DNA of 64,000 nt, taken from IMG/VR virus record IMGVR_UViG_3300042516_005475, positions 1 through 64,000 of that record. One strand, given 5' to 3'. The notes beneath the pieces are model-generated. The model had not been told where the DNA came from. It ran no database searches and saw nothing but the letters and a program-made list of their open reading frames with translations. Both the position numbers and the translations under genes were made by a program. How positions within the stretch are numbered: the stretch's first letter is position 1; every line of letters begins with the position of its first letter. Positions 1 through 64,000 of this stretch are shown here, one piece after another.

Positions 1-1089
1 AGCAGCACCACGGCGGTGACGAACTGCAATTCTGTTTGCTTCAACGATCAACTTCTGATAGAAGTCGCGATTACGCTCAGCCAACCAGCGACCGTCAGCA
101 GCAGAAGCTGTCCAGCTTGTTACGGAACCGTAAGAAGCATACTTCAAGCAGACTTGGATCATTCTGATGACCATTTCACGATCGATTTCAGCCTGGAGCT
201 CATAGCTCATGGCGTTTGTCAATTCAGCATCGATATCGATACCGTTCATGTTCTTCAAGTCCTGCTCCAACTCAACAGACCAACGAGCAGCTAGTCTGCG
301 GGTACCAGCTTCAACGGCTGTCTTCTCGAAGGAGATAGAAGCTGTTGGGATCTGAGAAGTGAACTCGTAGTTGGCTAGCAACTGAGCAACACCTTGATCA
401 GAATCAATAATCTGGAAGTTGGTGTTGTTTTCATATGCTGCTAATTCAGCAGAAGAAGCACCAGTGAAACGGGTGTCTAGGTATTGGTAACCAAGTTCAC
501 CAGAATAGGTACCACCGAACGTACCAGTGTTACCTGGGCTCACTACACCAGCAGCAGCAGCCTGCCATGGGTAAGGTCCAGGGTTGCCGTAGGCAGCATC
601 ATTGTACTTGCCTGGGATCTGGCTACCTAGTACGTCATTGTCGTACTTGTAACGTAGAGCGAAGGCGAGACCAACTGGACCGCTCATTGGCTGAACACCA
701 ACGATTTCGTTAGTGATCAACTCAGGGAAGGTACGGCGGATCATTGGAATGAGGATCTTTGGCAAACGAGCATCACCGGTAGCATACCAGTCAGCATTCG
801 TATCGCCAGTAGAGTTGTTTACGGCTGCACCGTAACCACCCATACCACCTACTGCACCGTATGCGCCACCGAAAGCTGATTGAGTAGATCCAGAAACGTT
901 AGCGCCGGATTCTTCAATGCACCATCTCTCTTGGTTCTCAAGAAGAATGGCAGTGTTAAGACGTGTGTGATCGTCTTCGATGTTTCTCACGTTCTTGCTG
1001 TTAAAATCAAGAACAGGTGACCACTTCTCAAGAAGAGCGCCAGCTCTATCTGGAGAAATATATGACTGTGAAGGTCTGATATTTTTCAT
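1..1089 (-). CDS. gp23: Major capsid protein, T4 gp23-like (5' part; runs off the window start)
   Basis: Not in the ORF track because it is open at the edge. Manual translation from ATG 1089 gives MKNIRPSQSYISPDRAGALLEKWSPVLD...TAILLENQE...LIPMIRRTFPELITNEIVGVQPMSGPVGLAFALRY, which are gp23 motifs. It follows the scaffold gene. Confidence 0.95.
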   Translation of the reverse strand, partial: MKNIRPSQSYISPDRAGALLEKWSPVLDFNSKNVRNIEDDHTRLNTAILLENQERWCIEESGANVSGSTQSAFGGAYGAVGGMGGYGAAVNNSTGDTNADWYATGDARLPKILIPMIRRTFPELITNEIVGVQPMSGPVGLAFALRYKYDNDVLGSQIPGKYNDAAYGNPGPYPWQAAAAGVVSPGNTGTFGGTYSGELGYQYLDTRFTGASSAELAAYENNTNFQIIDSDQGVAQLLANYEFTSQIPTASISFEKTAVEAGTRRLAARWSVELEQDLKNMNGIDIDAELTNAMSYELQAEIDREMVIRMIQVCLKYASYGSVTSWTASAADGRWLAERNRDFYQKLIVEANRIAVRHRRGAA

Positions 1090-1160
1090 ATGTTTATTTA
1101 TTTTTAGACATTATATGATGTCAAATCATAATCAGGCTTATGCCTCAATGGAAATTTATT

Positions 1161-2066
1161 TTAGTGTCTTGATAGCTCCTGCATGTACAACTTCAATGGA
1201 GGGTGATCAGAAGCTTCTGATGTACCTTCCTCGATTACCTGTTGAGTATTTTCAACTACAGGGCGATCAAGATTTCTAGAAACAGACTGTGATACAGCTT
1301 GCTCGGTTAGAGTCTCGATGTTCTTAGCTTCTTGCTTTTCAAACATCTTGCTTGTATAGTCATAGTTTTCTTTAATGAATTCAGCAGACTTACCCTTGAA
1401 TACCTTGGCCAAATATGCCTTCTTGTTATCAGATAAACCAGCTGTCTTCTGTTCAAAAATTAAATTAGAGACTGCTCTATTGTAAGATTCATTGAGCTGC
1501 TTGTTATCAGCCTTAAGAGCCTCAATGATCTTGGAGCTTTCATCAATCTTTTGCTTACCATCCAATACGGCTTCGCGAATTGATTCTTTACCGAGTACTA
1601 GATCGATAGAAAGCATGCTGCGTAGTTCGTTTAGAACTTGAGCAGAGCGTCTGTTTTGTACAGCCTCTTCAATGGCTGTCTTTGGCAAGTTCTCATCGAG
1701 GTATGACTCGAGATAGTTGGAAATTGATTCAACAAGAGATTGCTTGAATGATGCAGCATCCTCATTGAGAGCCTTCTCGTACTTGCGTACAACAGTCTTG
1801 AGTTTACCAGCATGGTTCTCGTTGATTGCTTCAACAACCTTCAAAAGCTTCTCAGAGTGATTACGGTCAATAGCCTCAACGAGCTTCTCTACCTTGGCAG
1901 AGTGATCTTCGTCGATTTGTACCAATAAACTCTCGAGTTGCAATTTTGCACGATCTTCAGCAGCCTTGTTTACTTGCTGCTCGAATGCCTCAGAAATTTG
2001 ATTTAGTGATTCCTCACTAAGAATATCCTTGGTAACTTCCTTTAATTTTTCAATTAGAGCTGACAT
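1161..2066 (-). CDS. gp22: Prohead core scaffolding protein, gp22-like
   Basis: Acidic coiled-coil protein of 301 aa with LVESISNYLESYLDE; lies between protease and MCP. Confidence 0.85.
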   Translation of the reverse strand: MSALIEKLKEVTKDILSEESLNQISEAFEQQVNKAAEDRAKLQLESLLVQIDEDHSAKVEKLVEAIDRNHSEKLLKVVEAINENHAGKLKTVVRKYEKALNEDAASFKQSLVESISNYLESYLDENLPKTAIEEAVQNRRSAQVLNELRSMLSIDLVLGKESIREAVLDGKQKIDESSKIIEALKADNKQLNESYNRAVSNLIFEQKTAGLSDNKKAYLAKVFKGKSAEFIKENYDYTSKMFEKQEAKNIETLTEQAVSQSVSRNLDRPVVENTQQVIEEGTSEASDHPPLKLYMQELSRH

Positions 2067-2069
2067 ATG

Positions 2070-2210
2070 TTAAAAAAGTGGTTTGTTCAAAGCAGTTTTA
2101 ATACGGCTTTTAATCTTATTATCTAAGACTTGTTGTAAATATTTATTAGCCTCAGAGTAATTTTTTACCCCAACATGCTTAATAAATGACTTAATAAGTT
2201 GAGTTTCCAT
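2070..2210 (-). CDS. Small 46-aa protein, possible prohead core protein (gp67-like)
   Basis: Manual ORF METQLIKSFIKHVGVKNYSEANKYLQQVLDNKIKSRIKTALNKPLF* fills the gp21-gp22 gap. Confidence 0.6.
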   Translation of the reverse strand: METQLIKSFIKHVGVKNYSEANKYLQQVLDNKIKSRIKTALNKPLF

Positions 2211-2214
2211 ATAA

Positions 2215-2889
2215 TTATTTAAGCTTATTGATAAAAATTAATACTTGCTCTCTCAAATATTTATCCACATCTTTGCGAGGCAAGTTACCAATAGACTTTT
2301 CAAACTTATTATAAGCCTCTTCTAGATCACCAGTATCACTTAAAATCCATTGTTTAGACTCTAGAATACCGTTAACAAATGCTTTGGGACATGAAGGATC
2401 TGCAACTACGTCAATAGCAACAAGCTTCATGTTCTTTACTCTATTTACATCTTCTTTAATAGAGTCTGGTTCTAATTGACCTAAACATCTTGTTGAGACG
2501 CCAGGAGTAACTCCATCATCAATAAGATTTTGTACAATCTTACCCATTGGAGTACTTAGAACGAGGGACTTTCCTACAAAGTAATTACCTTCTTGTCTTA
2601 AATTTTGGACACTGTGACAGGCTCTTGCTAGATCAATATCAACAGTGGTTGGGTGGTTTAGTTCTCCTAATGCTCTACCTGACTTAATCATCTCATCGGA
2701 ATATCTCTTTACTTCAGAGACCATTTCCATTAAATCATATAGACGTCTATTTTTATTGACCTCGTTTGCCATCATGAAAGGCCCTTCGATGTATAATCTT
2801 GGCCCTTTCCCGTCGCGCAGATTCTTTTCCTCTTTAATATAAGTAAAGCTGCCGAAATCAGGAGTTTCAACTAATAGTCTGTGTGGCAT
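2215..2889 (-). CDS. gp21: Prohead protease, gp21-like
   Basis: LYIEGPFMMANEVNKNRRLY, ALGELNHP, GVSTRCLG and DVVADPS motifs. Confidence 0.95.
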   Translation of the reverse strand: MPHRLLVETPDFGSFTYIKEEKNLRDGKGPRLYIEGPFMMANEVNKNRRLYDLMEMVSEVKRYSDEMIKSGRALGELNHPTTVDIDLARACHSVQNLRQEGNYFVGKSLVLSTPMGKIVQNLIDDGVTPGVSTRCLGQLEPDSIKEDVNRVKNMKLVAIDVVADPSCPKAFVNGILESKQWILSDTGDLEEAYNKFEKSIGNLPRKDVDKYLREQVLIFINKLK

Positions 2890-2927
2890 ATAATTATAAA
2901 ATTATTTATAGTAAACGTTAGTATTTT

Positions 2928-3386
2928 TTAAGATTTTTTTGGAAAGAGCTGTTTTTCTGTCAAAATTAGGAAGTCAAAATCTTTGCCCTCACACCATTTT
3001 TTAGCAGCTTCCCACTTAGCCATATTCTTAGCATATGTTGTAGCCTCAGTAACATAAGTACTTTGTTTTTTATTACCGTGCTGTTTGGGTGGCTCTGTTT
3101 GCTTGGATGGCTTTATCTCAACGAGAAACTTCTTTACAGTATTTTCATTAATCTTGTAAACTATACTATTGTCTACATAGTACTTGTGAAATTTATTATC
3201 AAGCGGTGATTTGTATGGAATAACTACAGCTTCTGAAGTCCATTCAAGAACTTTAGGGTTATTATCACACCAACGAAAGAAAAACAATTCATAGCTACTC
3301 CTGTAAACAGGGTCTTGTGTTCCAAGATATTTTGATCTGTTTACAGGTTTATAAATTCCTTTTTTATATTGGCCAACTTTAAACAT
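2928..3386 (-). CDS. gp4: Head completion nuclease, gp4-like (TnsA-type)
   Basis: YRSSYE, WTSE, YYVD, LVEIKP, KWEAAKKWC and ILTE motifs. Confidence 0.9.
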   Translation of the reverse strand: MFKVGQYKKGIYKPVNRSKYLGTQDPVYRSSYELFFFRWCDNNPKVLEWTSEAVVIPYKSPLDNKFHKYYVDNSIVYKINENTVKKFLVEIKPSKQTEPPKQHGNKKQSTYVTEATTYAKNMAKWEAAKKWCEGKDFDFLILTEKQLFPKKS

Positions 3387-4258
3387 TATCCAACAAAGAA
3401 TAATGGAGGTTCGGCATCTCCGAAACCTGCTGTAGACTTTGTAAACAATTGAGTTTCTAGTTTTTCTTTCTCAGCTAAACCTTGACTCAACATGTCATTA
3501 TAGTTTACAGTACCACCTCCGAATAAACTTTGTCCGGCATACTTACCTCTTATTTGGCCAATTGCTATCTTTGTAAGTGCTAATGAGTATTGCTGTACCC
3601 AAGGCTCCATGACAATATATTTTATTTGACGTTCTACATAACAACCAATTAAACCAAACCAACGACTAGAAACTGTTTGTACGGATGGGTCCGGTAAAAT
3701 CTTTAGGTACTGTGTTCTTGGATCAAAATAGAAGTAATAATACTGAGTAAGAGTCTTCGCTCTTGTGCTCATATACATCTGAGTAATGTGCCAGCTTACC
3801 AAATCAAAACCGTAGTTACCAAGAGCATAGTTAAAGTAGGTTTGCTGAGCCAATGTTTGTTCAATAGTAAACAATGTATTAGTACCAGTTGTAGTACCTT
3901 GATCCAAAGAGAATACATCAACGACTTTTCTATAATTATCTAGATCATAGTCAAAGTTTGCTGAGAGAGCACTCATCAAAGGTGTAATAGTAAACAATGT
4001 ATCAAGCTTTACACCAGCATAGTGATCGTATAAAGCGCTATCAAAAATAAGAAACTCTTCAGTATAGCCTGCATACTTTGTAAACAATTCACAAGCCATG
4101 GAAATGTTCTCATATACAATATCTTGAGTAACTTCAAGCTTTAGTACTGGAGCACCGAGCTGAAAGCCAATTCTTTGAGCCAATCTACTGTAAGAATTAA
4201 TCTTAGTATCTAAATTGGTATTTTGATAATATGCTACTGGGTTACAAGGTATTGACAT
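3386..4258 (-). CDS. gp13: Neck protein, gp13-like
   Basis: LGAPVLKLEV and WVQQYSLALTKIAIGQIRGKY...LFGGGTVN; ends PPLFFVG. Confidence 0.85.
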   Translation of the reverse strand: MSIPCNPVAYYQNTNLDTKINSYSRLAQRIGFQLGAPVLKLEVTQDIVYENISMACELFTKYAGYTEEFLIFDSALYDHYAGVKLDTLFTITPLMSALSANFDYDLDNYRKVVDVFSLDQGTTTGTNTLFTIEQTLAQQTYFNYALGNYGFDLVSWHITQMYMSTRAKTLTQYYYFYFDPRTQYLKILPDPSVQTVSSRWFGLIGCYVERQIKYIVMEPWVQQYSLALTKIAIGQIRGKYAGQSLFGGGTVNYNDMLSQGLAEKEKLETQLFTKSTAGFGDAEPPLFFVG

Positions 4259-4264
4259 ATATTA

Positions 4265-6076
4265 TTAGGTTGGTAGTGCAGAAGCTTCAGCGCCTGGAGC
4301 TGGTGTTGGAGCTGCTCCACCTTCTGGTGCAGTACCTGGAGCAGGAGCCTCTCCACCCTCAGCGCCAGGTAAAGGAGTAAAGGCTGGAGGAGCTCCTCCA
4401 CCACCCATACCACCACCCCCACCACCAAAGCCAGCAATCTGACCTTCAGCGGAGGTAGGCTCGGCTTGTTTTTGTTCCCAATCAGGGCCTGTGTTAACAA
4501 TTTGAGCGAGCTCCCATTTCAATCCAGCATCTTTCTTTAACCATTCTCTGTTAGCCTTGATATCAACATCAGACCAACCCAAGTACTTCTTCATGGCAAA
4601 AGAAGTAGAGAACATTTCATTAGAAGATACTTGACCGAAGTTAGCAAATTTTAATTCAAGAATCTGGTTCTGTCTTAGTTCGTAATAATTTGTTGGTGGT
4701 ACAAATTCAAGCTGAACATCACTCTCTGCAATATCATAGGTTTCAAGCAAACCTTTTAGCTTGAGCTGAGTAATAAAGGCTGGACGTAAACCAGCAGCAA
4801 ATGTTCTTTGCAATCTAATAATAAAGTTAGCAAACTTTAGCTCTTCTCTTAAGATAGTTGCAGAATCATTAGTAGTATCTTCTGGGTTAAGTCTTGTTAC
4901 AGGTACCTTAAGAGCCTTATAAAGCTTCTTAATAAAATAGTTTAAGTCATCTAACTGGCCTAGATTCTGACCTGCAGCTAATGTTGTAACAGTTGTACCT
5001 TCACCACCTTGTCTCTTAGCAAACCAGAAAGCATCCATCATTGATTGTGGATTATAAGTCAAAACTGGTGAGCCGTTGTAAGCATCATAGCTCTTTTTGC
5101 TCCAGAAGTTATTCATCAACTTCTTTAAGTAAGCCTCAGCTTTTGGCTTAGGCATATCACCAACATCAACATTAAACACCAATCTCTCAGGAGCTCTAAC
5201 TAAACGATAAATGATAATAGAATCTTCAATCAAAGATAATTGACGATAGGCTCTTCTAGCATTTTCAATGAATGGTACACGAATAGTCTTTGATTGATTC
5301 CAAATACCAGAATTAATATACATAATCTGGTTCTTTTCCATTGGAATTAATTCAAATTTACCAGTAGTAGATTGTCTCTTGCTAGCCTCTGTCTTTGAAT
5401 TTCCAGCAAAAGGTTTGCGGAGCAAAAACCCTTTAATCAAAAGATTCTGTACATTTTCATATACTGGATCGATTAGTTCGCATGGAATGTTAATAAAGCC
5501 AAGAATACCTTTGTCTGGTTCTTTTTGACTTACAACATTTTCGAAATATAACTCACCATCCATTAAGAGCATTCTAATATACTCCCAACCTTTGCTTTCA
5601 AGATCTAGCTTCTGTAAGAACTTTTGTAGCTCTTTATTAATAATAGTTGAAACTTTTTCATCGTGTTGAAAGTTACGTAAATTAAGCTTTACTATCTCGT
5701 TATGCTCATCTTTATTAAGAAATGAATCACAAATTTCATCTAGAGCATCAGCTACCTCAGCAAACTGAGCCATGATTCTGTATTCAAGCAAACGACGAGT
5801 CTTATCAAAGTCGACGTTAGCATACATGAACTGGCTATAGTTCTTATCAATAGTAATACCACCCATTGGGTGTGTATCCAGTTTTGGTGTTGAAACAGCC
5901 TGTCGGTTCAACATTTGGGCTTTATTTGAGCCCATTCCGTAAAACAATTTATATTTTGGGTTAATTACATCTAACGGATCGACATTATTCAAAGGGGATG
6001 TGTAAGGAAGCTTTGAATATATCATATTCATTACTTGACCCATTGTGTCGTTTTTTGATGAACCATCAATTGCCAT
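4265..6076 (-). CDS. gp20: Portal protein, gp20-like
   Basis: YRIMAQFAEVADALDEI, EDSIIIYRLVRAPERLVFNVDVGDMPKPKAEAY, ILREELKF. Confidence 0.95.
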   Translation of the reverse strand: MAIDGSSKNDTMGQVMNMIYSKLPYTSPLNNVDPLDVINPKYKLFYGMGSNKAQMLNRQAVSTPKLDTHPMGGITIDKNYSQFMYANVDFDKTRRLLEYRIMAQFAEVADALDEICDSFLNKDEHNEIVKLNLRNFQHDEKVSTIINKELQKFLQKLDLESKGWEYIRMLLMDGELYFENVVSQKEPDKGILGFINIPCELIDPVYENVQNLLIKGFLLRKPFAGNSKTEASKRQSTTGKFELIPMEKNQIMYINSGIWNQSKTIRVPFIENARRAYRQLSLIEDSIIIYRLVRAPERLVFNVDVGDMPKPKAEAYLKKLMNNFWSKKSYDAYNGSPVLTYNPQSMMDAFWFAKRQGGEGTTVTTLAAGQNLGQLDDLNYFIKKLYKALKVPVTRLNPEDTTNDSATILREELKFANFIIRLQRTFAAGLRPAFITQLKLKGLLETYDIAESDVQLEFVPPTNYYELRQNQILELKFANFGQVSSNEMFSTSFAMKKYLGWSDVDIKANREWLKKDAGLKWELAQIVNTGPDWEQKQAEPTSAEGQIAGFGGGGGGMGGGGAPPAFTPLPGAEGGEAPAPGTAPEGGAAPTPAPGAEASALPT

Positions 6077-6117
6077 AAAATTATTTATTGTTTAGAACAT
6101 GTATTTCAATTTTATTA

Positions 6118-7494
6118 TTACAAATGTGTTGGTGTAGGAGTAGGGGTACTACTAGTTGTTATTGAAGGGGTAGGTGAAGCAGAAGGAGTAAAGCAGAATG
6201 GGAATACATTAGAGTTAATATAACCACCACCAGTCATAATAGTAAACGAGGTATTAATGTCGTAACCCAAACCACCTGGCTTATAAGCATAGTTAATTAC
6301 CCCTTGAGGAGTCAAACCTTGCAAGTACCAACCATTTAGAGATGGTAAGTAAGTCAAGTGAGAAGTTGGAGCTGTGTTATTTGTGTATTGTATCACATCA
6401 TCTGTAACACGGTATAATACACCGTTAATGTATAGAGAGTAAGTTAATCTGCCTACAAATGCTAATGTATAGCAACCATAAACACAGAAGTCGTTACCAA
6501 CACCTGTAATAATAATTGCAGGTCCAAGGGTTGGTGTTAATCCTGGAGTTAATGTAGGGGTAGGTGTAGGTGTCGGTGTTGTAGTTTGAGTTGGAGTAAC
6601 CCCTGGGGTGCTTGTCGGTGTAATTGTCGGTGTACCTGTAGAGGTAACAGACTGAGTTGGGGTAGGTGTTGGGGTAGGAGAAAGAATACCAGGAGTCGTA
6701 GTAACAGTGGGTGTTGGTGTAGGTGTCGCAGGACTAACATCAAATATTGTAATACCATCTGAAATACAATATCCAGACTTATTAAATGTAATAAACTTAA
6801 TTGTCTGACCACTACTAAAATTACTTAAAGGTGGTAGGGTAAATAAAGCTTTACTGTTTGATAGTTTAACGAAGTTTGTTACTCTTACAGCCGAAAATGC
6901 TGGATAAGCTGTAGAGAGATTATAAACAGTGGTTGGTAAGTATCTTAACGAAACTAGATTTGCTGGAGAGAAGAAATTAACATACTCTGTAGTTAATGGA
7001 GAAAATAACGAATTGTCAGTAGCGCTAAGATAAATTTCATCTAAGAATAAAAAGTTACCTGTAATTGTTACATCTCTAAATGTAGATCTCTTACCATATC
7101 TTGAATAATGAACATATGAAATACATGGCAAAGCTGATATAACTACAGTCTCAGTTAATATAGAACTTGCTGGTAAAGTGTATATATCCCCACCTGAAAC
7201 ATATTCAGATGTTATGTAAATTGTTTCTGTAAGATTAGAACTGGCTGGAAGAGAGTAGGTATTTCCACCTGAAACGTATTCAGATGTTATATAAATCGTT
7301 TCAGTTAAATTAGAACTAGCTGGTAAAGTATATGTATTTCCACCTGAAACATAATCAGATGTTATATAAATGGTCTCTGTAAGACTGGAACTAGGAGGTA
7401 ATGAGTAGGTGTCCCCACCTGAAACGTATGCAGCTGTAATGTATATTGTTTCGGTTAGATTCGAACTATAAGGTGGGTAGTTTGTAGAACTCAT
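6118..7494 (-). CDS. Putative virion surface protein with 25-aa tandem repeats and Pro/Thr-rich linkers
   Basis: Four SSNLTETIYITSEYVSGGNTYxLP repeats and TPTPTP tracts; embedded among structural genes. Confidence 0.6.
   Translation of the reverse strand: MSSTNYPPYSSNLTETIYITAAYVSGGDTYSLPPSSSLTETIYITSDYVSGGNTYTLPASSNLTETIYITSEYVSGGNTYSLPASSNLTETIYITSEYVSGGDIYTLPASSILTETVVISALPCISYVHYSRYGKRSTFRDVTITGNFLFLDEIYLSATDNSLFSPLTTEYVNFFSPANLVSLRYLPTTVYNLSTAYPAFSAVRVTNFVKLSNSKALFTLPPLSNFSSGQTIKFITFNKSGYCISDGITIFDVSPATPTPTPTVTTTPGILSPTPTPTPTQSVTSTGTPTITPTSTPGVTPTQTTTPTPTPTPTLTPGLTPTLGPAIIITGVGNDFCVYGCYTLAFVGRLTYSLYINGVLYRVTDDVIQYTNNTAPTSHLTYLPSLNGWYLQGLTPQGVINYAYKPGGLGYDINTSFTIMTGGGYINSNVFPFCFTPSASPTPSITTSSTPTPTPTHL
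7135..7467 (-). repeat. 75-bp (25-aa) tandem repeat, four copies plus a partial copy
   Basis: Repeated ccacctgaaac units visible in the DNA; protein repeat read directly; boundaries approximate. Confidence 0.85.
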
Positions 7495-7496
7495 TT

Positions 7497-8162
7497 TTAG
7501 TATACATCAAATCCAGAAACAGGTATGAAATTAGCGTCAATTACAAAAATATTATTAACAGACCCTTGATCTTTTGGAAACAACCAACCTTTTATAGTAA
7601 AGCTAGTATCTGCTGAGACTCTATAAGGAGTTGTACTATCAATATCTGTTGGATAGGACATGTTCATACTCTCAGACCATAACACCTCTGTTCTTATCTC
7701 TTGAGGTACTTGCACGAAAGCTGGTGGTATTTTCCAAGATATAACTACGTAAGGGTTACTGTATGGTATGAAATTGCTTAGTATCTGATCCATATCTGTT
7801 TGATATTTGGTCAAGATACTCATGTTAACATTAATGTTGATTGGGGTTGGTTGAGGTAGAAAATCTGTTGTACCAACACCATTGTTAGCATAAAAAGAAC
7901 CTAAAATCTTATTGAATACTCTTGAGCTATCTCTTTGAATACCACCAATTGTTACAGCAATTACTGGTAAAGTTAAATGCATTGACTTGTTAACTAAGTC
8001 TTGTATAACTCTTTGTTTTGGTGAATAAACGTATGAAACTCTAAGTTTTTTCTCATCAGGTACTCTGTCTTTGTCATATCGATTAATAACTACAGAGTTA
8101 AAGGCAGCTACGAACTGCGTAATCAGATCTTTTATTTCAAAATAGAATGGTTGATCTCTCAC
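7497..8162 (-). CDS. gp15: Tail sheath stabilizer/terminator, gp15-like
   Basis: FYFEIKDLITQFVAAFN, YVYSPKQ, LPVIAV, DQILSNFIPY, FTIKGWLFP. Confidence 0.85.
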   Translation of the reverse strand: MRDQPFYFEIKDLITQFVAAFNSVVINRYDKDRVPDEKKLRVSYVYSPKQRVIQDLVNKSMHLTLPVIAVTIGGIQRDSSRVFNKILGSFYANNGVGTTDFLPQPTPININVNMSILTKYQTDMDQILSNFIPYSNPYVVISWKIPPAFVQVPQEIRTEVLWSESMNMSYPTDIDSTTPYRVSADTSFTIKGWLFPKDQGSVNNIFVIDANFIPVSGFDVY

Positions 8163-8193
8163 AGAAATATTTATAAGTAGTTTAGGCTTTTAT

Positions 8194-9081
8194 ATGTTGA
8201 AAGTTCTATTTATCAACAACTTCAATCAACCAGACTATTTATCTAACATGCTCTATATAGGGCTAGCTAATAAGCAAGATGTTGAACTATATACTTATGC
8301 AGCTCCTTTTCACTTAATATCTGGCATTGGTTGGAATGATAAATTTATAGTTAATAGTAAATGGGAAGACAATATTAAAGCTCCAGGCTTTACAGTTTGT
8401 AGTAAAATTAAAAGAGGTCCTATTATAGATTTTGCACAAGAAATTAAATTTAGAATTCAAAATCATTTTTACGATAAAATTATCTATTCTTCTATTTGGA
8501 GAGATCAAATGTACTTTGAAGACGTTATAAAGACCTATAGCAAAAAAGATATTATTATGATCGATGGAGATGATCATGAATTAATACTTGAGTCGGTTGC
8601 AGATAAAGGTATCTATTTTAAGAGAGAATTATTCATTGATAGAACGGATATTAGACCAATAGCAATGGCTATACCAGATTCTATTTTACAATCAGACTCT
8701 TCAACAAACAAAACACAGCTCTTTTCTACTGTATATCCAGGTAGACCTGAAACTTATATTTTTAAAACAGAACAAAGCTATTACGAAGATTACCAAAAAT
8801 CGTATTTCGGTACTACATTTAAGAAGGGTGGTTGGGATTGCTTGAGACACTATGAAATTATAGGCAACAAATGCATCCCCTACTTTATAGGGTTAGAAGA
8901 ATGCCCAAAAAATATTTTATTTAATTGGCCAAAAAAACTTATTTTAAAGACAAATGAGTACGCAAAAAACAGTATAGCGCCTCAAGAGTATGACGAACTC
9001 TTAGAAGAGCTATACTGTTTTGCGAAGCAGTATATGACTACATCTGCTTTAGCTAATTATGTTATTGAAACCTCTGAATGA
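8194..9081 (+). CDS. Putative glycosyltransferase-like protein
   Basis: IDGDD, YFKRE and KKGGWDCLRHYEI...CIPYF resemble a GT-B C-terminal motif. Confidence 0.5.
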   Translation: MLKVLFINNFNQPDYLSNMLYIGLANKQDVELYTYAAPFHLISGIGWNDKFIVNSKWEDNIKAPGFTVCSKIKRGPIIDFAQEIKFRIQNHFYDKIIYSSIWRDQMYFEDVIKTYSKKDIIMIDGDDHELILESVADKGIYFKRELFIDRTDIRPIAMAIPDSILQSDSSTNKTQLFSTVYPGRPETYIFKTEQSYYEDYQKSYFGTTFKKGGWDCLRHYEIIGNKCIPYFIGLEECPKNILFNWPKKLILKTNEYAKNSIAPQEYDELLEELYCFAKQYMTTSALANYVIETSE

Positions 9082-10729
9082 AGTATTGAGGTAGCTTATC
9101 CTTACACTTCATGAGCACAAACTTAATTGCCCCATCTAAGATATAAGTATCACAATGATCTTCTTCAGTTCTGATACCACGACCACAAGCCTGAACAAGA
9201 CTGCTTAGCATCTTATTCTCGTACCATTCAGGATCAAGCTTAAAGAGAGTTTCTACCCGCTTAGAGCCAAGTGGCAAGTAAGGTAGTTTCAACACAATCT
9301 GAAAGCGAGCTAGCTCATCCTTAAGATCAACCCCATGAGTAAGTGAAGGAGATACTAGAACAGTTGGCTTGTCAGACTCTACATGCTCTTTAACAATATC
9401 TTCGTTAGTTTTACCTGATTGACGGTAAAGCATTCGATCACCATAGTCATCAAATTTAGCTTTAACGTATTCAGTAATTTTAAACGAATGTGTATGAATA
9501 ATACCTTTATCGTTCTTATACTTGTCAACTAGCTCTTTTGCAATATTGCAAACATGAGGTAGGTTCTGTTCAAGGTTAGCATGATTTAGCTTATACTTAG
9601 TATGAACAAAAATTGGAGCCTTCTTAGGATCAAACGATGAAGGCATTTCAACATACTCATACTCTTCAATGCCAAGACTCTTAGCAAAATTAACTGGATC
9701 AATAATAGTTGCTGACATCAGAATAATCTTCTCACCATGATTAAAGATATGACTTGAGAGCTTATCAACCTTCAACGGAGAGAAGTTAACAGCTGTAGCA
9801 GACTTCTCAATCACATACTTACAATCATTCCAATGACCAGTAACAGTCTTAACAGAGTGCACAACATTATTCAAGCCACGAAGCTTATTTTGCTGAGCAT
9901 CAGAAAGCTCTTTCTTATTACGCTTTTCAGTTAGAATCTTGATTTGTTCTTCAATAACACACAATAGATTAGTAAGCCATTCAATGACTCGATTAGGTAC
10001 ATCAGTAGCTAGCTTTTGAGTATGAATTCCAAGCTGAGCCAAACGCTCATAGCTAATATCAAACCCGAAACGCTTTACCAATTCGTCTTCAAGCTCTGCA
10101 GCCTCATCACAAATCAAAAGCTCTTTACGCTTCAGTTGGTCTGGTAGAGCCAAAAACATACTATAATTAAGAATGCCAAAATTACTAGTAACAACTCGAT
10201 TACGAGCCTCATAGTACGGGCAAATACACTTTTTCCAGCAATCATCTTTAATCTTTCCAACAACAACACAAGGAGCAATTTCAACATCCTTAGTTTCATC
10301 AATTGTACATTGATAGTTAGATTTACCTTTTAAAATATCAGAATCATCAAAAAACTCCTTGTATTGGTTCTGCAAATTCTTTGAAATTGTCAATACCATT
10401 GAACCAAAAGGTTGTTGCTTATCAATTTCTTCTTGATTAGAGAATTCACCAGACTGATCCATCTGATAAATAGAATACGAATCAACCAAATGCTTAAAGT
10501 CTTTGCTACAAGAGTCAGTCAAGTTAGCTACAGTGCGAGAAATATAAGACTTACCTGAGCCTGTAGGCGCACATAGAATAAGAAACTTTTTATCTCCACG
10601 AAGAAACTTTTCAATCTTCTTTAAGACAGCAGCCTGCTGTGCTCGAGGGGTGTGGTTACTTGGAAATGCTGATAGGATGTCTTTCTGTTTCACTACGTTG
10701 AGTATAGCGTCACGTGAAATGAAAAGCAA
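9062..10729 (-). CDS. DinG/XPD-family SF2 helicase
   Basis: APTGSGKS Walker A, KGKSNYQC plus Cys cluster, ICDEAA, MSAT, GVDL, QACGRGIR. Confidence 0.85.
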   Translation of the reverse strand: MLFISRDAILNVVKQKDILSAFPSNHTPRAQQAAVLKKIEKFLRGDKKFLILCAPTGSGKSYISRTVANLTDSCSKDFKHLVDSYSIYQMDQSGEFSNQEEIDKQQPFGSMVLTISKNLQNQYKEFFDDSDILKGKSNYQCTIDETKDVEIAPCVVVGKIKDDCWKKCICPYYEARNRVVTSNFGILNYSMFLALPDQLKRKELLICDEAAELEDELVKRFGFDISYERLAQLGIHTQKLATDVPNRVIEWLTNLLCVIEEQIKILTEKRNKKELSDAQQNKLRGLNNVVHSVKTVTGHWNDCKYVIEKSATAVNFSPLKVDKLSSHIFNHGEKIILMSATIIDPVNFAKSLGIEEYEYVEMPSSFDPKKAPIFVHTKYKLNHANLEQNLPHVCNIAKELVDKYKNDKGIIHTHSFKITEYVKAKFDDYGDRMLYRQSGKTNEDIVKEHVESDKPTVLVSPSLTHGVDLKDELARFQIVLKLPYLPLGSKRVETLFKLDPEWYENKMLSSLVQACGRGIRTEEDHCDTYILDGAIKFVLMKCKDKLPQYFIQRFQ

Positions 10730-11045
10730 GCTTATTGTTTAGGTATTTAGACTTATAAAGTTTGTAATACTCATCTATTTTAATTTTCAGAGTAATATCA
10801 TCTGTAAGAAGCTCTACTTTATAGTCGAATAAAAATCCAGCTGCAGTTTCAACTATTTTAAATGGTAGTGGTATTTCCAAATACTTGTTCTTGTTATTTG
10901 AATTGATACAAAAAACTAAATAGTATTCTTTTGGAGCAAATAAGATAAACTTACCTGTTCTCAATACTTTTTCATTCAAAAGAATTTGTATGTTCTTTTG
11001 AAAGTGTTTCTGTAATTTTTGCTCCAGTACAAGACTATCTATCAC
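10710..11045 (-). CDS. Hypothetical protein
   Basis: ORF tightly packed in the operon. Confidence 0.6.
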   Translation of the reverse strand: MIDSLVLEQKLQKHFQKNIQILLNEKVLRTGKFILFAPKEYYLVFCINSNNKNKYLEIPLPFKIVETAAGFLFDYKVELLTDDITLKIKIDEYYKLYKSKYLNNKLAFHFT

Positions 11046-11059
11046 AAATATTAATTACA

Positions 11060-11437
11060 CTAAACGCGCATAAAGTCAATTTTTTGCTTCTCTGTCATAA
11101 AGGCTAGCTTCTCATTATAGTATTGCCAAAATTCATCATTAGCCTTTATTGTAGCTACAACTTGACAGGCTGCTACATTAACTTGTCTATAGTCTTGTTC
11201 AAAAATATCCCAGGTAACAACTAAACCTTTTAATTCTGGATTATAATCTAATTGCTGGTGTGGTGGGCGGTAGTTAAGAGCAACTCTACCCTTTGTGCTG
11301 TTTAAGAGAGAATAGCTGTTGGTACAAAGCATTCTTCTAAAAAGAGGTTCGCCAGGCTGCGGTCTGCGCCTGGCGAATTTAAGTTCTACTACGTTTTGCT
11401 GTAAGAGAAGTTTTAACTGATTTAGGCTTACTTTCAC
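11060..11437 (-). CDS. WYL-like/SH3-fold phage protein (DUF2693-like)
   Basis: VVELKFARR...RRMLCT...VVTWDIFEQDYRQV pattern. Confidence 0.55.
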   Translation of the reverse strand: MKVSLNQLKLLLQQNVVELKFARRRPQPGEPLFRRMLCTNSYSLLNSTKGRVALNYRPPHQQLDYNPELKGLVVTWDIFEQDYRQVNVAACQVVATIKANDEFWQYYNEKLAFMTEKQKIDFMRV

Positions 11438-11448
11438 CTAATTATTTA

Positions 11449-11886
11449 TTAACTCATTGTAACTGCTGGCTGTTCTGCTTTAGAGCAAACACCGAAAATA
11501 CGAGTCTCATCCAAGAAAATAGACTGCTTAATCTTCCCAAGACCTCTTACAACAACGTTTGATACTGGAATGCCTTTATCATTTGGAAAGCAAACGTAAT
11601 CATCAACCTTAACATTCTTGCAATCAGGACCAGCAAGAATAATCTGTCCAATTCTCCAGGCCGCCTTGGTGTGGTCGATTGGTACTAGAATACCGTTTCT
11701 CATAACAGTTTGATTACTGTCAGGTGTATCAACATAGCGAACTAGAATAATATTATCAAGAACCTTATCAAGTTCAAAGTCATCAATAAGAGTGAATGTA
11801 TCACTGGCATGTTTGTCAAAGTTCAATGCGCTTGTTTTTTGCATATGAACTGGGACAGGAACATTAGTAGGAAGTGTTGGTACCAT
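11449..11886 (-). CDS. groES: GroES-like co-chaperonin
   Basis: DNIILV...NGILVP...GQIILAGPDCKNVKVDDYVCF. Confidence 0.8.
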   Translation of the reverse strand: MVPTLPTNVPVPVHMQKTSALNFDKHASDTFTLIDDFELDKVLDNIILVRYVDTPDSNQTVMRNGILVPIDHTKAAWRIGQIILAGPDCKNVKVDDYVCFPNDKGIPVSNVVVRGLGKIKQSIFLDETRIFGVCSKAEQPAVTMS

Positions 11887-11908
11887 ATTTGTATATAGTT
11901 ATTATTAG

Positions 11909-12268
11909 TTACTTTTCAAGATGCTCTGCGTACATTTTAATCTCTCGCTGAGATAATTCAAGATTGCGAGCAAGCATTTCCAGATTTTCATCCTCCTTAG
12001 TCTTTTCTTTCTTTACTTTTTTAATGTATTCGATTTTCTTATATCGCATGCGAGGAATTACATTAATAAGAAACTTATTTTGTTCATCCTTAGACAAACA
12101 CATCCAATAGCGATTAGATGTTTCGTTAACAATAGTAGCAACTTCACCACTATGCATACTCAACCACCTATTAACAAGGAAAAACTGATACTCCCGCTCT
12201 TCTTCAACAGAAATATCAGTCTTCTTTTTTAACGTGGTGATATTAGTAATAATATCAAAAATCGTCAT
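11909..12268 (-). CDS. gp62: Clamp loader small subunit, gp62-like
   Basis: YQFFLVNRWLSM...QNKFLINVIPR...YIKK...LSQREIKMY. Confidence 0.75.
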   Translation of the reverse strand: MTIFDIITNITTLKKKTDISVEEEREYQFFLVNRWLSMHSGEVATIVNETSNRYWMCLSKDEQNKFLINVIPRMRYKKIEYIKKVKKEKTKEDENLEMLARNLELSQREIKMYAEHLEK

Positions 12269-12849
12269 TAGATAACCTTACTAGTAGCAATAAAGATATC
12301 ATCAGTAATAGCATAAAAAATCTCAACAACCTTCTTCATAAACTCTTCAACTTGCTGATGAGTCATGTTAGTCGAGAATGCAAAAGCAGGAGCCTTCTTA
12401 CCAGCAGTAACGTTAATAGCGGTATGACCTAGAGCAGCACCATTAACCAAATGAGTAATACTCACACTAGCCTTACCCTTGGGTTGAATAATACCATGCT
12501 GGTTATGCTCAGCATGAACAATCAAATCATCCCCATCAACCTCAATAGGTTTATTGATAATGGAAGTAAGAATATTTGCAATCTGAGTATTAAAGAGACG
12601 CTGAAATGAAACAGCCGCGAAAGCATCAATATTAGGAATTTCCCAGCAAAAGTTAACTGCGTCATCACTGTAAATGTAGTCATTATTAAGAATATCTTCT
12701 GTATCAATCATACCCTCAGCTTCAACATGCATCGGTGCACGGAATGCAACAATGTTGCCGATAGGCAAGGTACGATCTCGAAAGAACTTATAGGCAAAGC
12801 GCTTATGAATGAGATTGCCATCGTAGATCGGAATATTATTCAATATCAT
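12268..12849 (-). CDS. DUF366-like protein (BPL/LplA ligase-like fold)
   Basis: YDG..., IVAFRAPMHV, D.ED, SDDAVNF, QRL, DGDDL, KASVSI, HTAINV match the archaeal DUF366 motif order as recalled. Confidence 0.7.
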   Translation of the reverse strand: MILNNIPIYDGNLIHKRFAYKFFRDRTLPIGNIVAFRAPMHVEAEGMIDTEDILNNDYIYSDDAVNFCWEIPNIDAFAAVSFQRLFNTQIANILTSIINKPIEVDGDDLIVHAEHNQHGIIQPKGKASVSITHLVNGAALGHTAINVTAGKKAPAFAFSTNMTHQQVEEFMKKVVEIFYAITDDIFIATSKVI

Positions 12850-14225
12850 GCGTTGATTCTAATATATTTTTCAGCGAGTTCAACTGAAACCTTTTCAAGT
12901 TTTAATTCTTCTAGCAGCTCTAATATTCCTACATTCCCACGCTTTGGATTTCTGCAGTCATAGAAATACAAATAATCGTCAATATAAACTTCATTCTCTG
13001 CAAATGAAGGTATAGCCAATGAATAGAATCTATCTTCTTGATCGTTCATCTCTGGAAAGAGAATATTCAGAGCAATAGATTTCTTAACAGGGGACAAATG
13101 GTTGGGGCAACGATAGTAGGTTACAGGTTGAGCTGATCCATCAATTGTACCCATTTTATGGCTCCAGTTCTTATGCTTCATTGTAATCTCAACACGTCTA
13201 GGAGTCTTACCATTGAAAGTAATAATACTGTTAAAACCAACAACATCAGGCTTGCTGTCAGTTGCTTTGAGAATTTTTTCGACATATTTTTCTGAAACCC
13301 AATCATCATCATCAATAAAAGCTATATACTCTCCTGATGCATTGTGAATTAAGTCGTTACGCTTCTTACCAATAGTTAGCTCTCTATTATCTTTTGCTAC
13401 AAGAATTTCTACTTCTGGGGTTAGTTGAGGTTTTAGTCTTGTTTTAAGGCGCTCAAGATAATTCTCTCTACCATTCACTGTGCAAATTAGCAAACTAAGT
13501 CTCTTGTAAGGCTTTGGAACAAATCTAGTATTCCATTTTTCTTTGAAGATAGCATGCTGAAAATCCATACTACATAAATTACGATCTTCTGCTTTAATAG
13601 TTCCATGAGACTTACTAAGCAAATGATGTATATGAGAGCTTGTACACAAGCCATGCTTCACATTGTAAGAGTTATACATCTCGACCCAGTCATTGTCTTG
13701 ATAATAAAAGGCAAAGCGTTCATCAAAACCACCTAAAATATTAAATAACTTTCTACGAATAATAAAACTCCAACCAGTAAACTCGTAAGAGGTTCTTGTT
13801 CCAATGTGAAGTTCTTTTAATGAGCTAAAGATAGACTCGGTATGTCTGTGCCACTTACGATCAATTGGGCTAACAGACATTAACTCAGGATCAATTTCAA
13901 ATTGTTTTGCAATAGCAGTAAACCAACCCTTGTAATAAATAACATCATTATTTGTAATTAGCACCAAATCGTTTTTACATTCTCTCAAACCAATGTTTAA
14001 GTATAGATTGTAATTAAATTTAGGTACTTGTGGGATAAGAAACTTTGCTCTTATTTCAGAAAGCTTGTGAGTAAACAAAGAAGAAACTTCTTTGCAAGAT
14101 TCAACAACAATTACGTTAAATTTATGCTCTGGTTCTGAATCATGAATAGAATCAACAGTTTGTTTAAGAATATCAAACAACTCGTTAGTAGTTGTGTTGC
14201 TAAGAATAATTACATCGACGTCCAT
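12846..14225 (-). CDS. Two-domain GT2 glycosyltransferase
   Basis: Domain 1: NNDV, GGFDERF...QDND. Domain 2: TIGKKRN, GEYIAFIDDDD, QED. Confidence 0.85.
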   Translation of the reverse strand: MDVDVIILSNTTTNELFDILKQTVDSIHDSEPEHKFNVIVVESCKEVSSLFTHKLSEIRAKFLIPQVPKFNYNLYLNIGLRECKNDLVLITNNDVIYYKGWFTAIAKQFEIDPELMSVSPIDRKWHRHTESIFSSLKELHIGTRTSYEFTGWSFIIRRKLFNILGGFDERFAFYYQDNDWVEMYNSYNVKHGLCTSSHIHHLLSKSHGTIKAEDRNLCSMDFQHAIFKEKWNTRFVPKPYKRLSLLICTVNGRENYLERLKTRLKPQLTPEVEILVAKDNRELTIGKKRNDLIHNASGEYIAFIDDDDWVSEKYVEKILKATDSKPDVVGFNSIITFNGKTPRRVEITMKHKNWSHKMGTIDGSAQPVTYYRCPNHLSPVKKSIALNILFPEMNDQEDRFYSLAIPSFAENEVYIDDYLYFYDCRNPKRGNVGILELLEELKLEKVSVELAEKYIRINA

Positions 14226-15028
14226 AGAGTTTTAGTCTTAATAGCCTTTAATCTTTGCAGAACAATGTCCTGCTTAGTATCAGAAATAGATACAGGAGAG
14301 TCTTTATATATCAAGCTGAAATAATTGGCTCCATCTTGAATATTCTTTTTCCAATCTGATCTTGGTCGAATAGTAGAATCGTTTTCTGAGCAAGCCAATT
14401 CTTCGAGAAAATCACTTGAATTAACAATATCAGGCCACCACCAATAGGCTGGTAGATACCCGTTTAGAACAGCTCTATAACTGTGTTCTACATGTTCCCA
14501 AGCATTAACAAAAGTCTCATCAAACAAACCAATTCTCATTAGGAGATCCCTGCTATAGTAACAGAAGCCACCTACGCAATTAGGGTTGAATGCTAGTTTA
14601 GTTTTACTATATTCAACTACACAGCGAGGGTCTGGCTTTTTATCTTTCTTATTAGCTGGACCGTGATATCCAAACATTAGGTGTTTAATGCCAGAATCTT
14701 TACTCGCCTTAATATATTCATCAAAGACGTTAGAGTCTTTAATAAAAATATCATCTTCAAGCAAAAAGATATCAGTGCAATCTTGGTTAAGCAAATGAAG
14801 CATAGCTTTATTTTTGCTACGACCTACACCAATATTCTTTTCATTCTTTAAGTATGTTAAATTCAGAGTATCTACTATTGATGGTAAAGGCTCATTACCA
14901 TCGTCTACAAGAACAACCTCATCAAGCCTATTAAAAGGTATTGTTTTAAGAACCTGTTTAAGGAATACAGGTCGATTGCAGGTAATAATACCCAGTCCGA
15001 TTTTTTGTTTTGTTTTAGTTTCTATCAT
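14210..15028 (-). CDS. GT2 glycosyltransferase
   Basis: IITCNRP, VLVDDG, NIGVGRSKN, FLLEDD, IGLFDE; start trimmed to MIETKTK. Confidence 0.85.
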   Translation of the reverse strand: MIETKTKQKIGLGIITCNRPVFLKQVLKTIPFNRLDEVVLVDDGNEPLPSIVDTLNLTYLKNEKNIGVGRSKNKAMLHLLNQDCTDIFLLEDDIFIKDSNVFDEYIKASKDSGIKHLMFGYHGPANKKDKKPDPRCVVEYSKTKLAFNPNCVGGFCYYSRDLLMRIGLFDETFVNAWEHVEHSYRAVLNGYLPAYWWWPDIVNSSDFLEELACSENDSTIRPRSDWKKNIQDGANYFSLIYKDSPVSISDTKQDIVLQRLKAIKTKTLWTSM

Positions 15029-15719
15029 CTTGACAAGTCCATATTTGGAGGTTAAACCGATTATTTTCCCAAGGCATAGCTGGATCACAGATTACTTCTG
15101 AGCAAGCATGCGGTAATCTAGATGGAAAAATACATAAGAAATTATTTTTAAGAGGGTATTCATAACATTTACCCTCATGCATAAACAGCTGGCTACCACC
15201 CTTAAGTAGAGATTCATCTTTGACAAGAGTATACGACATGGTAAAGACAGGTGTCATAGCTACTTCTTTACCTTTAATTGAAAGACCGTAAATTCCATCA
15301 TCAGAATGCCAATTATAATAATCACCATTACCGTAGCTAATAATATGAGTTCTTCCATTAAGACCATATCGAGAACCCAATTGAAACTCTCTACTCTTGC
15401 ATTGACCCATAAACTTGAGTATGCCTTGATGAAAGAAAAACTTATCAAGGTTGTTTAATGCATAGCCAGCTGGAATGTTATGATCAGGAAGCCAAACATC
15501 ACTACCCCAACAAAGATGGTTTAAATTATTCTTAGTTGTTTCAAAATCAGTAGAAGTATCTTGCTGTCTTGTTGCACCATCTCCAAATTTCCAAACAGGG
15601 GTACCAAAATACTGTTTGATATCAGTCATTTCTTTATAGATAGTATCAACAACAGCTCTTGGAAGAAAGTTTTCAGCCCATATAATAGGTGGGTCAGTTT
15701 CCTCATGTAGTAAGAACAT
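15015..15719 (-). CDS. 2OG-Fe(II) oxygenase (prolyl-hydroxylase-like)
   Basis: YNWHSD (HxD), GGSQL, IFPSRLPHAC, NRF; start trimmed to MFLLHEE. Confidence 0.8.
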   Translation of the reverse strand: MFLLHEETDPPIIWAENFLPRAVVDTIYKEMTDIKQYFGTPVWKFGDGATRQQDTSTDFETTKNNLNHLCWGSDVWLPDHNIPAGYALNNLDKFFFHQGILKFMGQCKSREFQLGSRYGLNGRTHIISYGNGDYYNWHSDDGIYGLSIKGKEVAMTPVFTMSYTLVKDESLLKGGSQLFMHEGKCYEYPLKNNFLCIFPSRLPHACSEVICDPAMPWENNRFNLQIWTCQDDRN

Positions 15720-15780
15720 ACATTTTATTTTAAAGTAAAAATTTGGATTTTCAACTAAATATACATATATATCTTTGATT

Positions 15781-16467
15781 ATGTCATCCAAAACTCCAAA
15801 GACATTTAATGTAGCAGAGAAGTTTGAGCTTTCTGAAAATCACAAACGGATTGTAGATGCTATATTAGATAGAGACAATAAGCTTATCTTTATTGATGGA
15901 CCAGCAGGTTCAGCCAAGACATACTGTGCTGTATTAGCAGCCTTAAAACTTGTTCAAAGAAAGAGCTTCAAGAGCATTCTTTATTTGAGAAGCATTGCTG
16001 AATGTTCTAGTCAAAAACTAGGTTCATTACCTGGAGAGTTGCATGAGAAGATTGGTCCGTTTGGAGCCCCATTTTTGGAAAAGCTTAGCGAAATGATTTC
16101 AGAGGCTGCAATTACTAAGTTAGCATCTGAAAGCGCTTTAGATATTCAGCCTCTTAACTTCTTGAGAGGTACTACATTCCATGATAAGATTGTATTGCTA
16201 GATGAGGCTCAAAATGCTGAACTCGATCAGCTCATCATTGTTCTAACCCGTCTTGGAGAACACGGAAAGCTTGTTGTTATCGGAGATAGTAACCAAGTAG
16301 ATATTAGAGATAAGAAGAGCTACGGAAATGTTGTAGCTAAGTTTAATAGTGAGGAATGTAAGAGTGTTGGCATTCAATCCTTCACTCTCACAGAAGATGA
16401 TATTAAAAGAAGTAAGATCTTAAAGTTTATTGTTGGTAAGCTTAATGAACTTAAGTCTAACCGTTGA
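15781..16467 (+). CDS. phoH: PhoH-family ATPase
   Basis: GPAGSAKT, LGSLPGEL, FLRGTTF, LDEAQN, TRLGE, GDSNQVD. Confidence 0.9.
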   Translation: MSSKTPKTFNVAEKFELSENHKRIVDAILDRDNKLIFIDGPAGSAKTYCAVLAALKLVQRKSFKSILYLRSIAECSSQKLGSLPGELHEKIGPFGAPFLEKLSEMISEAAITKLASESALDIQPLNFLRGTTFHDKIVLLDEAQNAELDQLIIVLTRLGEHGKLVVIGDSNQVDIRDKKSYGNVVAKFNSEECKSVGIQSFTLTEDDIKRSKILKFIVGKLNELKSNR

Positions 16468-16675
16468 TGTGAAACTTAAGAGCTTTGGAAATCTTTTCCA
16501 TAATCTTTTTAGGATGATTTCCTTCTTTTAAAAGTCTATTGTACTCGCTTTTGAAGCTTGTAATAAACTCTTCAGACAACTTTAGATTTCTTGGATAAAA
16601 TAATCGAGACTGTGTTCTTAACGGGGCATAGTTCTCGAGTAATTTATTGAAGTTGTTATTGAATTCTTTCATCAT
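16457..16675 (-). CDS. Hypothetical late protein (N-terminus MMKEFNNNFNKLLE)
   Basis: TAAATA box just upstream; shares the N-terminal signal family. Confidence 0.6.
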   Translation of the reverse strand: MMKEFNNNFNKLLENYAPLRTQSRLFYPRNLKLSEEFITSFKSEYNRLLKEGNHPKKIMEKISKALKFHING

Positions 16676-16680
16676 AGTAT

Positions 16681-16896
16681 TTATTTTTTGCAATGAAAAT
16701 TTAAAAACCAATTAGACTGTGCTTTTGTATGAGCAGTAGCCTTTTTGGTTTTTAGCTTTCTAGCCTTGCTACAAGTCATCTTGCCTTTACCGAATTTCTT
16801 GGTAGCTTTAGCTTTAAGAGTACCTTTACCACCTCGCGGAGTGGTGCGGGTGGTTTTTTCTAAAAGAGTAAAAAATCTCTTTTCGTACTTGTTCAC
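16681..16896 (-). CDS. Small basic late protein
   Basis: Lys/Arg-rich; GTG start 6 nt after TAAATA. Confidence 0.65.
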   Translation of the reverse strand: MNKYEKRFFTLLEKTTRTTPRGGKGTLKAKATKKFGKGKMTCSKARKLKTKKATAHTKAQSNWFLNFHCKK

Positions 16897-16937
16897 TACA
16901 ATTATTTATTCTTTTTAGTTTGTTCGCGCCAAAGATA

Positions 16938-17516
16938 TTAGTTTATTTTTTTTAAAAACGTATATAAACTCTCCCAATTATAAACTCTATCCCCTGTCCA
17001 GTTTTTATTGTATGGGTGATCCATAATTATACTTCGCAACCCAACTTGTTTACCGCTTTCTGCATGAGAAACACTATCCTCTAACCAAAAATAATTTTTA
17101 TCCTTGTACTGAACTTTAAGAAAATCTAATTTACTTTTTTTAAAATCTAAACTACAATTAATATAGTCAAACACATCTCCAAATAGGTGTTTTAAATTGT
17201 TTACTCTTAACCTTTGAGCGTATTTGTCAATATGTAAACAACTGATAACTTCAAACCTCCAACCATCTTCTGCTAATTTTTTTACAAATTCTTGAGCATC
17301 TCGGAAAGGCGGAAGAAAACCAACTGCTCCACTTTCATTAAACCTTGATATACAATCTAAGGCTACCTCTTCAGGTAGCCCATATCTAGCACCTTGATAA
17401 AAAATGTGGTCGGTGTTAGGTAATCTTTCATAGCCTCGCTCACTCATCCATACATCGAAAGCAAAAGACCAGTCAAGTAAAACACCGTCACAATCAGTGA
17501 TTAATTTCTTATGCAT
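16938..17516 (-). CDS. HAD-family 5'(3')-deoxyribonucleotidase-like phosphatase
   Basis: TDCDGVL (DxDG), WLEDS, HPYN. Confidence 0.8.
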   Translation of the reverse strand: MHKKLITDCDGVLLDWSFAFDVWMSERGYERLPNTDHIFYQGARYGLPEEVALDCISRFNESGAVGFLPPFRDAQEFVKKLAEDGWRFEVISCLHIDKYAQRLRVNNLKHLFGDVFDYINCSLDFKKSKLDFLKVQYKDKNYFWLEDSVSHAESGKQVGLRSIIMDHPYNKNWTGDRVYNWESLYTFLKKIN

Positions 17517-18234
17517 TTTTTATATACTTGTTTAATTCTTGCCAAGTACCTAAATCAATATAATCCTCTACTTCGATCCCCTTACTTAAATACAAAGGGG
17601 TACTTTTTATCTCGTTTAAAAGTACCCGCTGCTTCAAGGTACTTTTTTCCATAAATGTTATGCTTTGATCGAATGCTCTTTTTCTAAACGCAAAACTACA
17701 CCAAAAAGCATTAAATCTCTCTAATTTTTCTTGCGGCTTATCTTCATATAGTTCTATTATATTGTTTTCATTAATATAAAGGGAACCTTTTGTTTTAAGC
17801 ATAGCAGGGTTCTGTTCTCTTTTATAAAAAAAAGAGAATCCGGTTTCTGTAAGACTATTTTCTACAGATGTAAATAAATCCACCCCTAAACCTAGTTTCA
17901 TTAATGTGTCGGGTAGTAATATAACATTGTGTTCTCCAAACAAATGTTTTGCGCTTTTTATAGCACCTGTATATTCTTGCTCATTAGGGTTTTGAAAAGT
18001 AAAACTAATATCAAACCTATCTTTATACTTGGAAAGATAATTTACAACATCTAGTTTATTTTCGTTTATAACTATAACAAACTCTACATCTTTTCTACCG
18101 TAATCTCTAAAAAAATTAAACGAAAAATCAATTAGAGAAGAATCTTCATCGACTCTAAGGATTTCTTTTGAATATGGTAATTTTAACCTACTACCCTTAC
18201 CAGCTGCAGGTATAATTACAGTTAGTTTGCTCAT
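17509..18234 (-). CDS. Sugar-phosphate nucleotidyltransferase (NTP_transferase)
   Basis: IIPAAGKGSRL...SKE, LLPD, YEDKP, YIDLGTW. Confidence 0.85.
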   Translation of the reverse strand: MSKLTVIIPAAGKGSRLKLPYSKEILRVDEDSSLIDFSFNFFRDYGRKDVEFVIVINENKLDVVNYLSKYKDRFDISFTFQNPNEQEYTGAIKSAKHLFGEHNVILLPDTLMKLGLGVDLFTSVENSLTETGFSFFYKREQNPAMLKTKGSLYINENNIIELYEDKPQEKLERFNAFWCSFAFRKRAFDQSITFMEKSTLKQRVLLNEIKSTPLYLSKGIEVEDYIDLGTWQELNKYIKNA

Positions 18235-18242
18235 ATGTCTCT

Positions 18243-18959
18243 TTATTTATTTTTTTCAGGTTTCTTTTGCTCAGGTCTTGCCAAGGCTTCTAAGGCCTCA
18301 ATATCTTCCATGCCGAGATTTGGATCGTTAAAGATATTAGCATTAGGGTCCATTGAGTCTCCATCCGCATCAAGATAGAGCTTCATGATCTGAATACGTT
18401 CATTACGCTCACCGTATGTTTCAATAATAGGTGGTCGATCATCAGCATGAAAATAATTAGATTTTGGATTATCTCTATTTTCCATTGCAAACACCTTAAA
18501 GAGATTATCAATCTCAACTCGCATAAAAGGGTTAGCATCTCTCATACCATCTTCTTGAATATCAGGAGTCTTGGCTGCTCTTGTAATTGGGATATAGAAA
18601 ATAATATCAATATGTTTTAGAGCATCACGAACAACTGGGATACACTTCTTAATAAAGTCAAAATCAATATCTCCAACGTTGTGATGATAGGCCCACATAG
18701 AATACACGAGATTATCTAGCGGACAACGATCAAATACAATTCTATCACTTTTGCGAGTACCTTCTAGTTGCTTGACCATAAAGTCAAGAATAGCCTGTTG
18801 GGATTCTTTAGTAGTTTTTGAGCTATGGGTTAAACCTTTTTCAACTAAAACATCTCTATATGTCTTTTCTGGAGATTTATAGTTAGTCCACTCAGCAAGA
18901 AAATCTTTAATCAGAGTAGATTTGCCCATGCACTGGGCACCGGAAATGGCAATTCTCAT
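18243..18959 (-). CDS. P-loop nucleotide kinase (AAA_28/dNMP-kinase-like)
   Basis: ISGAQCMGKST, FDRCPLDNLVY, EDGMR. Confidence 0.75.
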   Translation of the reverse strand: MRIAISGAQCMGKSTLIKDFLAEWTNYKSPEKTYRDVLVEKGLTHSSKTTKESQQAILDFMVKQLEGTRKSDRIVFDRCPLDNLVYSMWAYHHNVGDIDFDFIKKCIPVVRDALKHIDIIFYIPITRAAKTPDIQEDGMRDANPFMRVEIDNLFKVFAMENRDNPKSNYFHADDRPPIIETYGERNERIQIMKLYLDADGDSMDPNANIFNDPNLGMEDIEALEALARPEQKKPEKNK

Positions 18960-18994
18960 GATACTATTATATAGTTCATGTATTGATAAATCTA

Positions 18995-19279
18995 CTAAAA
19001 GTTAAACATTGGTGACTCTCCCTGAAAGAACTTAACAGACCCAACATTCAATAGAGATTTAATCTTTTGTTTATCTTCCTGTGTAAGAAGTGTAAACATA
19101 TTTCTATATGTCTCGTCTGCTATATTAATGTTCTTTCGCTTGCACATACCACAGCTAGTCTTTCTAGCAGTACTAACAACACCCATGAAGCTTTGTATCT
19201 TAGTGCTTGTAAAGTGAGTATTGTTTGTATTAAGAAAATCGTAAAACTCGTTGAAGTTTTTAAAAATATGTTCGCTCAT
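18995..19279 (-). CDS. Hypothetical protein (CxxC)
   Basis: ORF with SCGMC; overlaps the upstream gene by ATGA. Confidence 0.55.
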   Translation of the reverse strand: MSEHIFKNFNEFYDFLNTNNTHFTSTKIQSFMGVVSTARKTSCGMCKRKNINIADETYRNMFTLLTQEDKQKIKSLLNVGSVKFFQGESPMFNF

Positions 19280-19623
19280 AGTTCTAGCTTTTTAATTAAT
19301 AAGTATGAAATATAGATACCATACCAATACAATGATACATAAAAAAAGTCTGGAATAATATTTATACTGAACAATAATACTGAAGACCAAAAAGAAATAC
19401 AAAACGGGCAAGCCAGCAGACTGGTAATAACATTTTTATATTCTGTTTCTAAAAACAAAGGGAAGTCAATGTTGTTTAAATTTCTTCGCCATCTCCTCAC
19501 AAGGCCTACTTGATCCATTGATACAAAAGAAAGAACATCTGGAATAAGACTAGTGTCCTTCCAGATGTAAATTAACAACGAAATAAAAATAACTAGACAT
19601 ACGCTTAAATCAAACAAGCTCAT
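19276..19623 (-). CDS. Hypothetical membrane protein
   Basis: Hydrophobic segments; CPFCISFW. Confidence 0.6.
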   Translation of the reverse strand: MSLFDLSVCLVIFISLLIYIWKDTSLIPDVLSFVSMDQVGLVRRWRRNLNNIDFPLFLETEYKNVITSLLACPFCISFWSSVLLFSINIIPDFFYVSLYWYGIYISYLLIKKLEL

Positions 19624-19660
19624 ATATCTAGTTATTTATATGTATCAGACTTTCAAGCCC

Positions 19661-20392
19661 TTAAACCTTGAGAGCTTTATTCCACAAGACCAATTGCAAT
19701 CGAGGACTAAAGTTAAAACCATGCTTCTTGCAAACCTCTGCTACCCAAGGAGCAACAGCATTATGCTCATCTCGAGAACCACAGCAAGGCATCAACCAAA
19801 TTTGATCTTCAGTAATACTAAAAGGTTTGATATACTTTTCGATAATCTCTTCAACATCACTATCTTTCTGCACAACAAACTTAAAGTAAGAGTAGATACT
19901 AGCGTGGTAAGCAATAACCTCTGGAACGTATCTCTTCTCTTCTGGATCTCCGTTAGTAGACAACTTAGGAGACACAGTAAAAGTAGCATTTATACTTTCC
20001 CAAAAACTTGAAGGATTAATCGTACAGTTAGTTTCAAAATCAATAACAGGATAGAAATCGAACTTTCTGAAAAAGGCTTCAATAAACTCAATCAAAGCCT
20101 TTTGCTGAATAAGAGGTTCACCACCAGTAATCTTAAGAACATGATTGCCTTTCAACTTATTTAGGTAATCATTATCTTCAAAGATCTTAAAGATCTCTTC
20201 AAAGGTTAGCTTATTCTTCTTAGACCAGCTAACATAGCTATCACAACCAAACGGAGAATCAGGAGACTTAAACCCGATGCAAGTCAAGTTGCACATTGCC
20301 AATCGCATGAAGATGCTTGGCTTACCAACCAAATGACCTTCACCTTCGATAGTTTCAAAGACAAAGTCATCAGAGAGAAATAATGAACTCAT
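19661..20392 (-). CDS. queE: 7-carboxy-7-deazaguanine synthase (radical SAM)
   Basis: FETIEGEG, FMRLAMCNLTC...CDS, ITGGEP, ETN, TVSPK, SPRLQ. Confidence 0.9.
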   Translation of the reverse strand: MSSLFLSDDFVFETIEGEGHLVGKPSIFMRLAMCNLTCIGFKSPDSPFGCDSYVSWSKKNKLTFEEIFKIFEDNDYLNKLKGNHVLKITGGEPLIQQKALIEFIEAFFRKFDFYPVIDFETNCTINPSSFWESINATFTVSPKLSTNGDPEEKRYVPEVIAYHASIYSYFKFVVQKDSDVEEIIEKYIKPFSITEDQIWLMPCCGSRDEHNAVAPWVAEVCKKHGFNFSPRLQLVLWNKALKV

Positions 20393-20422
20393 AATTTAAT
20401 GATATAGGAATCACTCTTAAGT

Positions 20423-21118
20423 TCAAGCCCATTTAGTACCAAAGTCCCAGGTACTAGGACGATTCTTACCACCGACTGGAACCCCTTGCGGAGGAGCATC
20501 AGTCTGCTTAGGGGTAACCCTAACTGGTTTATTTGTGTCATAAGCCAAGGCTTCAGTCTGCTTTTCAGACTTAGCAGGCGGAGCCCAGACAGGTTCAGCA
20601 GTCTTACCCTTCTTGCCTTTGCCTTTAGCAGGCGCAGCCTCAGCTTCATCAGCAACTTCTGCTGTAGATTCTTGAGCAGTTTCAGCAGAATAAATAGCAG
20701 AGTTCTTCTCATGCTCAAACACCTCAACAGAATGAGCTCGAACTCGACCGCTAGTCTTATGCTTCACGTAGCTATCTGCAGCATTAAAGCAATACTTTGC
20801 AAACAACTCAATTCCAACCCCTTCATCCATAACAACGATTGAGGCAGCTCCAGCCTTTTCAAGAGCCTCAAACTCTTTCATAGCAGGGTCATTCTTAGCA
20901 AGAACGAGAGTATGATCAAACTTCTCCTGCAAGAATCCCTTCAATTCGTCAAAGTCTCCGAAGTCAACAACCCAATTGTTGCCGTCAAGAGAATCAGAAG
21001 TAAACGTAAATTTACCAACCAATCGATAACCATGAATGAATCTGCAATGGGACTTTGCATTAGGCTGACGAAATGCAGCACTTCCGAGTTCAATAACCTT
21101 CGTGGAATAATATCTCAT
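20423..21118 (-). CDS. queD: 6-carboxy-tetrahydropterin synthase with a low-complexity C-terminal extension
   Basis: SHCRFIHGY, WVVDFG, FDHT, EHEKNSA; start trimmed to MRYYSTK. Confidence 0.85.
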   Translation of the reverse strand: MRYYSTKVIELGSAAFRQPNAKSHCRFIHGYRLVGKFTFTSDSLDGNNWVVDFGDFDELKGFLQEKFDHTLVLAKNDPAMKEFEALEKAGAASIVVMDEGVGIELFAKYCFNAADSYVKHKTSGRVRAHSVEVFEHEKNSAIYSAETAQESTAEVADEAEAAPAKGKGKKGKTAEPVWAPPAKSEKQTEALAYDTNKPVRVTPKQTDAPPQGVPVGGKNRPSTWDFGTKWA

Positions 21119-21157
21119 ACTCAGATATGTTATGAACATTTTTCCTAGAATCAAGCC

Positions 21158-21185
21158 TTGACTTGAACGAATTTGTCTCTATAAT
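21158..21185 (+). promoter_or_regulatory. Sigma70-type promoter of folE
   Basis: TTGACT-N16-TATAAT, with ATG 6 nt downstream. Confidence 0.7.
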
Positions 21186-21191
21186 AGGCGT

Positions 21192-21848
21192 ATGAATGAT
21201 GAGATTAGAGAGAAAGATTACCTCCTCCCGACTGCTAACAGTTCTATGGCTTTGACAGAAGAGCAAAAGCTTGCTATTATCGACAAGGGTGCTAAGGCAT
21301 ATGAGACTTTTTTGGATGCTCTTCGCATTGACTGGCGTAATGATCCGAATAGCGCAGGTACTCCTCGACGTGTTGCAAAGTCGTACGTGTTTGATTTAAT
21401 CTCTGGGTGCTATGAGGCTCCGCCGAAGATTACTTCTTTTCCTGCTGATGGTTATGATGGCATCGTCTCTCAGACGAATATTCCGTTGACTAGTATGTGT
21501 AGCCATCACCATTTGGCCTTTACTGGATTGGTGCATGTTGCTTATATTCCTAGTCTTGAAGGTCGTGTTATTGGCTTGAGTAAGCTCAATCGTATTGTTG
21601 AGTTTTATGGTCGTCGACCTCAGATTCAAGAAGGTTTGACGATGCAGATTCATAAGGCTATTAACGAGGTCTGCGAGCATAACAAGGGTGTTGCAGTTGT
21701 TGTTAAGGCTCAGCATACTTGTGCTTGTAATCGAGGTGTGAGACATCAAGGTTGTTATATGGTTACATCTAAGCTGTCTGGAGACTTCTATGATGACGAG
21801 AAGACTCGCAAGGAGTTTTACGACTTTATTAAAATGGCTGAAGAGTAG
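21192..21848 (+). CDS. folE: GTP cyclohydrolase I
   Basis: TPRRVAK, SMCSHH, GLSKLNRIV, RPQIQE, HTCACNRGV. Confidence 0.95.
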   Translation: MNDEIREKDYLLPTANSSMALTEEQKLAIIDKGAKAYETFLDALRIDWRNDPNSAGTPRRVAKSYVFDLISGCYEAPPKITSFPADGYDGIVSQTNIPLTSMCSHHHLAFTGLVHVAYIPSLEGRVIGLSKLNRIVEFYGRRPQIQEGLTMQIHKAINEVCEHNKGVAVVVKAQHTCACNRGVRHQGCYMVTSKLSGDFYDDEKTRKEFYDFIKMAEE

Positions 21849-21880
21849 TCTTTCTACCTGGCTGCAGTAAATAATACTGT

Positions 21881-22417
21881 ATGTCAGGCGCATTTGAACA
21901 TAAAATTTTAACTGTTAGTCAGTCAAAGCAAGCCGGTCTTCTTGGCCCAGCGAAAATCGCTGCTAGTAAACCCGATACAGGTGTTACTATAGTCAAGAAG
22001 TCGGCTTATTTTGTTATTAGGGATTGTGCAAAAATTACTGAAAAGTATCTCGTACACCATGTTTGGGGTGAAATTAAAAACCCCATTGATAGGCTCGAAG
22101 GAGCATTTACCAGAGCTGAAATTGAAGATTTCTTATCTAGAGCCAAAAGAGATACTGAAACACAGCAATTGTGTTCTGTAATTCTAGAAGACATTCATAA
22201 GAAGAATAAGCTTGAAAATACAGGCATTGTATCTCCTGTAGCTGATGCTCCGGTAGTTAAATTTGACTTTACCGAATTTGAGAATGATAAGATTTATGGT
22301 GATTATGATACTGGCGCTCCACAAGCAGACGTTGTAGAAATTCCAACTGGGGTGTTACCAGAAAAAGAAAAGTCAACTTATGAGCTATTTCTTGAAGCCT
22401 TTAAACCTAAGTTATAA
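21881..22417 (+). CDS. Hypothetical late protein upstream of the tubulin gene
   Basis: ORF preceded by TAAATA. Confidence 0.6.
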   Translation: MSGAFEHKILTVSQSKQAGLLGPAKIAASKPDTGVTIVKKSAYFVIRDCAKITEKYLVHHVWGEIKNPIDRLEGAFTRAEIEDFLSRAKRDTETQQLCSVILEDIHKKNKLENTGIVSPVADAPVVKFDFTEFENDKIYGDYDTGAPQADVVEIPTGVLPEKEKSTYELFLEAFKPKL

Positions 22418-22425
22418 ATAAAATT

Positions 22426-23532
22426 ATGAGTGATGATACATCTTTCGATATGGAGTTGCCAGACATTCCAATGCCTGGTCAAGAAATTAATACCGACATT
22501 GAAGACAAGATACAAGTAGGGTTTAAGTTTAGCTTTGTTGGAGCTGGTCAAGGTGGTTCAAGAATCGCTGAAACCTTTCACAAGCTTGGCTACAAGAGAA
22601 CCTGTGTGCTTAATACCGCTCAGCAAGACTTGGCAACAATTGAAGTTCCAAACAAGCTTAAGATTGGTACTGATTCTGGAGCAGGTAAGAATAGAGAAGT
22701 TGCTAAACAGGCTTTAATTGAACAGAGAGAAGATGTTCTTGATCTATTCAGAAAGTCTTTTGCTGGTAACTTTGATCGTATTTTTGTTTGCGCTGGTGCT
22801 GGTGGTGGTACTGGTTCTGGAACAACAACTGAGCTAATTAAGATTGCTAAAGACTACCAAGATTCAATTAAATCTACTTCTGAAAAGGTTGGTGTATTTT
22901 TAGCCTTGCCAAAGAACACTGAAGGTAAGAAGTGTGCTGAGAACGCTCTTAAGACTTTAACTGAGGTTCTTGAGCTCGTAGATCAAGGAATTGTTTCTCC
23001 ATTGGTTATTATTGATAATGAGAAGATTAATACAATCTATCCAAGATTGTCTATTAATCAGTTCTGGAATACTTCTAACAACAGCATCTGTTCTCTATTC
23101 AATCTATTCAATAACATTATTACAAAGAACAGTAGCTATACTTCTTTTGATAATAAGGATTATAAGACAGTGCTTGATAGTGGTATTATTGTATTCGGTG
23201 CAACCCAAGTTACTCAATGGTCTGACGGTACTGAGATTTCTAAAGCTATGAGAGATAACCTCAAGAAGAATATCTTGTCTGGTGGCATTGATCTCGGTAC
23301 TGGTAACATTGCTGCTGCAGTTGTTGTTGGAGATTCAAATGCTCTTGACAATATTCCACAAGAGTATCTTGATCAGGCTTTTGAGCAGCTTACCCGTACA
23401 TTGAAAAACAACTCAACTGTACACCAAGGTATCTATAAAGGTAACAAGGCTGGCTTGAGTATCTTTACTGCAATCGGTGGTTTAGGTAAACCAACCGCTA
23501 AAATAGAAGAGCTTAAGAAGTTATCTACTTAG
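22426..23532 (+). CDS. Tubulin/FtsZ-superfamily GTPase (TubZ/PhuZ/CetZ-like)
   Basis: VGAGQGGSRI (T1), GAGKN (T3), GAGGGTGSG signature, IIDNEK, FDNKD (T7-like). Confidence 0.9.
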   Translation: MSDDTSFDMELPDIPMPGQEINTDIEDKIQVGFKFSFVGAGQGGSRIAETFHKLGYKRTCVLNTAQQDLATIEVPNKLKIGTDSGAGKNREVAKQALIEQREDVLDLFRKSFAGNFDRIFVCAGAGGGTGSGTTTELIKIAKDYQDSIKSTSEKVGVFLALPKNTEGKKCAENALKTLTEVLELVDQGIVSPLVIIDNEKINTIYPRLSINQFWNTSNNSICSLFNLFNNIITKNSSYTSFDNKDYKTVLDSGIIVFGATQVTQWSDGTEISKAMRDNLKKNILSGGIDLGTGNIAAAVVVGDSNALDNIPQEYLDQAFEQLTRTLKNNSTVHQGIYKGNKAGLSIFTAIGGLGKPTAKIEELKKLST

Positions 23533-24151
23533 CCTTGTTGAGGATGTCGAATAAAGTTTTGGCATCCTCTTCACTTGTACCAGGTGGCAATGCAGCTTTA
23601 AAAGCATAATAATCACCAGCTTTAGCAAGGGCTCTTACTTTAGAGCCCTTTACTGTTTTTACATCATTAGGATCTATTTTACCCGACATTGCTCTTTCAC
23701 CACCTAGAGAAACAACACCAACCTTAGTTCCATCTCTCATTGGAGTCTTAAATGTTTCTTCGTTATCAGCTTTACGATCACTACCGCTAATTATGCTTAC
23801 AATAGGGTATTTTAAAACGTTGTGTAAGTAACCTGCAGCATGTTGAGGGGTAGTAATTCTATCATTTTCAACAACGTTAATATCTGCGTAGTTTGGATTG
23901 GTTTTAAATACAGATAGCCTTGCTTTGTATGGAACAGGGTTCTTATCTCCCTTTTCACTTGGAGATAAGAATACATAGAAGTCTGCGTTATTTTTATCTG
24001 CGTATTCTTTAGCGAGTTTAATTAGGTAGTCATGACCAGCTGTTGGAGGATGCATTCTTCCAAATATAAAGTATGCAGCATCTTTCTTCTGCTTAGAGTT
24101 TAAGTCTGCATGAGTTACAACTGCCTCGTATATCTCATTAAAGGTTTTCAT
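23525..24151 (-). CDS. Cytidylyltransferase-like (HxGH-type) nucleotidyltransferase
   Basis: FIFGRMHPPTAGH, KNP, GSDR, GSKVRA; family familiar from T4-like phages. Confidence 0.75.
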   Translation of the reverse strand: MKTFNEIYEAVVTHADLNSKQKKDAAYFIFGRMHPPTAGHDYLIKLAKEYADKNNADFYVFLSPSEKGDKNPVPYKARLSVFKTNPNYADINVVENDRITTPQHAAGYLHNVLKYPIVSIISGSDRKADNEETFKTPMRDGTKVGVVSLGGERAMSGKIDPNDVKTVKGSKVRALAKAGDYYAFKAALPPGTSEEDAKTLFDILNKAK

Positions 24152-24591
24152 TATTCGTCTCTAGTTTCAGCTGTATCTGTTTCAGATGGAATTTCAAGAA
24201 GACCAGCATCATCAATAACCTTCTTTAATACACCTAACATTTCTTCAGCGTTCTTGGCCGTTACTTTCTTAGTGAGTAAATTGGTTTGAAATCCACTAAG
24301 ATCAACTGTATTAGGATCTAACCAGAAGGCTTTTTTTATCAGGTTAATGAGATAGATTACACCTTCTGGGGTTGGTGTTTTATCTTCTTCCTCTTCTGGC
24401 TCGTCATCAATAGGAGTAGTTGCGTCTTGTGGCATTGGCATATCACCTGTTGCCAATGACTGTGGTCCTTCAGGAGCATCTCCAATTTGAGGAGAAGAAG
24501 GAATTGCGACACCACCTTCACCCTGTTCATTAATTTGAAGAAGGTATTTTACAACGGTAGCGTCAAAGGATGATATATTAGGCTTGGGCAT
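24151..24591 (-). CDS. Hypothetical acidic protein
   Basis: ORF coupled to neighbouring genes. Confidence 0.6.
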   Translation of the reverse strand: MPKPNISSFDATVVKYLLQINEQGEGGVAIPSSPQIGDAPEGPQSLATGDMPMPQDATTPIDDEPEEEEDKTPTPEGVIYLINLIKKAFWLDPNTVDLSGFQTNLLTKKVTAKNAEEMLGVLKKVIDDAGLLEIPSETDTAETRDE

Positions 24592-25039
24592 AGCTTACTC
24601 TTGGTCTATTTGGATTGTTTAAGGTTTCAACGTTATCGCTTACTACTGTCTTTGAAAGATTGGCTTCTTTATCTACATCCGGATTTAAGGAATTAACATT
24701 ACCAGTCTTCTTAATCTTACTCATGGTCTTTATCTTAGCAACAATTTCTTGCTCAGGCTGAGTCAAAGGCTTACCTACAGCTAGCTTGTTAATTGTAGTT
24801 CTGATATCACCTTCATTGTCCTGAAGTTGTAATCTTGCAATAGATCTTGGTGTACCAGCTCTAATTTTTGTCTTGTCAATATCTTGTTCTAAATCACCTG
24901 CATCCATCATACCTGGCAATGGTCTAATAGGGCTAGCATTAGGATTAATACCTGTATTGCCTGATTGGCCGAAAGTACCTGCTGACGAATACTCAAGAAG
25001 ACTGTAGTATTTGTTAAGAGTTTCCTCAAATTTACTCAT
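24578..25039 (-). CDS. Hypothetical late protein (N-terminus MSKFEETLNKYYSLLE)
   Basis: TATAAATA 5 nt before ATG 25039. Confidence 0.65.
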   Translation of the reverse strand: MSKFEETLNKYYSLLEYSSAGTFGQSGNTGINPNASPIRPLPGMMDAGDLEQDIDKTKIRAGTPRSIARLQLQDNEGDIRTTINKLAVGKPLTQPEQEIVAKIKTMSKIKKTGNVNSLNPDVDKEANLSKTVVSDNVETLNNPNRPRVSYAQA

Positions 25040-25043
25040 ACTA

Positions 25044-25577
25044 TTATTTATACAATCCATGCTTTACTTTCAGATCGTTAAAGTACTCTTCTGATAAAAA
25101 CGTTAATTTATACTTCTTTGCGAATGTTTTAATACTTCTAAATGAAAAATCTTTTTTGTTCTTTTTATCTATCTGAATCTTTAGCTTTTCTTTTAATTCC
25201 TGCATTTCTCCTGAATTAAACTTATCATCAATACATTCAAATGGAAGTTTATCACAGTAAAAAACAATAGGTAAAGTCTTGTTTAATCTACTAATTAATA
25301 ATTCTACCTCTTTATCTGATAAATTATCTTGAGTGTTAAAATAAAAAACATAAGCAAAATATGTTTTTTCTTTGTTATAGATTTCACAAACTGTCTTAAT
25401 AAAGTTGTGGTAGAAAAACTGTTTGTGGTGGTCTGTGTTTATTGAAAATAATTGACCGTAGTACTCAACAACATCGCTTATCGTCTGTGGTATAATTTCC
25501 TCTTCTAATAAGAATTTTAAATCTATTAACGAAATCGTGTTAAGATTAAGCTTCTTTATATATTTTTTCTTCTCCAC
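25044..25577 (-). CDS. Hypothetical protein
   Basis: 177-aa ORF. Confidence 0.55.
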   Translation of the reverse strand: MEKKKYIKKLNLNTISLIDLKFLLEEEIIPQTISDVVEYYGQLFSINTDHHKQFFYHNFIKTVCEIYNKEKTYFAYVFYFNTQDNLSDKEVELLISRLNKTLPIVFYCDKLPFECIDDKFNSGEMQELKEKLKIQIDKKNKKDFSFRSIKTFAKKYKLTFLSEEYFNDLKVKHGLYK

Positions 25578-25603
25578 AACGAGATTGTAACGGTGATTTA
25601 TTC

Positions 25604-26014
25604 TTATTCAACTGGTTTCTTAAGAAACTTTTTCAGTCTAATATTTATAATACCGTTGTAACAATTCGGGTCAAAAAGCACTCTGCTCTCCATCTGAAGT
25701 CTTGCTTCTTCGTACGCACAGTCCCACTTAGATTTAGCCAAGAATAGTATTTCTCTCTTGAAGCTTTCTTTTCCATATTTCTGAATATCTTTTAATAACT
25801 CTTCTGACGAGCCCCAGTACTCTTTCCAATCAGAAGATTGCTTTTCATGCCGCTTATTTTTCTTGCCTTTGAGTGGTGGTCTCTTTAGAATCTTCCAGAA
25901 GAACTTTTTACCAATGTAATATTTACCAGTTGGTATATGGGTAATTTTATAGACGAAGCCTACATAGTCGTCTAGGTTAATATCTTCTGCCAAATTTTGC
26001 CAACTTACATCCAC
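25604..26014 (-). CDS. GIY-YIG endonuclease (Seg-like)
   Basis: GFVYKIT...KYYIGKK...YWGSS...FKREIL...E...YNG. Confidence 0.85.
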   Translation of the reverse strand: MDVSWQNLAEDINLDDYVGFVYKITHIPTGKYYIGKKFFWKILKRPPLKGKKNKRHEKQSSDWKEYWGSSEELLKDIQKYGKESFKREILFLAKSKWDCAYEEARLQMESRVLFDPNCYNGIINIRLKKFLKKPVE

Positions 26015-26547
26015 ACTACACCTGTCCCGGTAATATGTCCGATGTGGGAAATATCTTCTTTTTTGTGAATAATATTATTCCAAAAAGCTCTCATTTCATT
26101 ATTAAGATGGATATCATCAAATAATAAAAGCCCTTTATAGTTAATCTTTATAAGCCAATCATAAAAAAGCTTTTCATGTATACCATTATGATCAGTATCA
26201 TACATTATAAATGGAGAATTTTTAATTAAATCCTCTCTTAAAAGAACATCTCCTATTATAAATGTGTAATTACTTGGAAGGGTACAAGTAATACTATTAT
26301 TTAAATCAAAACCAGTTACCTTATTTTCAATATTTTCACTTAATGCGCAACCAGACATACCTTTTAAAACACCAACTTCAACCAATGAGGTTTTATTAAA
26401 TTGGTAACCTAACCAAACAAGTAGCCTATAATGCTCAATTCCAGCTTGCATTGGTATATACTTTGCGTAATCATCTTCCTTTGGAATTCTATTAAGAACA
26501 CCAGACATGTCAATACTATCAAGATCTTCTTTGGATGGCCAATTCAT
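26005..26547 (-). CDS. Class I SAM-dependent methyltransferase-like protein
   Basis: VEVGVLKGMSG, YDTDH, GLLLFDDI, TGTGVV. Confidence 0.65.
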   Translation of the reverse strand: MNWPSKEDLDSIDMSGVLNRIPKEDDYAKYIPMQAGIEHYRLLVWLGYQFNKTSLVEVGVLKGMSGCALSENIENKVTGFDLNNSITCTLPSNYTFIIGDVLLREDLIKNSPFIMYDTDHNGIHEKLFYDWLIKINYKGLLLFDDIHLNNEMRAFWNNIIHKKEDISHIGHITGTGVVWM

Positions 26548-26767
26548 ATTTTTTCTTTTTCTTATTTAGCGATTTGGGTCTTTTATTCAATCTAGTAGAA
26601 CCTTTTGGAAATACCTGACGAGCGTCGTTACTGGCATACCAGTCTGTAGTTTGAATGGCATTACCAAAGCTACCCATACCACCCGGAGCATATGCATTTC
26701 CAAATGATGAATTAGTACCTCCAGCTAGGTTCATTTCAGAAAAGAATCTTTTTTCGTATGAGAGCAT
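26519..26767 (-). CDS. Small late protein (N-terminus MLSYEKRFFSE)
   Basis: TAAATA 5 nt before ATG 26767. Confidence 0.6.
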   Translation of the reverse strand: MLSYEKRFFSEMNLAGGTNSSFGNAYAPGGMGSFGNAIQTTDWYASNDARQVFPKGSTRLNKRPKSLNKKKKKYELAIQRRS

Positions 26768-26779
26768 ATAACTATTTAT

Positions 26780-26807
26780 TTGCATTCTGTTTTTTATTGT
26801 ATATAAT
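26780..26807 (+). promoter_or_regulatory. Sigma70-type promoter of the uvsY operon
   Basis: TTGCAT-N16-TATAAT, with ATG 6 nt downstream. Confidence 0.65.
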
Positions 26808-26813
26808 TCCTTT

Positions 26814-27227
26814 ATGAGTGTTGTTGCTGACGAAACGGTTCTCGAAAGATATAGTAAAGAACTAACTGATTTCTGTACTATTAATGAGTTTACTGTAAAA
26901 GAAAAACAACTTCAATTACCAGCATTTAAACACTTGTTCGTAGGCCGCCTTATTAGACATAAAATCTATGCTAGTAAGTTAAAGTCTCAAAAAGAAAAGC
27001 TCCGCTCTGAACTAGCCCACGCTGCTGCAAAGGCTGCTCCTGTAGCCCTAGACTTCTCTAAAGTGGAGAAAGCTATGGAAAGTAATGAGAAAATTGTGGA
27101 TCTTAACAATCAGATATACTATAATACACTCATAATAGAGTATCTCGAAAAAGTAGAAAAAGTTCTTTCATCAATAACATATGATATAAAGAACATCGTC
27201 GAGATAATGAAACTTGAGACTACATGA
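26814..27227 (+). CDS. uvsY: Recombination mediator, UvsY-like
   Basis: Helical 137-aa protein with EYLEKVEK...TYDIKNIVE; directly upstream of uvsW. Confidence 0.75.
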   Translation: MSVVADETVLERYSKELTDFCTINEFTVKEKQLQLPAFKHLFVGRLIRHKIYASKLKSQKEKLRSELAHAAAKAAPVALDFSKVEKAMESNEKIVDLNNQIYYNTLIIEYLEKVEKVLSSITYDIKNIVEIMKLETT

Positions 27228-28666
27228 CGGTTTTAACCATTGATGTTGATAACAGACGTAATACTGCTTCTTTAAGTGGAGACTTTAAAGCAGTTAGAGA
27301 ACACTTCTCTATAAAAAATAAGACTGCTGTCTTTGCTCGTAAACGGGGTTTCTTTGCACCGGAAAGAACATATGTTATTACACCAACTGGTAGAATAGAA
27401 CCTCATTTCCATACTGTTCTTCAAAAATACGCTCAACAAAGTGAAGACCCAACTGAAATTGTCTTAACAGAGAGCTTTAAAAAGTTATTCTCACCCAAAT
27501 TAAAGCTAGACTACCTTGATAAGAAATTACGTCTTGATTTACGTGATTATCAAACCGATGTAGTCCAAACTGCTTTAAAATCTGGTTTTGGTATTATCGA
27601 GTTAGCAACCGCGGGTGGCAAGACTCTCATAATGTCTTCTATCCTAGAAAACATTTATCATCAAAACCCAAACTTTAAATGTCTTCTCATTGTGCCTGAT
27701 TTAGGTCTTGTTAATCAATCGTTTAATGACTTTAAAGATTATAACGTTAGCTTTACTTATAGTACTTGGACAGGTAGTTCTGAGTTGGATTTAAGTACAA
27801 ATGTAATTATTGCTAATATGGGTATCTTACAATCTGAGATATCCGATACTGAATGGACGGAAAGCGTTGATCTTCTCATTGTTGACGAGGTTCACAAAGT
27901 TCGTAGAGGCAATAAGATCAACGACATTATTAAAAAGATCTATACTATTCATAAGTTTGGCTTTACTGGTACCTTGCCTGAAGAGGTATTAGATCAATGG
28001 AATATTTTTGCTAAGTTTGGAGATAGAATTTATTCCAAGATGTCTCACGAGCTAAAGTCTGAGAGTTATGTTACTCCAGCCAAGGTAACTGCTCTTGTTA
28101 TTAATTATAAAACTGGCCCTCAATTTGAAAGAACTAAAGACAGCACACCAGCTGATGAGTATATTGCTGAGCTGAAGTTCTTGCTAACAAACGATTTTCG
28201 TAATGGGGTTATCAATCACCTAGTTAACAAGTTTGACAATAACTCTCTTGTTCTTGTGGACTTAATTGACCACGGTCAAGCCATTTATGATAAAATTACT
28301 ACAAGCTCTACTACTAAAGAGGTTTATTTCATCAGAGGTGAAGTAGAAGTAGAAGAACGTAAGAGAGTTCAGACCTTAATGGAGAAGCAAACTAACGTTT
28401 GTGTAATTGCTATCTCTAAAATATTTTCGACAGGTATTAATATCAAAAATCTTCACTATTTAATCTTTGCTGGAGGTGGAAAAGCGAAGGTAAAGATAGT
28501 ACAATCAATAGGTCGTGGATTACGATTACACGAAGATAAGAAAGAGCTTATCATTATTGACATTGCTGATAACCTAAAGTATGGCATGCAGCACTATCAA
28601 AAAAGAAAGCAGCTTTACAATCAAGAGAAAATACCACATACCTTTACTAACTGCCATGAAAAATAA
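27224..28666 (+). CDS. uvsW: SF2 DNA helicase, UvsW-like
   Basis: LRDYQ, ATAGGKT, DEVH, GFTGT, STGINI, QSIGRGLR. Confidence 0.92.
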   Translation: MTVLTIDVDNRRNTASLSGDFKAVREHFSIKNKTAVFARKRGFFAPERTYVITPTGRIEPHFHTVLQKYAQQSEDPTEIVLTESFKKLFSPKLKLDYLDKKLRLDLRDYQTDVVQTALKSGFGIIELATAGGKTLIMSSILENIYHQNPNFKCLLIVPDLGLVNQSFNDFKDYNVSFTYSTWTGSSELDLSTNVIIANMGILQSEISDTEWTESVDLLIVDEVHKVRRGNKINDIIKKIYTIHKFGFTGTLPEEVLDQWNIFAKFGDRIYSKMSHELKSESYVTPAKVTALVINYKTGPQFERTKDSTPADEYIAELKFLLTNDFRNGVINHLVNKFDNNSLVLVDLIDHGQAIYDKITTSSTTKEVYFIRGEVEVEERKRVQTLMEKQTNVCVIAISKIFSTGINIKNLHYLIFAGGGKAKVKIVQSIGRGLRLHEDKKELIIIDIADNLKYGMQHYQKRKQLYNQEKIPHTFTNCHEK

Positions 28667-29162
28667 TTTACCAAAAATTAAGAAACCTGAAACCTTTGTG
28701 ATGGATCCAACATCCAAGCCACCCAAAGAACAATTTTACGTTGATCCTAAAGAGTTTTATAGGCAGATAAAAGACTATTATAAGAGCGGAGAAATAAACG
28801 ATTATTTGGCAGAATCTATCTATAAGATTGCAAAAGGTCTTTCTTACGCACCTAATTTTATTAATTATTCTTATCGAGACGACATGGTTGGTGATGCTGT
28901 CGTAAAGATGTATACAGCCCTAAAGAATAAGAAGTTTAACGTTAAGACCAAGGATAAAAACGGCTACAATTATAACCCGTTTAGTTACTTTACAACCATT
29001 GCATTCCACGCATTTATCACTAGAATTAAGAAAGAAAAGAAAGAGAAAGACACTATAGCCCTTTATCAAGAAGCGCAGTTTAGAGAGGCTATGCAATCCT
29101 TACCTAACGGTGATTGTGTTTATATCGATCCTGACAGGGAAGATAATTATAACGAAGCCTAG
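28656..29162 (+). CDS. gp55: Late transcription sigma factor, gp55-like
   Basis: IAKGLSYAPNFINYSYRDDMVGDA, NPFSYFTTIAFHAFITRIKKEK. Confidence 0.92.
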   Translation: MKNNLPKIKKPETFVMDPTSKPPKEQFYVDPKEFYRQIKDYYKSGEINDYLAESIYKIAKGLSYAPNFINYSYRDDMVGDAVVKMYTALKNKKFNVKTKDKNGYNYNPFSYFTTIAFHAFITRIKKEKKEKDTIALYQEAQFREAMQSLPNGDCVYIDPDREDNYNEA

Positions 29163-29163
29163 T

Positions 29164-30195
29164 ATGACTTTAAAAAATTCCAAAGTATGTTGTTTTAGTG
29201 ATTTACACCTTGGTGTCCATCAGAACTCTTCTCAATGGCACGATATTGCTATCGAGTTTGGTAAATGGTTAAAGAGAGAGCTCAAAGAACGGGACATCAA
29301 AGACATTATTTTTTGTGGTGATCTCTTGCATTATAGAGATGAGATTGCAGTAAACACTATTCAAGCTACTTCAGAATTTTTAAATCTTCTCAAAGAGTTC
29401 AACATAATCATGATTCCAGGCAACCATGATTGTTATTTTAAGAATAACTCTTCAGTACATTCTTTGTCTATATTAAAAGGTCATAAGAATATTACAGTGC
29501 TTGATAAGCCCACTACTGAGATTTTCTTCGGTAAGACGCTTACGTTTGCGCCTTGGGGTACTGATATGACCGAAATGCCTGCTAGTGATATTATTTTCGG
29601 TCATTTTGAAATTGCTACCTTTAAACTAAACGAGATTAAAATTTGTGAGCATGGTATGACTAGCGAGAACTTGTTATCAAGAGCTCCATTGGTTATCTCT
29701 GGCCACTTTCATACTCGTCAAGAAAGAGAGTATAGCACTGGTAAGATTGTTTATCTTGGTTCTCCATACCATATGGACTTTGGAGATTCTGGACCAAGAG
29801 GCTTTACAATTCTCGATATTGAAAACAATCAAATGGATTTTGTTCAAAACGATGTGTCTCCTGTTCATATTAAAGTTAGCCTTTCCGAAGTAAAAAACGA
29901 TAGTGTTGTTCTTAACAAAAAGTTAGTCAAGAACAACTTTATTAAAATTATTGTTGATACTAATTATGAACCAGAAGAGGTTGAAGAGCTTATTAAAACT
30001 GTTAATACAGCTAGCCCTAACAACTTAACAATTGATTATAAGTACAATACAGCTGTACAAAAAATAGTGAGTGATGTTGACTTCGCAAGCGTCGATGTTG
30101 CAGACGCAATAAAAGAATTCATTAATAAGCTGGATATTGAGAATAAAAAGAGTATAATTGATTACACTTTGGAACTTTACCAGAAAAGTAAATGA
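29164..30195 (+). CDS. gp47: Recombination nuclease, gp47/Mre11-like
   Basis: SDLHLG, GDL, GNHD, GHFE, SGHFH, YLGSP. Confidence 0.92.
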   Translation: MTLKNSKVCCFSDLHLGVHQNSSQWHDIAIEFGKWLKRELKERDIKDIIFCGDLLHYRDEIAVNTIQATSEFLNLLKEFNIIMIPGNHDCYFKNNSSVHSLSILKGHKNITVLDKPTTEIFFGKTLTFAPWGTDMTEMPASDIIFGHFEIATFKLNEIKICEHGMTSENLLSRAPLVISGHFHTRQEREYSTGKIVYLGSPYHMDFGDSGPRGFTILDIENNQMDFVQNDVSPVHIKVSLSEVKNDSVVLNKKLVKNNFIKIIVDTNYEPEEVEELIKTVNTASPNNLTIDYKYNTAVQKIVSDVDFASVDVADAIKEFINKLDIENKKSIIDYTLELYQKSK

Positions 30196-31997
30196 AGCAC
30201 GTCAATTTTAAAAATCTCACCATCAAGAACTTTTTGTCTGTTGGTGAGAAGCCTGTTGAGCTTACTTTTAAGCCAGGTCTCAACATTATTACCGGCACTA
30301 ATAAAGATAAAGAAGATCGTCGCAACGGAGTCGGTAAGTCTACTGTTGCTGATGCTCTTTACTTTGCTATCTTTGGAAACACTCTTCGCGAGATCAATAC
30401 AAAGTATATCAAGAACAATCTCACAGATGGTAAGGTCAAAGTGGCTCTAGAATTTGAGATCGTCTCTAATAATGTTACAACTGAAATATATGTTGAGCGT
30501 ACTCTGAACCCGGCTAAGGTTTTTCTCAAGATTAACGGCGAAGATAAGACTCGCGATAGTATTGCTAACACCAATACCTATATAGAGTCTCTTCTTTCTA
30601 CTAATGCTGATATCTTTCAGAACTGTGTTACATTGACTATCAATAACACTATTCCTTTCATGGGTAAGAAGAAAGGAGATAAGCGTAAGTTTATCGAAAG
30701 CATCTTTAATCTAGAAGTATTCTCTAGAATGTCTGATAGACTCAAGGCTGATATTAACGAAGTTAAGAACTCTTACAATACAGAGTTTACTCGTCTCAGT
30801 ACTTTACAGTCTAACTATAATAGTCTTAACTCTCAAAGTGATTCCTTTGAAGAAGACCGTCGCAATCGACTCGAGAAGTATCTCAATAGAAAGAAGAACA
30901 ACAATGCTGAATTGGCTGTTATTGAAGACTACTTGAGAGAGTTTAAAGATGTCTCAATTGCTCCTATTAAGGAGAAGATTGCTACTGCTAATGAGAACTT
31001 AAAGAAAACAGATACTAAAATTAATGAGTTTTTTACTAAGATATCTCAAGTTGAGACTGAAATTACTCATTTGAACCATCGTTATAAGACTATTGGTACA
31101 AAAGAGGATAAGTGCCCTGTGTGTGCAAGATCTATTCTTGATCATGATAGAGAGCATATCGATTCAGAAAAGAAGACTACTCTTGATGAAATTAATCAAA
31201 AGAAACAAGACAAACAAAAGATTGAAGCAGATAACCAAAAGTTTGATGCTGTAAAGGCTTTTGTTTGTAGTCAAATTAAAGATCTTAATCAGAAGCTTAA
31301 AGAGGCAGAACTAGAGCTTGTTAAGTACAAAAACAACTTAGAGCGTAAAGAACAGCTCAAAGGCTGGCTCACTACTTTGGACGATGATATCGATGTAGTC
31401 TCTAAGCAAGAGAACACCTATAAGAAAATCCTGACTGAATCTAAGAACAGCATAACTGAAAGCGAGACTAAGATTGAGACAATTAAGAATCTATCCAAGG
31501 TTCTCGATAACGTCAAGTTTGTTGTCTCTGAAGAAGGTGTTAAGTCTTATATTATCAAGAAGATTTTGCAATTGTTTAATAACAAGATTGCTTATTATTT
31601 GAGCAAGCTAGACTCTAACTGTGTTCTTACCTTTGATGAATACTTCGAAGAGAAGATTATCAATGATAAGGGTATTGAGTGTAGCTATAACAATTTCTCT
31701 GGTGCTGAGAAGAAGACTATTGACTTGGCATGTTTGTTTGCGTTTATGGATATTAGACGCTTGCAAGGTGATGTTGCATATAATGTTTGCTTGTTCGATG
31801 AACTGCTAGACTCCTCGTTTGATGAGAAAGGTGTAGAGTTGGTACTAGATGTACTAAAAGACCGCTCTGACATGTATAGCGAATGCTGCTACATTATTTC
31901 TCATCGCAAAGAATCTATTAAGGCTGCTACTGGAGAGATTATTTATCTTGAGAAGTATAATGGTCTTACTCAACGTATGGAATTTACTGGTCTGTAA
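30192..31997 (+). CDS. gp46: Recombination ATPase, gp46/Rad50-like
   Basis: KNFLSVG, NGVGKST, CPVC hook, FSGAEK, FDELLD, ISHR. Confidence 0.95.
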   Translation: MKHVNFKNLTIKNFLSVGEKPVELTFKPGLNIITGTNKDKEDRRNGVGKSTVADALYFAIFGNTLREINTKYIKNNLTDGKVKVALEFEIVSNNVTTEIYVERTLNPAKVFLKINGEDKTRDSIANTNTYIESLLSTNADIFQNCVTLTINNTIPFMGKKKGDKRKFIESIFNLEVFSRMSDRLKADINEVKNSYNTEFTRLSTLQSNYNSLNSQSDSFEEDRRNRLEKYLNRKKNNNAELAVIEDYLREFKDVSIAPIKEKIATANENLKKTDTKINEFFTKISQVETEITHLNHRYKTIGTKEDKCPVCARSILDHDREHIDSEKKTTLDEINQKKQDKQKIEADNQKFDAVKAFVCSQIKDLNQKLKEAELELVKYKNNLERKEQLKGWLTTLDDDIDVVSKQENTYKKILTESKNSITESETKIETIKNLSKVLDNVKFVVSEEGVKSYIIKKILQLFNNKIAYYLSKLDSNCVLTFDEYFEEKIINDKGIECSYNNFSGAEKKTIDLACLFAFMDIRRLQGDVAYNVCLFDELLDSSFDEKGVELVLDVLKDRSDMYSECCYIISHRKESIKAATGEIIYLEKYNGLTQRMEFTGL

Positions 31998-32012
31998 CTG
32001 TAAATAAAACAA

Positions 32013-33275
32013 ATGATACGTCCTGGTTTTAACGTTCTTGGTCGCCCAACTATTGGAACTCCTTCTGTTAATACAAATAACACTATTGTTGAGTATGAAA
32101 ATAAACCACCTAGAAAAGATCTAGTACAAGCAGAGACCCAACTTCCAAAGAGTGTGAACTTCTTGGCAGATCATTCTGGTTGTGGTTTTTGGCGATTGTT
32201 TTGGCCAGCTGATCAACTCAATTCAAGAATCGAATCTGTTGTTATGAATTCATGTCAGATGATTCATGACGAAATGTTCTTTAGTACCTTAAAGACTGTT
32301 CGTATTCAAAGACAGGCTACTGAGAATCAATACCGCTATGTAACTTATCTTGAGAAGATGAGAAACAAGTTTGGTTTCAATCTCGCATACGAAATCGATG
32401 ACATTATGTATTACTCAGACATTCCTGAGTATAATAAATTCAAGCCTGGATTTAGTGACCCTAAGATTGCTGAGTTCTGCACAAAGATCATGCAGACTTG
32501 CGATGAGATTACAACCACTAATAAGTTCATTGGAGATTATTACGCTGACAAGACTGGTAACAAGAATGTAACTGTTATCCCTAACTATCCACCTCGTTGG
32601 TGGATAGGTAACCACTATGATGAGAAGAAGATTAGCCAGAACTTCGATAAGAACCGTAAGAAGCCTCGTATCCTTTATGCAGGCTCTGGTGCTCATATTG
32701 ACGTTGAAGGTCGCTGCAAGTATAAGGACGACTTCTATCATATTAACGAACTTGTACGTAAAACAGTAAACGAGTTCCAGTGGGTATTCTTTGGAGCCTT
32801 GCCAATCCCTCTTGTTGATCTTTATAAGTCTGGTAAGATTGAATTCCATAATTGGACTAAGCTGTATGACTTCCCTGAGAAGATTGCTAGCCTGAATGCT
32901 CAGCTCATGATTGCTCCATTGCAAGACAATGTCTTTAATCAAGGCAAGAGTGATATTAAACTCATTGAGGCTGGGGCATTCGGTACTCCTGTTATTTGTC
33001 AAGACTTGGTAACCTACAAGGAGGCAGACTTTAAATTTAAGACTGGAGATGAACTTGGAGATCAGATTAGAAAAGTCTTGAAGCACAAAGACGACTACAT
33101 GAAGTCTTCCAGAAAGCATAGAGCTCGCTCTGAAAAGCGCTTCTTAGAGAATCCAGAGAATCTGGGCAAGTGGAAAGAAATGTACCACTTCAAGTATGGT
33201 GTAGCAGAAAGAAAGCTCCTGAATGAATTTAATGGAATAGCTTGCGTTCCTGCGAGTGTTAGCGTATCATCATGA
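32013..33275 (+). CDS. GT-B-fold glycosyltransferase-like protein
   Basis: GCGFWR, YEIDD, VIPNY, IAPLQDNVFNQGKSDIKLIEAGAFGTPVI. Confidence 0.75.
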   Translation: MIRPGFNVLGRPTIGTPSVNTNNTIVEYENKPPRKDLVQAETQLPKSVNFLADHSGCGFWRLFWPADQLNSRIESVVMNSCQMIHDEMFFSTLKTVRIQRQATENQYRYVTYLEKMRNKFGFNLAYEIDDIMYYSDIPEYNKFKPGFSDPKIAEFCTKIMQTCDEITTTNKFIGDYYADKTGNKNVTVIPNYPPRWWIGNHYDEKKISQNFDKNRKKPRILYAGSGAHIDVEGRCKYKDDFYHINELVRKTVNEFQWVFFGALPIPLVDLYKSGKIEFHNWTKLYDFPEKIASLNAQLMIAPLQDNVFNQGKSDIKLIEAGAFGTPVICQDLVTYKEADFKFKTGDELGDQIRKVLKHKDDYMKSSRKHRARSEKRFLENPENLGKWKEMYHFKYGVAERKLLNEFNGIACVPASVSVSS

Positions 33276-33279
33276 TACG

Positions 33280-35886
33280 ATGTACAGAAACGTAGCATAT
33301 CGACAGCAAAATGGAGAGGGTGTTGTCTATCATTTCACGTGGGACGAAAACGGTAAACGAATTGTCACAGAACACACCGTTCGTCCCTATTACTATCGTG
33401 AAACAACTAGTGAGCGATCGACTCATACAAGCATCTATAATACTAAGCTTGAAAAGGTTAGTTTTGATACTGAGTATGATCGCAATACTTCTATTCGCTC
33501 AAAGGGTGGAGAAGATCGAGGAGTTATACGAGTTTATGAAAATCTTCGTGTCGAGCACCAATTCCTAGTCGACTATTATTGGAAGAACTGGGATAATATC
33601 AATCCAGTTGAAATGCCTCTTAAGACCTGGTTTCTTGATATTGAGGTGTACTCACCAGATGAATTCCCTGAGGCTTCTAAGGCAGCTCACCCTGTTAATG
33701 TAATTACGATTTATGATACTCTTAAAGAGAAATACTTCTCTTGGGGTTATAAAGAGTATACTCCTAAGTCTGCTGATCATGAATACTTTTGTTGTTCTGA
33801 TGAACGAGACATGTTCAAGAAGTTTCTTGACTTTGAGGCTCTAGATTATCCTGATATTATTTCTGGTTGGAACTCAGAGTTTTTCGACTTACCTTACTTG
33901 ATTAATCGTTTGGCTCTGCTCTTCGATGAAGATGAACCTAAGCGTTTGTCTCCTGTTGGACGTCTTCGTGCTCGTGAGATTAGAACTGCGTTTGGTAAAC
34001 TTCAGACTAAGTGGGGTATTGAAGGTATCTCTTGCGTAGATTATATTGAGTTATATAAGACGTTTACTCAGCAACCTCGAGAAAGTTACAAGTTGAATGC
34101 TATTGCTCAGCTTGAGTTGGGTGAGGCTAAGATTGACTATGGTGAGTCTAATCTTGCATCTTTGGCAGAGAAGAACTGGGAGCTGTTTATTGATTATAAC
34201 GTTCAAGACGTTAAGCTGCTTGTTAAGCTCGATCAGGCTAAGATGTATGTTAAGCTGCTTCGTACTTTGGCATTCGTTGGACTTACTCCTCTCGAGAATG
34301 CTCTCGGTACTATTTCTACTGTAACTGGTGCTGCTATTATTGAGGCTCGTAGAAATAATGTTGTTATTCCAACATTTGTGAGAACTGATGATGAGCGAGC
34401 TGAGAAGTACGAAGGAGCATATGTGAGTGATCCTCAGAAAGGATTTCAAGACTATGTTGTATCTTTCGATGCTAACTCGCTGTATCCTTCAGTTATGATT
34501 TCACTTAATCTTTCACCAGAGACTAAGTTCGGTAGTATTGTATCTAAGAATAAGGATTACGTTGTTGTAAGGGATGTCAACAACAGTGAATATAAGTTGA
34601 CTCCAACTAAGTTCTTGGCCTTTTGTCAAAAAGAAGGTATTGCTATTACTAAGGCTGATAAACTATTCTTGCAGAATAAGAAAGGTATTTTTCCGACTAT
34701 TACTGAGAGGTTCTGGCGAGTTCGTCAAGACTATAAGAAGCAATGGGATAAGACTCGAGCTCAACAATCTAAGCTTGATAAGAACTCCGAAGAGTATAAG
34801 AAGCTTAGCATTGAGGTTGAACGTCTTTGGATTCAGCAGCTTACCTATAAGATTTTGATCAATCGTATTTACGGATACTTTGGTAATAAGAGTTCGCCAA
34901 TGGGTGATCCTGATATTGCTCGTTCAATTACTCTTACTGGTCAAGGAGTTATTAAGAAGAGTAACGAAGTTCTTAGACGTTATATCAAAGAGAAGACTAA
35001 TATGACTGATCAAGAGATTGAGAAGTTTGATCCAGTTATCTATAACGATACTGACTCTGTGTATATTACCATTAAAGAAATCGTTAAACGTAATAAGATT
35101 AACTTCTTTAACGATAAAGAAGTCTCAGCTGAGATATACAATATTGTAAATGATATTGAATCTGTCTTGAATAAAGAGATTGTTGATTGGGCTAAGAACT
35201 GTTTGAACTCTAAAGACCCTTGGTTTAAGTTCAAGCGGGAGTCTATTTGTGATACTGGCTTATTCTTGCAAAAGAAGCGTTATGTATTGCACAAGCTTGA
35301 TGACGAAGGTCTTAAGTGTAATAAGTTTAAGTATACTGGTGTTGAGGTTGTGAGATCTACAATGCCGAATCCGATCAAGCCATTGGTCAAGAAGTTGATT
35401 GAGACTTTGATCTTAACTAAGAGTTATCCAGAGACTAACAAGCTGTTTAATGAGACTTATGCTGTGTTTAAAGAGCTACCTATTGAGAGCTACGCACAGG
35501 TAATGGGTGTATCTAATTACGATCACTATGCATTTAAGTGTCAAGGCTTCAAGACTGTTAAGGGTATGCCTTATCATGTTAAGTCTGCATACTTTTATAA
35601 CTTGTTGTTGGATAAGCTTAACTTGAAGCACAAGTATGAGCCAATTGTATCAGGTGATAAGATTCGATTTATTCGAGTTGAAGAACCTAACAAGTTTGGT
35701 GTTAAGTCAATTGCTTACAAGTATAACTTTCCAGAAGAGTTTAAAGAGTTTCTCAAGCCTGATGTTGACATGATGTTTGAGAAGATTGTAAGCAATGTTA
35801 TTGAGAGATTTTATGAGGCTGTCGACTTTAAGTTTGCACCACCAGGACAGCAACTCAAGGCTAATTTATTTGAGTTGTTCTCTTGA
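33280..35886 (+). CDS. gp43: Family B DNA polymerase, gp43-like
   Basis: DIE exonuclease, GWNSEFFD, YNVQDV, FDANSLYPS, KILINRIYG, YNDTDS, KKRY. Confidence 0.95.
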   Translation: MYRNVAYRQQNGEGVVYHFTWDENGKRIVTEHTVRPYYYRETTSERSTHTSIYNTKLEKVSFDTEYDRNTSIRSKGGEDRGVIRVYENLRVEHQFLVDYYWKNWDNINPVEMPLKTWFLDIEVYSPDEFPEASKAAHPVNVITIYDTLKEKYFSWGYKEYTPKSADHEYFCCSDERDMFKKFLDFEALDYPDIISGWNSEFFDLPYLINRLALLFDEDEPKRLSPVGRLRAREIRTAFGKLQTKWGIEGISCVDYIELYKTFTQQPRESYKLNAIAQLELGEAKIDYGESNLASLAEKNWELFIDYNVQDVKLLVKLDQAKMYVKLLRTLAFVGLTPLENALGTISTVTGAAIIEARRNNVVIPTFVRTDDERAEKYEGAYVSDPQKGFQDYVVSFDANSLYPSVMISLNLSPETKFGSIVSKNKDYVVVRDVNNSEYKLTPTKFLAFCQKEGIAITKADKLFLQNKKGIFPTITERFWRVRQDYKKQWDKTRAQQSKLDKNSEEYKKLSIEVERLWIQQLTYKILINRIYGYFGNKSSPMGDPDIARSITLTGQGVIKKSNEVLRRYIKEKTNMTDQEIEKFDPVIYNDTDSVYITIKEIVKRNKINFFNDKEVSAEIYNIVNDIESVLNKEIVDWAKNCLNSKDPWFKFKRESICDTGLFLQKKRYVLHKLDDEGLKCNKFKYTGVEVVRSTMPNPIKPLVKKLIETLILTKSYPETNKLFNETYAVFKELPIESYAQVMGVSNYDHYAFKCQGFKTVKGMPYHVKSAYFYNLLLDKLNLKHKYEPIVSGDKIRFIRVEEPNKFGVKSIAYKYNFPEEFKEFLKPDVDMMFEKIVSNVIERFYEAVDFKFAPPGQQLKANLFELFS

Positions 35887-35912
35887 AATCTTGAAAAAAG
35901 CCTTTATATATT

Positions 35913-36299
35913 ATGAGTATGGAAAAGAAAAACCTAATTGTATTCGTTGATAACGTTGGTCGTAACATCTATGGTGAGCTTGTTTCACGTGAAGAAAAGT
36001 ATTTCTTCGTTAAGAACCCAGCCATCATAAATATTGTGCCGAACCCTAGCTCTGGCCAGCTACAGGTCCAGGTGTTGCCTTACTTCTTTGGAGAGTTTCT
36101 AAAGAACAAGGAAGAGCCTAAGACTGTATGGAAGTTTAGTGCCAAGAGTGTGGTGGAGGCAACAGAACTCGACTTGGATGATAAGTTGGTCAGCCAGTAC
36201 GAGAGAATGTTTAGCAACTCCAAGATCATTACTCCTGAGCGCCAGGTAACTCCTGCTGCTGCGGGTACTGCAGCTAAAGTTGTTAAACTATTTGAATAA
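35913..36299 (+). CDS. Hypothetical protein (small beta-rich fold)
   Basis: ORF between gp43 and uvsX. Confidence 0.6.
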   Translation: MSMEKKNLIVFVDNVGRNIYGELVSREEKYFFVKNPAIINIVPNPSSGQLQVQVLPYFFGEFLKNKEEPKTVWKFSAKSVVEATELDLDDKLVSQYERMFSNSKIITPERQVTPAAAGTAAKVVKLFE

Positions 36300-36326
36300 C
36301 AAATAGAAAACAATATAATAGAAAAT

Positions 36327-37472
36327 ATGAGTAAAGAAACGCAAAAAGCAATTGATAACGTATTTGAAGCATTAAACAAAATTAATCCTGAAGCAAACTA
36401 TCTTTCAGAACAAACGCTTTCTGAAGTTAGTGAATTTATCGATACAGGCTGTTATGTACTTAACGCCATTATGTCAGGGTCTCTCCTAACTGGAGGTATT
36501 CCAAAGGGCCGAATCACAGGGTTTATTGGACCATCTCAGACAGGTAAGACCTATATTATCAACAAGATTCTCGGCAATGCTCAGAAGAAGGGAATGATCC
36601 CAGTCATTTTCGATACTGAAATTGCTGTTGAGAGTCGTGGTGCAGAAAATGTTGGTCTTGATCCTAAAAAGACAAAGCATGTACCTGTTGATACTGTTGA
36701 AAATTGCCGTAATCAGATCTTTGCTCTACTCGATGGTATTGAAAAGAATCCTAGTTTAAAGGGTAAGTTTATTATTAGCATTGATTCGCTAGGTAACTTG
36801 TCTGCACAGAAAGAACTCAATGACGCTGAGGCTGGTAAGTCAGCTGGCGATATGGGTTTGAGAGCCAAGCAATTGAAGTCAATGCTCAGAACTTTGACTT
36901 ACAAGGCTGCTCGTACTGGAACTACTATTCTATTCAGTAACCATACTTACGATGACCCTGCTGCTATGTATCCGACGCTTGTAAAGAAGCAGTCTGGTGG
37001 CTCTGGTCCAATTTACATGGCTAGTTTGCTTGTGCAATTAGCCAGCCGTTCTGAAAAGCAGGACGATAAAAACGAAAACGATAAGATGCTCCCTGAGGCT
37101 AAAAACTATAGTGGTGTTACTCTCAGAGCTCTTACTGTAAAAAACAGATTTGTGCCTCCTTATCTTGAAGCAGAAATGTATCTGAACTTCCTTACTGGCC
37201 TCGATAAGTATGCTGGCATTCTCGGTCTTGCTGTTAACCATGGTGTTATTATTCAAACCGGAAGCACGTATACTTTGCCAGATGGAACCAAGTTAGGTTA
37301 CTATAGCAAATTTAAGGAGGACAAAAATTTCTGGGACAATAAAATCATCCCTGAAGTAGAAAAGATAATTAAGGAAAAATACAAATATGGTAACTCCAGC
37401 ACAAGTGCTAACATCGAAATCGATGAAGAGTTTCCAGATGAGGGAGGGGGTGTTGAAGATGGCCAAGACTAA
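36327..37472 (+). CDS. uvsX: RecA-like recombinase, UvsX
   Basis: GPSQTGKT, FDTE, IDSLGNL, DMGLRAK, NHTY, SGGSG, KNRF. Confidence 0.92.
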   Translation: MSKETQKAIDNVFEALNKINPEANYLSEQTLSEVSEFIDTGCYVLNAIMSGSLLTGGIPKGRITGFIGPSQTGKTYIINKILGNAQKKGMIPVIFDTEIAVESRGAENVGLDPKKTKHVPVDTVENCRNQIFALLDGIEKNPSLKGKFIISIDSLGNLSAQKELNDAEAGKSAGDMGLRAKQLKSMLRTLTYKAARTGTTILFSNHTYDDPAAMYPTLVKKQSGGSGPIYMASLLVQLASRSEKQDDKNENDKMLPEAKNYSGVTLRALTVKNRFVPPYLEAEMYLNFLTGLDKYAGILGLAVNHGVIIQTGSTYTLPDGTKLGYYSKFKEDKNFWDNKIIPEVEKIIKEKYKYGNSSTSANIEIDEEFPDEGGGVEDGQD

Positions 37473-37530
37473 AGAAATCAAGAAGGAAGTTGTAAAGGAC
37501 GTAAAGAAGGAAGTCAAGAAGGGTAAGTAA
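37459..37530 (+). CDS. Putative 23-aa Lys-rich peptide
   Basis: MAKTKEIKKEVVKDVKKEVKKGK*; preceded by GGAGGGGG and followed by a hairpin. Confidence 0.35.
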   Translation: MAKTKEIKKEVVKDVKKEVKKGK

Positions 37531-37543
37531 GACTTCAACGAAA

Positions 37544-37579
37544 AAGGGCAACGATATAAAACTTGTTGCCCTTAATTTT
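37544..37579 (+). terminator. Hairpin, probable terminator after uvsX, overlapping the queC -35 box
   Basis: aagggcaacga...ttgttgccctt followed by aatttt. Confidence 0.5.
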
Positions 37580-37594
37580 GTTTTCATATATACT
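37566..37594 (+). promoter_or_regulatory. Sigma70-type promoter of the queC operon
   Basis: TTGCCC-N17-TATACT, with ATG 37601 6 nt downstream. Confidence 0.6.
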
Positions 37595-37600
37595 GTGTGT

Positions 37601-38311
37601 ATGAGTAAGTGTGTAATTCCTGTTAGTGGTGGCATTGATTCAACGGTCATGCTTTATGATGCTGCTGCATCTAAGACCTATTCAGATATCTTCGCGATTA
37701 GTTTTTATTACGGTCAGCGTCATGCTACGAATGAGCTGGCTTGTGCAACTAAATCTGTTAATACTTTAAAGGAAAAGTACCCAGAGATTAATATCTATCA
37801 CCGAAACATTGATCTAAGCTTCTTTGGTGAGATTGCTATTAGCTCTTCAATTACCAATAATGATATTGCTGTTGCTCAGACTAAAGATGTTCTTGGTGAT
37901 CCACAGCCGGTTAATTATGTACCGTTTCGTAATCTAATGATGCTTTCTATTCTCTGCTCTTTTGCAGAGGCTCATGGTGCTCGAGATGTTTACTATGGTA
38001 GTGCTCTTGTTGATTCTCAGGCTGGGTATTGGGACTCTAGTAATGAATTCTACTTGAATCTCGCTTCTGTTATTGGTCTCAATCGTAAGAATAAGATTTC
38101 TATTATTACACCGTTGATTAAGCTTGATAAGAAAGATATTATCAAGTTAGGTGATGAGCGTGGGGTTGACTTTAAGAGTACCTGGACTTGTTATGAAGGT
38201 AAAGAACAAGCCTGTGGATATTGTCCAGCCTGCTCTAGTCGAATCAAAGGCTTTATGGATTATATGATGGTTGACCCTATTGAATACAGCCGAAAGATTA
38301 AATTTATCTAA
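37601..38311 (+). CDS. queC: 7-cyano-7-deazaguanine synthase
   Basis: SGGIDS, YGQRH, YVPFRN, TWTCY...CGYCPAC. Confidence 0.95.
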   Translation: MSKCVIPVSGGIDSTVMLYDAAASKTYSDIFAISFYYGQRHATNELACATKSVNTLKEKYPEINIYHRNIDLSFFGEIAISSSITNNDIAVAQTKDVLGDPQPVNYVPFRNLMMLSILCSFAEAHGARDVYYGSALVDSQAGYWDSSNEFYLNLASVIGLNRKNKISIITPLIKLDKKDIIKLGDERGVDFKSTWTCYEGKEQACGYCPACSSRIKGFMDYMMVDPIEYSRKIKFI

Positions 38312-38312
38312 T

Positions 38313-38963
38313 ATGTGTGCAATATTTGGTTCTGCTTCTAAAGAAAAATTTGTTAAACTATACGAGTTAAATAAACCTAGAGGTGTATCTGCTTCCAGTT
38401 ATTTAACTATAACTGATAATGGTTGGATTGATTGTTACAAGAGCGCTGGTGCATTTGATGAAAATAGATTAAAATCTAGTAAGTTATATCTTGGTCATTG
38501 CCAGGCTCCAACCACAGTTAATCAGAGCTTTAACCCTGAACTAGCTCACCCATTTTATTGGAATCGCTTTTATGTCGCTCACAATGGTATTATTACCAAT
38601 GTAGAAGAGCTTTGTGAAAAGTACTTTATTAAGCTTGAAGATATTAAAGTTGACTCTAGTATCATACCTGCTTTGATAGGTTACTTCTATCATAAAAAGA
38701 ACTCTGACCAACTTCAAGACATTATTAAGCGTGTTGCTGAGTTGCTCAAAGGTACTTTTGCTTGTTATATTGTAGATGAAAGATCTAATCGAATATTTCT
38801 TATTCGATCAGGTTCTACCTTGTTCTATGATCAAGATAGCAATATCTCCTCTACTAAGTTTGATAATGCTATTCCTTTTGAAGAAGGTAGGGTAGGTGAA
38901 ATTGTTAAAAACAAGATTATATATCACAATACCTTTATTTGTAACTCCCCATTTTTTATATGA
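38313..38963 (+). CDS. Class II (Ntn) glutamine amidotransferase
   Basis: M-C-AIFG start (Cys1 nucleophile), GHCQAPT, AHPF, HNGII, VDS. Confidence 0.8.
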   Translation: MCAIFGSASKEKFVKLYELNKPRGVSASSYLTITDNGWIDCYKSAGAFDENRLKSSKLYLGHCQAPTTVNQSFNPELAHPFYWNRFYVAHNGIITNVEELCEKYFIKLEDIKVDSSIIPALIGYFYHKKNSDQLQDIIKRVAELLKGTFACYIVDERSNRIFLIRSGSTLFYDQDSNISSTKFDNAIPFEEGRVGEIVKNKIIYHNTFICNSPFFI

Positions 38964-39694
38964 AAATTTTATTTTATACTTGTACTAAACAGAACGTAGA
39001 TGCATTTCTTAAGTTCTCTCCATTAATTAAATGTCTTGGTCTTGGCAACGATTTGCCTTACAAGCCTAAGAAAGCCTCTCTTAATGAACCTCTCGAACTC
39101 AATTACAAGTTTAAGAATCTTCGTTATGGTGCTGATCTGATTGTTTGGACTGAAAATACTGATAGTCTCAGTGTTCAGTATAACAAGGCTAAGAAGTATT
39201 ATGATCAATACGATGCTATTATATTCTTGCACGATGATGTGTTTATTACTGATGCCTTCTTAATTGAGAAGCTCCAGGTAGCCTTTGCACAATTTGACGT
39301 TGTTGGATTGGCAGGTGGAGCTGATATTAGTCTTAAGAGCTATGGCTTGTGGCATATGATGTGTGATCCAAAGACCTTTAGTGGTGCAGTTTCACATTTT
39401 GATAATTCTGGAAAAGAGTTTGTTACAGCCTTTGGACCGTTTGGCAAGCGTTGTTTGCTTTTAGATGGTTTGTTCTTGGCTGTAAACACTAAGACAGCTA
39501 AGGCTGTTAATTGGGACGAAAATGTAAAGTTCCACCATTACGACTTGCTATTCTGCTTGGAAGCTAATAAACTCAAGCTGAAGCTAGGTACTGCTCCTAT
39601 TTACGTGACTCATGAATCTCCTGGATTAAAAGGATTTAGTGAGGAATTTAAGAAGAGTGATGCTTACTTCAAAGAATACTTTAACAAATACTAA
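38960..39694 (+). CDS. GT-A-fold glycosyltransferase-like protein
   Basis: SLSVQYN, FLHDDV, VVGLAG, LDGLFLA, WDE..FHHYD, HESPG. Confidence 0.75.
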   Translation: MKILFYTCTKQNVDAFLKFSPLIKCLGLGNDLPYKPKKASLNEPLELNYKFKNLRYGADLIVWTENTDSLSVQYNKAKKYYDQYDAIIFLHDDVFITDAFLIEKLQVAFAQFDVVGLAGGADISLKSYGLWHMMCDPKTFSGAVSHFDNSGKEFVTAFGPFGKRCLLLDGLFLAVNTKTAKAVNWDENVKFHHYDLLFCLEANKLKLKLGTAPIYVTHESPGLKGFSEEFKKSDAYFKEYFNKY

Positions 39695-41046
39695 TGGAAA
39701 AGAAATCAAAAACGAGCAAGATAGATAGCGACTTTTTTGAGTACGTTATTCTATTTAACTGTCTGACTGATGAGACCTACATGGGTACAGTTGTAGAGTA
39801 CTTGAAGCCAGATCTCTTTAATAGTAAAGATGTTCAGAACATCGTAGAGATTATTAAAGAATACTTTAACAAGCGTTCTAATGTACCTACTCTTACTGAA
39901 GTTAAGACTTATCTTGTAACTGATGAGCTAAAAAACTCTTTCAAGCGTCTTGTTGAGCAATTCAAGACGCTTGAAAAGTCTAATAACAAGCAAGAGCTTC
40001 TTGAGAATACTGAAAGGTTTATTAAAGAGAAGACTGTATTTAATACAATGCTTGAAGTCACTGATATGTGTACTAAGGCAGAAGTTATTGATACAAATAT
40101 CGTCTTGGATAAGTTCGAGCATGCATGTTCTATCTCGCTTAATAATGAGAAGGGTCACGACTACTTTGCTGATATTGATAAGCATTGTAAAGATCTAGTC
40201 AAGGTTGATAATCATATTAAGACAGGTTGGGAATGGCTCGATAAGAAGCTTGGTGGTGGATTCTTGCAAGATGGTAGAGCAATCTATGTCTTCGCAGGCG
40301 AAACTAACGTAGGTAAGAGTATCTTTTTGCAGAACCTGGCTGTTAATATTGCGAATCAGAATAAGAGTGTTATTATCTTGTCTCTTGAAATGTCTGAGAT
40401 GGCTTACTGTAAACGTATTTCATCTAACATTACTCAGATTCCATTTAATGACTTGCGTAATAATGTTGATAGTCTAAAGCAGACTGTTACTAATAAGAAA
40501 CTTAATCTACCGAGCTCTCGATTGCTTGTTAAAGAGTTTCCACCTAATACTGTTACTCCAGGTCAGATGACTGCATTCATTAAGAAGCTGCAACAGTCTG
40601 GGTATAAGTTCGATGCTATTGTTATTGACTATTTGAATCTACTTAATGCCCCAAAAGGGGATAACTCTTATGAGCGAATTAAGTATACTGCTGAGCAAGT
40701 TCGTGCAATGAGCTATGTTTTTAATTGTCCAATTATTACAGCAACTCAGTTGAATCGCAGTGGTTACAATCAAGAGAATCCTGGACTAGAGTCTATTAGT
40801 GAAAGTATTGGTACTGCTGCTACTGCTGATTGTGTGATGGGTCTATGGCAGCTCGATGAAGATAAAGAGCTCGGTGTTATTAAAATGAGTTTGTTGAAGA
40901 ACCGTTATGGTCCTAACTTCGGTACAATCAACATGAAAATTAACTACCCAACTCTTACTCTTGAAGAGGATAACACATTGAATGCAGATGAAGAGATCGT
41001 AAATACCTCAGAAGCGCTCAAAGCGTTATCTGAAGAAATGACATGA
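39694..41046 (+). CDS. gp41: Replicative DnaB-like helicase, gp41
   Basis: GETNVGKS, SLEMSE, KEFP, IDYLNL, TATQLNRSG, ISES, KNRYG. Confidence 0.93.
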   Translation: MEKKSKTSKIDSDFFEYVILFNCLTDETYMGTVVEYLKPDLFNSKDVQNIVEIIKEYFNKRSNVPTLTEVKTYLVTDELKNSFKRLVEQFKTLEKSNNKQELLENTERFIKEKTVFNTMLEVTDMCTKAEVIDTNIVLDKFEHACSISLNNEKGHDYFADIDKHCKDLVKVDNHIKTGWEWLDKKLGGGFLQDGRAIYVFAGETNVGKSIFLQNLAVNIANQNKSVIILSLEMSEMAYCKRISSNITQIPFNDLRNNVDSLKQTVTNKKLNLPSSRLLVKEFPPNTVTPGQMTAFIKKLQQSGYKFDAIVIDYLNLLNAPKGDNSYERIKYTAEQVRAMSYVFNCPIITATQLNRSGYNQENPGLESISESIGTAATADCVMGLWQLDEDKELGVIKMSLLKNRYGPNFGTINMKINYPTLTLEEDNTLNADEEIVNTSEALKALSEEMT

Positions 41047-41948
41047 AAAACGAACTGCTAATTATTAATCAAGATTTAGACGGAGCTGGCTGTTACACTG
41101 CTTACAGCTGGTTTCATAAAGACGCACCTGAAGTATTTTTTGTAACGCAAAAGAAGGCTGAAAGTATGATCAAAGGTTTCTTTGATCGTCATTCTTTGCC
41201 TGACTTTAAACGAATCACTGTTCTCGGTCTAGATGTTTCTGGATTCGAAGACTTTCTTGACTGTAAAAATGTAATTATTATTACAGCTCATAAGAAGATG
41301 GTTGAGCTAAAGTACAACTTTAAGCTCGCAACTGCCTTAACTAAGATTGATGGTTCATCTACTCGATTAACCTTTAATATTTTTAAGAAGTTATACCCTG
41401 ATATTAAGCCAACAGAGCATCAAAAGCTTTTGGTTGTTTTAATTGATGATGCAGTTAGTAAGACATATGCACTAAAACAATCTAAACAACTTGAGACGTT
41501 GTATTGGAACTCAAAGTCTTTCGAAAGAGTCTTTAACTTCTATCAAGACTTTCGCAAAGGCTTCTTTCAATTCAATGACTATCAATTGAGACAAATCGAA
41601 TACTTTCAAAAGAAGTGCGATACTATTATCGACTCTCTAGCATTGTATCATACTAATTTACCTGTTAAGAATAAAAAGTATAATTTTTATGCTACATTTG
41701 CTGAAGGCTGTTTTCAGGAAGTAGCTGACTATATTTTTAACGAATATAGCGCTGATGTTGTTGCAGTAGTTAGCCTAGAGGCTGGCAAGGTATATTTTAG
41801 ACGTAGCAAAGTTTGTGATGTTAAGGTAAATAACCTGGCTAAGACTCTCTGTGATGGTGACGGCTATGAATATGCCGCTAGTGGTAGCCTAACAGATAAG
41901 TTTGTAGAATTTACAAAGCTGTTAAAGCGCCATAAAAGTCAAATATGA
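41043..41948 (+). CDS. DHH/DHHA1-fold protein with degenerate catalytic motifs
   Basis: NQDLDGAGC (motif I), LGLD, TAHK in place of DHH, GDGYEYAASG in place of GGGH..AAG. Confidence 0.6.
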   Translation: MKNELLIINQDLDGAGCYTAYSWFHKDAPEVFFVTQKKAESMIKGFFDRHSLPDFKRITVLGLDVSGFEDFLDCKNVIIITAHKKMVELKYNFKLATALTKIDGSSTRLTFNIFKKLYPDIKPTEHQKLLVVLIDDAVSKTYALKQSKQLETLYWNSKSFERVFNFYQDFRKGFFQFNDYQLRQIEYFQKKCDTIIDSLALYHTNLPVKNKKYNFYATFAEGCFQEVADYIFNEYSADVVAVVSLEAGKVYFRRSKVCDVKVNNLAKTLCDGDGYEYAASGSLTDKFVEFTKLLKRHKSQI

Positions 41949-42238
41949 TTCAACCATACGATAGCATATGTTCAATTGAGACTAGAAATAACTTCTATAG
42001 AGCCTGCTCTTTTGTGTGCATGCTTAAAAATAAACGATTGAACTATGCTAACATTCTTATTATACTTCTTCAAGAGAAAAAACTAATCAGACTTTTTAAG
42101 AATCTTTGTAGCTTTGAAAACGATTTTGAGTGCATTAGATTCTTTTTAGAGTGTGATCCTAATATTTACAAGTCTAAATACATAAAACGATTCCTTAAAA
42201 AGCACTATGATAACGTCTACAGAAAAGAGAATATATAA
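41945..42238 (+). CDS. Hypothetical protein (position of gp33, similarity weak)
   Basis: 97-aa ORF before the gp59-like and gp32 genes. Confidence 0.5.
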   Translation: MIQPYDSICSIETRNNFYRACSFVCMLKNKRLNYANILIILLQEKKLIRLFKNLCSFENDFECIRFFLECDPNIYKSKYIKRFLKKHYDNVYRKENI

Positions 42239-42860
42239 TACTTTTCTAGCCATATCACGCAAAAAGCAAAACAAGCCATTTAAATTACGTCAAGATTTCG
42301 AGAACTTTGAACAGGATGAAAAGTACCCTGCTATTAAAAAGCTCGCTTACTTCTTTGAACGTTTTCCGAATATTGATATCAACGATTATTTCTTGGCTCC
42401 GTATTCCATTTACGTAAACGATGAGAATACCTATTACGATCTTCAGTTTTATTTGAGCCAAAAGGCTCGTTCTGTGTATACTATGCACATGAAGAAGAAA
42501 GAAAACGTAGAGGCTGATTCAGAAGAAAATTTGAAAAAATGCAAAGAATCTCTGCTGTTTATCTATAAATATTGTAAAGACCAAGGCTGCTCTGTAGAAG
42601 AGTATTTGAATCTTAAAGAGGAGAATTCACTCTTGCCTGCCTTTGCTGTTCATTTAAAAAATAGAGACATTAACGTCTACGCGTTATTTGCCTTTGAAGA
42701 CTTTGAGAATAAATTCTTTCAGATTCCTGCGGATTTGCTTGAATTCATCTTTGGGAGTCTGTATAATGATTTCGCACAACTTAGACGGAAATTTGTGATG
42801 TCTGAGAAGTGCAAACAGATCTGTAGATCAGGTCTGAAAATAATAGAAACAAAAAGCTAG
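42207..42860 (+). CDS. Probable helicase loader, gp59-like
   Basis: 217 aa, directly upstream of gp32; RIYNTFLAI...KYPAIKKLAYFF loosely resembles the gp59 N-terminus. Confidence 0.5.
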   Translation: MITSTEKRIYNTFLAISRKKQNKPFKLRQDFENFEQDEKYPAIKKLAYFFERFPNIDINDYFLAPYSIYVNDENTYYDLQFYLSQKARSVYTMHMKKKENVEADSEENLKKCKESLLFIYKYCKDQGCSVEEYLNLKEENSLLPAFAVHLKNRDINVYALFAFEDFENKFFQIPADLLEFIFGSLYNDFAQLRRKFVMSEKCKQICRSGLKIIETKS

Positions 42861-42896
42861 AAAAAACTAAAAATAGAAATATAATAAAAACGAAAT

Positions 42897-43781
42897 ATGA
42901 GTACATTTAATAAATCAATGTTTGAGTCGATTAAGGAAGAGTTGAACAAGTCCAAGGCTAAGTCCGGTCTTCGTGATATTCTTCGTACACCTCCTGGTCA
43001 TACTTACACTGTGAGGCTTATTCCCAACATCCAGGATCCTAAGAAGACCTTTTTCCATTACTACAACTTTGGTTGGGAGTCTTATGCTACTGGTGAGTAT
43101 GTTCAGTTTATCTCTCCTTCTACTTGGGGTGAGCGCGATCCGATTGCTGAAGGTCGTTTGAAGTGCTTGAAGCATGGTTCTGCTGAAGATAAGGCAAAGG
43201 CTGAGAAGCTCTTGCGTCGCGAAAATTGGTTGGTTAACGTTTATGTTATCAACGATACCAATGAACCTGATAATAACGGCAAGGTGAAGATGCTCCGTTA
43301 TGGTCGTCAGATTCAGAAGATCATTGACGAGGCTATGAACGGTGAAGATTCAGATCAGTTCGGTGCTCGTATCTTTGACTTGAGTGGTACTGGTTGCTCG
43401 TTCAAGATCAAGGCTGAAAAGCAAGGCGACTTCCCGACGTTTGTCTCTTCTCGATTCTCATCTCCTGGTGAGGTGCCAGCTCTTGGTAGCGATAACAAGA
43501 AGATTGAGGCTATTTATAACTCAGTCCATGCCCTCGATACTGTGTTCCGTGTTCAGTCTTACGATGAGCTCAAGGCTGCTTTCGAGAAGCATTTCTTGTG
43601 TGAGACTCCTGCAGCTCCTGCTCCTAAGGCTGAGGCTGCTACTGATGATAGTCCGTTCGTTGAGTCTAAGAAGTCTGCTGTTCGTACGTTGCCTAAGCCA
43701 GTTGAGCCTGAGGCTGCGGATGAGGATGAAGATGGATTGGATGATGCTAAGGTTGCTGAACTTCTCAAGGGTTTGAGTTAA
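42897..43781 (+). CDS. gp32: Single-stranded DNA-binding protein, gp32-like
   Basis: VRLIP, GERDPI, NVYVIND..PDNNGKVK..YG, IFD...G, acidic tail. Confidence 0.9.
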   Translation: MSTFNKSMFESIKEELNKSKAKSGLRDILRTPPGHTYTVRLIPNIQDPKKTFFHYYNFGWESYATGEYVQFISPSTWGERDPIAEGRLKCLKHGSAEDKAKAEKLLRRENWLVNVYVINDTNEPDNNGKVKMLRYGRQIQKIIDEAMNGEDSDQFGARIFDLSGTGCSFKIKAEKQGDFPTFVSSRFSSPGEVPALGSDNKKIEAIYNSVHALDTVFRVQSYDELKAAFEKHFLCETPAAPAPKAEAATDDSPFVESKKSAVRTLPKPVEPEAADEDEDGLDDAKVAELLKGLS

Positions 43782-43798
43782 GATAGTTAGTTGTTGCG

Positions 43799-43831
43799 AC
43801 GGCAGAGCTCAAAAGGCTCTGCCGTTTTTTT
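43799..43831 (+). terminator. Rho-independent terminator after gp32
   Basis: acggcagagc-loop-gctctgccgt followed by a T run. Confidence 0.85.
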
Positions 43832-43865
43832 GTGGCTATCTCTAATCAATCTCATAAAATATTGT

Positions 43866-44429
43866 ATGAACAATCAGGATGAACCAATCGATCAAGAAGC
43901 TATTTATGCTATTGCACACTTAGCTGGGCAGGCAGCTAGTGAGCTTAAGGCTCTAGATAAACTAGCGCTTGGTTCTAGTCCTAACATGAAAGGATTACAA
44001 TTTGAACCTCAAGAACTTATTCGCCAGAATTTTTTACCAAGGATGCAGGCTAATGGAGCTCCTCCTGCATCCGCAAACCCTAATTATCGCATGCGTGCAC
44101 CAGCTCCTCGACCACCATTCCAGCCACCTCAACATCAACACCCACCACAGCAAATGATGCAACCACCCCCTCAGCAAATGATGCACCCTCAACCAGCGCA
44201 ACAGGCCCCTCAAGTCTTTGCTGGGGTAGCTCCTAATATTTCAGAAGCTCAGATTTCATTGTTGATGGAGAAGTTGCTTAGAGTTGAGCGTTTGCTTGAT
44301 TCTTGTGTTAGTGGTCAAGAACGTCTGCAAACAACTCTTGATAAGAGCTTGGAAAAGTTGTTGCAAAAGAAAATGAAAGACATTAAAATTACGTTCAAAG
44401 ATGACAATACCGATTCACAACAAGAATGA
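43866..44429 (+). CDS. Hypothetical Pro/Gln-rich protein with C-terminal coiled coil
   Basis: Start trimmed to MNNQDE, downstream of the terminator; PPQQMMQPPPQQMM tract. Confidence 0.65.
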   Translation: MNNQDEPIDQEAIYAIAHLAGQAASELKALDKLALGSSPNMKGLQFEPQELIRQNFLPRMQANGAPPASANPNYRMRAPAPRPPFQPPQHQHPPQQMMQPPPQQMMHPQPAQQAPQVFAGVAPNISEAQISLLMEKLLRVERLLDSCVSGQERLQTTLDKSLEKLLQKKMKDIKITFKDDNTDSQQE

Positions 44430-45138
44430 ATTTGTTGACAAGTTTCTTACTCCCTTGTCTCGAATTAATAACTCCTGCTCATTACATCTCAAGGGTGATA
44501 AGCTAACGGCTCTAGTTGCTACTCCAGATGCATCAGTTATTTTGAATGCTGTCTGGAAGTTTAGTGATGATATTTCTGAAGAGAATAAGCTTAACATTCC
44601 AGACATTAATAAGTTTATTAAGGTTCTTGATTGTATCAGAGAAGATTATCTTTCTCTTAAGATTAACTCTAATAACATTAGTTACAATGAGAAGGGTATT
44701 AAGTTTAAGTATCATCTTCTTGAAGATGGTATTTTGTCTACTCCTGCTATTAACATTGAAAAGGTAAAGGCCTTGAAGTATGATACTGAGTTTAATATTG
44801 CTGGTCCTGACTTGCAATCATTGATCAAGAGCTCTACCTTTGCTTCAGAGACTGATAAGCTTTACATTAGAACGGGTGAAGGAATTGTTTACAGTGAGTT
44901 GACTGATAAGAACAAGTCTAATGTTGATTCTATTGAATTAGTATTGTCTCCAGAGTTCTCTGGTTCTGAGATTGATAATCCATTGGCTCTTAGCTTTGAG
45001 ATTATTCGTATTGTATCATGCAATCGCTTTGGTAATGTATCAACAAAGATTAATACTAACCTTGGAGTTTTGCTTTTTGAGCTAAATAATGATAACGTTG
45101 AACTCATCTATGTCGCATCAGGATTGGCAGAAACCTAA
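44401..45138 (+). CDS. gp45: Sliding clamp, gp45/PCNA-like
   Basis: 245 aa, two-domain beta/alpha pattern, IPDINKFIKVL; replication-module context. Confidence 0.7.
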   Translation: MTIPIHNKNEFVDKFLTPLSRINNSCSLHLKGDKLTALVATPDASVILNAVWKFSDDISEENKLNIPDINKFIKVLDCIREDYLSLKINSNNISYNEKGIKFKYHLLEDGILSTPAINIEKVKALKYDTEFNIAGPDLQSLIKSSTFASETDKLYIRTGEGIVYSELTDKNKSNVDSIELVLSPEFSGSEIDNPLALSFEIIRIVSCNRFGNVSTKINTNLGVLLFELNNDNVELIYVASGLAET

Positions 45139-45469
45139 GAATAAAATAACAACTCAAGGCTACTTTATTAAGAGATTGAGAGACTCTGGTTATACTGCCT
45201 GTAGAATCTTTAACGGTTACAAGATATATGATCCACGCAAATGGACTATTCTTGTAAACCCAGAGAATGAGGCTATATGGGTTACCTTAGTACAAAACAA
45301 ACAAAATATAGGTGACTTTTACTTTGAACTGAATGATGGTGGTTTAAGATTTCCAAAAAACTTCGGTATAAATACCGATAGCTTTGAAGTTGTTTTAAAC
45401 TTCTTAAACGAGAAAGGTATTACTGGTATATGGACGAGAAATCAAGAAAAGAATTACAGAAACGTTTAA
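45110..45469 (+). CDS. Hypothetical protein
   Basis: ORF in the operon. Confidence 0.55.
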   Translation: MSHQDWQKPKNKITTQGYFIKRLRDSGYTACRIFNGYKIYDPRKWTILVNPENEAIWVTLVQNKQNIGDFYFELNDGGLRFPKNFGINTDSFEVVLNFLNEKGITGIWTRNQEKNYRNV

Positions 45470-45693
45470 CTACGGCTCTACAAGAAGAGCCAGACAGCGA
45501 ATTTAATAGAAACTGTAAAATGACTGTCGATTTTCTGGATCAGGTTCTGTCTAACTATATGGTTATTGGTTATGATTTAAACAATGTTCCATTTGTTATT
45601 TGCAATAACAGAACTCAGAAAGACGCTGATGCTCTTAAAACTCTCATAACAAAAGTTATGATGGGACAAGACTTGAACATCAAAAAAATCTAG
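45430..45693 (+). CDS. Hypothetical protein
   Basis: ORF in the operon. Confidence 0.55.
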   Translation: MDEKSRKELQKRLTTALQEEPDSEFNRNCKMTVDFLDQVLSNYMVIGYDLNNVPFVICNNRTQKDADALKTLITKVMMGQDLNIKKI

Positions 45694-45701
45694 TATATAA
45701 T
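45673..45701 (+). promoter_or_regulatory. Sigma70-type promoter
   Basis: TTGAAC-N17-TATAAT, with ATG 6 nt downstream. Confidence 0.65.
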
Positions 45702-45707
45702 TTTATT

Positions 45708-46580
45708 ATGCATACACCTGGTGTGGCCATCTTCGGTGGGGGCTATGTAGGCTCCAACCTCTTTAAAGAACTACAAAAATCATACAAGCTTGAATCTTTT
45801 TTAATTGATAGACAGAAGCTTGATTATACAAACGAAAGAGCTCTTAGAGAATTTTTCGAAGCCTGTGAGCCAGACTACGTTGTTAACTGTGTCGGCTTTA
45901 CTGGCCGACCTAATGTTGATGCCTGTGAACTCAACAAAGAGGAAACATACAAGCTAAACGTTCAATTGCCTATCTTGATGGCTAAGCTTTGTGAAGAGTA
46001 TAGAGCAAGCTTGTATCATATTTCTTCTGGTTGTATCTATTCAGGTTATGAATTTCCGTATAGCGAAACTCACATACCTGACTTTGGGGCTTTTAGTGAT
46101 AAAAGTTCTTTCTATTCTAAGACAAAGCACGCTGCTGAATTGGCATTGGCTCAGTTTAACAATGTAAAGATTTTTCGTATTAGAATGCCGTTTTGTGGTG
46201 AACACACAGATCGCAACTATCTATTGAAGATTCGTAAGTATAGCAACCTTCTAAACGAAGTTAATTCAAAGACTCATATCCCTGGATTCGTTGAAATCTT
46301 GAAAAAGCTTCTTGAAACCAATAATGAGAGAACTCCTAAGTACACTCTCAATGTTTGTAACCCTTACCCTCTCAGAACAGATCAAGTTGTAGAGATTTAC
46401 CGCAAGCATAATTTTGATAACCCTAGTTGGAAGTTTATTAGCTATGATGAATTGCCAATTAAGGCTAATCGTTCAAATTGTGTTATGGATTGTACAAAGC
46501 TGAAGGACTTTGGTTTTGAATTCGAAACAGAAGAAGAGGCTATCACCAAGAGTATCATTTCCTTGAGAGACAATGCTTAA
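45708..46580 (+). CDS. NDP-sugar epimerase/reductase (RmlD or NRS/ER-like, rhamnose synthesis)
   Basis: GGGYVG Rossmann motif, GFTGRPNVDACE, SSGCIY, YSKTK, RIRMP. Confidence 0.8.
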   Translation: MHTPGVAIFGGGYVGSNLFKELQKSYKLESFLIDRQKLDYTNERALREFFEACEPDYVVNCVGFTGRPNVDACELNKEETYKLNVQLPILMAKLCEEYRASLYHISSGCIYSGYEFPYSETHIPDFGAFSDKSSFYSKTKHAAELALAQFNNVKIFRIRMPFCGEHTDRNYLLKIRKYSNLLNEVNSKTHIPGFVEILKKLLETNNERTPKYTLNVCNPYPLRTDQVVEIYRKHNFDNPSWKFISYDELPIKANRSNCVMDCTKLKDFGFEFETEEEAITKSIISLRDNA

Positions 46581-46941
46581 CAAACTTAAGAATTTATACA
46601 GGAGCAAGTCATATAACAATGACTATGAAGGTAATCTTTACTTCGTAAATGGAGGTAAGTATAAAGGAGATTATTATGTAATCGTAGGTGAAAGCCATGG
46701 CAATTATACAATGTTCAATCTCACACCTGACTCTGATGGAATCAAAGTTTTCGAAGTGCCTAGAGAGAAGTTACTTTCTGGAGTAAATGAGAAAATAGTT
46801 GACTTCGTTGAGAGGCTTCCATATAATATCTATATAGACTGCAAAAACGTCTACCTAAAAAATGAAAACTCTAATTCTAGATTGCAACAATCTACTGTAC
46901 CGGACGTTTTGGCTGTCGAAGAACAAGACCCTGACGAATAG
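46573..46941 (+). CDS. Hypothetical protein
   Basis: ORF in the operon. Confidence 0.5.
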   Translation: MLNKLKNLYRSKSYNNDYEGNLYFVNGGKYKGDYYVIVGESHGNYTMFNLTPDSDGIKVFEVPREKLLSGVNEKIVDFVERLPYNIYIDCKNVYLKNENSNSRLQQSTVPDVLAVEEQDPDE

Positions 46942-47767
46942 TAGAGGAGAAAATGTTGGTGGGGTCTATTACTTTCTCAATTGTGTAAAGTCTTATACTA
47001 AGCAATATGAACCTGATCGCATTTTCGCAGCCTGGGATAAAAAGCTTACCTGGCCATCTTCTAACTTTCGTAAGGAGATGCTTACTGTTCAATACAAAGG
47101 TAATCGTAATTATACCCCTTTTGAGGGAGTTCACAACTATGATGATCTGATTCAACAAATGCTTTCAAATCTTAACATTAAGAACATTTATCCTAATGTT
47201 ATGGAAGCAGATGATGTAATTGCCTGGCTTTGTCATACCCTAGATGGAGAAAAAGTTGTAGTTTCAACTGATAAGGATATGTGGCAATTGGTTAATCAAG
47301 ATACAAAGATCTTCTTTCCAACTGGTAAGAAAGAGATTAATCTAGATAACTTTGCAAGAGAGGCTGGTATTGCTAAAGAGCATTACTTGCTTTACAAGTG
47401 TATTCTTGGTGATATTTCTGATAATGTTAAAGGGGTTGAAGGTTACGGTAAAGTAAAGGCAAAGAAGGTTGCTGAGAATGGAGTTTCTATGCTCACCGAA
47501 GAGCAACAACAGATTGTTCAGACTAATTTGAAGCTTTCTGATTTGCTTTATGGTTATCGATACTACCCTGAAGAGGAAATTTGCTACAAAGAGCAGATGG
47601 AACAACTCAAGGAGAATACTTTGGATATGGAATCTTTCAAAGATATTATTTCTTACTTAGAGCTTGATTCTATCACGAAAGATATTAACATTTGGGTCAA
47701 TACCTTCGAGAAAAAGAAAAACATCACTAAGTGTATAGAAGATTTGAAGAAGCGACTAAATATTTGA
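46862..47767 (+). CDS. rnh: 5'-3' exonuclease / T4 RNase H (FEN family)
   Basis: LILDCNN, YKGNR, EADDVIA, STDKD, GDISDNVKGV. Confidence 0.9.
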   Translation: MKTLILDCNNLLYRTFWLSKNKTLTNSRGENVGGVYYFLNCVKSYTKQYEPDRIFAAWDKKLTWPSSNFRKEMLTVQYKGNRNYTPFEGVHNYDDLIQQMLSNLNIKNIYPNVMEADDVIAWLCHTLDGEKVVVSTDKDMWQLVNQDTKIFFPTGKKEINLDNFAREAGIAKEHYLLYKCILGDISDNVKGVEGYGKVKAKKVAENGVSMLTEEQQQIVQTNLKLSDLLYGYRYYPEEEICYKEQMEQLKENTLDMESFKDIISYLELDSITKDINIWVNTFEKKKNITKCIEDLKKRLNI

Positions 47768-47768
47768 T

Positions 47769-47972
47769 ATGAATAACGAACCGTTTGTTAGACCTGTCAA
47801 AGTCCCTTCTCCATACACAGGAGATTATTGTCAACCTCGTATCAGAGAAACTTCCGATAAGAACTATCGTATCAAGGAAGCTATCTGGATCTGTCCTACT
47901 ACTGGAGAATTCTTCAAGAGAGGTATCGTTTCACGCGATCCAATCAATCCACCAAATGAGAGTGCTTCCTAA
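47769..47972 (+). CDS. Hypothetical small protein
   Basis: 67 aa; SPYTG...CPTTGEFF. Confidence 0.55.
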   Translation: MNNEPFVRPVKVPSPYTGDYCQPRIRETSDKNYRIKEAIWICPTTGEFFKRGIVSRDPINPPNESAS

Positions 47973-49023
47973 CGATTACGCTGTTCAAAAGTTTTTACAA
48001 TTTGCTGGTTATCCAAAGTTCAAGCGCCACACTCAAGTTTATGAGGGTGGCTGCCCTACTTGTAGAGAAGGTAATTCTTGGGGTAGAAAGAGACGTTTAT
48101 ATTTCATTACCAAGAAGAATCTCATTTGTTGTCACAATTGTGGTTTGAGTCTTTCAACCTATAGCTGGGTTAAAGAGGTGTGTAAGTTGTCTGATAAAGA
48201 CATTCTCAAAGAGCTGTCAGAGAGAGATTTCTTACTCACAGATATTGTTTCTGCTCCCGAGCAGAAATCTGAGAATGAGCAGACAATTAAAAAGCAAAGT
48301 GCTCTGCCTGAGGATAGTATTAATCTTAGCGATCAGAACCAAATAGAATATTACAAGAACGAACCAGGTGTTAAGGCTGCCTTAGAATACATAAAAGAAC
48401 GTAAGCTTGACGTGGCATGTAACAAGCCAAAGGACTTCTGGATCTCTCTTAAAGACCCTATTCATAAGAATCGTTTAGTTATTCCATTCTATGATAAAGG
48501 TAAGATTGTATATTATCAGACTCGTACAATTATTGAGAATAATACTAAACACTTCCCGAAGTATCTTAGTAAAATGGGAGCTCAAAAGACATTGTTTAAT
48601 ATTGACAATGTAGATGCATCTAATGAGAATTACTTTGTATTTGAAGGACCGATCAATGCTTGCTTTAGTAAGAACAGTATAGCTGTTGCTGGTATTCAGG
48701 AGAGTAGCAAAAAGAACTTTACTGATTTACAAGAACAGCAATTGAAAAGATTGTTCTTAATGAAGAGAGTCTGGGTTCTAGATAGTCAATGGTTAGATAA
48801 TGCTAGTAGAAAGAAGAGTAAGATCTTGCTTGATCAAGGAGAGACTGTGTTTATTTGGCCTAAAGAATATGGTACTGTGTTCAAGGACTTTAATGACATT
48901 TCAAAAAAATTGAACCTTTCCGAGATTCCAGAAAGGTTCATTCTTGATAATAGTTATGATAAGCTTAAAGGTAACGTTAAGCTGGGTATTATTAATTATT
49001 CTTCGTCGCTAGAGAGCATGTAA
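47956..49023 (+). CDS. gp61: DNA primase, gp61-like
   Basis: CPTC...CHNC Zn ribbon, RLVIPF, YYQTR, VFEGPIN, KDFND; start trimmed to MRVLPND. Confidence 0.88.
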   Translation: MRVLPNDYAVQKFLQFAGYPKFKRHTQVYEGGCPTCREGNSWGRKRRLYFITKKNLICCHNCGLSLSTYSWVKEVCKLSDKDILKELSERDFLLTDIVSAPEQKSENEQTIKKQSALPEDSINLSDQNQIEYYKNEPGVKAALEYIKERKLDVACNKPKDFWISLKDPIHKNRLVIPFYDKGKIVYYQTRTIIENNTKHFPKYLSKMGAQKTLFNIDNVDASNENYFVFEGPINACFSKNSIAVAGIQESSKKNFTDLQEQQLKRLFLMKRVWVLDSQWLDNASRKKSKILLDQGETVFIWPKEYGTVFKDFNDISKKLNLSEIPERFILDNSYDKLKGNVKLGIINYSSSLESM

Positions 49024-49427
49024 CCCTTGAAAGATTCAGTCAAAGAAGACATTTCTTGGGCTAATCTTGCGATTCTCTTTCTTTCACCTCTTGCGATTTC
49101 AGCAAATAAGGTACCTTCACCAGCATCATTTAATACCTTTTGAATAGAGTTATTGTCAACTCCATTTAGGTATGATGTGAAATTTGTTAGTTTGTCAATC
49201 CACTGCCCTAATTGCTGCACTTGCTTTTCTCTAATTTGATTTTCAGGAGATACAGCTGGTGCACCGGTTGGGGTATTTGTATCAAAATCTCCTGGGTTTG
49301 TGCCGTCATCCAATGAAGCAGCAAAAGCGTCTTCATCACCAATATCGTCTGGTTTAACGTCTAGTTCTGGATTTTCTGGCTCGTCTTGTTCTAACAGATG
49401 AAAAACTCTGTGATTAAATGCTTTCAT
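48996..49427 (-). CDS. Hypothetical acidic late protein (N-terminus MKAFNHRVFHLLE)
   Basis: Divergent from 49447 across a palindromic late box. Confidence 0.65.
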   Translation of the reverse strand: MKAFNHRVFHLLEQDEPENPELDVKPDDIGDEDAFAASLDDGTNPGDFDTNTPTGAPAVSPENQIREKQVQQLGQWIDKLTNFTSYLNGVDNNSIQKVLNDAGEGTLFAEIARGERKRIARLAQEMSSLTESFKGYMLSSDEE

Positions 49428-49431
49428 AGCT

Positions 49432-49443
49432 ATAAATATTTAT
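49432..49443. promoter_or_regulatory. Palindromic bidirectional late promoter ATAAATATTTAT
   Basis: Two overlapping TAAATA boxes in a 19-bp divergent gap. Confidence 0.65.
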
Positions 49444-49446
49444 GTT

Positions 49447-49818
49447 ATGAAACGACTTTTATTCGAGGATATGGATATGTATTACAACAAATACAATGCC
49501 AATGTCGCTGCTCGAGATCTCAAGCCACCCACACATACTTTACAAGACTTACTAAACTATTTCACTAATCAATATCCAAACATTATTAGAGCACCTAAGC
49601 AGTACCCTGCTCCTCTAATTAATGCTGATACTAAGACTCTTGAAATGTATAACTTGGTATTAGATCTAAAGTCTAATATTCAGGCCTCTATGGGCAACCC
49701 AGTTATTAGAAAAAACCCTAAGTTACTAGCCAGAGCCAGCCATGCAGTTAAGTTATTGAACAGTGTGTTAAAGAGTATTATGACAGTTGATAAATTGCTC
49801 ATACATTATAAAATCTAG
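49447..49818 (+). CDS. Hypothetical late protein (N-terminus MKRLLFE)
   Basis: ORF after TATAAATA. Confidence 0.65.
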   Translation: MKRLLFEDMDMYYNKYNANVAARDLKPPTHTLQDLLNYFTNQYPNIIRAPKQYPAPLINADTKTLEMYNLVLDLKSNIQASMGNPVIRKNPKLLARASHAVKLLNSVLKSIMTVDKLLIHYKI

Positions 49819-49819
49819 T

Positions 49820-50191
49820 ATGGTTAAGAAGCTTCTTCTATCTTTAACAGTCACGATGAGCATTAGCTCTGGCGTTTCATATTTTTTAACTAGCTTTGAA
49901 ATACCTTTTATCAAGACGTTTATTCTTGCAACAGTTGTGCAATTCTTATTCTTCTATTTCTACAACACCTATAGCCAGGCAAAATTTAACAAGTTTGCTG
50001 TTGAGCAGTTGTCTGAAACTGAAACTCAATTTGAACAGGCTGGAGCAGATGTTGTATGTGCCAATTGTAAGAAAGAGGTTTTTGCTCCTATTGAATTGCC
50101 TGAGCCTAACAACTTTACTTGCCCGCATTGTGGTTCAGAGAACTCTATTTACCTAAATATCGAGACTGCAGTTACCACTCGACCTGTATGA
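49820..50191 (+). CDS. Membrane-anchored Zn-ribbon protein
   Basis: Two hydrophobic helices, then CANC...CPHC. Confidence 0.6.
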   Translation: MVKKLLLSLTVTMSISSGVSYFLTSFEIPFIKTFILATVVQFLFFYFYNTYSQAKFNKFAVEQLSETETQFEQAGADVVCANCKKEVFAPIELPEPNNFTCPHCGSENSIYLNIETAVTTRPV

Positions 50192-50592
50192 TTAAAATGG
50201 ATGAAAAAGAGTCTGGGTTAAAACCTGTTAAACTCGAAGAAAAGAAAGTAAATTACTCTGATATTGTTGAGCAACTCAAACAATACTTTTTAAGCCGCAG
50301 AGGTTTAGATAAAGGAGAGTTTCTCAGCGCAGTTGAGCTTTCCAAGTTTCACAATGCTGATTTCTTCAAAGTAGAACCTCAGGTCTACTCAGCCAATTTA
50401 CTCAAGCTTGTTTTTGATGAAATTCTCAACGAAGAGAAAAACGTTGAAAAGAGAGAATATAAAAAAGCTGTTTTGGCTACTATGATGAATTCTCTAAACG
50501 AAATGTTTCCGGAAAAGTCTAAAGACAAAGGTCGTATTTTTTGCCTATTTGCAGCCTACACAATTGGAATATTCGAACTCTTTGACGAATAA
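50188..50592 (+). CDS. Hypothetical protein
   Basis: ATGA overlap with the previous gene. Confidence 0.55.
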   Translation: MIKMDEKESGLKPVKLEEKKVNYSDIVEQLKQYFLSRRGLDKGEFLSAVELSKFHNADFFKVEPQVYSANLLKLVFDEILNEEKNVEKREYKKAVLATMMNSLNEMFPEKSKDKGRIFCLFAAYTIGIFELFDE

Positions 50593-50597
50593 AAAGC

Positions 50598-50626
50598 TTG
50601 ACGAAACTTAACTTTCCCTCTATACT
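50598..50626 (+). promoter_or_regulatory. Sigma70-type promoter
   Basis: TTGACG-N17-TATACT, with GTG 6 nt downstream. Confidence 0.7.
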
Positions 50627-50632
50627 AAGAGT

Positions 50633-50866
50633 GTGAAGAAAAATACTACTAAGAACATTTCCACCGAAATCATCGACAGCAATGAGAAGCTTTCTCGTTG
50701 GCTTGCTCTTATGGAAGGTATTGAGATTATTGAACAGAAGGCTACCGAGCTCAAGGTTGACAAGGCAGAGTTTGATAGCCTGTTGAAGCCATTGGCTTTG
50801 CAGAAGTATATTAACGAGCGTTATAATTCTATTAAGCTCGAGCTCGATTACCAAAGTGGTTGTTAA
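50633..50866 (+). CDS. Hypothetical early protein
   Basis: 77 aa, behind a consensus-like promoter. Confidence 0.6.
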   Translation: MKKNTTKNISTEIIDSNEKLSRWLALMEGIEIIEQKATELKVDKAEFDSLLKPLALQKYINERYNSIKLELDYQSGC

Positions 50867-51648
50867 TTATAACCACCGTATACATCATCGGTATTACCAT
50901 AGGCTCCGTAATCGAAGATATCGTTAGATACTTCGTTAGTAGTCTGTTCAAATGGGTTCATATTACCATCGATTAGAACATCGTTTCCAGTAAACGTACC
51001 AGTAAATGTATCATCAATAACTTGATTAGATGCACCTTCTCTAGGTGAGTTAGTCTCGTAAGTAAAGTCAAAGCGCTTGGCTTTTACCATCCATAAGTAG
51101 TGACCCATCAACGGATTAATACGAGCTACATCTTCATCAAGACGTTGAGTGAGCTGGAATATTCTTCCAGTTCTGCCATTAATTCTATCGCTACCGTATT
51201 CGTTTAATTCAATTAAATCTCCAGCCTTAGGCTCTGGAATACCAGAAGAGTAATACGCTGAAACAGCAGATAAGGCAGTACCAAAAGCGCTAATAGTTAC
51301 AATAGCAGTTAAGTCGTCATCTGAGATTAAACCGAACTTACTCAATAATGGAGAGGCATCATTTACTTCAATATACATGACGAAGTAATAAGGTAAAGAG
51401 TAACCATCGAGAGGAGCCTCTCCGTAAAGATTATCAGCATTTTCAAGATTAGTACCGTTGATATAGTAGTTAACCCTTTGACCGTACATTGTAATCATCT
51501 CAGTATAATAGTTCTGAGTTATTTCTCTTTCCCCTTGATTAGTTCCTTTATCAAGTACACGATATACCTCACCACAACTCAAAAACATATTGTCTAAGAG
51601 ATTGCAGTCAGATATTACTGTAAACATTGATGCTGTATCTATGGCCAT
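50863..51648 (-). CDS. gp14: Neck protein, gp14-like
   Basis: EMITMYGQRVNY, LYGEAP, LSKFGL, PKAGDLI. Confidence 0.8.
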   Translation of the reverse strand: MAIDTASMFTVISDCNLLDNMFLSCGEVYRVLDKGTNQGEREITQNYYTEMITMYGQRVNYYINGTNLENADNLYGEAPLDGYSLPYYFVMYIEVNDASPLLSKFGLISDDDLTAIVTISAFGTALSAVSAYYSSGIPEPKAGDLIELNEYGSDRINGRTGRIFQLTQRLDEDVARINPLMGHYLWMVKAKRFDFTYETNSPREGASNQVIDDTFTGTFTGNDVLIDGNMNPFEQTTNEVSNDIFDYGAYGNTDDVYGGYN

Positions 51649-51649
51649 A

Positions 51650-51985
51650 TTACTTCTTTAAGTAGAAAGATTTTTGTTGTGGGTTATATCCAATATAAAT
51701 GCCGCTTGTACTTAACTGCTTTTCGTTTTGGCCAGGTTTAAAGTCTTTTAAATTGTATTTTTTAAGAATGTCTTGAGCAGTTAAGTTGGAAATATTTAAC
51801 ATGCCATTTCTTTGCTTCTTTAGTTTATCAACCTCAGGAGCATCATTTGGATCTTTCTTTTTGTAATTTGGGACTAAATTAGCGTGCAATCTAGAATCAG
51901 AATCTGTACCGGTTTGGATTCTAGTTTTGAGCTTGTCTTGTACTTTAACAATTTGCTCGAAAAAATATTTTTCGTATAGATTCAC
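51650..51985 (-). CDS. Hypothetical late protein (N-terminus MNLYEKYFFE)
   Basis: TAAATA 5 nt before GTG. Confidence 0.6.
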   Translation of the reverse strand: MNLYEKYFFEQIVKVQDKLKTRIQTGTDSDSRLHANLVPNYKKKDPNDAPEVDKLKKQRNGMLNISNLTAQDILKKYNLKDFKPGQNEKQLSTSGIYIGYNPQQKSFYLKK

Positions 51986-52016
51986 GTAATTATTTATGAT
52001 TTAAGTAGCAGTAAAC

Positions 52017-52047
52017 AAAAAAAAGCTGGATACTTTCGTATCCAGCT
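52017..52047 (-). terminator. Rho-independent terminator
   Basis: agctggatac/gtatccagct stem with GAAA loop and a U tract on the minus strand. Confidence 0.85.
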
Positions 52048-52070
52048 AATTTAGCGTAGTTTAGCGACCG

Positions 52071-52958
52071 TTATACCTGAAATAGTTCTTGGCCTGGCTT
52101 TGTGATCTTGCTGTGAGGCTGTGGCTTACCCTTGGTGTTAGTCATAGCGTTTACAGCTGGCTGAGTGTTGTGTTGCTTTGGATCAGCCTGTACATTTGGA
52201 ATCTTACCATTGTCGGCCTTGCCAGTTGAAGCAGCATAACCTGGAGCGCTTGGCTGTGGCTTACCCTTGGTGTTAGTCATAGCGTTTACAGCTGGCTGAG
52301 TGTTGTGAACCTTTGGTTCTGGCTCACTAACAATGGCCTCTTCTGGCATATCTTGGCCACCTTCATACATTGCACCCTCGTCAGCGTCCTCGAGACCTTC
52401 TTCACCCTCATCTTCATCACCGAAATCATCTTCACCTTCAGCTGCTTCTTCGCCAGCTAGAGATGCCTTGAGATCAGAGAGAGCTGAAATAATATCTTCA
52501 ATCTTTTGAGCTAGATCACCGTGCGCACCAGCAGTAGCTCCGAGGTTTTCCATGCCATCATTGAGATCGGCATCCATTTCCATATCACCGGCGCCGTCAG
52601 CACCTAGAGTTACATCTAGATCTTCGTCACCCATGACATTTTCGAATAATTCATCAAATTTGTTTTTTTGAGATTTCATAGTGTTGCTTCTGAAATTATT
52701 TATGCTCTCCTTTAGCTTTTTTCTAGCCTTTTTAATCTTTTTCTTGCCCTTAGAGCCTTTTGATGGCTCATAGGCCTTAGCCATTACAGGGTCTTTATCG
52801 TCAACATAAGAGGCCTTTGAATTGGCTGAATAATGCGGAGCATCCTTAGGTGTTACAAGGTCTTTCTTAACCTTTGCATCACCGGTAATTTTGAATGGTT
52901 CAAGGAGTTTTTCAAATCCAGGAAATGAGTGAACTACATCTTCTGATAGATCTTTCAT
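52071..52958 (-). CDS. Acidic low-complexity late protein, possible prohead core/internal protein
   Basis: Start trimmed to MKDLSED, since the track start overlaps terminase; D/E-rich centre and duplicated C-terminal motif. Confidence 0.6.
   Translation of the reverse strand: MKDLSEDVVHSFPGFEKLLEPFKITGDAKVKKDLVTPKDAPHYSANSKASYVDDKDPVMAKAYEPSKGSKGKKKIKKARKKLKESINNFRSNTMKSQKNKFDELFENVMGDEDLDVTLGADGAGDMEMDADLNDGMENLGATAGAHGDLAQKIEDIISALSDLKASLAGEEAAEGEDDFGDEDEGEEGLEDADEGAMYEGGQDMPEEAIVSEPEPKVHNTQPAVNAMTNTKGKPQPSAPGYAASTGKADNGKIPNVQADPKQHNTQPAVNAMTNTKGKPQPHSKITKPGQELFQV
52117..52307. repeat. Perfect 56-bp direct repeat (52117-52172 and 52252-52307)
   Basis: Identical ggctgtggcttaccc...gagtgttgtg; encodes HNTQPAVNAMTNTKGKPQP twice. 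Confidence 0.9.
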
Positions 52959-52978
52959 AAATAGTTTTAAATATTTAT

Positions 52979-55741
52979 ATGCCAGCCGAAGAAAATTACT
53001 ACTTAGGTAATAAAAATCTCCCCAAACCAGACACACAGTTCGATTGGACTCCGGAAATGCTCGAGCATTTGGAGAGAAGCCGTGATGATATTTTATATTT
53101 TGCCCAAACGTTCTTCTTTATTATCAACCTAGATAAAGGTAAACAGCTAATTAAACTGCATCCTTGTCAATTAAGAGTGCTAAAAACACTAGATGATGAG
53201 AGATTCGTATCTTTGCTAGCCTCCCGTCAATCTGGTAAAGCTTTAGCGCTTGATACACCTATACCTACCCCTAATGGTTGGACTACTATGGGTGATTTAA
53301 AGGCTGGGGATAAAGTTTATAGTAGTTCAGGACAACCTTGTAATGTTGTTATGGCTCATGAAATTCTTCATAATAGAAATTGTTATGAAGTTGAATTTGA
53401 TAACGGGGAAAAAATCGTTGCAGATGAAGAGCATTTATGGTTCACTCAATCAAGAACCGAACGAAGCAAAGATATTAGTGGTTCTGTAAAAAATACTAAA
53501 CAGCTTTTTGAGACGCTAACCTCCGGTAACAAAAAGAAAGAACCTAATCACAGAATACAAGTAAATGTAAATGGTGTTTGTGGAGAACACAAAGATTTAT
53601 TAATCGATCCTTATGTTCTTGGTTTATGGTTAGGTGATGGTAGTTCTAACTCCTCAGTTATTACTGTTGGTAAGAGAGACATTCACGATTTAATTGATAT
53701 ATTAAATACTCAGCACAAGCAATTTAATAAGATTATTTTAAATGAGTATAATAAAAGTGTATATAGTTTAAGATTGACTGTTGAAGATAAGGTTAAGACT
53801 AAATGTTTAAGCACCCTTTTAAATATAGCGAATTTAAAAGATAATAAACATATACCTGCAGAATATTTGTTAGCTAGCAGAGCACAGCGTTTAGAGTTAT
53901 TAAAGGGTCTTATAGATTCAGATGGTTATATTGATTCGAGAGGCAATGCTAACTTTTACAATACAAACATTGATTTGGTTAAACAGGTAAAGAAGTTAGT
54001 TGAAAGCTTAGGCTACAAGGTAACCTTTAAAACTTTTATACCAAAATTAAAAGGGGTAGAGTGTAAGGAATGTGGTGTTCTGTATTTTAAGCCTATAGAA
54101 TATGTTTGTAAACTAGCGTTTAAAAAAAATAGAATAAAAATTAAAGAGGATATTAATGATTCTAAGCTTAGAAATCAGTGGCATTACATAAAAAATATTA
54201 AATCTATTGACTCTGTTCCAGTAAGATGTATAACAGTCGATAGTGTTGATAGTTTATACTTGTGTGGAAATCAGTATATACCCACTCATAACACGACTCT
54301 AATGACAATCTATGCTCTTTGGATTGCATGCTTCAACAAGGATAAGAGGGTACTTGTTGTAGCAAACAAAGAGAAGACAGCGATTAACATCTTTCGTCGT
54401 ATCCGCACAGCCTATGAGATGTTACCGAACTACTTAAAACCGGGTGTTAAAGAGTATGGTAAAACATCTATAACCCTAGAAAATGATTCATCAATTGGTA
54501 TTTCGACTACAAGTTCAGATGCTGGTCGTGGTGATTCCGTAAACGTTCTAATCCTGGATGAGTTAGCATTCATTCCAAATAACATTGTTGATAAGTTCTG
54601 GAAATCAGTATACCCAATTATTTCTTCATCCAAACAATCTAAGATCTTCGTTGCTTCTACTCCTAATGGTACGAAGAATTTATTCTATGATTTGTATTCT
54701 GGAGCCATGGAGGGTAAGAACGGTTGGGCAGCAGAGCGCATTGATTGGTGGGAAATACCTGGTAGAGATGAAGTTTGGAAGCAAAATACAATCAGAGAGA
54801 TTGGTAGTGAAGAAACTTTCAATCAAGAGTTCGGCAACGAATTTATTGAAGTTGGAGAGAGTACTCTTTCAGACAAATTATACGAATTTCTTAAATCAAA
54901 TGTAGCTCCACCTTTGCATATATTCGATGACGGAGCATATAAGATGTGGGAGAATCCAAACAAGGCTAGCCTGTATGTTATAGGTGTAGATGTCGCTGAG
55001 GGTGTAGGTCAGAATGCTAGCTCAATAGAAGTATTTGACATTACAGATTTAGGAAACATTAGACAAGTAGCAGAGTATTGCAACAATAATATCAATCCCT
55101 ACACGTTCACTCAAAAGATCAATCAGATATGTAAGCATTGGGGTTCTCCTCCGGTTTTGATTGAGCGTAATAATCATGGTGGTGGTGTTTGTGATAACCT
55201 TAAAAACGAATACAACTACACGAAGATTGTAACCTATACCGTAAAAGCTGGCAAGCTACATTTTGACAGACCTGGTATTCATTCTCATACAAACACCAAG
55301 TACAAGTGTATGACCAATATGAGATATTGGTTGAATGAAACAATGAGAGTTAAGATTAAATCTGTTGATTTGCTCAACGAATTAAAGAGCTTCACCCGTA
55401 ACAAGAACGGTACTTGGAGTGCTAGATCTGGTGAGTTAGATGACAGAGTAATGGGTATGGCTTGGGCCTTAATTATTCTAGACAGAGAAGTTTGTGAGAA
55501 GTATTTTGAAGTTTTAGAGTTCGATAAGAATCAAAAACCATTCAAAATTAGGAGATTAAGCTATTCTCAACCAGGAGAGTTTGTTGATGATTTTGGCATA
55601 TTAACTAATAGAAAGATTGCTCAAAATGATGGAGAAGAAGACTTTAACGAAATGCCTTCTTTCTTTACTAACTTTGGTAATGAGCCAGAAAATCCAGAAA
55701 TGGATGATTTAATTTCACAAGGATGGGAGCGTTGGGGATAA
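52979..55741 (+). CDS. gp17: Terminase large subunit, gp17-like, containing an intein
   Basis: ASRQSGK|TT Walker A, ILDELAF, STPNG, FNQEF, GVDVAEG, IERNN, DDRVM. Confidence 0.95.
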   Translation: MPAEENYYLGNKNLPKPDTQFDWTPEMLEHLERSRDDILYFAQTFFFIINLDKGKQLIKLHPCQLRVLKTLDDERFVSLLASRQSGKALALDTPIPTPNGWTTMGDLKAGDKVYSSSGQPCNVVMAHEILHNRNCYEVEFDNGEKIVADEEHLWFTQSRTERSKDISGSVKNTKQLFETLTSGNKKKEPNHRIQVNVNGVCGEHKDLLIDPYVLGLWLGDGSSNSSVITVGKRDIHDLIDILNTQHKQFNKIILNEYNKSVYSLRLTVEDKVKTKCLSTLLNIANLKDNKHIPAEYLLASRAQRLELLKGLIDSDGYIDSRGNANFYNTNIDLVKQVKKLVESLGYKVTFKTFIPKLKGVECKECGVLYFKPIEYVCKLAFKKNRIKIKEDINDSKLRNQWHYIKNIKSIDSVPVRCITVDSVDSLYLCGNQYIPTHNTTLMTIYALWIACFNKDKRVLVVANKEKTAINIFRRIRTAYEMLPNYLKPGVKEYGKTSITLENDSSIGISTTSSDAGRGDSVNVLILDELAFIPNNIVDKFWKSVYPIISSSKQSKIFVASTPNGTKNLFYDLYSGAMEGKNGWAAERIDWWEIPGRDEVWKQNTIREIGSEETFNQEFGNEFIEVGESTLSDKLYEFLKSNVAPPLHIFDDGAYKMWENPNKASLYVIGVDVAEGVGQNASSIEVFDITDLGNIRQVAEYCNNNINPYTFTQKINQICKHWGSPPVLIERNNHGGGVCDNLKNEYNYTKIVTYTVKAGKLHFDRPGIHSHTNTKYKCMTNMRYWLNETMRVKIKSVDLLNELKSFTRNKNGTWSARSGELDDRVMGMAWALIILDREVCEKYFEVLEFDKNQKPFKIRRLSYSQPGEFVDDFGILTNRKIAQNDGEEDFNEMPSFFTNFGNEPENPEMDDLISQGWERWG
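53240..54292 (+). mobile_element. Intein (351 aa) with LAGLIDADG homing endonuclease; class 3 signature
   Basis: Begins ALALDTPIPTP and ends PVRCITV...PTHN before Thr; contains LGLWLGDG and LKGLIDSDG motifs. Confidence 0.9.
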
Positions 55742-55749
55742 ATATTAAC

Positions 55750-56058
55750 ATGAAGTACGACATACTTGTACAACAATTATTAACAGAAGCTAAAAAGGGA
55801 CCATCTTTGTCTATTAAACGTGGAGAGAAATTACCAGTTAGCAAAGGAGCAGGTTTAACTGCTAAGGGTAGAGCCAAGTATAATAGAGCCACAGGCAGTA
55901 AATTAAAGGCTCCTGTAACTGGTAAAGTAAAGAAAGGTTCTAAAGCATCTAAGAGACGCAAGAGTTTCTGTTCAAGATCCAAGGCCTGGATACCATCTGG
56001 TGGTTGCGCAGGTAAGGATACAAGAGGTTGTGCAGCTCGTAGAAGATGGAAATGCTAA
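55750..56058 (+). CDS. Small basic late protein (N-terminus MKYDILVQQLLTE)
   Basis: TAAATA 5 nt before ATG; GLTAKGRAKYN...RRKSFCSR...RRRWKC. Confidence 0.7.
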   Translation: MKYDILVQQLLTEAKKGPSLSIKRGEKLPVSKGAGLTAKGRAKYNRATGSKLKAPVTGKVKKGSKASKRRKSFCSRSKAWIPSGGCAGKDTRGCAARRRWKC

Positions 56059-56059
56059 T

Positions 56060-56212
56060 ATGAAATTCGACGATATTATAAATCAAATATTATCCGAAAA
56101 ACAAGATAGATGTTATCACCGAGCTGTCCAGGCTTACGGTAAAAAGACGTCTGCTTATAGATCAGCAGCAATGGTAAAGTGTAGAAAAGGTAAAATTTGG
56201 AAGAAGAAATGA
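56060..56212 (+). CDS. Small basic protein (N-terminus MKFDDIINQILSE)
   Basis: DRCYH...TSAYRSAAMVKCRK. Confidence 0.6.
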   Translation: MKFDDIINQILSEKQDRCYHRAVQAYGKKTSAYRSAAMVKCRKGKIWKKK

Positions 56213-56475
56213 AAAACTTTATTTCATTTAAAGCCTTTTTTGAAGCTTCAGATAATTTGCATCAATGGTTTAAACGCAAGGCAAAAGACCCAAAAACAGG
56301 TAAAACCTTTCATGGTTGGGTAAATTGTAAAACTGGCGGGCCTTGTGGTAGAAAATCAAAGAGCTCAGGAGGTAGTTATCCTGCTTGTAGACCTACAAAA
56401 GCTGCTTGTAATTCTATAAAAGGGAGCATGTATAAAAAGAAAGGTTCTAAGCGAGTTAATTGGAAAAAGAAATAA
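56209..56475 (+). CDS. Small basic Cys-containing protein (N-terminus MKNFISFKAFFE)
   Basis: LHQWF...WVNCKTGGPCGR...YPACRP. Confidence 0.65.
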   Translation: MKNFISFKAFFEASDNLHQWFKRKAKDPKTGKTFHGWVNCKTGGPCGRKSKSSGGSYPACRPTKAACNSIKGSMYKKKGSKRVNWKKK

Positions 56476-56478
56476 AGT

Positions 56479-57120
56479 ATGAGCTATAAAGACATTACAG
56501 ACAAACATAATTATCTTAACCAGGCTGTTCTTAATAAAGCAAGAGTAGACAAGTTTTTGCTTATTATTACTATGCCTGAAGCCTTGCGTAAAATTGATGT
56601 AAGGTATGGTAATGAAACACCATCAAAAATTATTTCTGATAAGCTACAGATGTCTGTTTGGGGTAATGTTGTACCAGCTATTAGTGTACCATCTATTGCT
56701 GTGCCTTATCAAGGGCAAGTACCAAAGGTATCTTCTTTTTCTAGACCAGCCTATGACCCTGTTACAGTTAATTTTAATGTTGATAGCGAATTTTATAATT
56801 ACTATGTAATTTGGAAATGGTTAGCCTTATTAAATGATCCAAAGACATCTGTTTTTGATGCAGCTAATAATTCAGGATTAGTAGATGCTGGTACCAATAG
56901 ATTGATTAACCCAAATGCTCCAGGATATATTCCAAAATATGCTTCTCAGATATCCTTGCAGCCATTAAATGAGTATAATCAGGTATTAGGGGAGTTTGTA
57001 TTTTCTCAGTGTTTTGCTACTTCGTTGAACGGTATAAATTTTAATTATCAAGGCAGTGAAGAAATCTCTTCTAGTTTTACTTTTGAATTTAGTCAATTAA
57101 CTTTTACTATTATTCCTTAG
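56479..57120 (+). CDS. gp3: Tail tube terminator/completion protein, gp3-like
   Basis: VPAISV, YDPVTVNFNVDSEFYNYYVIWKWL, F...FATSL. Confidence 0.7.
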   Translation: MSYKDITDKHNYLNQAVLNKARVDKFLLIITMPEALRKIDVRYGNETPSKIISDKLQMSVWGNVVPAISVPSIAVPYQGQVPKVSSFSRPAYDPVTVNFNVDSEFYNYYVIWKWLALLNDPKTSVFDAANNSGLVDAGTNRLINPNAPGYIPKYASQISLQPLNEYNQVLGEFVFSQCFATSLNGINFNYQGSEEISSSFTFEFSQLTFTIIP

Positions 57121-57157
57121 AAAACTTTCATTGCCGAAACATAAATAATTAAAACAT

Positions 57158-59656
57158 ATGCCAACACAAACTATAGAAAGTCCTGGTGTTCAGATTAATG
57201 AGGTAGATTTATCTCTTAGAGCAGTTGTTCCAAATGGTACTAATGTTTTGGTATTAGGTTACGCTAATCAAGGCCCGATTGAAGAGGTGCTTGAAATTCC
57301 TGATATTCAAACATTTACAACCATTTATGGAACTCCTACAAACGCAGCAGAAAGATACTTTTACTACTCAGTAAGAGGGGTTCTAAACGGAGGTGGTAGA
57401 CCCATCGTTTCCAGATTGCCTTACGGCTCTGGTACTGGTGTTGGTTCAACCTCAGCAAAATATAGCTGCTTAGCTTATCCGGCTGTTCCGTTTGCTCAAA
57501 CTTGCTTTGCTTTCAATTTATCAAGCACAGCAACATTTTCAACTGAACAATCTGGGTATTTTGTCGGTGCTCCTGAATATTTACAATTAACAGAAGATCA
57601 GTATTTGTCTATTTTACAGGGCAATATTAATTGGATTGACTCTTCTACTGTAAGTCAATTTGTAAGAACATCTGCTGGAGAATTTTCAACATTTGCAAAT
57701 TTAGCTTCTGCTGGTTTTCTTGTTCTAAATAAGTTCCAATCAACATTTGATAACAAGTCTCTTGAAGGATATACAATTGGCATTGCAGATAGCTTAGATA
57801 CTGACCCACAATCAGATTTTAATAGTGTTACATCAATTAAATACTCTCCGCTTAATGAGACTCATACTAACTATGGTGAGTATTTAACAATTCCAAGTTC
57901 TAGACTTAACTTTGTACTTGAATCTGGTGCAACAAGCAATATTCCATCTGTTTCTCGTCAAATTGAGCAACAAGATCCAAATATTAACTTGTTCCAGGGA
58001 GCATTTATTGATTCAATTAGCTTAAGAATTGCTAAATTAAGACAATCAATTTACACACCACAGGCTGTAACATTGGATTACACTTTCCCTGATGGATTCT
58101 TAGGTTCTTTCAATAGCAGAAGACAAGTACAATCTCAAAACGGTGGACAGCCAGTCAACTTCTTCGTTGGAGATGTTGAGGATAGTTCAACTTATATCTC
58201 TATTATTGTAAACCCAAATATCTCAACTGTTTCTGGTGATTGGACAAATGCTGCCGGTAAACCTAGTAAGTTTGTTCTCTTCAACCATTCTACAAGCGGT
58301 ACTGTAGCTAAAACAGAGCAAGTAAAGAACAATGCTGCTTTTGCTAATACTCCATTATTCGGTAATGGTTTGTCAGCATGGGTAACTCCAGCTTCTGGAT
58401 CCTTATATGCTAATATTGAAGCATATTTAAATGCATTCTTATTCCCGGTAGATGCTCTTTATAGCTATTGCCCAACAATCCTTAACAGTACAGTTAACGG
58501 TGCTACTACATTCGCAATTGGTAACGCTCCAGCTAAGATTGATAGAGTATTCCAAACAATTGATGATGTTGATGCATTGAGAATCGACTTGTCTGTTGAA
58601 GCAGGTTTGGGTACAATGTATTCAATTTGCAATACGCTAAGTTCACCATCTGCTCAGTTGCAGGCATTTGATGATACAGTTGTTGTTGATATTGGTGCTA
58701 CTGTTAGCGGTCAAACATCAACAGGCTTCTATCGTACAAATGGCAATCTTGATGCAGATACGCTTTCTGCTACAGTTCCAGGAGTAGGGTCTGCACCATT
58801 CACTTATAAGGCTCAGGATTTGAAGAACAATTACTTGGCTGTATATGAAGTGTTTAGAACATTTGCTCAGGATGTGAGAAAAGATCACTTGTTCATTGCT
58901 GATGCTCTACGCCCTATCTTTATTACAGGTGCTAGAACAAAAGTTCTTTCTAACAGAAATAATACTTTTACTCAGCACATTAATACACCGTTGAGAAATC
59001 AATTTGATACAACAAGCACAAGTTATGCTACAGTTTACGGTAACTGGGCCTTGGTCAATGATTTAACTTCTGGTGATAATGTTTGGATTCCAGTCTCTGG
59101 TTTAATTGCCGGTATGATGGCCAAGGATGACGCTAACTACGCTCCATGGTTCGCACCAGCAGGCTTTACAAGAGGTAAGTTCCCAACACCAGTGCTTGAT
59201 ATTGCAGTATCTCCAAGCCAACGCAACAGAGACTTGCTCTACAAGCAGGGTATCAATCCAATTACTAAGTTCCCTAACGACGGTATCACAGTATTCGGTC
59301 AAAAGACTAAGTTGTCAACACCTTCAGCCTTTGACAGAATCAACGTTAGAAGATTGTTCTTGTATTTGGAGAAGGTTACAAGAACAACACTTAAGTACTT
59401 CGTATTCGAGCCTAACACGCTCTTTACAAGAACAAATGTTGTTAACGTTCTCAATCCAATTTTTGAGAATGTCAAGAACAATCAGGGTATGTATGATTAC
59501 CTCATCGTTTGCGATGCAAGAAATAACACCCCAACTGTAATTGACAACAATCAATTGGTTGTAGACATTTACATCAAGCCTACTCGCTCAGCTGAGTTCA
59601 TCTTGGTAAACTTCTACGCAACTAGAACAGACCAAAACTTCAACGAGTTAGTCTAA
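57158..59656 (+). CDS. gp18: Tail sheath protein, gp18-like
   Basis: SPGVQINEVDLS, PWFAPAGFTRG, FGQKT, AFDRINVRRL, FEPN, IKPTRSAEFI. Confidence 0.95.
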   Translation: MPTQTIESPGVQINEVDLSLRAVVPNGTNVLVLGYANQGPIEEVLEIPDIQTFTTIYGTPTNAAERYFYYSVRGVLNGGGRPIVSRLPYGSGTGVGSTSAKYSCLAYPAVPFAQTCFAFNLSSTATFSTEQSGYFVGAPEYLQLTEDQYLSILQGNINWIDSSTVSQFVRTSAGEFSTFANLASAGFLVLNKFQSTFDNKSLEGYTIGIADSLDTDPQSDFNSVTSIKYSPLNETHTNYGEYLTIPSSRLNFVLESGATSNIPSVSRQIEQQDPNINLFQGAFIDSISLRIAKLRQSIYTPQAVTLDYTFPDGFLGSFNSRRQVQSQNGGQPVNFFVGDVEDSSTYISIIVNPNISTVSGDWTNAAGKPSKFVLFNHSTSGTVAKTEQVKNNAAFANTPLFGNGLSAWVTPASGSLYANIEAYLNAFLFPVDALYSYCPTILNSTVNGATTFAIGNAPAKIDRVFQTIDDVDALRIDLSVEAGLGTMYSICNTLSSPSAQLQAFDDTVVVDIGATVSGQTSTGFYRTNGNLDADTLSATVPGVGSAPFTYKAQDLKNNYLAVYEVFRTFAQDVRKDHLFIADALRPIFITGARTKVLSNRNNTFTQHINTPLRNQFDTTSTSYATVYGNWALVNDLTSGDNVWIPVSGLIAGMMAKDDANYAPWFAPAGFTRGKFPTPVLDIAVSPSQRNRDLLYKQGINPITKFPNDGITVFGQKTKLSTPSAFDRINVRRLFLYLEKVTRTTLKYFVFEPNTLFTRTNVVNVLNPIFENVKNNQGMYDYLIVCDARNNTPTVIDNNQLVVDIYIKPTRSAEFILVNFYATRTDQNFNELV

Positions 59657-59677
59657 ACTAAGAAAGGAATTTAACAT

Positions 59678-60268
59678 ATGGCATTAAACATAACAGATTA
59701 TTTCAGAGTGATGCAGCAAAGAGATTTCTTGCGCAATCACCAGTACAGAATCTCAGCACTCTCTTACGAGGGATTCACTCTTGGTTTAGACTCACTCGTC
59801 TACCTCAAGACAGCTGAGGTACCTAACCGTACAATTAATTCAGTACCTGTACCATTCATGGGATTAAACTTCTCAGTACCGGGTACAGCTCAATACGCAG
59901 GCACAATGGATTTACAATTCTATTGTGACCAACCTCAAATCATCAGATCATTCTTCGAAGGTATCTCTTTTGCTACATTCGATGAAAGACAGTCTGGTGG
60001 TGCTTATACAGTTAAGCAAGAAAATGTACTTTCCTTCTATACTTACAACAATGTAAGTGCTGAATCCCCAACAACTCAATATACTTTAATCGGTATTTAT
60101 CCAACAGTTGTAGGTAATTTAGGAATGGATACTACAGGTTCTGGTGATGTTGTAAACTTCACTGCAACTATTGCTTACCAATTCTGGACTAAGACACAGA
60201 TTCAGAACCCACTTGTTGCTGCTGCTCAACGTCCAGTTGCTCCGTTAGCCGGGGTTGCTGTACCTTAA
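59678..60268 (+). CDS. gp19: Tail tube protein, gp19-like
   Basis: Follows the sheath gene; VPFMGLNFSVPG, GIYPTVVG, FTATIAYQFW. Confidence 0.85.
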   Translation: MALNITDYFRVMQQRDFLRNHQYRISALSYEGFTLGLDSLVYLKTAEVPNRTINSVPVPFMGLNFSVPGTAQYAGTMDLQFYCDQPQIIRSFFEGISFATFDERQSGGAYTVKQENVLSFYTYNNVSAESPTTQYTLIGIYPTVVGNLGMDTTGSGDVVNFTATIAYQFWTKTQIQNPLVAAAQRPVAPLAGVAVP

Positions 60269-60283
60269 TTTGTAAGATAATTC

Positions 60284-60315
60284 AAGCCCTTGGCCAAAAA
60301 GCCAAGGGCTTTTTT
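60284..60315 (+). terminator. Rho-independent terminator after the tail tube gene
   Basis: aagcccttggc-loop-gccaagggctt followed by a T run. Confidence 0.9.
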
Positions 60316-60348
60316 ATGCAATAATGTCTATAATCTATAAATAATTAC

Positions 60349-61248
60349 ATGGGTCTCTTAGATACACTAAATGTTATTAATCCGCTGGTTAACGGTAACC
60401 AGCCTGCTATTAATGATAATTTAGCTCTTGTGAATGGGGCTGGTCAACAGCTCCCATATACCACCCCTCAGTTTGGCTCTAATTTAATTTTAAATTTTCC
60501 AGCCCCTCACATGGGTTTCTTAGATGCTCTTTCTCAGTATGCTGCTGCAGTACCACTAAGAACTTTTTGGGTTGTTCAGTTTAAAATACCAAACTTGATA
60601 GTGGAGCAAAATTTAATTGATTTGAGCGAAACATTTCGCAACAATGATTTAGCTAAACAAACGTTATCTAATCCAAAGTTCACTAGAAATATTGGTTGTA
60701 TATTCTGTAGAAGTTTTAATTTTTCAGGGGAAAACAACAATTCATCTGTTCCAGAAATGGATATTAGAGGCTTTAGAAGTGTACCATATGCAGGTGGTAG
60801 AAGTAGTGCATTTTTAAATAACCTTAATCTTACATTCTACGAAAGTACAATTAGCTTCATTGATCATATTATTAGACCTTGGATTGTTTTAATGTCATAT
60901 TACTCTACCATTGCAAGAGATAATGGTAACCCAAGCAACAACGCAATATACGATTTAAAACAAGATATTACTTGCCATTTAATGACTAGAACCGGTGTTG
61001 GTCAAACTGATCAGCAAAGACAGGCTAACCAACAGATTAACAGCAACTCTAATTCCGCAATACCTAATTACAATAACCCTTGGGCAGCAAGAAAAACTAT
61101 TGTGTTTAAGAATTGCTTTCCTAAAGACATGGGTACTTTAGAGTATGTTCAATCAGATAATAACTCCCTGGAGACTGTTAATACAACATTCTGTTATACT
61201 AATTACGAGGTTTCTCACACCCCTATTGCCATCCAGCAGGTTACTTAA
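60349..61248 (+). CDS. Tail-tube-like baseplate initiator (gp54/gp48-like)
   Basis: LNLTFYES...IRPW, FKNCFPK...VNTTFCY tube-fold pattern; TATAAATA 5 nt upstream. Confidence 0.6.
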   Translation: MGLLDTLNVINPLVNGNQPAINDNLALVNGAGQQLPYTTPQFGSNLILNFPAPHMGFLDALSQYAAAVPLRTFWVVQFKIPNLIVEQNLIDLSETFRNNDLAKQTLSNPKFTRNIGCIFCRSFNFSGENNNSSVPEMDIRGFRSVPYAGGRSSAFLNNLNLTFYESTISFIDHIIRPWIVLMSYYSTIARDNGNPSNNAIYDLKQDITCHLMTRTGVGQTDQQRQANQQINSNSNSAIPNYNNPWAARKTIVFKNCFPKDMGTLEYVQSDNNSLETVNTTFCYTNYEVSHTPIAIQQVT

Positions 61249-61259
61249 TAATTAATACG

Positions 61260-62063
61260 GTGCCGTATTATACATTTAAGATCTACTCTTCTGGAAAAAA
61301 TGTACTCGCTAAACAATTCTCAACACAGGATTGCATTGATTTACATTTTTTATTAGCCAATGAAGATTATACAGGAGTAGACTTATTTTGCCAGTTAAAA
61401 TTTGAAGAATATACTAATGATAAAACTAAGCTAAACTCTTTTGATAAGTTTTTATTTCTGGTTTCTCAAAAAATTATTAGCCACACCTTTGATACTTCTG
61501 TTGTACACTCTATTCAAGGAAGTGAAACTAAATTAACTAAGCTTGTCAGCCTTGTTAAGATTTACAATACAATTTCTGATATCAGCTTCAGAGTTAAAAA
61601 TGTTTTTTCAGAAGGTAATTTGCAAATAGAATATGGTATTCCTTACGATTTAGCTGATAAGAAATCCTTTAATTTTTATTCTATAAAATTAGGAGATATA
61701 GAATATAAAGACGTTAACGAATATGATTGTTCTAGTCTTTCCTTCCTCCCAGTAAAATTATATATGGATTTACAGAACATGCAACTGGAAAACAATAAAA
61801 AAATTAAATCAGAATATTTCCAATCTAATTTTATTCGAGAGCTGACGTTTAGTAATGAATGTTTTCTGTATTTTTTAGACTTTATATACAGTGAAAATGT
61901 TGCTGATTTCTTTTCTTTAACATATAATATGAATAAAGATTTCGGTGTTGCTTTTAGTCACATAAAATCAATAACAATGAGAGAATTGTATCTCCTTGTA
62001 GATACAATAAATAAGAGTACACAAGACAAGAAGAAAAAGACTACCGATGAACGAGCTATTTAA
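61260..62063 (+). CDS. Putative baseplate hub assembly protein (gp26/gp51-like)
   Basis: Tail-module position; SITMRELYL resembles a hub-chaperone motif. Confidence 0.4.
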   Translation: MPYYTFKIYSSGKNVLAKQFSTQDCIDLHFLLANEDYTGVDLFCQLKFEEYTNDKTKLNSFDKFLFLVSQKIISHTFDTSVVHSIQGSETKLTKLVSLVKIYNTISDISFRVKNVFSEGNLQIEYGIPYDLADKKSFNFYSIKLGDIEYKDVNEYDCSSLSFLPVKLYMDLQNMQLENNKKIKSEYFQSNFIRELTFSNECFLYFLDFIYSENVADFFSLTYNMNKDFGVAFSHIKSITMRELYLLVDTINKSTQDKKKKTTDERAI

Positions 62064-62763
62064 TATAATCAAAAATTCCTTAAGAACAAATTCCTTTTAC
62101 ATTCCAAGCCAGAACACATATGTAAATGGTTGCTCTCTTACTATTAAGCAATACAATGATTTGTTAGAGCTTGACGCAACACTTGAATTCGGCTTTGAGC
62201 AGTATATCAAACATTCTATCTTAACTGATAGCATTATAAAAGAAAATGTTGATAATTACGAAAGTCTGCTTTATTTTGACAAGCCATTCCTACTAGCTCA
62301 AATTAAATTAGCTCAAGAAAGCAACTTTCTAGGTTTTTCTTTGGGGGAATATAAAGAAGGTATTTCTAATAGAATTAGTACTGTAACCCTATCTTCATAC
62401 GAGGCAGTATACAACAGTAATAATCTTGTTATAAGCTTTGGGTTGAACACATTTAAAGATGTTCAGCTGATTAATAAAGAATATTTTGAAACATTAAACG
62501 GTAAGTACAATTTGGCTGGAGATGTAATATCATTAGAGATTTTCAAACACTTAAAAGAAATTTCTTATCTTAATCAAAGCATTGGTAGTGTAAGAAATAT
62601 TAAAGAGCTCAAACCATTAATTGATCAAATGCCTGCTGGCTTGGTTGAAACCTTTAATGGGTTGCTTAGTAAAGTAAACGAAGATATAAGAGAGCTTAAT
62701 AAGTTCGAAATTGACGGTGAAAACTTTGTTTTTAATCCTTCGCTAGAGTTTATGTTGTCGTAA
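62047..62763 (+). CDS. Putative baseplate hub protein (gp26-like)
   Basis: FYIPS...SLTIKQ...LLYFDKPFLLAQIK; tail-module position. Confidence 0.45.
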   Translation: MNELFNIIKNSLRTNSFYIPSQNTYVNGCSLTIKQYNDLLELDATLEFGFEQYIKHSILTDSIIKENVDNYESLLYFDKPFLLAQIKLAQESNFLGFSLGEYKEGISNRISTVTLSSYEAVYNSNNLVISFGLNTFKDVQLINKEYFETLNGKYNLAGDVISLEIFKHLKEISYLNQSIGSVRNIKELKPLIDQMPAGLVETFNGLLSKVNEDIRELNKFEIDGENFVFNPSLEFMLS

Positions 62764-62774
62764 TAAATATTTAC

Positions 62775-64000
62775 ATGGGTGTAAAAGATAGTAACACACA
62801 GGCTATAATAGATGCCATTACAAATCTTGTAAAAGAGACGCAGCAATCCAACCGTATTGTTGAAAGAGAGATTAAAAATCTAAGCGTCAACACCAAGTCT
62901 TACATTGAGAAAGCACAAAGTAGTGCAAACTTTGAAAAGGTTTTTGAGTCCTTTTCAAAAGAATTCTCTACAAATATATCTGAATCAATTAATGAAACTG
63001 TTAAAGATGCAAATGAGAAGACCTTTAAGCAGCTAAAAGAAGGTATTCAGTCTAAAAAGCAGGAGATAGAAAAAAGAAAAAAGGATTTAAAGAGCTCTGC
63101 ATCCCTTGGACCTGAGTTTCAAAAAGATCTTAACAAAAAAATTAAGCAATCTGAAAAAGAGTTAAGAGAGCTTATTGAAAACTACGATAAAACTGCTAGA
63201 ACAAACAACCAGAATTTAATTCAGCAGATTAGAGAATCTCAAGCTAAACTAACAGAAGAGCTTACTGGTGGTCTACAGGAATTTGGTAAATCTTCCTTTA
63301 AAAACTATGTAAAAGAAACAAACAATGTAGATGAAGCACTAGTAAAATATAAAAACGCTTTAAAAGAACAGTATACTTCCCTTGAAAAAAATGTAGAGAC
63401 AAGAAAAAAACTTGGCTTAACTGACAAGAAAATGGAAGAAATAAAAGAAGATCTTTATGATTCTTATTTTAAGGAACTAGAAGCTCAGGGTAACAGAGCA
63501 GATATTGATGAAAAGACAAGAAAAGTTCTCACTGACAAATTAAAGAGAGAGCAAATATTAGCTGGTAGATCTACCTATGAACAAACTTATGGTAAGACTT
63601 CTTCTATAGGCCAGCTAGCTGGTAGATTAGCTGATTTTACTACAAGTAGATACAAAAAGCAAGATCAAAATACCTCTGCTTTGGGTAAAGCCTTTAACGC
63701 AGGTTTAGGTGCTTTATTTAAAGGTAAAGATGCTAAGGAACCTTTCCTAGAAGCAGATAAAAACGACTTATCAACAAAACCATCTATTACTCAAAAAGAT
63801 ATAGAAGGTGGAGAAGGTAGCACTTATATTAAACCATATAGTGAATCAGAAAATAAAGAAACTGTTGAAACAGCTGAAGCAGATAAAATAGCAGCTGAAA
63901 ATGCAAATGCTTCTGTAAATCCTTCTGCTCAAGTAGAGGCTCTAGAAGCTATTCAACAATCATTTGAAGAAGCAAAAGAAAATGTACCGTTTAAGGTAGT
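62775..64000 (+). CDS. Long coiled-coil protein, possibly tape measure/hub (5' part; runs off the window end)
   Basis: Manual ORF MGVKDSNTQAIIDAITNLVKETQQ...; Lys/Glu-rich helical; TAAATA 5 nt before ATG. Confidence 0.55.
   Translation, partial: MGVKDSNTQAIIDAITNLVKETQQSNRIVEREIKNLSVNTKSYIEKAQSSANFEKVFESFSKEFSTNISESINETVKDANEKTFKQLKEGIQSKKQEIEKRKKDLKSSASLGPEFQKDLNKKIKQSEKELRELIENYDKTARTNNQNLIQQIRESQAKLTEELTGGLQEFGKSSFKNYVKETNNVDEALVKYKNALKEQYTSLEKNVETRKKLGLTDKKMEEIKEDLYDSYFKELEAQGNRADIDEKTRKVLTDKLKREQILAGRSTYEQTYGKTSSIGQLAGRLADFTTSRYKKQDQNTSALGKAFNAGLGALFKGKDAKEPFLEADKNDLSTKPSITQKDIEGGEGSTYIKPYSESENKETVETAEADKIAAENANASVNPSAQVEALEAIQQSFEEAKENVPFKV

What the first reader, a model, noticed from the sequence alone, without database searches (positions are those of the whole stretch)
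37601..41046. queC-amidotransferase-glycosyltransferase cassette coupled to the helicase gene: possible glycosylated 7-deazaguanine
Seen: queC, a stand-alone Ntn amidotransferase 1 nt later, a GT-A protein overlapping by ATGA, and gp41 overlapping by TAATG, all under one promoter. Known: fused GAT-QueC proteins yield archaeosine (G+), and in T4 the 41-uvsX-43 neighbourhood houses the DNA-modification genes beta-gt and 42. Inference: a split GAT/QueC makes G+ or a related base, and the linked GT may add a sugar. That would be a DNA hypermodification I do not know to have been described.
Basis: partly seen in the sequence, partly recalled or inferred. Interest (0 to 1): 0.75.

Follow-up and report, generated by a model that had tools for sequence, protein, structure and literature searches.

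The report
Deazaguanine DNA-modification genes, bystander glycosyltransferase
This lake-water T4-like phage carries the full gene set for replacing guanine in its DNA with a formylated preQ1 base already known from a Flavobacterium phage. The neighbouring glycosyltransferase stays beside the helicase gene even in sister phages that lack the whole pathway, so a sugar-bearing deazaguanine is unlikely.

Summary
The gene order is real: queC (37601-38311), a stand-alone class II Ntn amidotransferase (38313-38963), a GT-A glycosyltransferase (38960-39694) and gp41 (39694-41046), joined by a 1-nt gap, ATGA and TAATG.

The interpretation mostly fails. The same 230-kb genome also encodes FolE, QueD and QueE (window 19.6-21.8 kb). 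Across the record ends it encodes a DpdA3 DNA transglycosylase, a DpdN-type formyltransferase, a kinase and a bimodular QueF. This is the gene set and local order of Flavobacterium phage immuto_2-6A, whose guanines are all replaced by fdPreQ1. QueF needs preQ0, so archaeosine is unlikely.

The same amidotransferase family follows QueC in KVP40-like, pf16 and a jumbo Vibrio phage. Two of these have measured DNA, with dPreQ1 and no dG+. It is most likely a glutamine-dependent ammonia donor for QueC.

GT-gp41 is the invariant pair. All 75 related loci with queC and the amidotransferase keep it. So do at least three sister T4-like phages that lack queC and the amidotransferase; the one long contig among them (118.7 kb, collinear) lacks every deazaguanine gene. 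Bacterial homologues of the glycosyltransferase sit in unrelated contexts.

A glycosylated deazaguanine is not excluded but is improbable (about 5%).

The parts
37601..38311 (+). queC, 7-cyano-7-deazaguanine (preQ0) synthase, a PP-loop ATPase
   Evidence: PF06508 1.4e-53. TIGR00364 154.9 bits against a cut-off of 150.3. The SGGIDS PP-loop and the C...CGYCPAC zinc cluster are read.
38313..38963 (+). Stand-alone class II (Ntn) amidotransferase-like protein, family phrog_12378; inferred ammonia donor for QueC
   Evidence: GATase_6 2e-8. phrog_12378 8e-16. The family profile matches the GlmS glutaminase domain at 4.4e-16. Cys2, HNG and VDS are invariant, and the canonical Arg is replaced by Gln. 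It follows QueC in nt-1/KVP40-like phages, Vibrio 2.275.O and pf16.
38960..39694 (+). GT-A glycosyltransferase (PF13712), acceptor unknown; always directly upstream of gp41
   Evidence: PF13712 5.6e-11. AF2 model and Foldseek matches. Invariant HDD motif. The GT-gp41 pair is present in all related loci and in sister phages without the deazaguanine genes.
39694..41046 (+). gp41-type DnaB-like replicative helicase
   Evidence: DnaB_C 1.2e-30
41043..41948 (+). orf301, next member of the overlapping gene chain; its homologues in relatives carry a DHH domain
37544..37573 (+). Terminator-like hairpin with a T run after uvsX
   Evidence: An RNA-library contig ends at 37546, which is weak support.
37566..37594 (+). 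Sigma70-like promoter match just upstream of queC (consensus match only)
36327..37472 (+). uvsX recombinase, upstream neighbour
   Evidence: RecA 1.5e-18
19661..20392 (-). queE, 7-carboxy-7-deazaguanine synthase (radical SAM)
   Evidence: phrog_2076 4.1e-44. All best NCBIfam hits are QueE models.
20423..21139 (-). queD, 6-carboxytetrahydropterin synthase
   Evidence: PTPS 7.9e-16
21192..21848 (+). folE, GTP cyclohydrolase I
   Evidence: PF01227 7e-48
18243..18959 (-). AAA_28/dNK-like kinase beside the queE cluster. A paralogue sits between DpdN and QueF outside the window. Its role in the pathway is inferred only.

Best explanation
queC and the amidotransferase are two parts of a complete phage pathway that replaces guanine in the phage's own DNA with a preQ1-derived 7-deazaguanine.

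Proposed pathway:
1. FolE, QueD and QueE make CDG from GTP.
2. QueC turns CDG into preQ0.
3. The stand-alone Ntn amidotransferase most likely hydrolyses glutamine and hands the ammonia to QueC. This would resemble asparagine synthetase B, which joins a class II amidotransferase to a PP-loop synthetase. This step is inferred.
4. QueF reduces preQ0 to preQ1.
5. The DpdN-type formyltransferase gives the formylated form.
6. DpdA3 puts the base into DNA.

The expected product is fdPreQ1, at or near complete replacement, as measured in Flavobacterium phage immuto_2-6A. The product is inferred from gene content.

The glycosyltransferase is a separate conserved gene of this T4-like lineage. It is paired with gp41, uses an NDP-sugar, and has an unknown acceptor. 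It does not depend on the deazaguanine pathway.

Sub-probabilities:
- preQ1-type DNA base: 0.8
- fdPreQ1 specifically: 0.6
- amidotransferase serves QueC: 0.55
- glycosyltransferase independent of deazaguanine: 0.85
For: Gene set:
- FolE, QueD, QueE.
- QueC.
- DpdA3 at G000:226049-226882. It is 45% identical to the immuto DNA guanine transglycosylase (3e-63) and to the Campylobacter CP220 group (2e-55).
- Formyltransferase at G000:226886-227815. PF00551 2e-13, and 45% identical to immuto DpdN.
- Bimodular QueF at G000:228515-229405. It is 47% identical to immuto QueF and has the ESKSIKLY motif and the Cys.
- A phosphoribosyltransferase nearby.

Order and conservation:
- The order DpdA3-DpdN-kinase-QueF is the same as in immuto and in four related records.
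- immuto DNA carries fdPreQ1 at complete replacement (PMC10516641).
- DpdA3 is present in all 4 related records that reach its expected place.

Amidotransferase:
- The N-terminal Cys is conserved, and the family profile matches the GlmS, PurF and AsnB glutaminase domains.
- It lies directly after QueC in KVP40-like phages, Vibrio 2.275.O and pf16, most of which also have QueF.

Glycosyltransferase:
- GT-gp41 is adjacent in all about 160 related loci examined, while insertions occur between queC and the amidotransferase and between the amidotransferase and the glycosyltransferase.
- Sister phages G014:C2, L226/L227 and L228 have uvsX-GT-gp41 without queC or the amidotransferase. G014:C2 lacks all deazaguanine genes at three syntenic places.
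- Bacterial homologues at 31-45% identity have no deazaguanine neighbours.
- The genome has no ThyA-family hydroxymethylase.
Against: - No chemistry was measured. The base is inferred from gene content.
- The function of DpdN is itself only predicted in the literature. The protein here also has an extra C-terminal domain of about 110 aa that immuto lacks.
- In the amidotransferase, the Arg that binds glutamine's carboxylate in GlmS and PurF is an invariant Gln. Glutamine may therefore not be its substrate.
- immuto makes fdPreQ1 without any such amidotransferase (one search gave no Flavobacterium phage hit).
- Within the deazaguanine-bearing clade, queC, the amidotransferase and the glycosyltransferase are never separated by more than a few kb. 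One fragment keeps the three together in another order, queC-GT-GAT. A recruited role for the glycosyltransferase is therefore not excluded.
Confidence: 0.6

Rival explanations
1. One reading: the glycosyltransferase adds a sugar to the 7-deazaguanine base, in DNA or on a precursor, giving a glycosylated deazaguanine.
For: - Conserved placement with queC and the amidotransferase in every deazaguanine-bearing relative.
- ATGA overlap with the amidotransferase.
- One fragment with the three genes in another order.
- An RmlD-like sugar-nucleotide reductase is conserved in the same replication module.
- No glycosylated deazaguanine was found in the literature search, so it would be new.
Against: - GT-gp41 persists in sister phages without queC, the amidotransferase or any deazaguanine gene.
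- The closest cellular homologues are in unrelated contexts. One sits next to flagellin and a TPR protein.
- A formylated aminomethyl group leaves no usual acceptor.
- PF13712 glycosyltransferases are common in phages.
- immuto encodes glycosyltransferases, yet only fdPreQ1 was found in its DNA.
- Tight junctions are ordinary in this genome.
Confidence: 0.05
2. The split amidotransferase plus QueC acts like fused Gat-QueC and makes archaeosine (dG+) in DNA.
For: Fused Gat-QueC of phage 9g gives dG+ (PMC6884629). nt-1 carries the split pair and has traces of dG+.
Against: - QueF and DpdN are present and need preQ0 and preQ1.
- The amidotransferase is barely similar to the 9g Gat domain (E 0.002) and belongs to a different PHROG.
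- phi-Grn1 and phi-ST2 carry the split pair and show zero dG+ (Table 1).
- Another KVP40-like phage with QueF has 15% dPreQ1 (PMC12028318). That paper calls the deazaguanine cluster core to the group; I did not check the amidotransferase in that phage itself.
Confidence: 0.05
3. The amidotransferase works with the glycosyltransferase rather than with QueC. Together they would form a two-part enzyme that makes an amino sugar or glycosylamine from an NDP-sugar and glutamine-derived ammonia.
For: The two genes overlap (ATGA) in most relatives, while queC and the amidotransferase are often split by 1-3.9 kb of inserted genes.
Against: - The amidotransferase follows QueC with no glycosyltransferase in three other phage lineages.
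- In 22 of 75 loci a reverse-strand ORF separates the amidotransferase from the glycosyltransferase.
- The glycosyltransferase occurs without the amidotransferase in the sister lineage.
Confidence: 0.07
4. The deazaguanine genes are auxiliary metabolic genes that boost host queuosine in tRNA and do not modify DNA.
For: No canonical TGT (PF01702) and no DpdA2 were found.
Against: A clear DpdA3 orthologue is adjacent to DpdN and QueF, as in immuto. According to PMC10516641, DpdA is the signature of DNA deazaguanine.
Confidence: 0.05

Closest known systems
[quoted passage not shown]
   Same: The same seven enzymes. DpdA3 is 45% identical, DpdN 45%, QueF 47% and FolE 58%. The local order DpdA3-DpdN-kinase-QueF is the same, and a small phosphoribosyltransferase lies nearby.
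   Different: - immuto is not T4-like; it has a family A polymerase.
- immuto has no QueC-linked amidotransferase and no homologue of this glycosyltransferase.
- Here the genes are split over three places, and DpdN carries an extra C-terminal domain.
KVP40-like Vibrio phages (nt-1, VH7D, phi-Grn1, phi-ST2), Pseudomonas phage pf16, Vibrio phage 2.275.O
   Same: QueC is immediately followed by the same stand-alone Ntn amidotransferase family, phrog_12378. Most also encode QueF.
   Different: nt-1 has DpdA2; pf16 has an uncharacterised 440-aa gene at the corresponding place. Measured replacement in the KVP40-like phages is low to partial. No glycosylated base is reported and no homologue of this glycosyltransferase is present. 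The amidotransferase gene is annotated as hypothetical, and the papers read here do not discuss it.
Phage 9g Gat-QueC (dG+ synthase)
   Same: A class II amidotransferase combined with QueC chemistry.
   Different: It is fused rather than split. Its Gat domain keeps the Arg and is only marginally similar. 9g has no QueF, and its product is dG+.
Asparagine synthetase B / GlmS / PurF (class II Ntn amidotransferases)
   Same: N-terminal Cys, an Asn-Gly oxyanion motif and an Asp. The family profile matches their glutaminase domains. AsnB pairs such a domain with a PP-loop synthetase of the QueC superfamily; this last point rests on established knowledge.
   Different: It is stand-alone, at 216 aa. 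The Arg that binds glutamine is Gln. A conserved C-terminal PFF[IL] tail is present.
T4 alpha- and beta-glucosyltransferases
   Same: A phage glycosyltransferase encoded among replication genes. The T4 gene order is from my own knowledge.
   Different: The T4 enzymes are GT-B folds that act on 5-hydroxymethylcytosine. This protein is GT-A, and the genome has no ThyA-family hydroxymethylase.
Majastridin (2qgi) and PF13712 glycosyltransferases, including LOS outer-core transferases of Acinetobacter
   Same: Best structural match, with UDP bound, the same GT-A core and a DxD motif.
   Different: About 16% identity. No acceptor is known for majastridin. The family gives no hint of DNA as a substrate.

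Membership tests
QueC (preQ0 synthase) | PP-loop SGGxDS motif and a C-terminal four-Cys zinc site | tested here: met
   SGGIDS and C...CGYCPAC are read in the translation.
QueC (preQ0 synthase) | Score above the curated equivalog cut-off | tested here: met
   TIGR00364 154.9 bits against 150.3. PF06508 182 bits.
Class II (Ntn) glutamine amidotransferase | Cys as first residue after Met removal | tested here: met
   MC[GA]IFGS in 46 of 49 distinct clade sequences. Cys2 is invariant in alignment A2.
Class II (Ntn) glutamine amidotransferase | Asn-Gly oxyanion hole and Asp that binds the glutamine amino group | tested here: met
   HNG and (V)DS are invariant. They align with GlmS.
Class II (Ntn) glutamine amidotransferase | Arg that binds the glutamine alpha-carboxylate (GlmS/PurF Arg73) | tested here: not met
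   An invariant Gln (GHxQxPT) aligns to the GlmS Arg.
Gat-QueC type G+ synthase | Amidotransferase fused to QueC, or a clear orthologue of that Gat domain | tested here: not met
   The genes are separate. BLASTP to 9g Gat-QueC gives E 0.002 over 78 aa. The PHROG differs.
Gat-QueC type G+ synthase | preQ0 is the end of the free-base pathway, with no nitrile reductase | tested here: not met
   A bimodular QueF with motif and Cys is present.
DpdA3-dependent fdPreQ1 system | DpdA3 transglycosylase | tested here: met
   45% identity to immuto and CP220 DpdA3, at 3e-63 and 2e-55. Phage phiST DpdA3 finds it at 1e-6.
DpdA3-dependent fdPreQ1 system | DpdN formyltransferase next to DpdA3 | tested here: met
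   PF00551 2e-13. 45% identity to immuto DpdN over residues 2-179. It starts 4 nt after DpdA3. There is an extra C-terminal domain.
DpdA3-dependent fdPreQ1 system | [quoted passage not shown] | tested here: met
DpdA3-dependent fdPreQ1 system | fdPreQ1 replaces dG in virion DNA | not testable with these tools
   Needs nucleoside LC-MS/MS.
GT-A glycosyltransferase (PF13712) | GT-A fold with a DxD metal and nucleotide-sugar motif | tested here: met
   pLDDT 85. 2qgi at E 2.6e-10. HDD invariant.
DNA base glycosyltransferase | Presence depends on a modified base with an acceptor group in the same genome | tested here: not met
   The glycosyltransferase is kept in phages without deazaguanine genes, and G014:C2 has no ThyA-family gene. 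The window's own genome has no ThyA-family hydroxymethylase.
DNA base glycosyltransferase | Transfers a sugar to DNA | not testable with these tools
   Needs an enzyme assay.

The most novel reading that the evidence does not exclude
In the deazaguanine-bearing branch, the ancestral gp41-linked glycosyltransferase was recruited, possibly together with the amidotransferase. It would add a sugar to the preQ1-type base or its precursor, giving a glycosylated 7-deazaguanine in DNA that has not been described.
Probability: 0.05. Interest if true: 0.85.

Novelty: new member of a known kind. Interest (0 to 1): 0.35.

Why it matters
If the prediction holds, complete replacement of guanine by an fdPreQ1-type base is not a curiosity of one Flavobacterium phage. 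It would be a trait of a large, uncultured T4-like lineage of lakes and oceans. IMG/VR holds hundreds of contigs of it, and the best gp41 match among 50,697 phage records is 31% identical. That bears on restriction evasion in nature and on how such DNA behaves in sequencing.

A second, modest point concerns the amidotransferase. A stand-alone Ntn amidotransferase family that follows QueC in four phage lineages has gone unremarked. It may make phage preQ0 synthesis depend on glutamine.

The headline idea of a glycosylated deazaguanine is not supported.

Tried and rejected
- Canonical TGT (PF01702) and DpdA2 (phrog_10773) searches of the whole genome found nothing. DpdA3 was found only with the phiST protein as query.
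- Megablast of the cassette and tblastn of the glycosyltransferase against 50,697 phage records found nothing.
- I looked for a hydroxymethyl-pyrimidine route as an alternative acceptor. There is no ThyA-family gene, only ThyX.
- I looked for a full rhamnose pathway. There is an RmlD-like gene and one other SDR, but no RmlC.
- I considered the glycosyltransferase as a substitute phosphoribosyltransferase. This is rejected because a phosphoribosyltransferase is present.
- I tried to test co-transcription with metatranscriptomes. Only a few contigs of 150-370 nt lie on the stretch, none across queC, the amidotransferase or most of the glycosyltransferase gene; one 178-nt contig crosses the glycosyltransferase-gp41 junction.
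I did not pursue it, since the profile match to GlmS sufficed.
- The supplements of PMC10516641 and the 2024 MMBR review were not held.
- I did not build a rooted tree. The outgroup status of the sister lineage that lacks the deazaguanine genes rests on identity levels only.


Full report
Observation. The window is the first 64 kb of a 230,047-bp IMG/VR virus record that CheckV rates 100% complete. It comes from lake water and is seen in many samples. The region reads gp43, orf128, uvsX, queC, amidotransferase, glycosyltransferase, gp41, orf301 on the + strand.

Pfam supports each name: QueC 1.4e-53, GATase_6 2e-8, Glyco_tranf_2_5 5.6e-11, DnaB_C 1.2e-30. A terminator-like hairpin follows uvsX and a sigma70-like match precedes queC. 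Such matches are no more frequent than in shuffled sequence, however.

By my own crude ORF calls, tight junctions occur at 46% of same-strand gene pairs in this genome. The overlapping chain also continues three genes beyond gp41.

The rest of the pathway. The window also holds queE, queD and folE at 19.6-21.8 kb. No canonical TGT and no DpdA2 exist in the genome. The DpdA3 protein of Cellulophaga phage phiST does find a 277-aa gene at G000:226049-226882. This gene is 45% identical to the annotated DNA guanine transglycosylase of Flavobacterium phage immuto_2-6A and to the Campylobacter CP220 group.

Four nucleotides later comes a formyltransferase, 45% identical to immuto DpdN. An AAA_28 kinase follows. 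After that comes a bimodular QueF, 47% identical to immuto QueF, with the ESKSIKLY motif and the catalytic Cys. A small phosphoribosyltransferase lies 4 kb upstream.

The record is circularly permuted. In a collinear relative, the homologues of its first and last genes are neighbours. This cluster therefore lies about 20 kb from queE and 38 kb from queC. The order DpdA3-DpdN-kinase-QueF is that of immuto and of four related records. DNA of immuto has all dG replaced by fdPreQ1, and DpdA3 phages are the ones with complete replacement (PMC10516641). The predicted base here is therefore fdPreQ1 or a close preQ1 derivative, not archaeosine.

The amidotransferase. It starts with Met-Cys, keeps the HNG and VDS motifs, and its family profile matches the glutaminase domains of GlmS (4e-16), PurF and AsnB. 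The Arg that binds glutamine in those enzymes is an invariant Gln, and the C-terminus ends in a conserved PFF[IL].

It is only marginally similar to the Gat domain of 9g Gat-QueC. It belongs to phrog_12378, the family of a 'hypothetical protein' that directly follows QueC in three other lineages:
- nt-1, KVP40, VH7D, phi-Grn1 and phi-ST2;
- Vibrio phage 2.275.O;
- Pseudomonas phage pf16.

Most of these also encode QueF. phi-Grn1 and phi-ST2 have measured dPreQ1 and mdPreQ1 and no dG+. Another KVP40-like phage with QueF has 15% dPreQ1. The split pair therefore yields preQ0, and the link to QueC is real.

My proposed role, an ammonia donor from glutamine as in AsnB-type enzymes, is an inference. 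The missing Arg weakens it, and so does the fact that immuto manages without such a protein.

The glycosyltransferase. It is a GT-A enzyme with an invariant HDD motif. Its best structural matches are majastridin with UDP, StrF and rhamnosyltransferases. It has no PHROG and no tblastn hit in 50,697 phage records. It does have hundreds of relatives on IMG/VR contigs and 367 protein clusters.

I examined about 85 loci fetched through the glycosyltransferase and 75 fetched through the amidotransferase. The order in them is always uvsX, queC, amidotransferase, glycosyltransferase, gp41. Inserted genes occur between uvsX and queC, between queC and the amidotransferase (0-3.9 kb), and in 22 loci between the amidotransferase and the glycosyltransferase. 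The glycosyltransferase and gp41 are never separated.

The decisive cases come from the genome collection. A 118.7-kb contig, G014:C2, is collinear with this genome and shares 53 proteins with it; its gp43 is 39% identical. It reads uvsX, a reverse-strand ORF, glycosyltransferase, gp41. It lacks queC, the amidotransferase, FolE, QueD, QueE, QueF, DpdA3 and DpdN at all three syntenic places. It also has no ThyA-family gene. Two further members of that lineage show the same arrangement.

Seventeen of twenty cellular homologues, at 31-45% identity, have no related neighbour. The six I checked are mostly high-GC bacterial DNA, and one lies next to flagellin and a TPR protein. PF13712 glycosyltransferases are common in phages, and this window holds two more GT2 genes. 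The glycosyltransferase therefore does not need the deazaguanine pathway.

What still speaks for a link. Within the deazaguanine-bearing branch, the three genes never part. One fragment has them in the order queC, glycosyltransferase, amidotransferase. An RmlD-like gene is conserved nearby. I leave about 5% for a recruited role on the base.

Novelty. The pathway is a new member of the known DpdA3/DpdN kind. Cui et al. already listed three uncultured Caudovirales phages with DpdN and the full pathway. I could not check whether these belong to this clade.

Three things are new here. The pathway sits on a T4-like backbone with no cultured relative; the best gp41 hit is 31% identical. The lineage is large. 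The QueC-linked amidotransferase family has not been described. No paper describing a glycosylated deazaguanine in DNA was found.

Noticed in passing
window 22426-23532 (+): A tubulin/TubZ-like gene (Tubulin 1.8e-17, TubZ-like C-terminal domain) sits right after folE in a T4-like genome of 230 kb.
   Followed up: no
L023:6383-7336 and many marine relatives (gap of about 950 nt between queC and the amidotransferase): An IMPDH/GMP-reductase-family gene (PF00478 2e-60) is inserted between queC and the amidotransferase. A GMP reductase would drain the guanine nucleotide pool and release ammonia, which fits a phage that replaces G. In L022 a dCMP deaminase occupies that place.
   Followed up: partly
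window 18243-18959 (-) and G000:227825-228511 (+): Two AAA_28/dNK-like kinase paralogues each lie beside a deazaguanine gene cluster. immuto has a 'thymidylate kinase' at the same place. The sister phage G014:C2, which has no deazaguanine genes, keeps only the first. With the nearby phosphoribosyltransferase (G000:221404-221853), this hints at a nucleotide-level route for the modified base.
   Followed up: partly
G000:226886-227815 (residues about 195-309): The DpdN-type formyltransferase has an extra C-terminal domain that is absent from immuto DpdN. It is similar to a hypothetical protein of Microcystis phage Mel-JY01. In record G001 it is encoded about 0.9 kb apart from the formyltransferase part. 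It has no Pfam match.
   Followed up: partly
window 12846-18234 (-): A block of sugar-related genes: a 459-aa double GT2, a 272-aa GT2, a 2OG-Fe(II) oxygenase, then PhoH on the opposite (+) strand, a HAD hydrolase and an NTP_transferase. It lies just upstream of the kinase and queE.
   Followed up: no
window 38313-38963 and alignment A2: The amidotransferase family ends in a conserved C-terminal PFF[IL] (NPYFFL in nt-1). This could be a docking tail for a partner protein.
   Followed up: no
L147 (G014:C21) 10051-15684: A second contig of the same Bacteriovoracaceae MAG carries a distant DpdA3-like gene (26%), a queC-like gene (27%) and folE (37%) with no other T4-like gene. I cannot tell whether it belongs to another element or to the missing part of the sister phage.
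   Followed up: partly
L116:4293-6588: In a Chthoniobacteraceae MAG, a 241-aa homologue of the glycosyltransferase (43%) lies next to a flagellin gene, a TPR protein and a methyltransferase. In L114 the domain is the C-terminal part of a 582-aa protein. Protein glycosylation is a possible family function.
   Followed up: partly
window 45708-46580 (+): An RmlD-like NAD-dependent reductase/epimerase is conserved inside the replication module of most relatives. L023 adds a GDP-mannose-dehydratase-like gene. No RmlC is present in the genome.
   Followed up: partly
L165:5687-6565 (-): In one subclade, a 292-aa reverse-strand ORF with no Pfam match is inserted between the amidotransferase and the glycosyltransferase.
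   Followed up: partly

What the first reader, a model, noticed from the sequence alone, without database searches (positions are those of the whole stretch)
41043..41948. Catalytically degenerate DHH protein coupled to the replicative helicase (Cdc45/RecJ-like analogy)
The protein keeps a DHH/DHHA1 layout (DLDG near the N-terminus; C-terminal FRRS...GDG...AASG) but lacks the DHH triad (TAHK) and the GGGH histidine. It overlaps gp41 by ATGA and precedes the gp59-like and gp32 genes. Known: eukaryotic Cdc45 is an inactivated DHH/RecJ protein that serves as a helicase cofactor. Inference: this phage may have convergently recruited a dead DHH protein as a replisome factor, or as a binder that sequesters cyclic or oligonucleotide signals.
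Basis: partly seen in the sequence, partly recalled or inferred. Interest (0 to 1): 0.6.

Follow-up and report, generated by a model that had tools for sequence, protein, structure and literature searches.

The report
Degenerate DHH protein beside phage helicase
A phage gene next to the replicative helicase encodes a DHH/DHHA1-fold protein that has lost key metal-binding residues yet is strongly conserved. It is one of many independent decays, truncations or deletions of this gene in related phages, so it is probably a binding protein rather than an enzyme, and it cannot be an obligatory helicase partner.

Summary

The order helicase, DHH, ~97-aa ORF, gp59-like, gp32 recurs in all loci of an uncultivated T4-like clade found through the DHH protein. 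On helicase-based trees the window's clade lies among lineages with intact motifs. The gene is under purifying selection (dN/dS 0.04-0.10), and the eight pocket positions tested are invariant within the clade (P = 2e-4).

In 104 unique helicase-anchored loci the slot is canonical in 50, degenerate or eroded in 27, cut to DHHA1 alone in 6 and absent in 21. Two >=90%-complete relatives have no DHH gene at all, so it is not an obligatory Cdc45-like cofactor.

Best reading: a pseudoenzyme that still binds a phosphate-bearing ligand (short oligonucleotide or ssDNA end) in the primosome operon. Binding to the helicase is untested, because the complex prediction gave no verdict. Residual or altered catalysis remains a serious rival.

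The parts
39694..41046 (+). gp41/DnaB-like replicative helicase (450 aa). Its stop overlaps the start of the DHH gene (ATGA).
   Evidence: PF03796 DnaB_C E 1e-30; phrog_19 E 4e-79; junction sequence
41043..41948 (+). The finding: a 301-aa DHH/DHHA1-fold protein with a remodelled, probably non-hydrolytic, active site
   Evidence: dN/dS 0.04-0.10
41067..41084 (+). Motif I region N9-Q-D11-L-D13-G14. D11 and D13 are kept; position 9 is N where canonical orthologs have D or H.
   Evidence: Alignments; D11 and D13 invariant
41226..41234 (+). Motif II position G62, where canonical orthologs have Asp (the bridging metal ligand, NrnA D80). D64 follows two residues later.
   Evidence: ligand roles from PMC5593865
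41283..41291 (+). Motif III T81-A82-H83 in place of D-H-H. The first His (ligand of metal M1) is lost; the second His (contacts substrate phosphate) is kept.
41445..41456 (+). Motif IV D135-D136 kept, followed by A137-V138 where canonical orthologs have Y-D
41799..41804 (+). R253-R254 on the DHHA1 strand, aligned to an Arg (of RANGN) in H. pylori 6mtz by the PDB profile match; assigned to NrnA's phosphate-binding RxRxR strand by motif similarity only. Invariant in the window's clade; R253 is invariant in the 35-sequence alignment A2 of full-length orthologs.
41856..41867 (+). G272-D273-G274-Y275 in place of GGGH. The His that contacts the substrate backbone is replaced by Tyr, and a new acidic residue sits in the loop.
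41901..41927 (+). C-terminal helix F-x-x-F-T-K-L-L-K, conserved in full-length orthologs and partly (FTK/FTT) in the DHHA1-only truncated versions
41945..42238 (+). Conserved 97-aa ORF of unknown function. It is translationally coupled to the DHH gene. In relatives that lack DHH, the 308-544 nt helicase-to-O217 gap (in 24 of 25 such loci) is of a size to hold it; its presence there was not tested directly.
   Evidence: dN/dS 0.03-0.05
42207..42860 (+). 217-aa gp59-like helicase-loader candidate
42897..43781 (+). gp32 single-stranded-DNA-binding protein
   Evidence: PF08804 E 1e-16; phrog_224 E 5e-39
43798..43826 (+). Terminator-like hairpin (12-bp stem, then a T run) just after gp32, at the likely end of the operon

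Best explanation
The gene encodes a pseudoenzyme. It descends from an NrnB/RecJ-core-like DHH-DHHA1 phosphoesterase that is a frequent but dispensable passenger of the helicase / gp59-like / gp32 primosome operon in a large uncultivated T4-like phage clade.

In the window's lineage the two-metal centre has been dismantled. The bridging motif II Asp, the Asp and first His of the DHH triad, and the D/H at position 9 are replaced. The GGGH His is now Tyr. The residues that contact substrate phosphates are frozen: the second His (H83) and R253/R254. So are the remaining acidic residues D11, D13, D64 and D136.

The most likely mode of action is binding without hydrolysis. The ligand would be a phosphate-bearing nucleic-acid species at the fork: a short RNA primer or nanoRNA, or a 5' ssDNA end. 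The protein is made in step with the helicase through ATGA translational coupling.

Shown: fold, motif states, derived status, purifying selection, pocket constraint, synteny, and dispensability in relatives.
Inferred: loss of hydrolysis, the nature of the ligand, and any contact with helicase, loader or gp32.
For: Fold:
- pLDDT 90.6.
- Foldseek hits to NrnA, PggH, GdpP and RecJ at E 1e-12 to 1e-8.
- Best viral match is the phage AR9 NrnB-like protein, TM 0.72.

Residue roles in NrnA are from PMC5593865: M1 is held by H103, D26, D80 and D156; H104 and H284 contact the substrate. A T. maritima D80N/D154N protein is deposited as inactive (entry 5o7f).

Derived state:
- The window's clade is a single branch with 100 SH-aLRT support. 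It is nested among canonical lineages on the DHH tree, the helicase+O217 tree and the 104-locus helicase tree.
- Its DHH stem branch is 1.14 substitutions per site, against 0.41 for helicase+O217.
- A relative-rate excess of 20% is seen only in DHH.
- Eight of the ten clade-specific fixed switches lie in or next to the motifs.

Selection:
- dN/dS is 0.04-0.10, against 0.02-0.05 for the helicase and 0.07-0.13 for gp32.
- All 8 pocket positions are invariant in 16 unique clade sequences of 52-100% identity, where 36% of all positions are invariant (hypergeometric P = 2e-4).

Convergence:
- A second lineage (L132, L147, L154, L162) lost other M1 ligands (D13->H, first His->S/T/G, motif IV Asp->S/G). 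It kept the second His, RR and GGGH, and has dN/dS 0.07-0.12.
- DHHA1-only versions persist in a further lineage.

Context:
- The order helicase, DHH, gp59-like, gp32 (the small ORF detectable in about half) holds in every locus of the DHH-anchored sample that spans these genes.
- There is no second DHH or DHHA1 gene in the 230-kb genome.
Against: - Loss of activity is inferred from residues only. The NrnA H103A mutant keeps residual activity. D64 and the new D273 could supply replacement carboxylates.
- An invariant pocket fits an altered enzyme as well as a binder.
- No ligand was identified and no protein partner was shown. The complex prediction gave no verdict.
- The gene is missing from 21 of 104 related loci and from two >=90%-complete genomes. 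Any replication role is therefore accessory.
- dS is near saturation for many pairs, so the dN/dS values are rough.
Confidence: 0.45

Rival explanations
1. It is still an active phosphoesterase with a remodelled site. For example, a one-metal or alternative-ligand centre could use D11, D13, D64, D136 and the new D273, with H83 and Y275 at the phosphate. Substrate or metal preference may have changed.
For: - All remaining and replacement pocket residues are invariant within the clade.
- The switches are concentrated at the pocket rather than scattered.
- G273->D adds a carboxylate facing the active site, and D64 is kept.
- NrnA H103A keeps residual activity.
- Purifying selection is as strong as in canonical orthologs.
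Against: - The bridging motif II Asp, the first His, the Asp of the triad and the position-9 ligand are all replaced, by Gly, Ala, Thr and Asn. These are poor or impossible metal ligands.
- Mutation of the motif II and IV Asp residues alone gives the protein deposited as inactive for T. maritima PDE (entry 5o7f).
- Other lineages of the same family lose different ligands, lose the whole DHH domain, or lose the gene. Catalysis is therefore repeatedly dispensable.
Confidence: 0.25
2. It is a strict Cdc45/GAN-like structural cofactor. The protein docks on the gp41-like hexamer (or on the gp59-like loader) and helps load or activate it, and the old pocket is irrelevant.
For: - Translational coupling to the helicase.
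- Constant position between the helicase and the gp59-like gene.
- Top structural matches include archaeal RecJ-Cdc45 and eukaryotic Cdc45.
- 27 of 35 orthologs give weak hits to NCBIfam RecJ_archaeal.
- Precedent: a nuclease turned into a scaffold in Cdc45 (PMC5484177; PMC3307487).
Against: - No interaction evidence was obtained (one search is no verdict, so it counts neither way).
- Related phages with about 50%-identical helicases lack the gene entirely, including genomes rated 91% and 100% complete.
- The helicase C-terminal tail does not differ with DHH state.
- The pocket is under constraint, which is unexpected for a pure scaffold.
- The protein lacks the insertion and extra domains that Cdc45 and GAN have. 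It is 301 aa, with 268 residues aligned to a 444-aa chain.
Confidence: 0.12
3. It is a counter-defence decoy or sponge. The dead DHH protein sequesters cyclic or linear oligonucleotide immune signals (CBASS or type III CRISPR) or nanoRNA, and its place in the replication operon only provides early expression.
For: - Phage DHH proteins have been proposed to counter nucleotide second messengers (PMC7824862).
- The patchy distribution, with repeated loss, truncation and remodelling, is typical of conflict genes.
- The phosphate-binding residues are kept.
Against: - The gene never leaves the helicase / gp59-like / gp32 slot in any of the 160 sampled loci that carries it.
- Purifying selection is strong, and no diversifying pattern was seen.
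- Half of the orthologs look like ordinary hydrolases.
- No defence-related neighbours were found.
Confidence: 0.1
4. It is a decaying gene without function, on its way to the deletion seen in related phages.
For: The same slot is empty in 21 of 104 related loci and truncated in 6.
Against: - The frame is intact in all 16 unique clade members down to 52% identity.
- dN/dS is 0.04-0.10.
- The motif positions are invariant.
- The ATGA coupling is conserved on both sides.
Confidence: 0.03

Closest known systems
Stand-alone DHH-DHHA1 nanoRNases and pAp phosphatases (NrnB, NrnA, H. pylori 6mtz, M. thermolithotrophicus PAP phosphatase)
   Same: - Same two-domain architecture and size (about 300 aa).
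- The best sequence-profile hit among solved structures is 6mtz (E 4.7e-9).
- The best viral structural match is the AR9 NrnB-like protein.
- Canonical orthologs in sister phages carry every motif.
   Different: The window protein lacks the motif II Asp, the Asp and first His of the DHH triad, and the GGGH His. It fails the DHH-plus-GGGH criterion used to define NrnB (PMC12709177), and it scores below Pfam thresholds on its own.
Archaeal RecJ/GAN and eukaryotic Cdc45
   Same: - Genetic linkage to a replicative helicase.
- A history in which an active nuclease gave rise to an inactive derivative, as proposed for GAN -> Cdc45.
   Different: - The helicase is DnaB/gp41-type, not MCM, and there is no GINS.
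- The insertion and extra domains are missing.
- The gene is not universal in its clade; it is absent from complete relatives.
- Binding to the helicase has not been shown.
- The pocket residues are still constrained.
Other phage DHH phosphoesterases (PHROG 4771 and 1850; Bacillus phages AR9, Nachito, Bobb; jumbo phages)
   Same: Same fold. 29 of 35 orthologs hit PHROG 4771.
   Different: Those carry canonical motifs and sit in other contexts. In Nachito the gene lies next to a triphosphate tunnel metalloenzyme and a sigma factor, not a helicase. In the literature they are read as counter-signalling phosphodiesterases.
T4 primosome (gp41, gp59, gp32, gp61)
   Same: The operon holds gp41-like, gp59-like and gp32 genes. 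The primase, clamp, RNase H/FEN, UvsX, gp46/47 and gp43 genes lie nearby.
   Different: To my knowledge T4 itself has no DHH protein and no counterpart of the 97-aa ORF in this module (background knowledge, not tested here).

Membership tests
DHH/DHHA1 phosphoesterase superfamily (fold and descent) | Two-domain DHH + DHHA1 fold | tested here: met
   [not shown]
DHH/DHHA1 phosphoesterase superfamily (fold and descent) | Sequence homology to members that reach Pfam PF01368 / PF02272 | tested here: met
   Orthologs at 29-34% identity carry both domains. The window protein itself has no Pfam hit at E <= 0.01.
Catalytically competent DHH enzyme | Motif I DxD | tested here: met
   D11 and D13 are invariant. 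The upstream ligand position 9 is Asn instead of Asp/His.
Catalytically competent DHH enzyme | Motif II Asp (bridging metal ligand) | tested here: not met
   G62 in all 16 clade members; Asp in canonical orthologs
Catalytically competent DHH enzyme | Motif III Asp-His-His | tested here: not met
   T81-A82-H83; only the second His is kept
Catalytically competent DHH enzyme | Motif IV Asp | tested here: met
   D135-D136 are invariant within the clade
Catalytically competent DHH enzyme | DHHA1 GGGH motif | tested here: not met
   G-D/E-G-Y
Catalytically competent DHH enzyme | Metal-dependent hydrolysis of a phosphoester substrate | not testable with these tools
   Needs a biochemical assay
Cdc45/GAN-type helicase cofactor | Stable physical association with the replicative helicase complex | tested here: inconclusive
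   Only one complex prediction was possible and it gave no verdict. Gene linkage and ATGA coupling are not binding evidence.
Cdc45/GAN-type helicase cofactor | Constant co-occurrence with the helicase across the lineage | tested here: not met
   Absent from 21 of 104 unique helicase-anchored loci, with at least 5 independent losses, and from genomes rated 91% and 100% complete
Cdc45/GAN-type helicase cofactor | Additional domains beyond the DHH/DHHA1 core (the matched Cdc45/GAN chains are 444-568 aa) | tested here: not met
   301 aa, filled end to end by the DHH and DHHA1 domains
NrnB (COG2404) nanoRNase | Both the DHH and GGGH signatures, as required in PMC12709177 | tested here: not met
   One search gives the criterion; searches give the motif states. 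Canonical sister orthologs would pass on the motifs.

The most novel reading that the evidence does not exclude
In this uncultivated T4-like clade a fork-associated DHH nuclease has been converted repeatedly and independently into a non-catalytic primosome subunit. The conversions took different routes: dismantling metal site M1 in at least two ways, or keeping the DHHA1 domain alone. This would replay the GAN -> Cdc45 transition, but on a DnaB-family helicase. The window protein would be a nucleic-acid-holding accessory of the gp41 / gp59-like / gp32 machinery.
Probability: 0.15. Interest if true: 0.8.

Novelty: new variant of a known kind. Interest (0 to 1): 0.5.

Why it matters
DHH proteins at replication forks are known from archaea (an active nuclease, GAN) and eukaryotes (the inactive Cdc45). 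Why a nuclease fold sits beside the helicase is still debated.

This phage clade offers a natural series in one gene slot beside a DnaB-type helicase: intact enzyme, two or more independent types of active-site dismantling, DHHA1-only stubs, and clean deletions. The series makes the question testable. One can ask what the fold does at a fork when it no longer cuts.

The result also warns annotators. Such genes would otherwise be labelled 'hypothetical' or 'DHH phosphoesterase' without regard to motif state. If the protein turns out to be an ordinary altered enzyme or an accessory binder, the value is mainly in annotation and evolution.

Tried and rejected
- Direct Pfam, PHROG and NCBIfam scans of the window protein gave nothing significant. 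Homology had to be reached through orthologs and structure.
- Complex prediction on helicase + DHH with 35-row alignments scored 0.30 and 0.29 against a mark of 0.32. That is no verdict, and I use it neither for nor against binding.
- The only cultured-phage hit by tblastn, Bacillus phage Nachito, has its DHH gene beside a triphosphate tunnel metalloenzyme and a sigma factor, not a helicase. The helicase linkage therefore does not generalise.
- The gp59-like ORF has no tblastn hit in phages and no PDB or Pfam hit by profile. Only the fold comparison points to gp59.
- The search for related loci with the gp59-like alignment failed for lack of a conserved stretch. I used the helicase alignment instead.
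- I looked for a helicase C-terminal feature that tracks DHH presence or state and found none.
- I looked for a second, intact DHH or DHHA1 gene in the 230-kb genome and found none.
- My first tree labelling used the wrong triad columns. This was corrected.
- The first, DHH-anchored sample was drawn with patterns that include the motif III region. It overstated how universal the gene is. The helicase-anchored sample corrected this.
- The large representative-protein search was not run.
Full report
**1. The gene and its setting**

The window belongs to a 230,047-bp IMG/VR virus record rated 100% complete. The ORF at 41043-41948 (+) encodes 301 aa. The stop of the upstream gene and the start of this one share ATGA at 41043-41046. 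Its own stop shares ATGA with the start of a 97-aa ORF at 41945-41948.

- The upstream gene (39694-41046) is a gp41/DnaB-like helicase: DnaB_C E 1e-30, phrog_19 E 4e-79.
- Downstream come the 97-aa ORF, a 217-aa ORF (42207-42860), and gp32 (42897-43781; PF08804 E 1e-16).
- A strong terminator-like hairpin follows at 43798-43826.
- Around this block lie UvsW-like helicase, gp55-like sigma, gp47/gp46, a family-B polymerase, UvsX, QueC, an amidotransferase, glycosyltransferases, a clamp, a 5'-3' exonuclease and a primase.
- This is a T4-like replication region. No cultured phage is close: the best helicase identity is 31% and the best polymerase identity is 33%.

**2. Is it a DHH protein?**

On its own the protein hits nothing in Pfam, and PHROG 4771 'DHH phosphoesterase' only at E 0.08. 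The word search found seven close relatives (54-91% identity, no Pfam domains) and four at 29-34% identity that carry PF01368 and/or PF02272.

- An AF2 model built on these relatives is confident: pLDDT 90.6, pTM 0.79.
- Foldseek matches it to nanoRNases, PggH, GdpP, PAP phosphatase, RecJ and archaeal RecJ/Cdc45 at E 4e-12 to 1e-7.
- Its best viral match is the NrnB-like protein of phage AR9, TM 0.72.
- A 35-sequence profile finds 6mtz best among solved structures (E 4.7e-9), then PAP phosphatase and archaeal RecJs.
- 27 of 35 orthologs give weak NCBIfam hits to RecJ_archaeal, and 29 of 35 hit PHROG 4771.

The fold and descent are settled. The nearest subfamily is a short NrnB / RecJ-core type.

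**3. Motif states**

Aligned to orthologs, the canonical pattern is D/H9-x-D11-x-D13-G, a motif II Asp after the second strand, IIDHH, DDYDS, R-R/K and GGGH. The window protein has:

| Position | Window protein | Canonical |
|---|---|---|
| 9 | N9 | D or H |
| Motif I | D11, D13 | same |
| Motif II | G62 (D64 two residues later) | Asp |
| Motif III | T81-A82-H83 | D-H-H |
| Motif IV region | D135-D136-A-V | D-D-Y-D |
| DHHA1 strand | R253-R254 | R-R/K |
| GGGH loop | G-D-G-Y | G-G-G-H |

In B. subtilis NrnA, metal M1 is held by the first His, D26, the bidentate motif II Asp and the motif IV Asp. M2 is held by D24 and H20. The second His and the GGGH His contact the substrate backbone (PMC5593865). 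By that map the window protein has lost the bridging Asp, the M1 His and the H20-equivalent. It keeps the phosphate-contacting His and the Arg pair. A T. maritima enzyme with only the motif II and IV Asp residues changed is deposited as inactive. NrnA H103A, however, keeps some activity. Inactivity is thus a strong inference, not a fact.

**4. Derived, selected, and constrained at the pocket**

- On the DHH tree the window's clade is one branch (100 SH-aLRT) with a stem of 1.14 substitutions per site.
- On a helicase + gp59-like tree, which is independent of DHH, the clade sits deep among canonical lineages with a stem of 0.41.
- Measured against a distant group, its DHH has 20% more change than neighbouring canonical lineages. 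Its helicase (ratio 1.01) and gp59-like gene (0.93) show no excess.
- Ten positions are fixed in the clade for a residue that differs from the one held by >=80% of canonical orthologs. Eight of them lie in or next to the motifs.
- Within the clade, dN/dS is 0.04-0.10. The helicase gives 0.02-0.05 and gp32 gives 0.07-0.13 for the same pairs.
- Sixteen unique clade sequences (52-100% identity) have 36% invariant positions. All eight positions equivalent to NrnA's active-site and substrate contacts are invariant (P = 2e-4).
- The genome has no second DHH or DHHA1 gene.

The gene is functional, and its remodelled pocket is itself under selection.

**5. The wider family changes the picture**

A DHH-anchored scan of viral contigs returned 80 loci. 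Every locus that spans these genes has the order helicase, DHH, gp59-like, gp32, and the small ORF between DHH and gp59-like is detectable in about half of them. Of 55 unique full-length orthologs, 39 are fully canonical. That scan used motif-containing patterns, so I repeated it anchored on the helicase.

Among 80 loci with helicases >=49% identical to the window's, the slot after the helicase holds:

| State of the slot | Loci |
|---|---|
| Canonical DHH | 25 |
| DHH with an altered triad | 16 |
| Triad intact, another motif eroded | 7 |
| DHHA1-only ORF (about 145 aa) | 6 |
| Cut by the contig end | 1 |
| No DHH gene | 25 |

In the loci without DHH, the gap between the helicase and the gp59-like gene is 308-544 nt in 24 of 25 (1011 nt in L130), enough for the small ORF alone.

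On a helicase tree of 104 unique loci the minimum numbers of independent changes are 6 for absence (5 forced by well-supported branches), 6 for triad loss, 5 for erosion and 2 for truncation. Two relatives rated 91% and 100% complete, the latter with terminal repeats, have no DHH homolog anywhere.

A second degenerate lineage (L132, L147, L154, L162) removed other M1 ligands: D13->H, first His->S/T/G, and motif IV Asp->S/G. It kept the second His, RR and GGGH, with dN/dS 0.07-0.12. Canonical pairs of similar divergence give 0.07-0.13. The less saturated truncated pair gives about 0.2, and dS is near saturation for many pairs. The truncated forms keep the DHHA1 core and part of the C-terminal FTK helix but not GGGH.

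**6. What this means**

- Hydrolysis is repeatedly dispensable in this gene, and the gene itself is dispensable in many relatives.
- That rules out an obligatory Cdc45-like role for the clade as a whole.
- Non-catalytic versions are nevertheless kept under selection in at least three lineages, and two of them converge on destroying metal site M1 while sparing the phosphate contacts.
- The simplest reading is that the protein also has a binding function. The ligand would be a phosphate-bearing nucleic-acid species, or a partner reached through DHHA1. The window's lineage has specialised in this function.
- Given the operon (helicase, loader-like protein, SSB, with primase and RNase H nearby), I favour short primers or nanoRNA, or a 5' ssDNA end, as the ligand. 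This step is inference.

The rivals, in order of weight, are:
1. An altered enzyme, with D64 and D273 as substitute ligands.
2. A true helicase-bound scaffold.
3. A sponge for nucleotide signals, the usual reading of phage DHH proteins (PMC7824862).
4. A decaying gene, which the selection data contradict.

The single complex prediction allowed (helicase + DHH) ended without a verdict and is not used. The helicase C-terminal tail does not vary with DHH state.

**7. The gp59-like neighbour**

**8. Novelty**

- Full-text searches found no description of a DHH protein in a T4-like primosome operon.
- Inactive DHH relatives at forks are known (Cdc45). Phage DHH proteins are known but uncharacterised.
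- I therefore class this as a new variant of a known kind. The recurrent, multi-route pseudoenzyme formation is the most interesting part.

Noticed in passing
window 52979-55741 (+): The large terminase subunit (920 aa) carries LAGLIDADG / Hom_end homing-endonuclease matches at about residues 303-365, between regions that match large-terminase families (phrog_15 before it; Pfam Terminase_6N from residue 439 after it). This suggests an intein or an inserted homing endonuclease.
   Followed up: no
window 37595-39694 (+): QueC (E 1e-53), a class-II glutamine amidotransferase and a glycosyltransferase sit directly upstream of the helicase. No terminator-like site was found on the + strand between the hairpin at 37544-37573 and the helicase. 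Related loci carry QueF, GTP cyclohydrolase I or a dGTP diphosphohydrolase domain instead. This points to 7-deazaguanine-type DNA modification genes interleaved with the replisome genes.
   Followed up: partly
window 41945-42238 (+): A Cys-rich 97-aa ORF with no family match. It is detectable in about half of the related loci. It is under strong purifying selection (dN/dS about 0.03-0.05). Where the DHH gene is deleted, the remaining 308-544 nt gap (24 of 25 loci) is of a size to hold it, though its presence there was not tested directly. It may be the more constant partner of the helicase and loader.
   Followed up: partly
L111, L140, L145, L150, L156, L167 (ORFs just downstream of the helicase, e.g. 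L111:4561-4998): Stand-alone DHHA1-domain ORFs of 143-152 aa replace the full DHH gene in one sub-lineage. The GGGH loop is rewritten (GECx/GDCx, with an insertion). dN/dS is about 0.2 for the less saturated pair.
   Followed up: partly
window 43791-44429 (+): A 212-aa ORF between gp32 and the clamp, with a long Pro/Gln-rich low-complexity centre and no family match. The terminator-like hairpin after gp32 lies inside its first codons if the TTG start is used, so the true start is probably further downstream.
   Followed up: no
L130 (between the helicase end at 4544 and the gp59-like start at 5555): This DHH-less relative has a 1011-nt gap instead of the usual 310-540 nt. A different gene may occupy the slot.
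   Followed up: no
window 1-2000 and 20001-22000: Local G+C of 0.45 and 0.42 against about 0.35 for the rest of the window. The cause was not examined.
   Followed up: no
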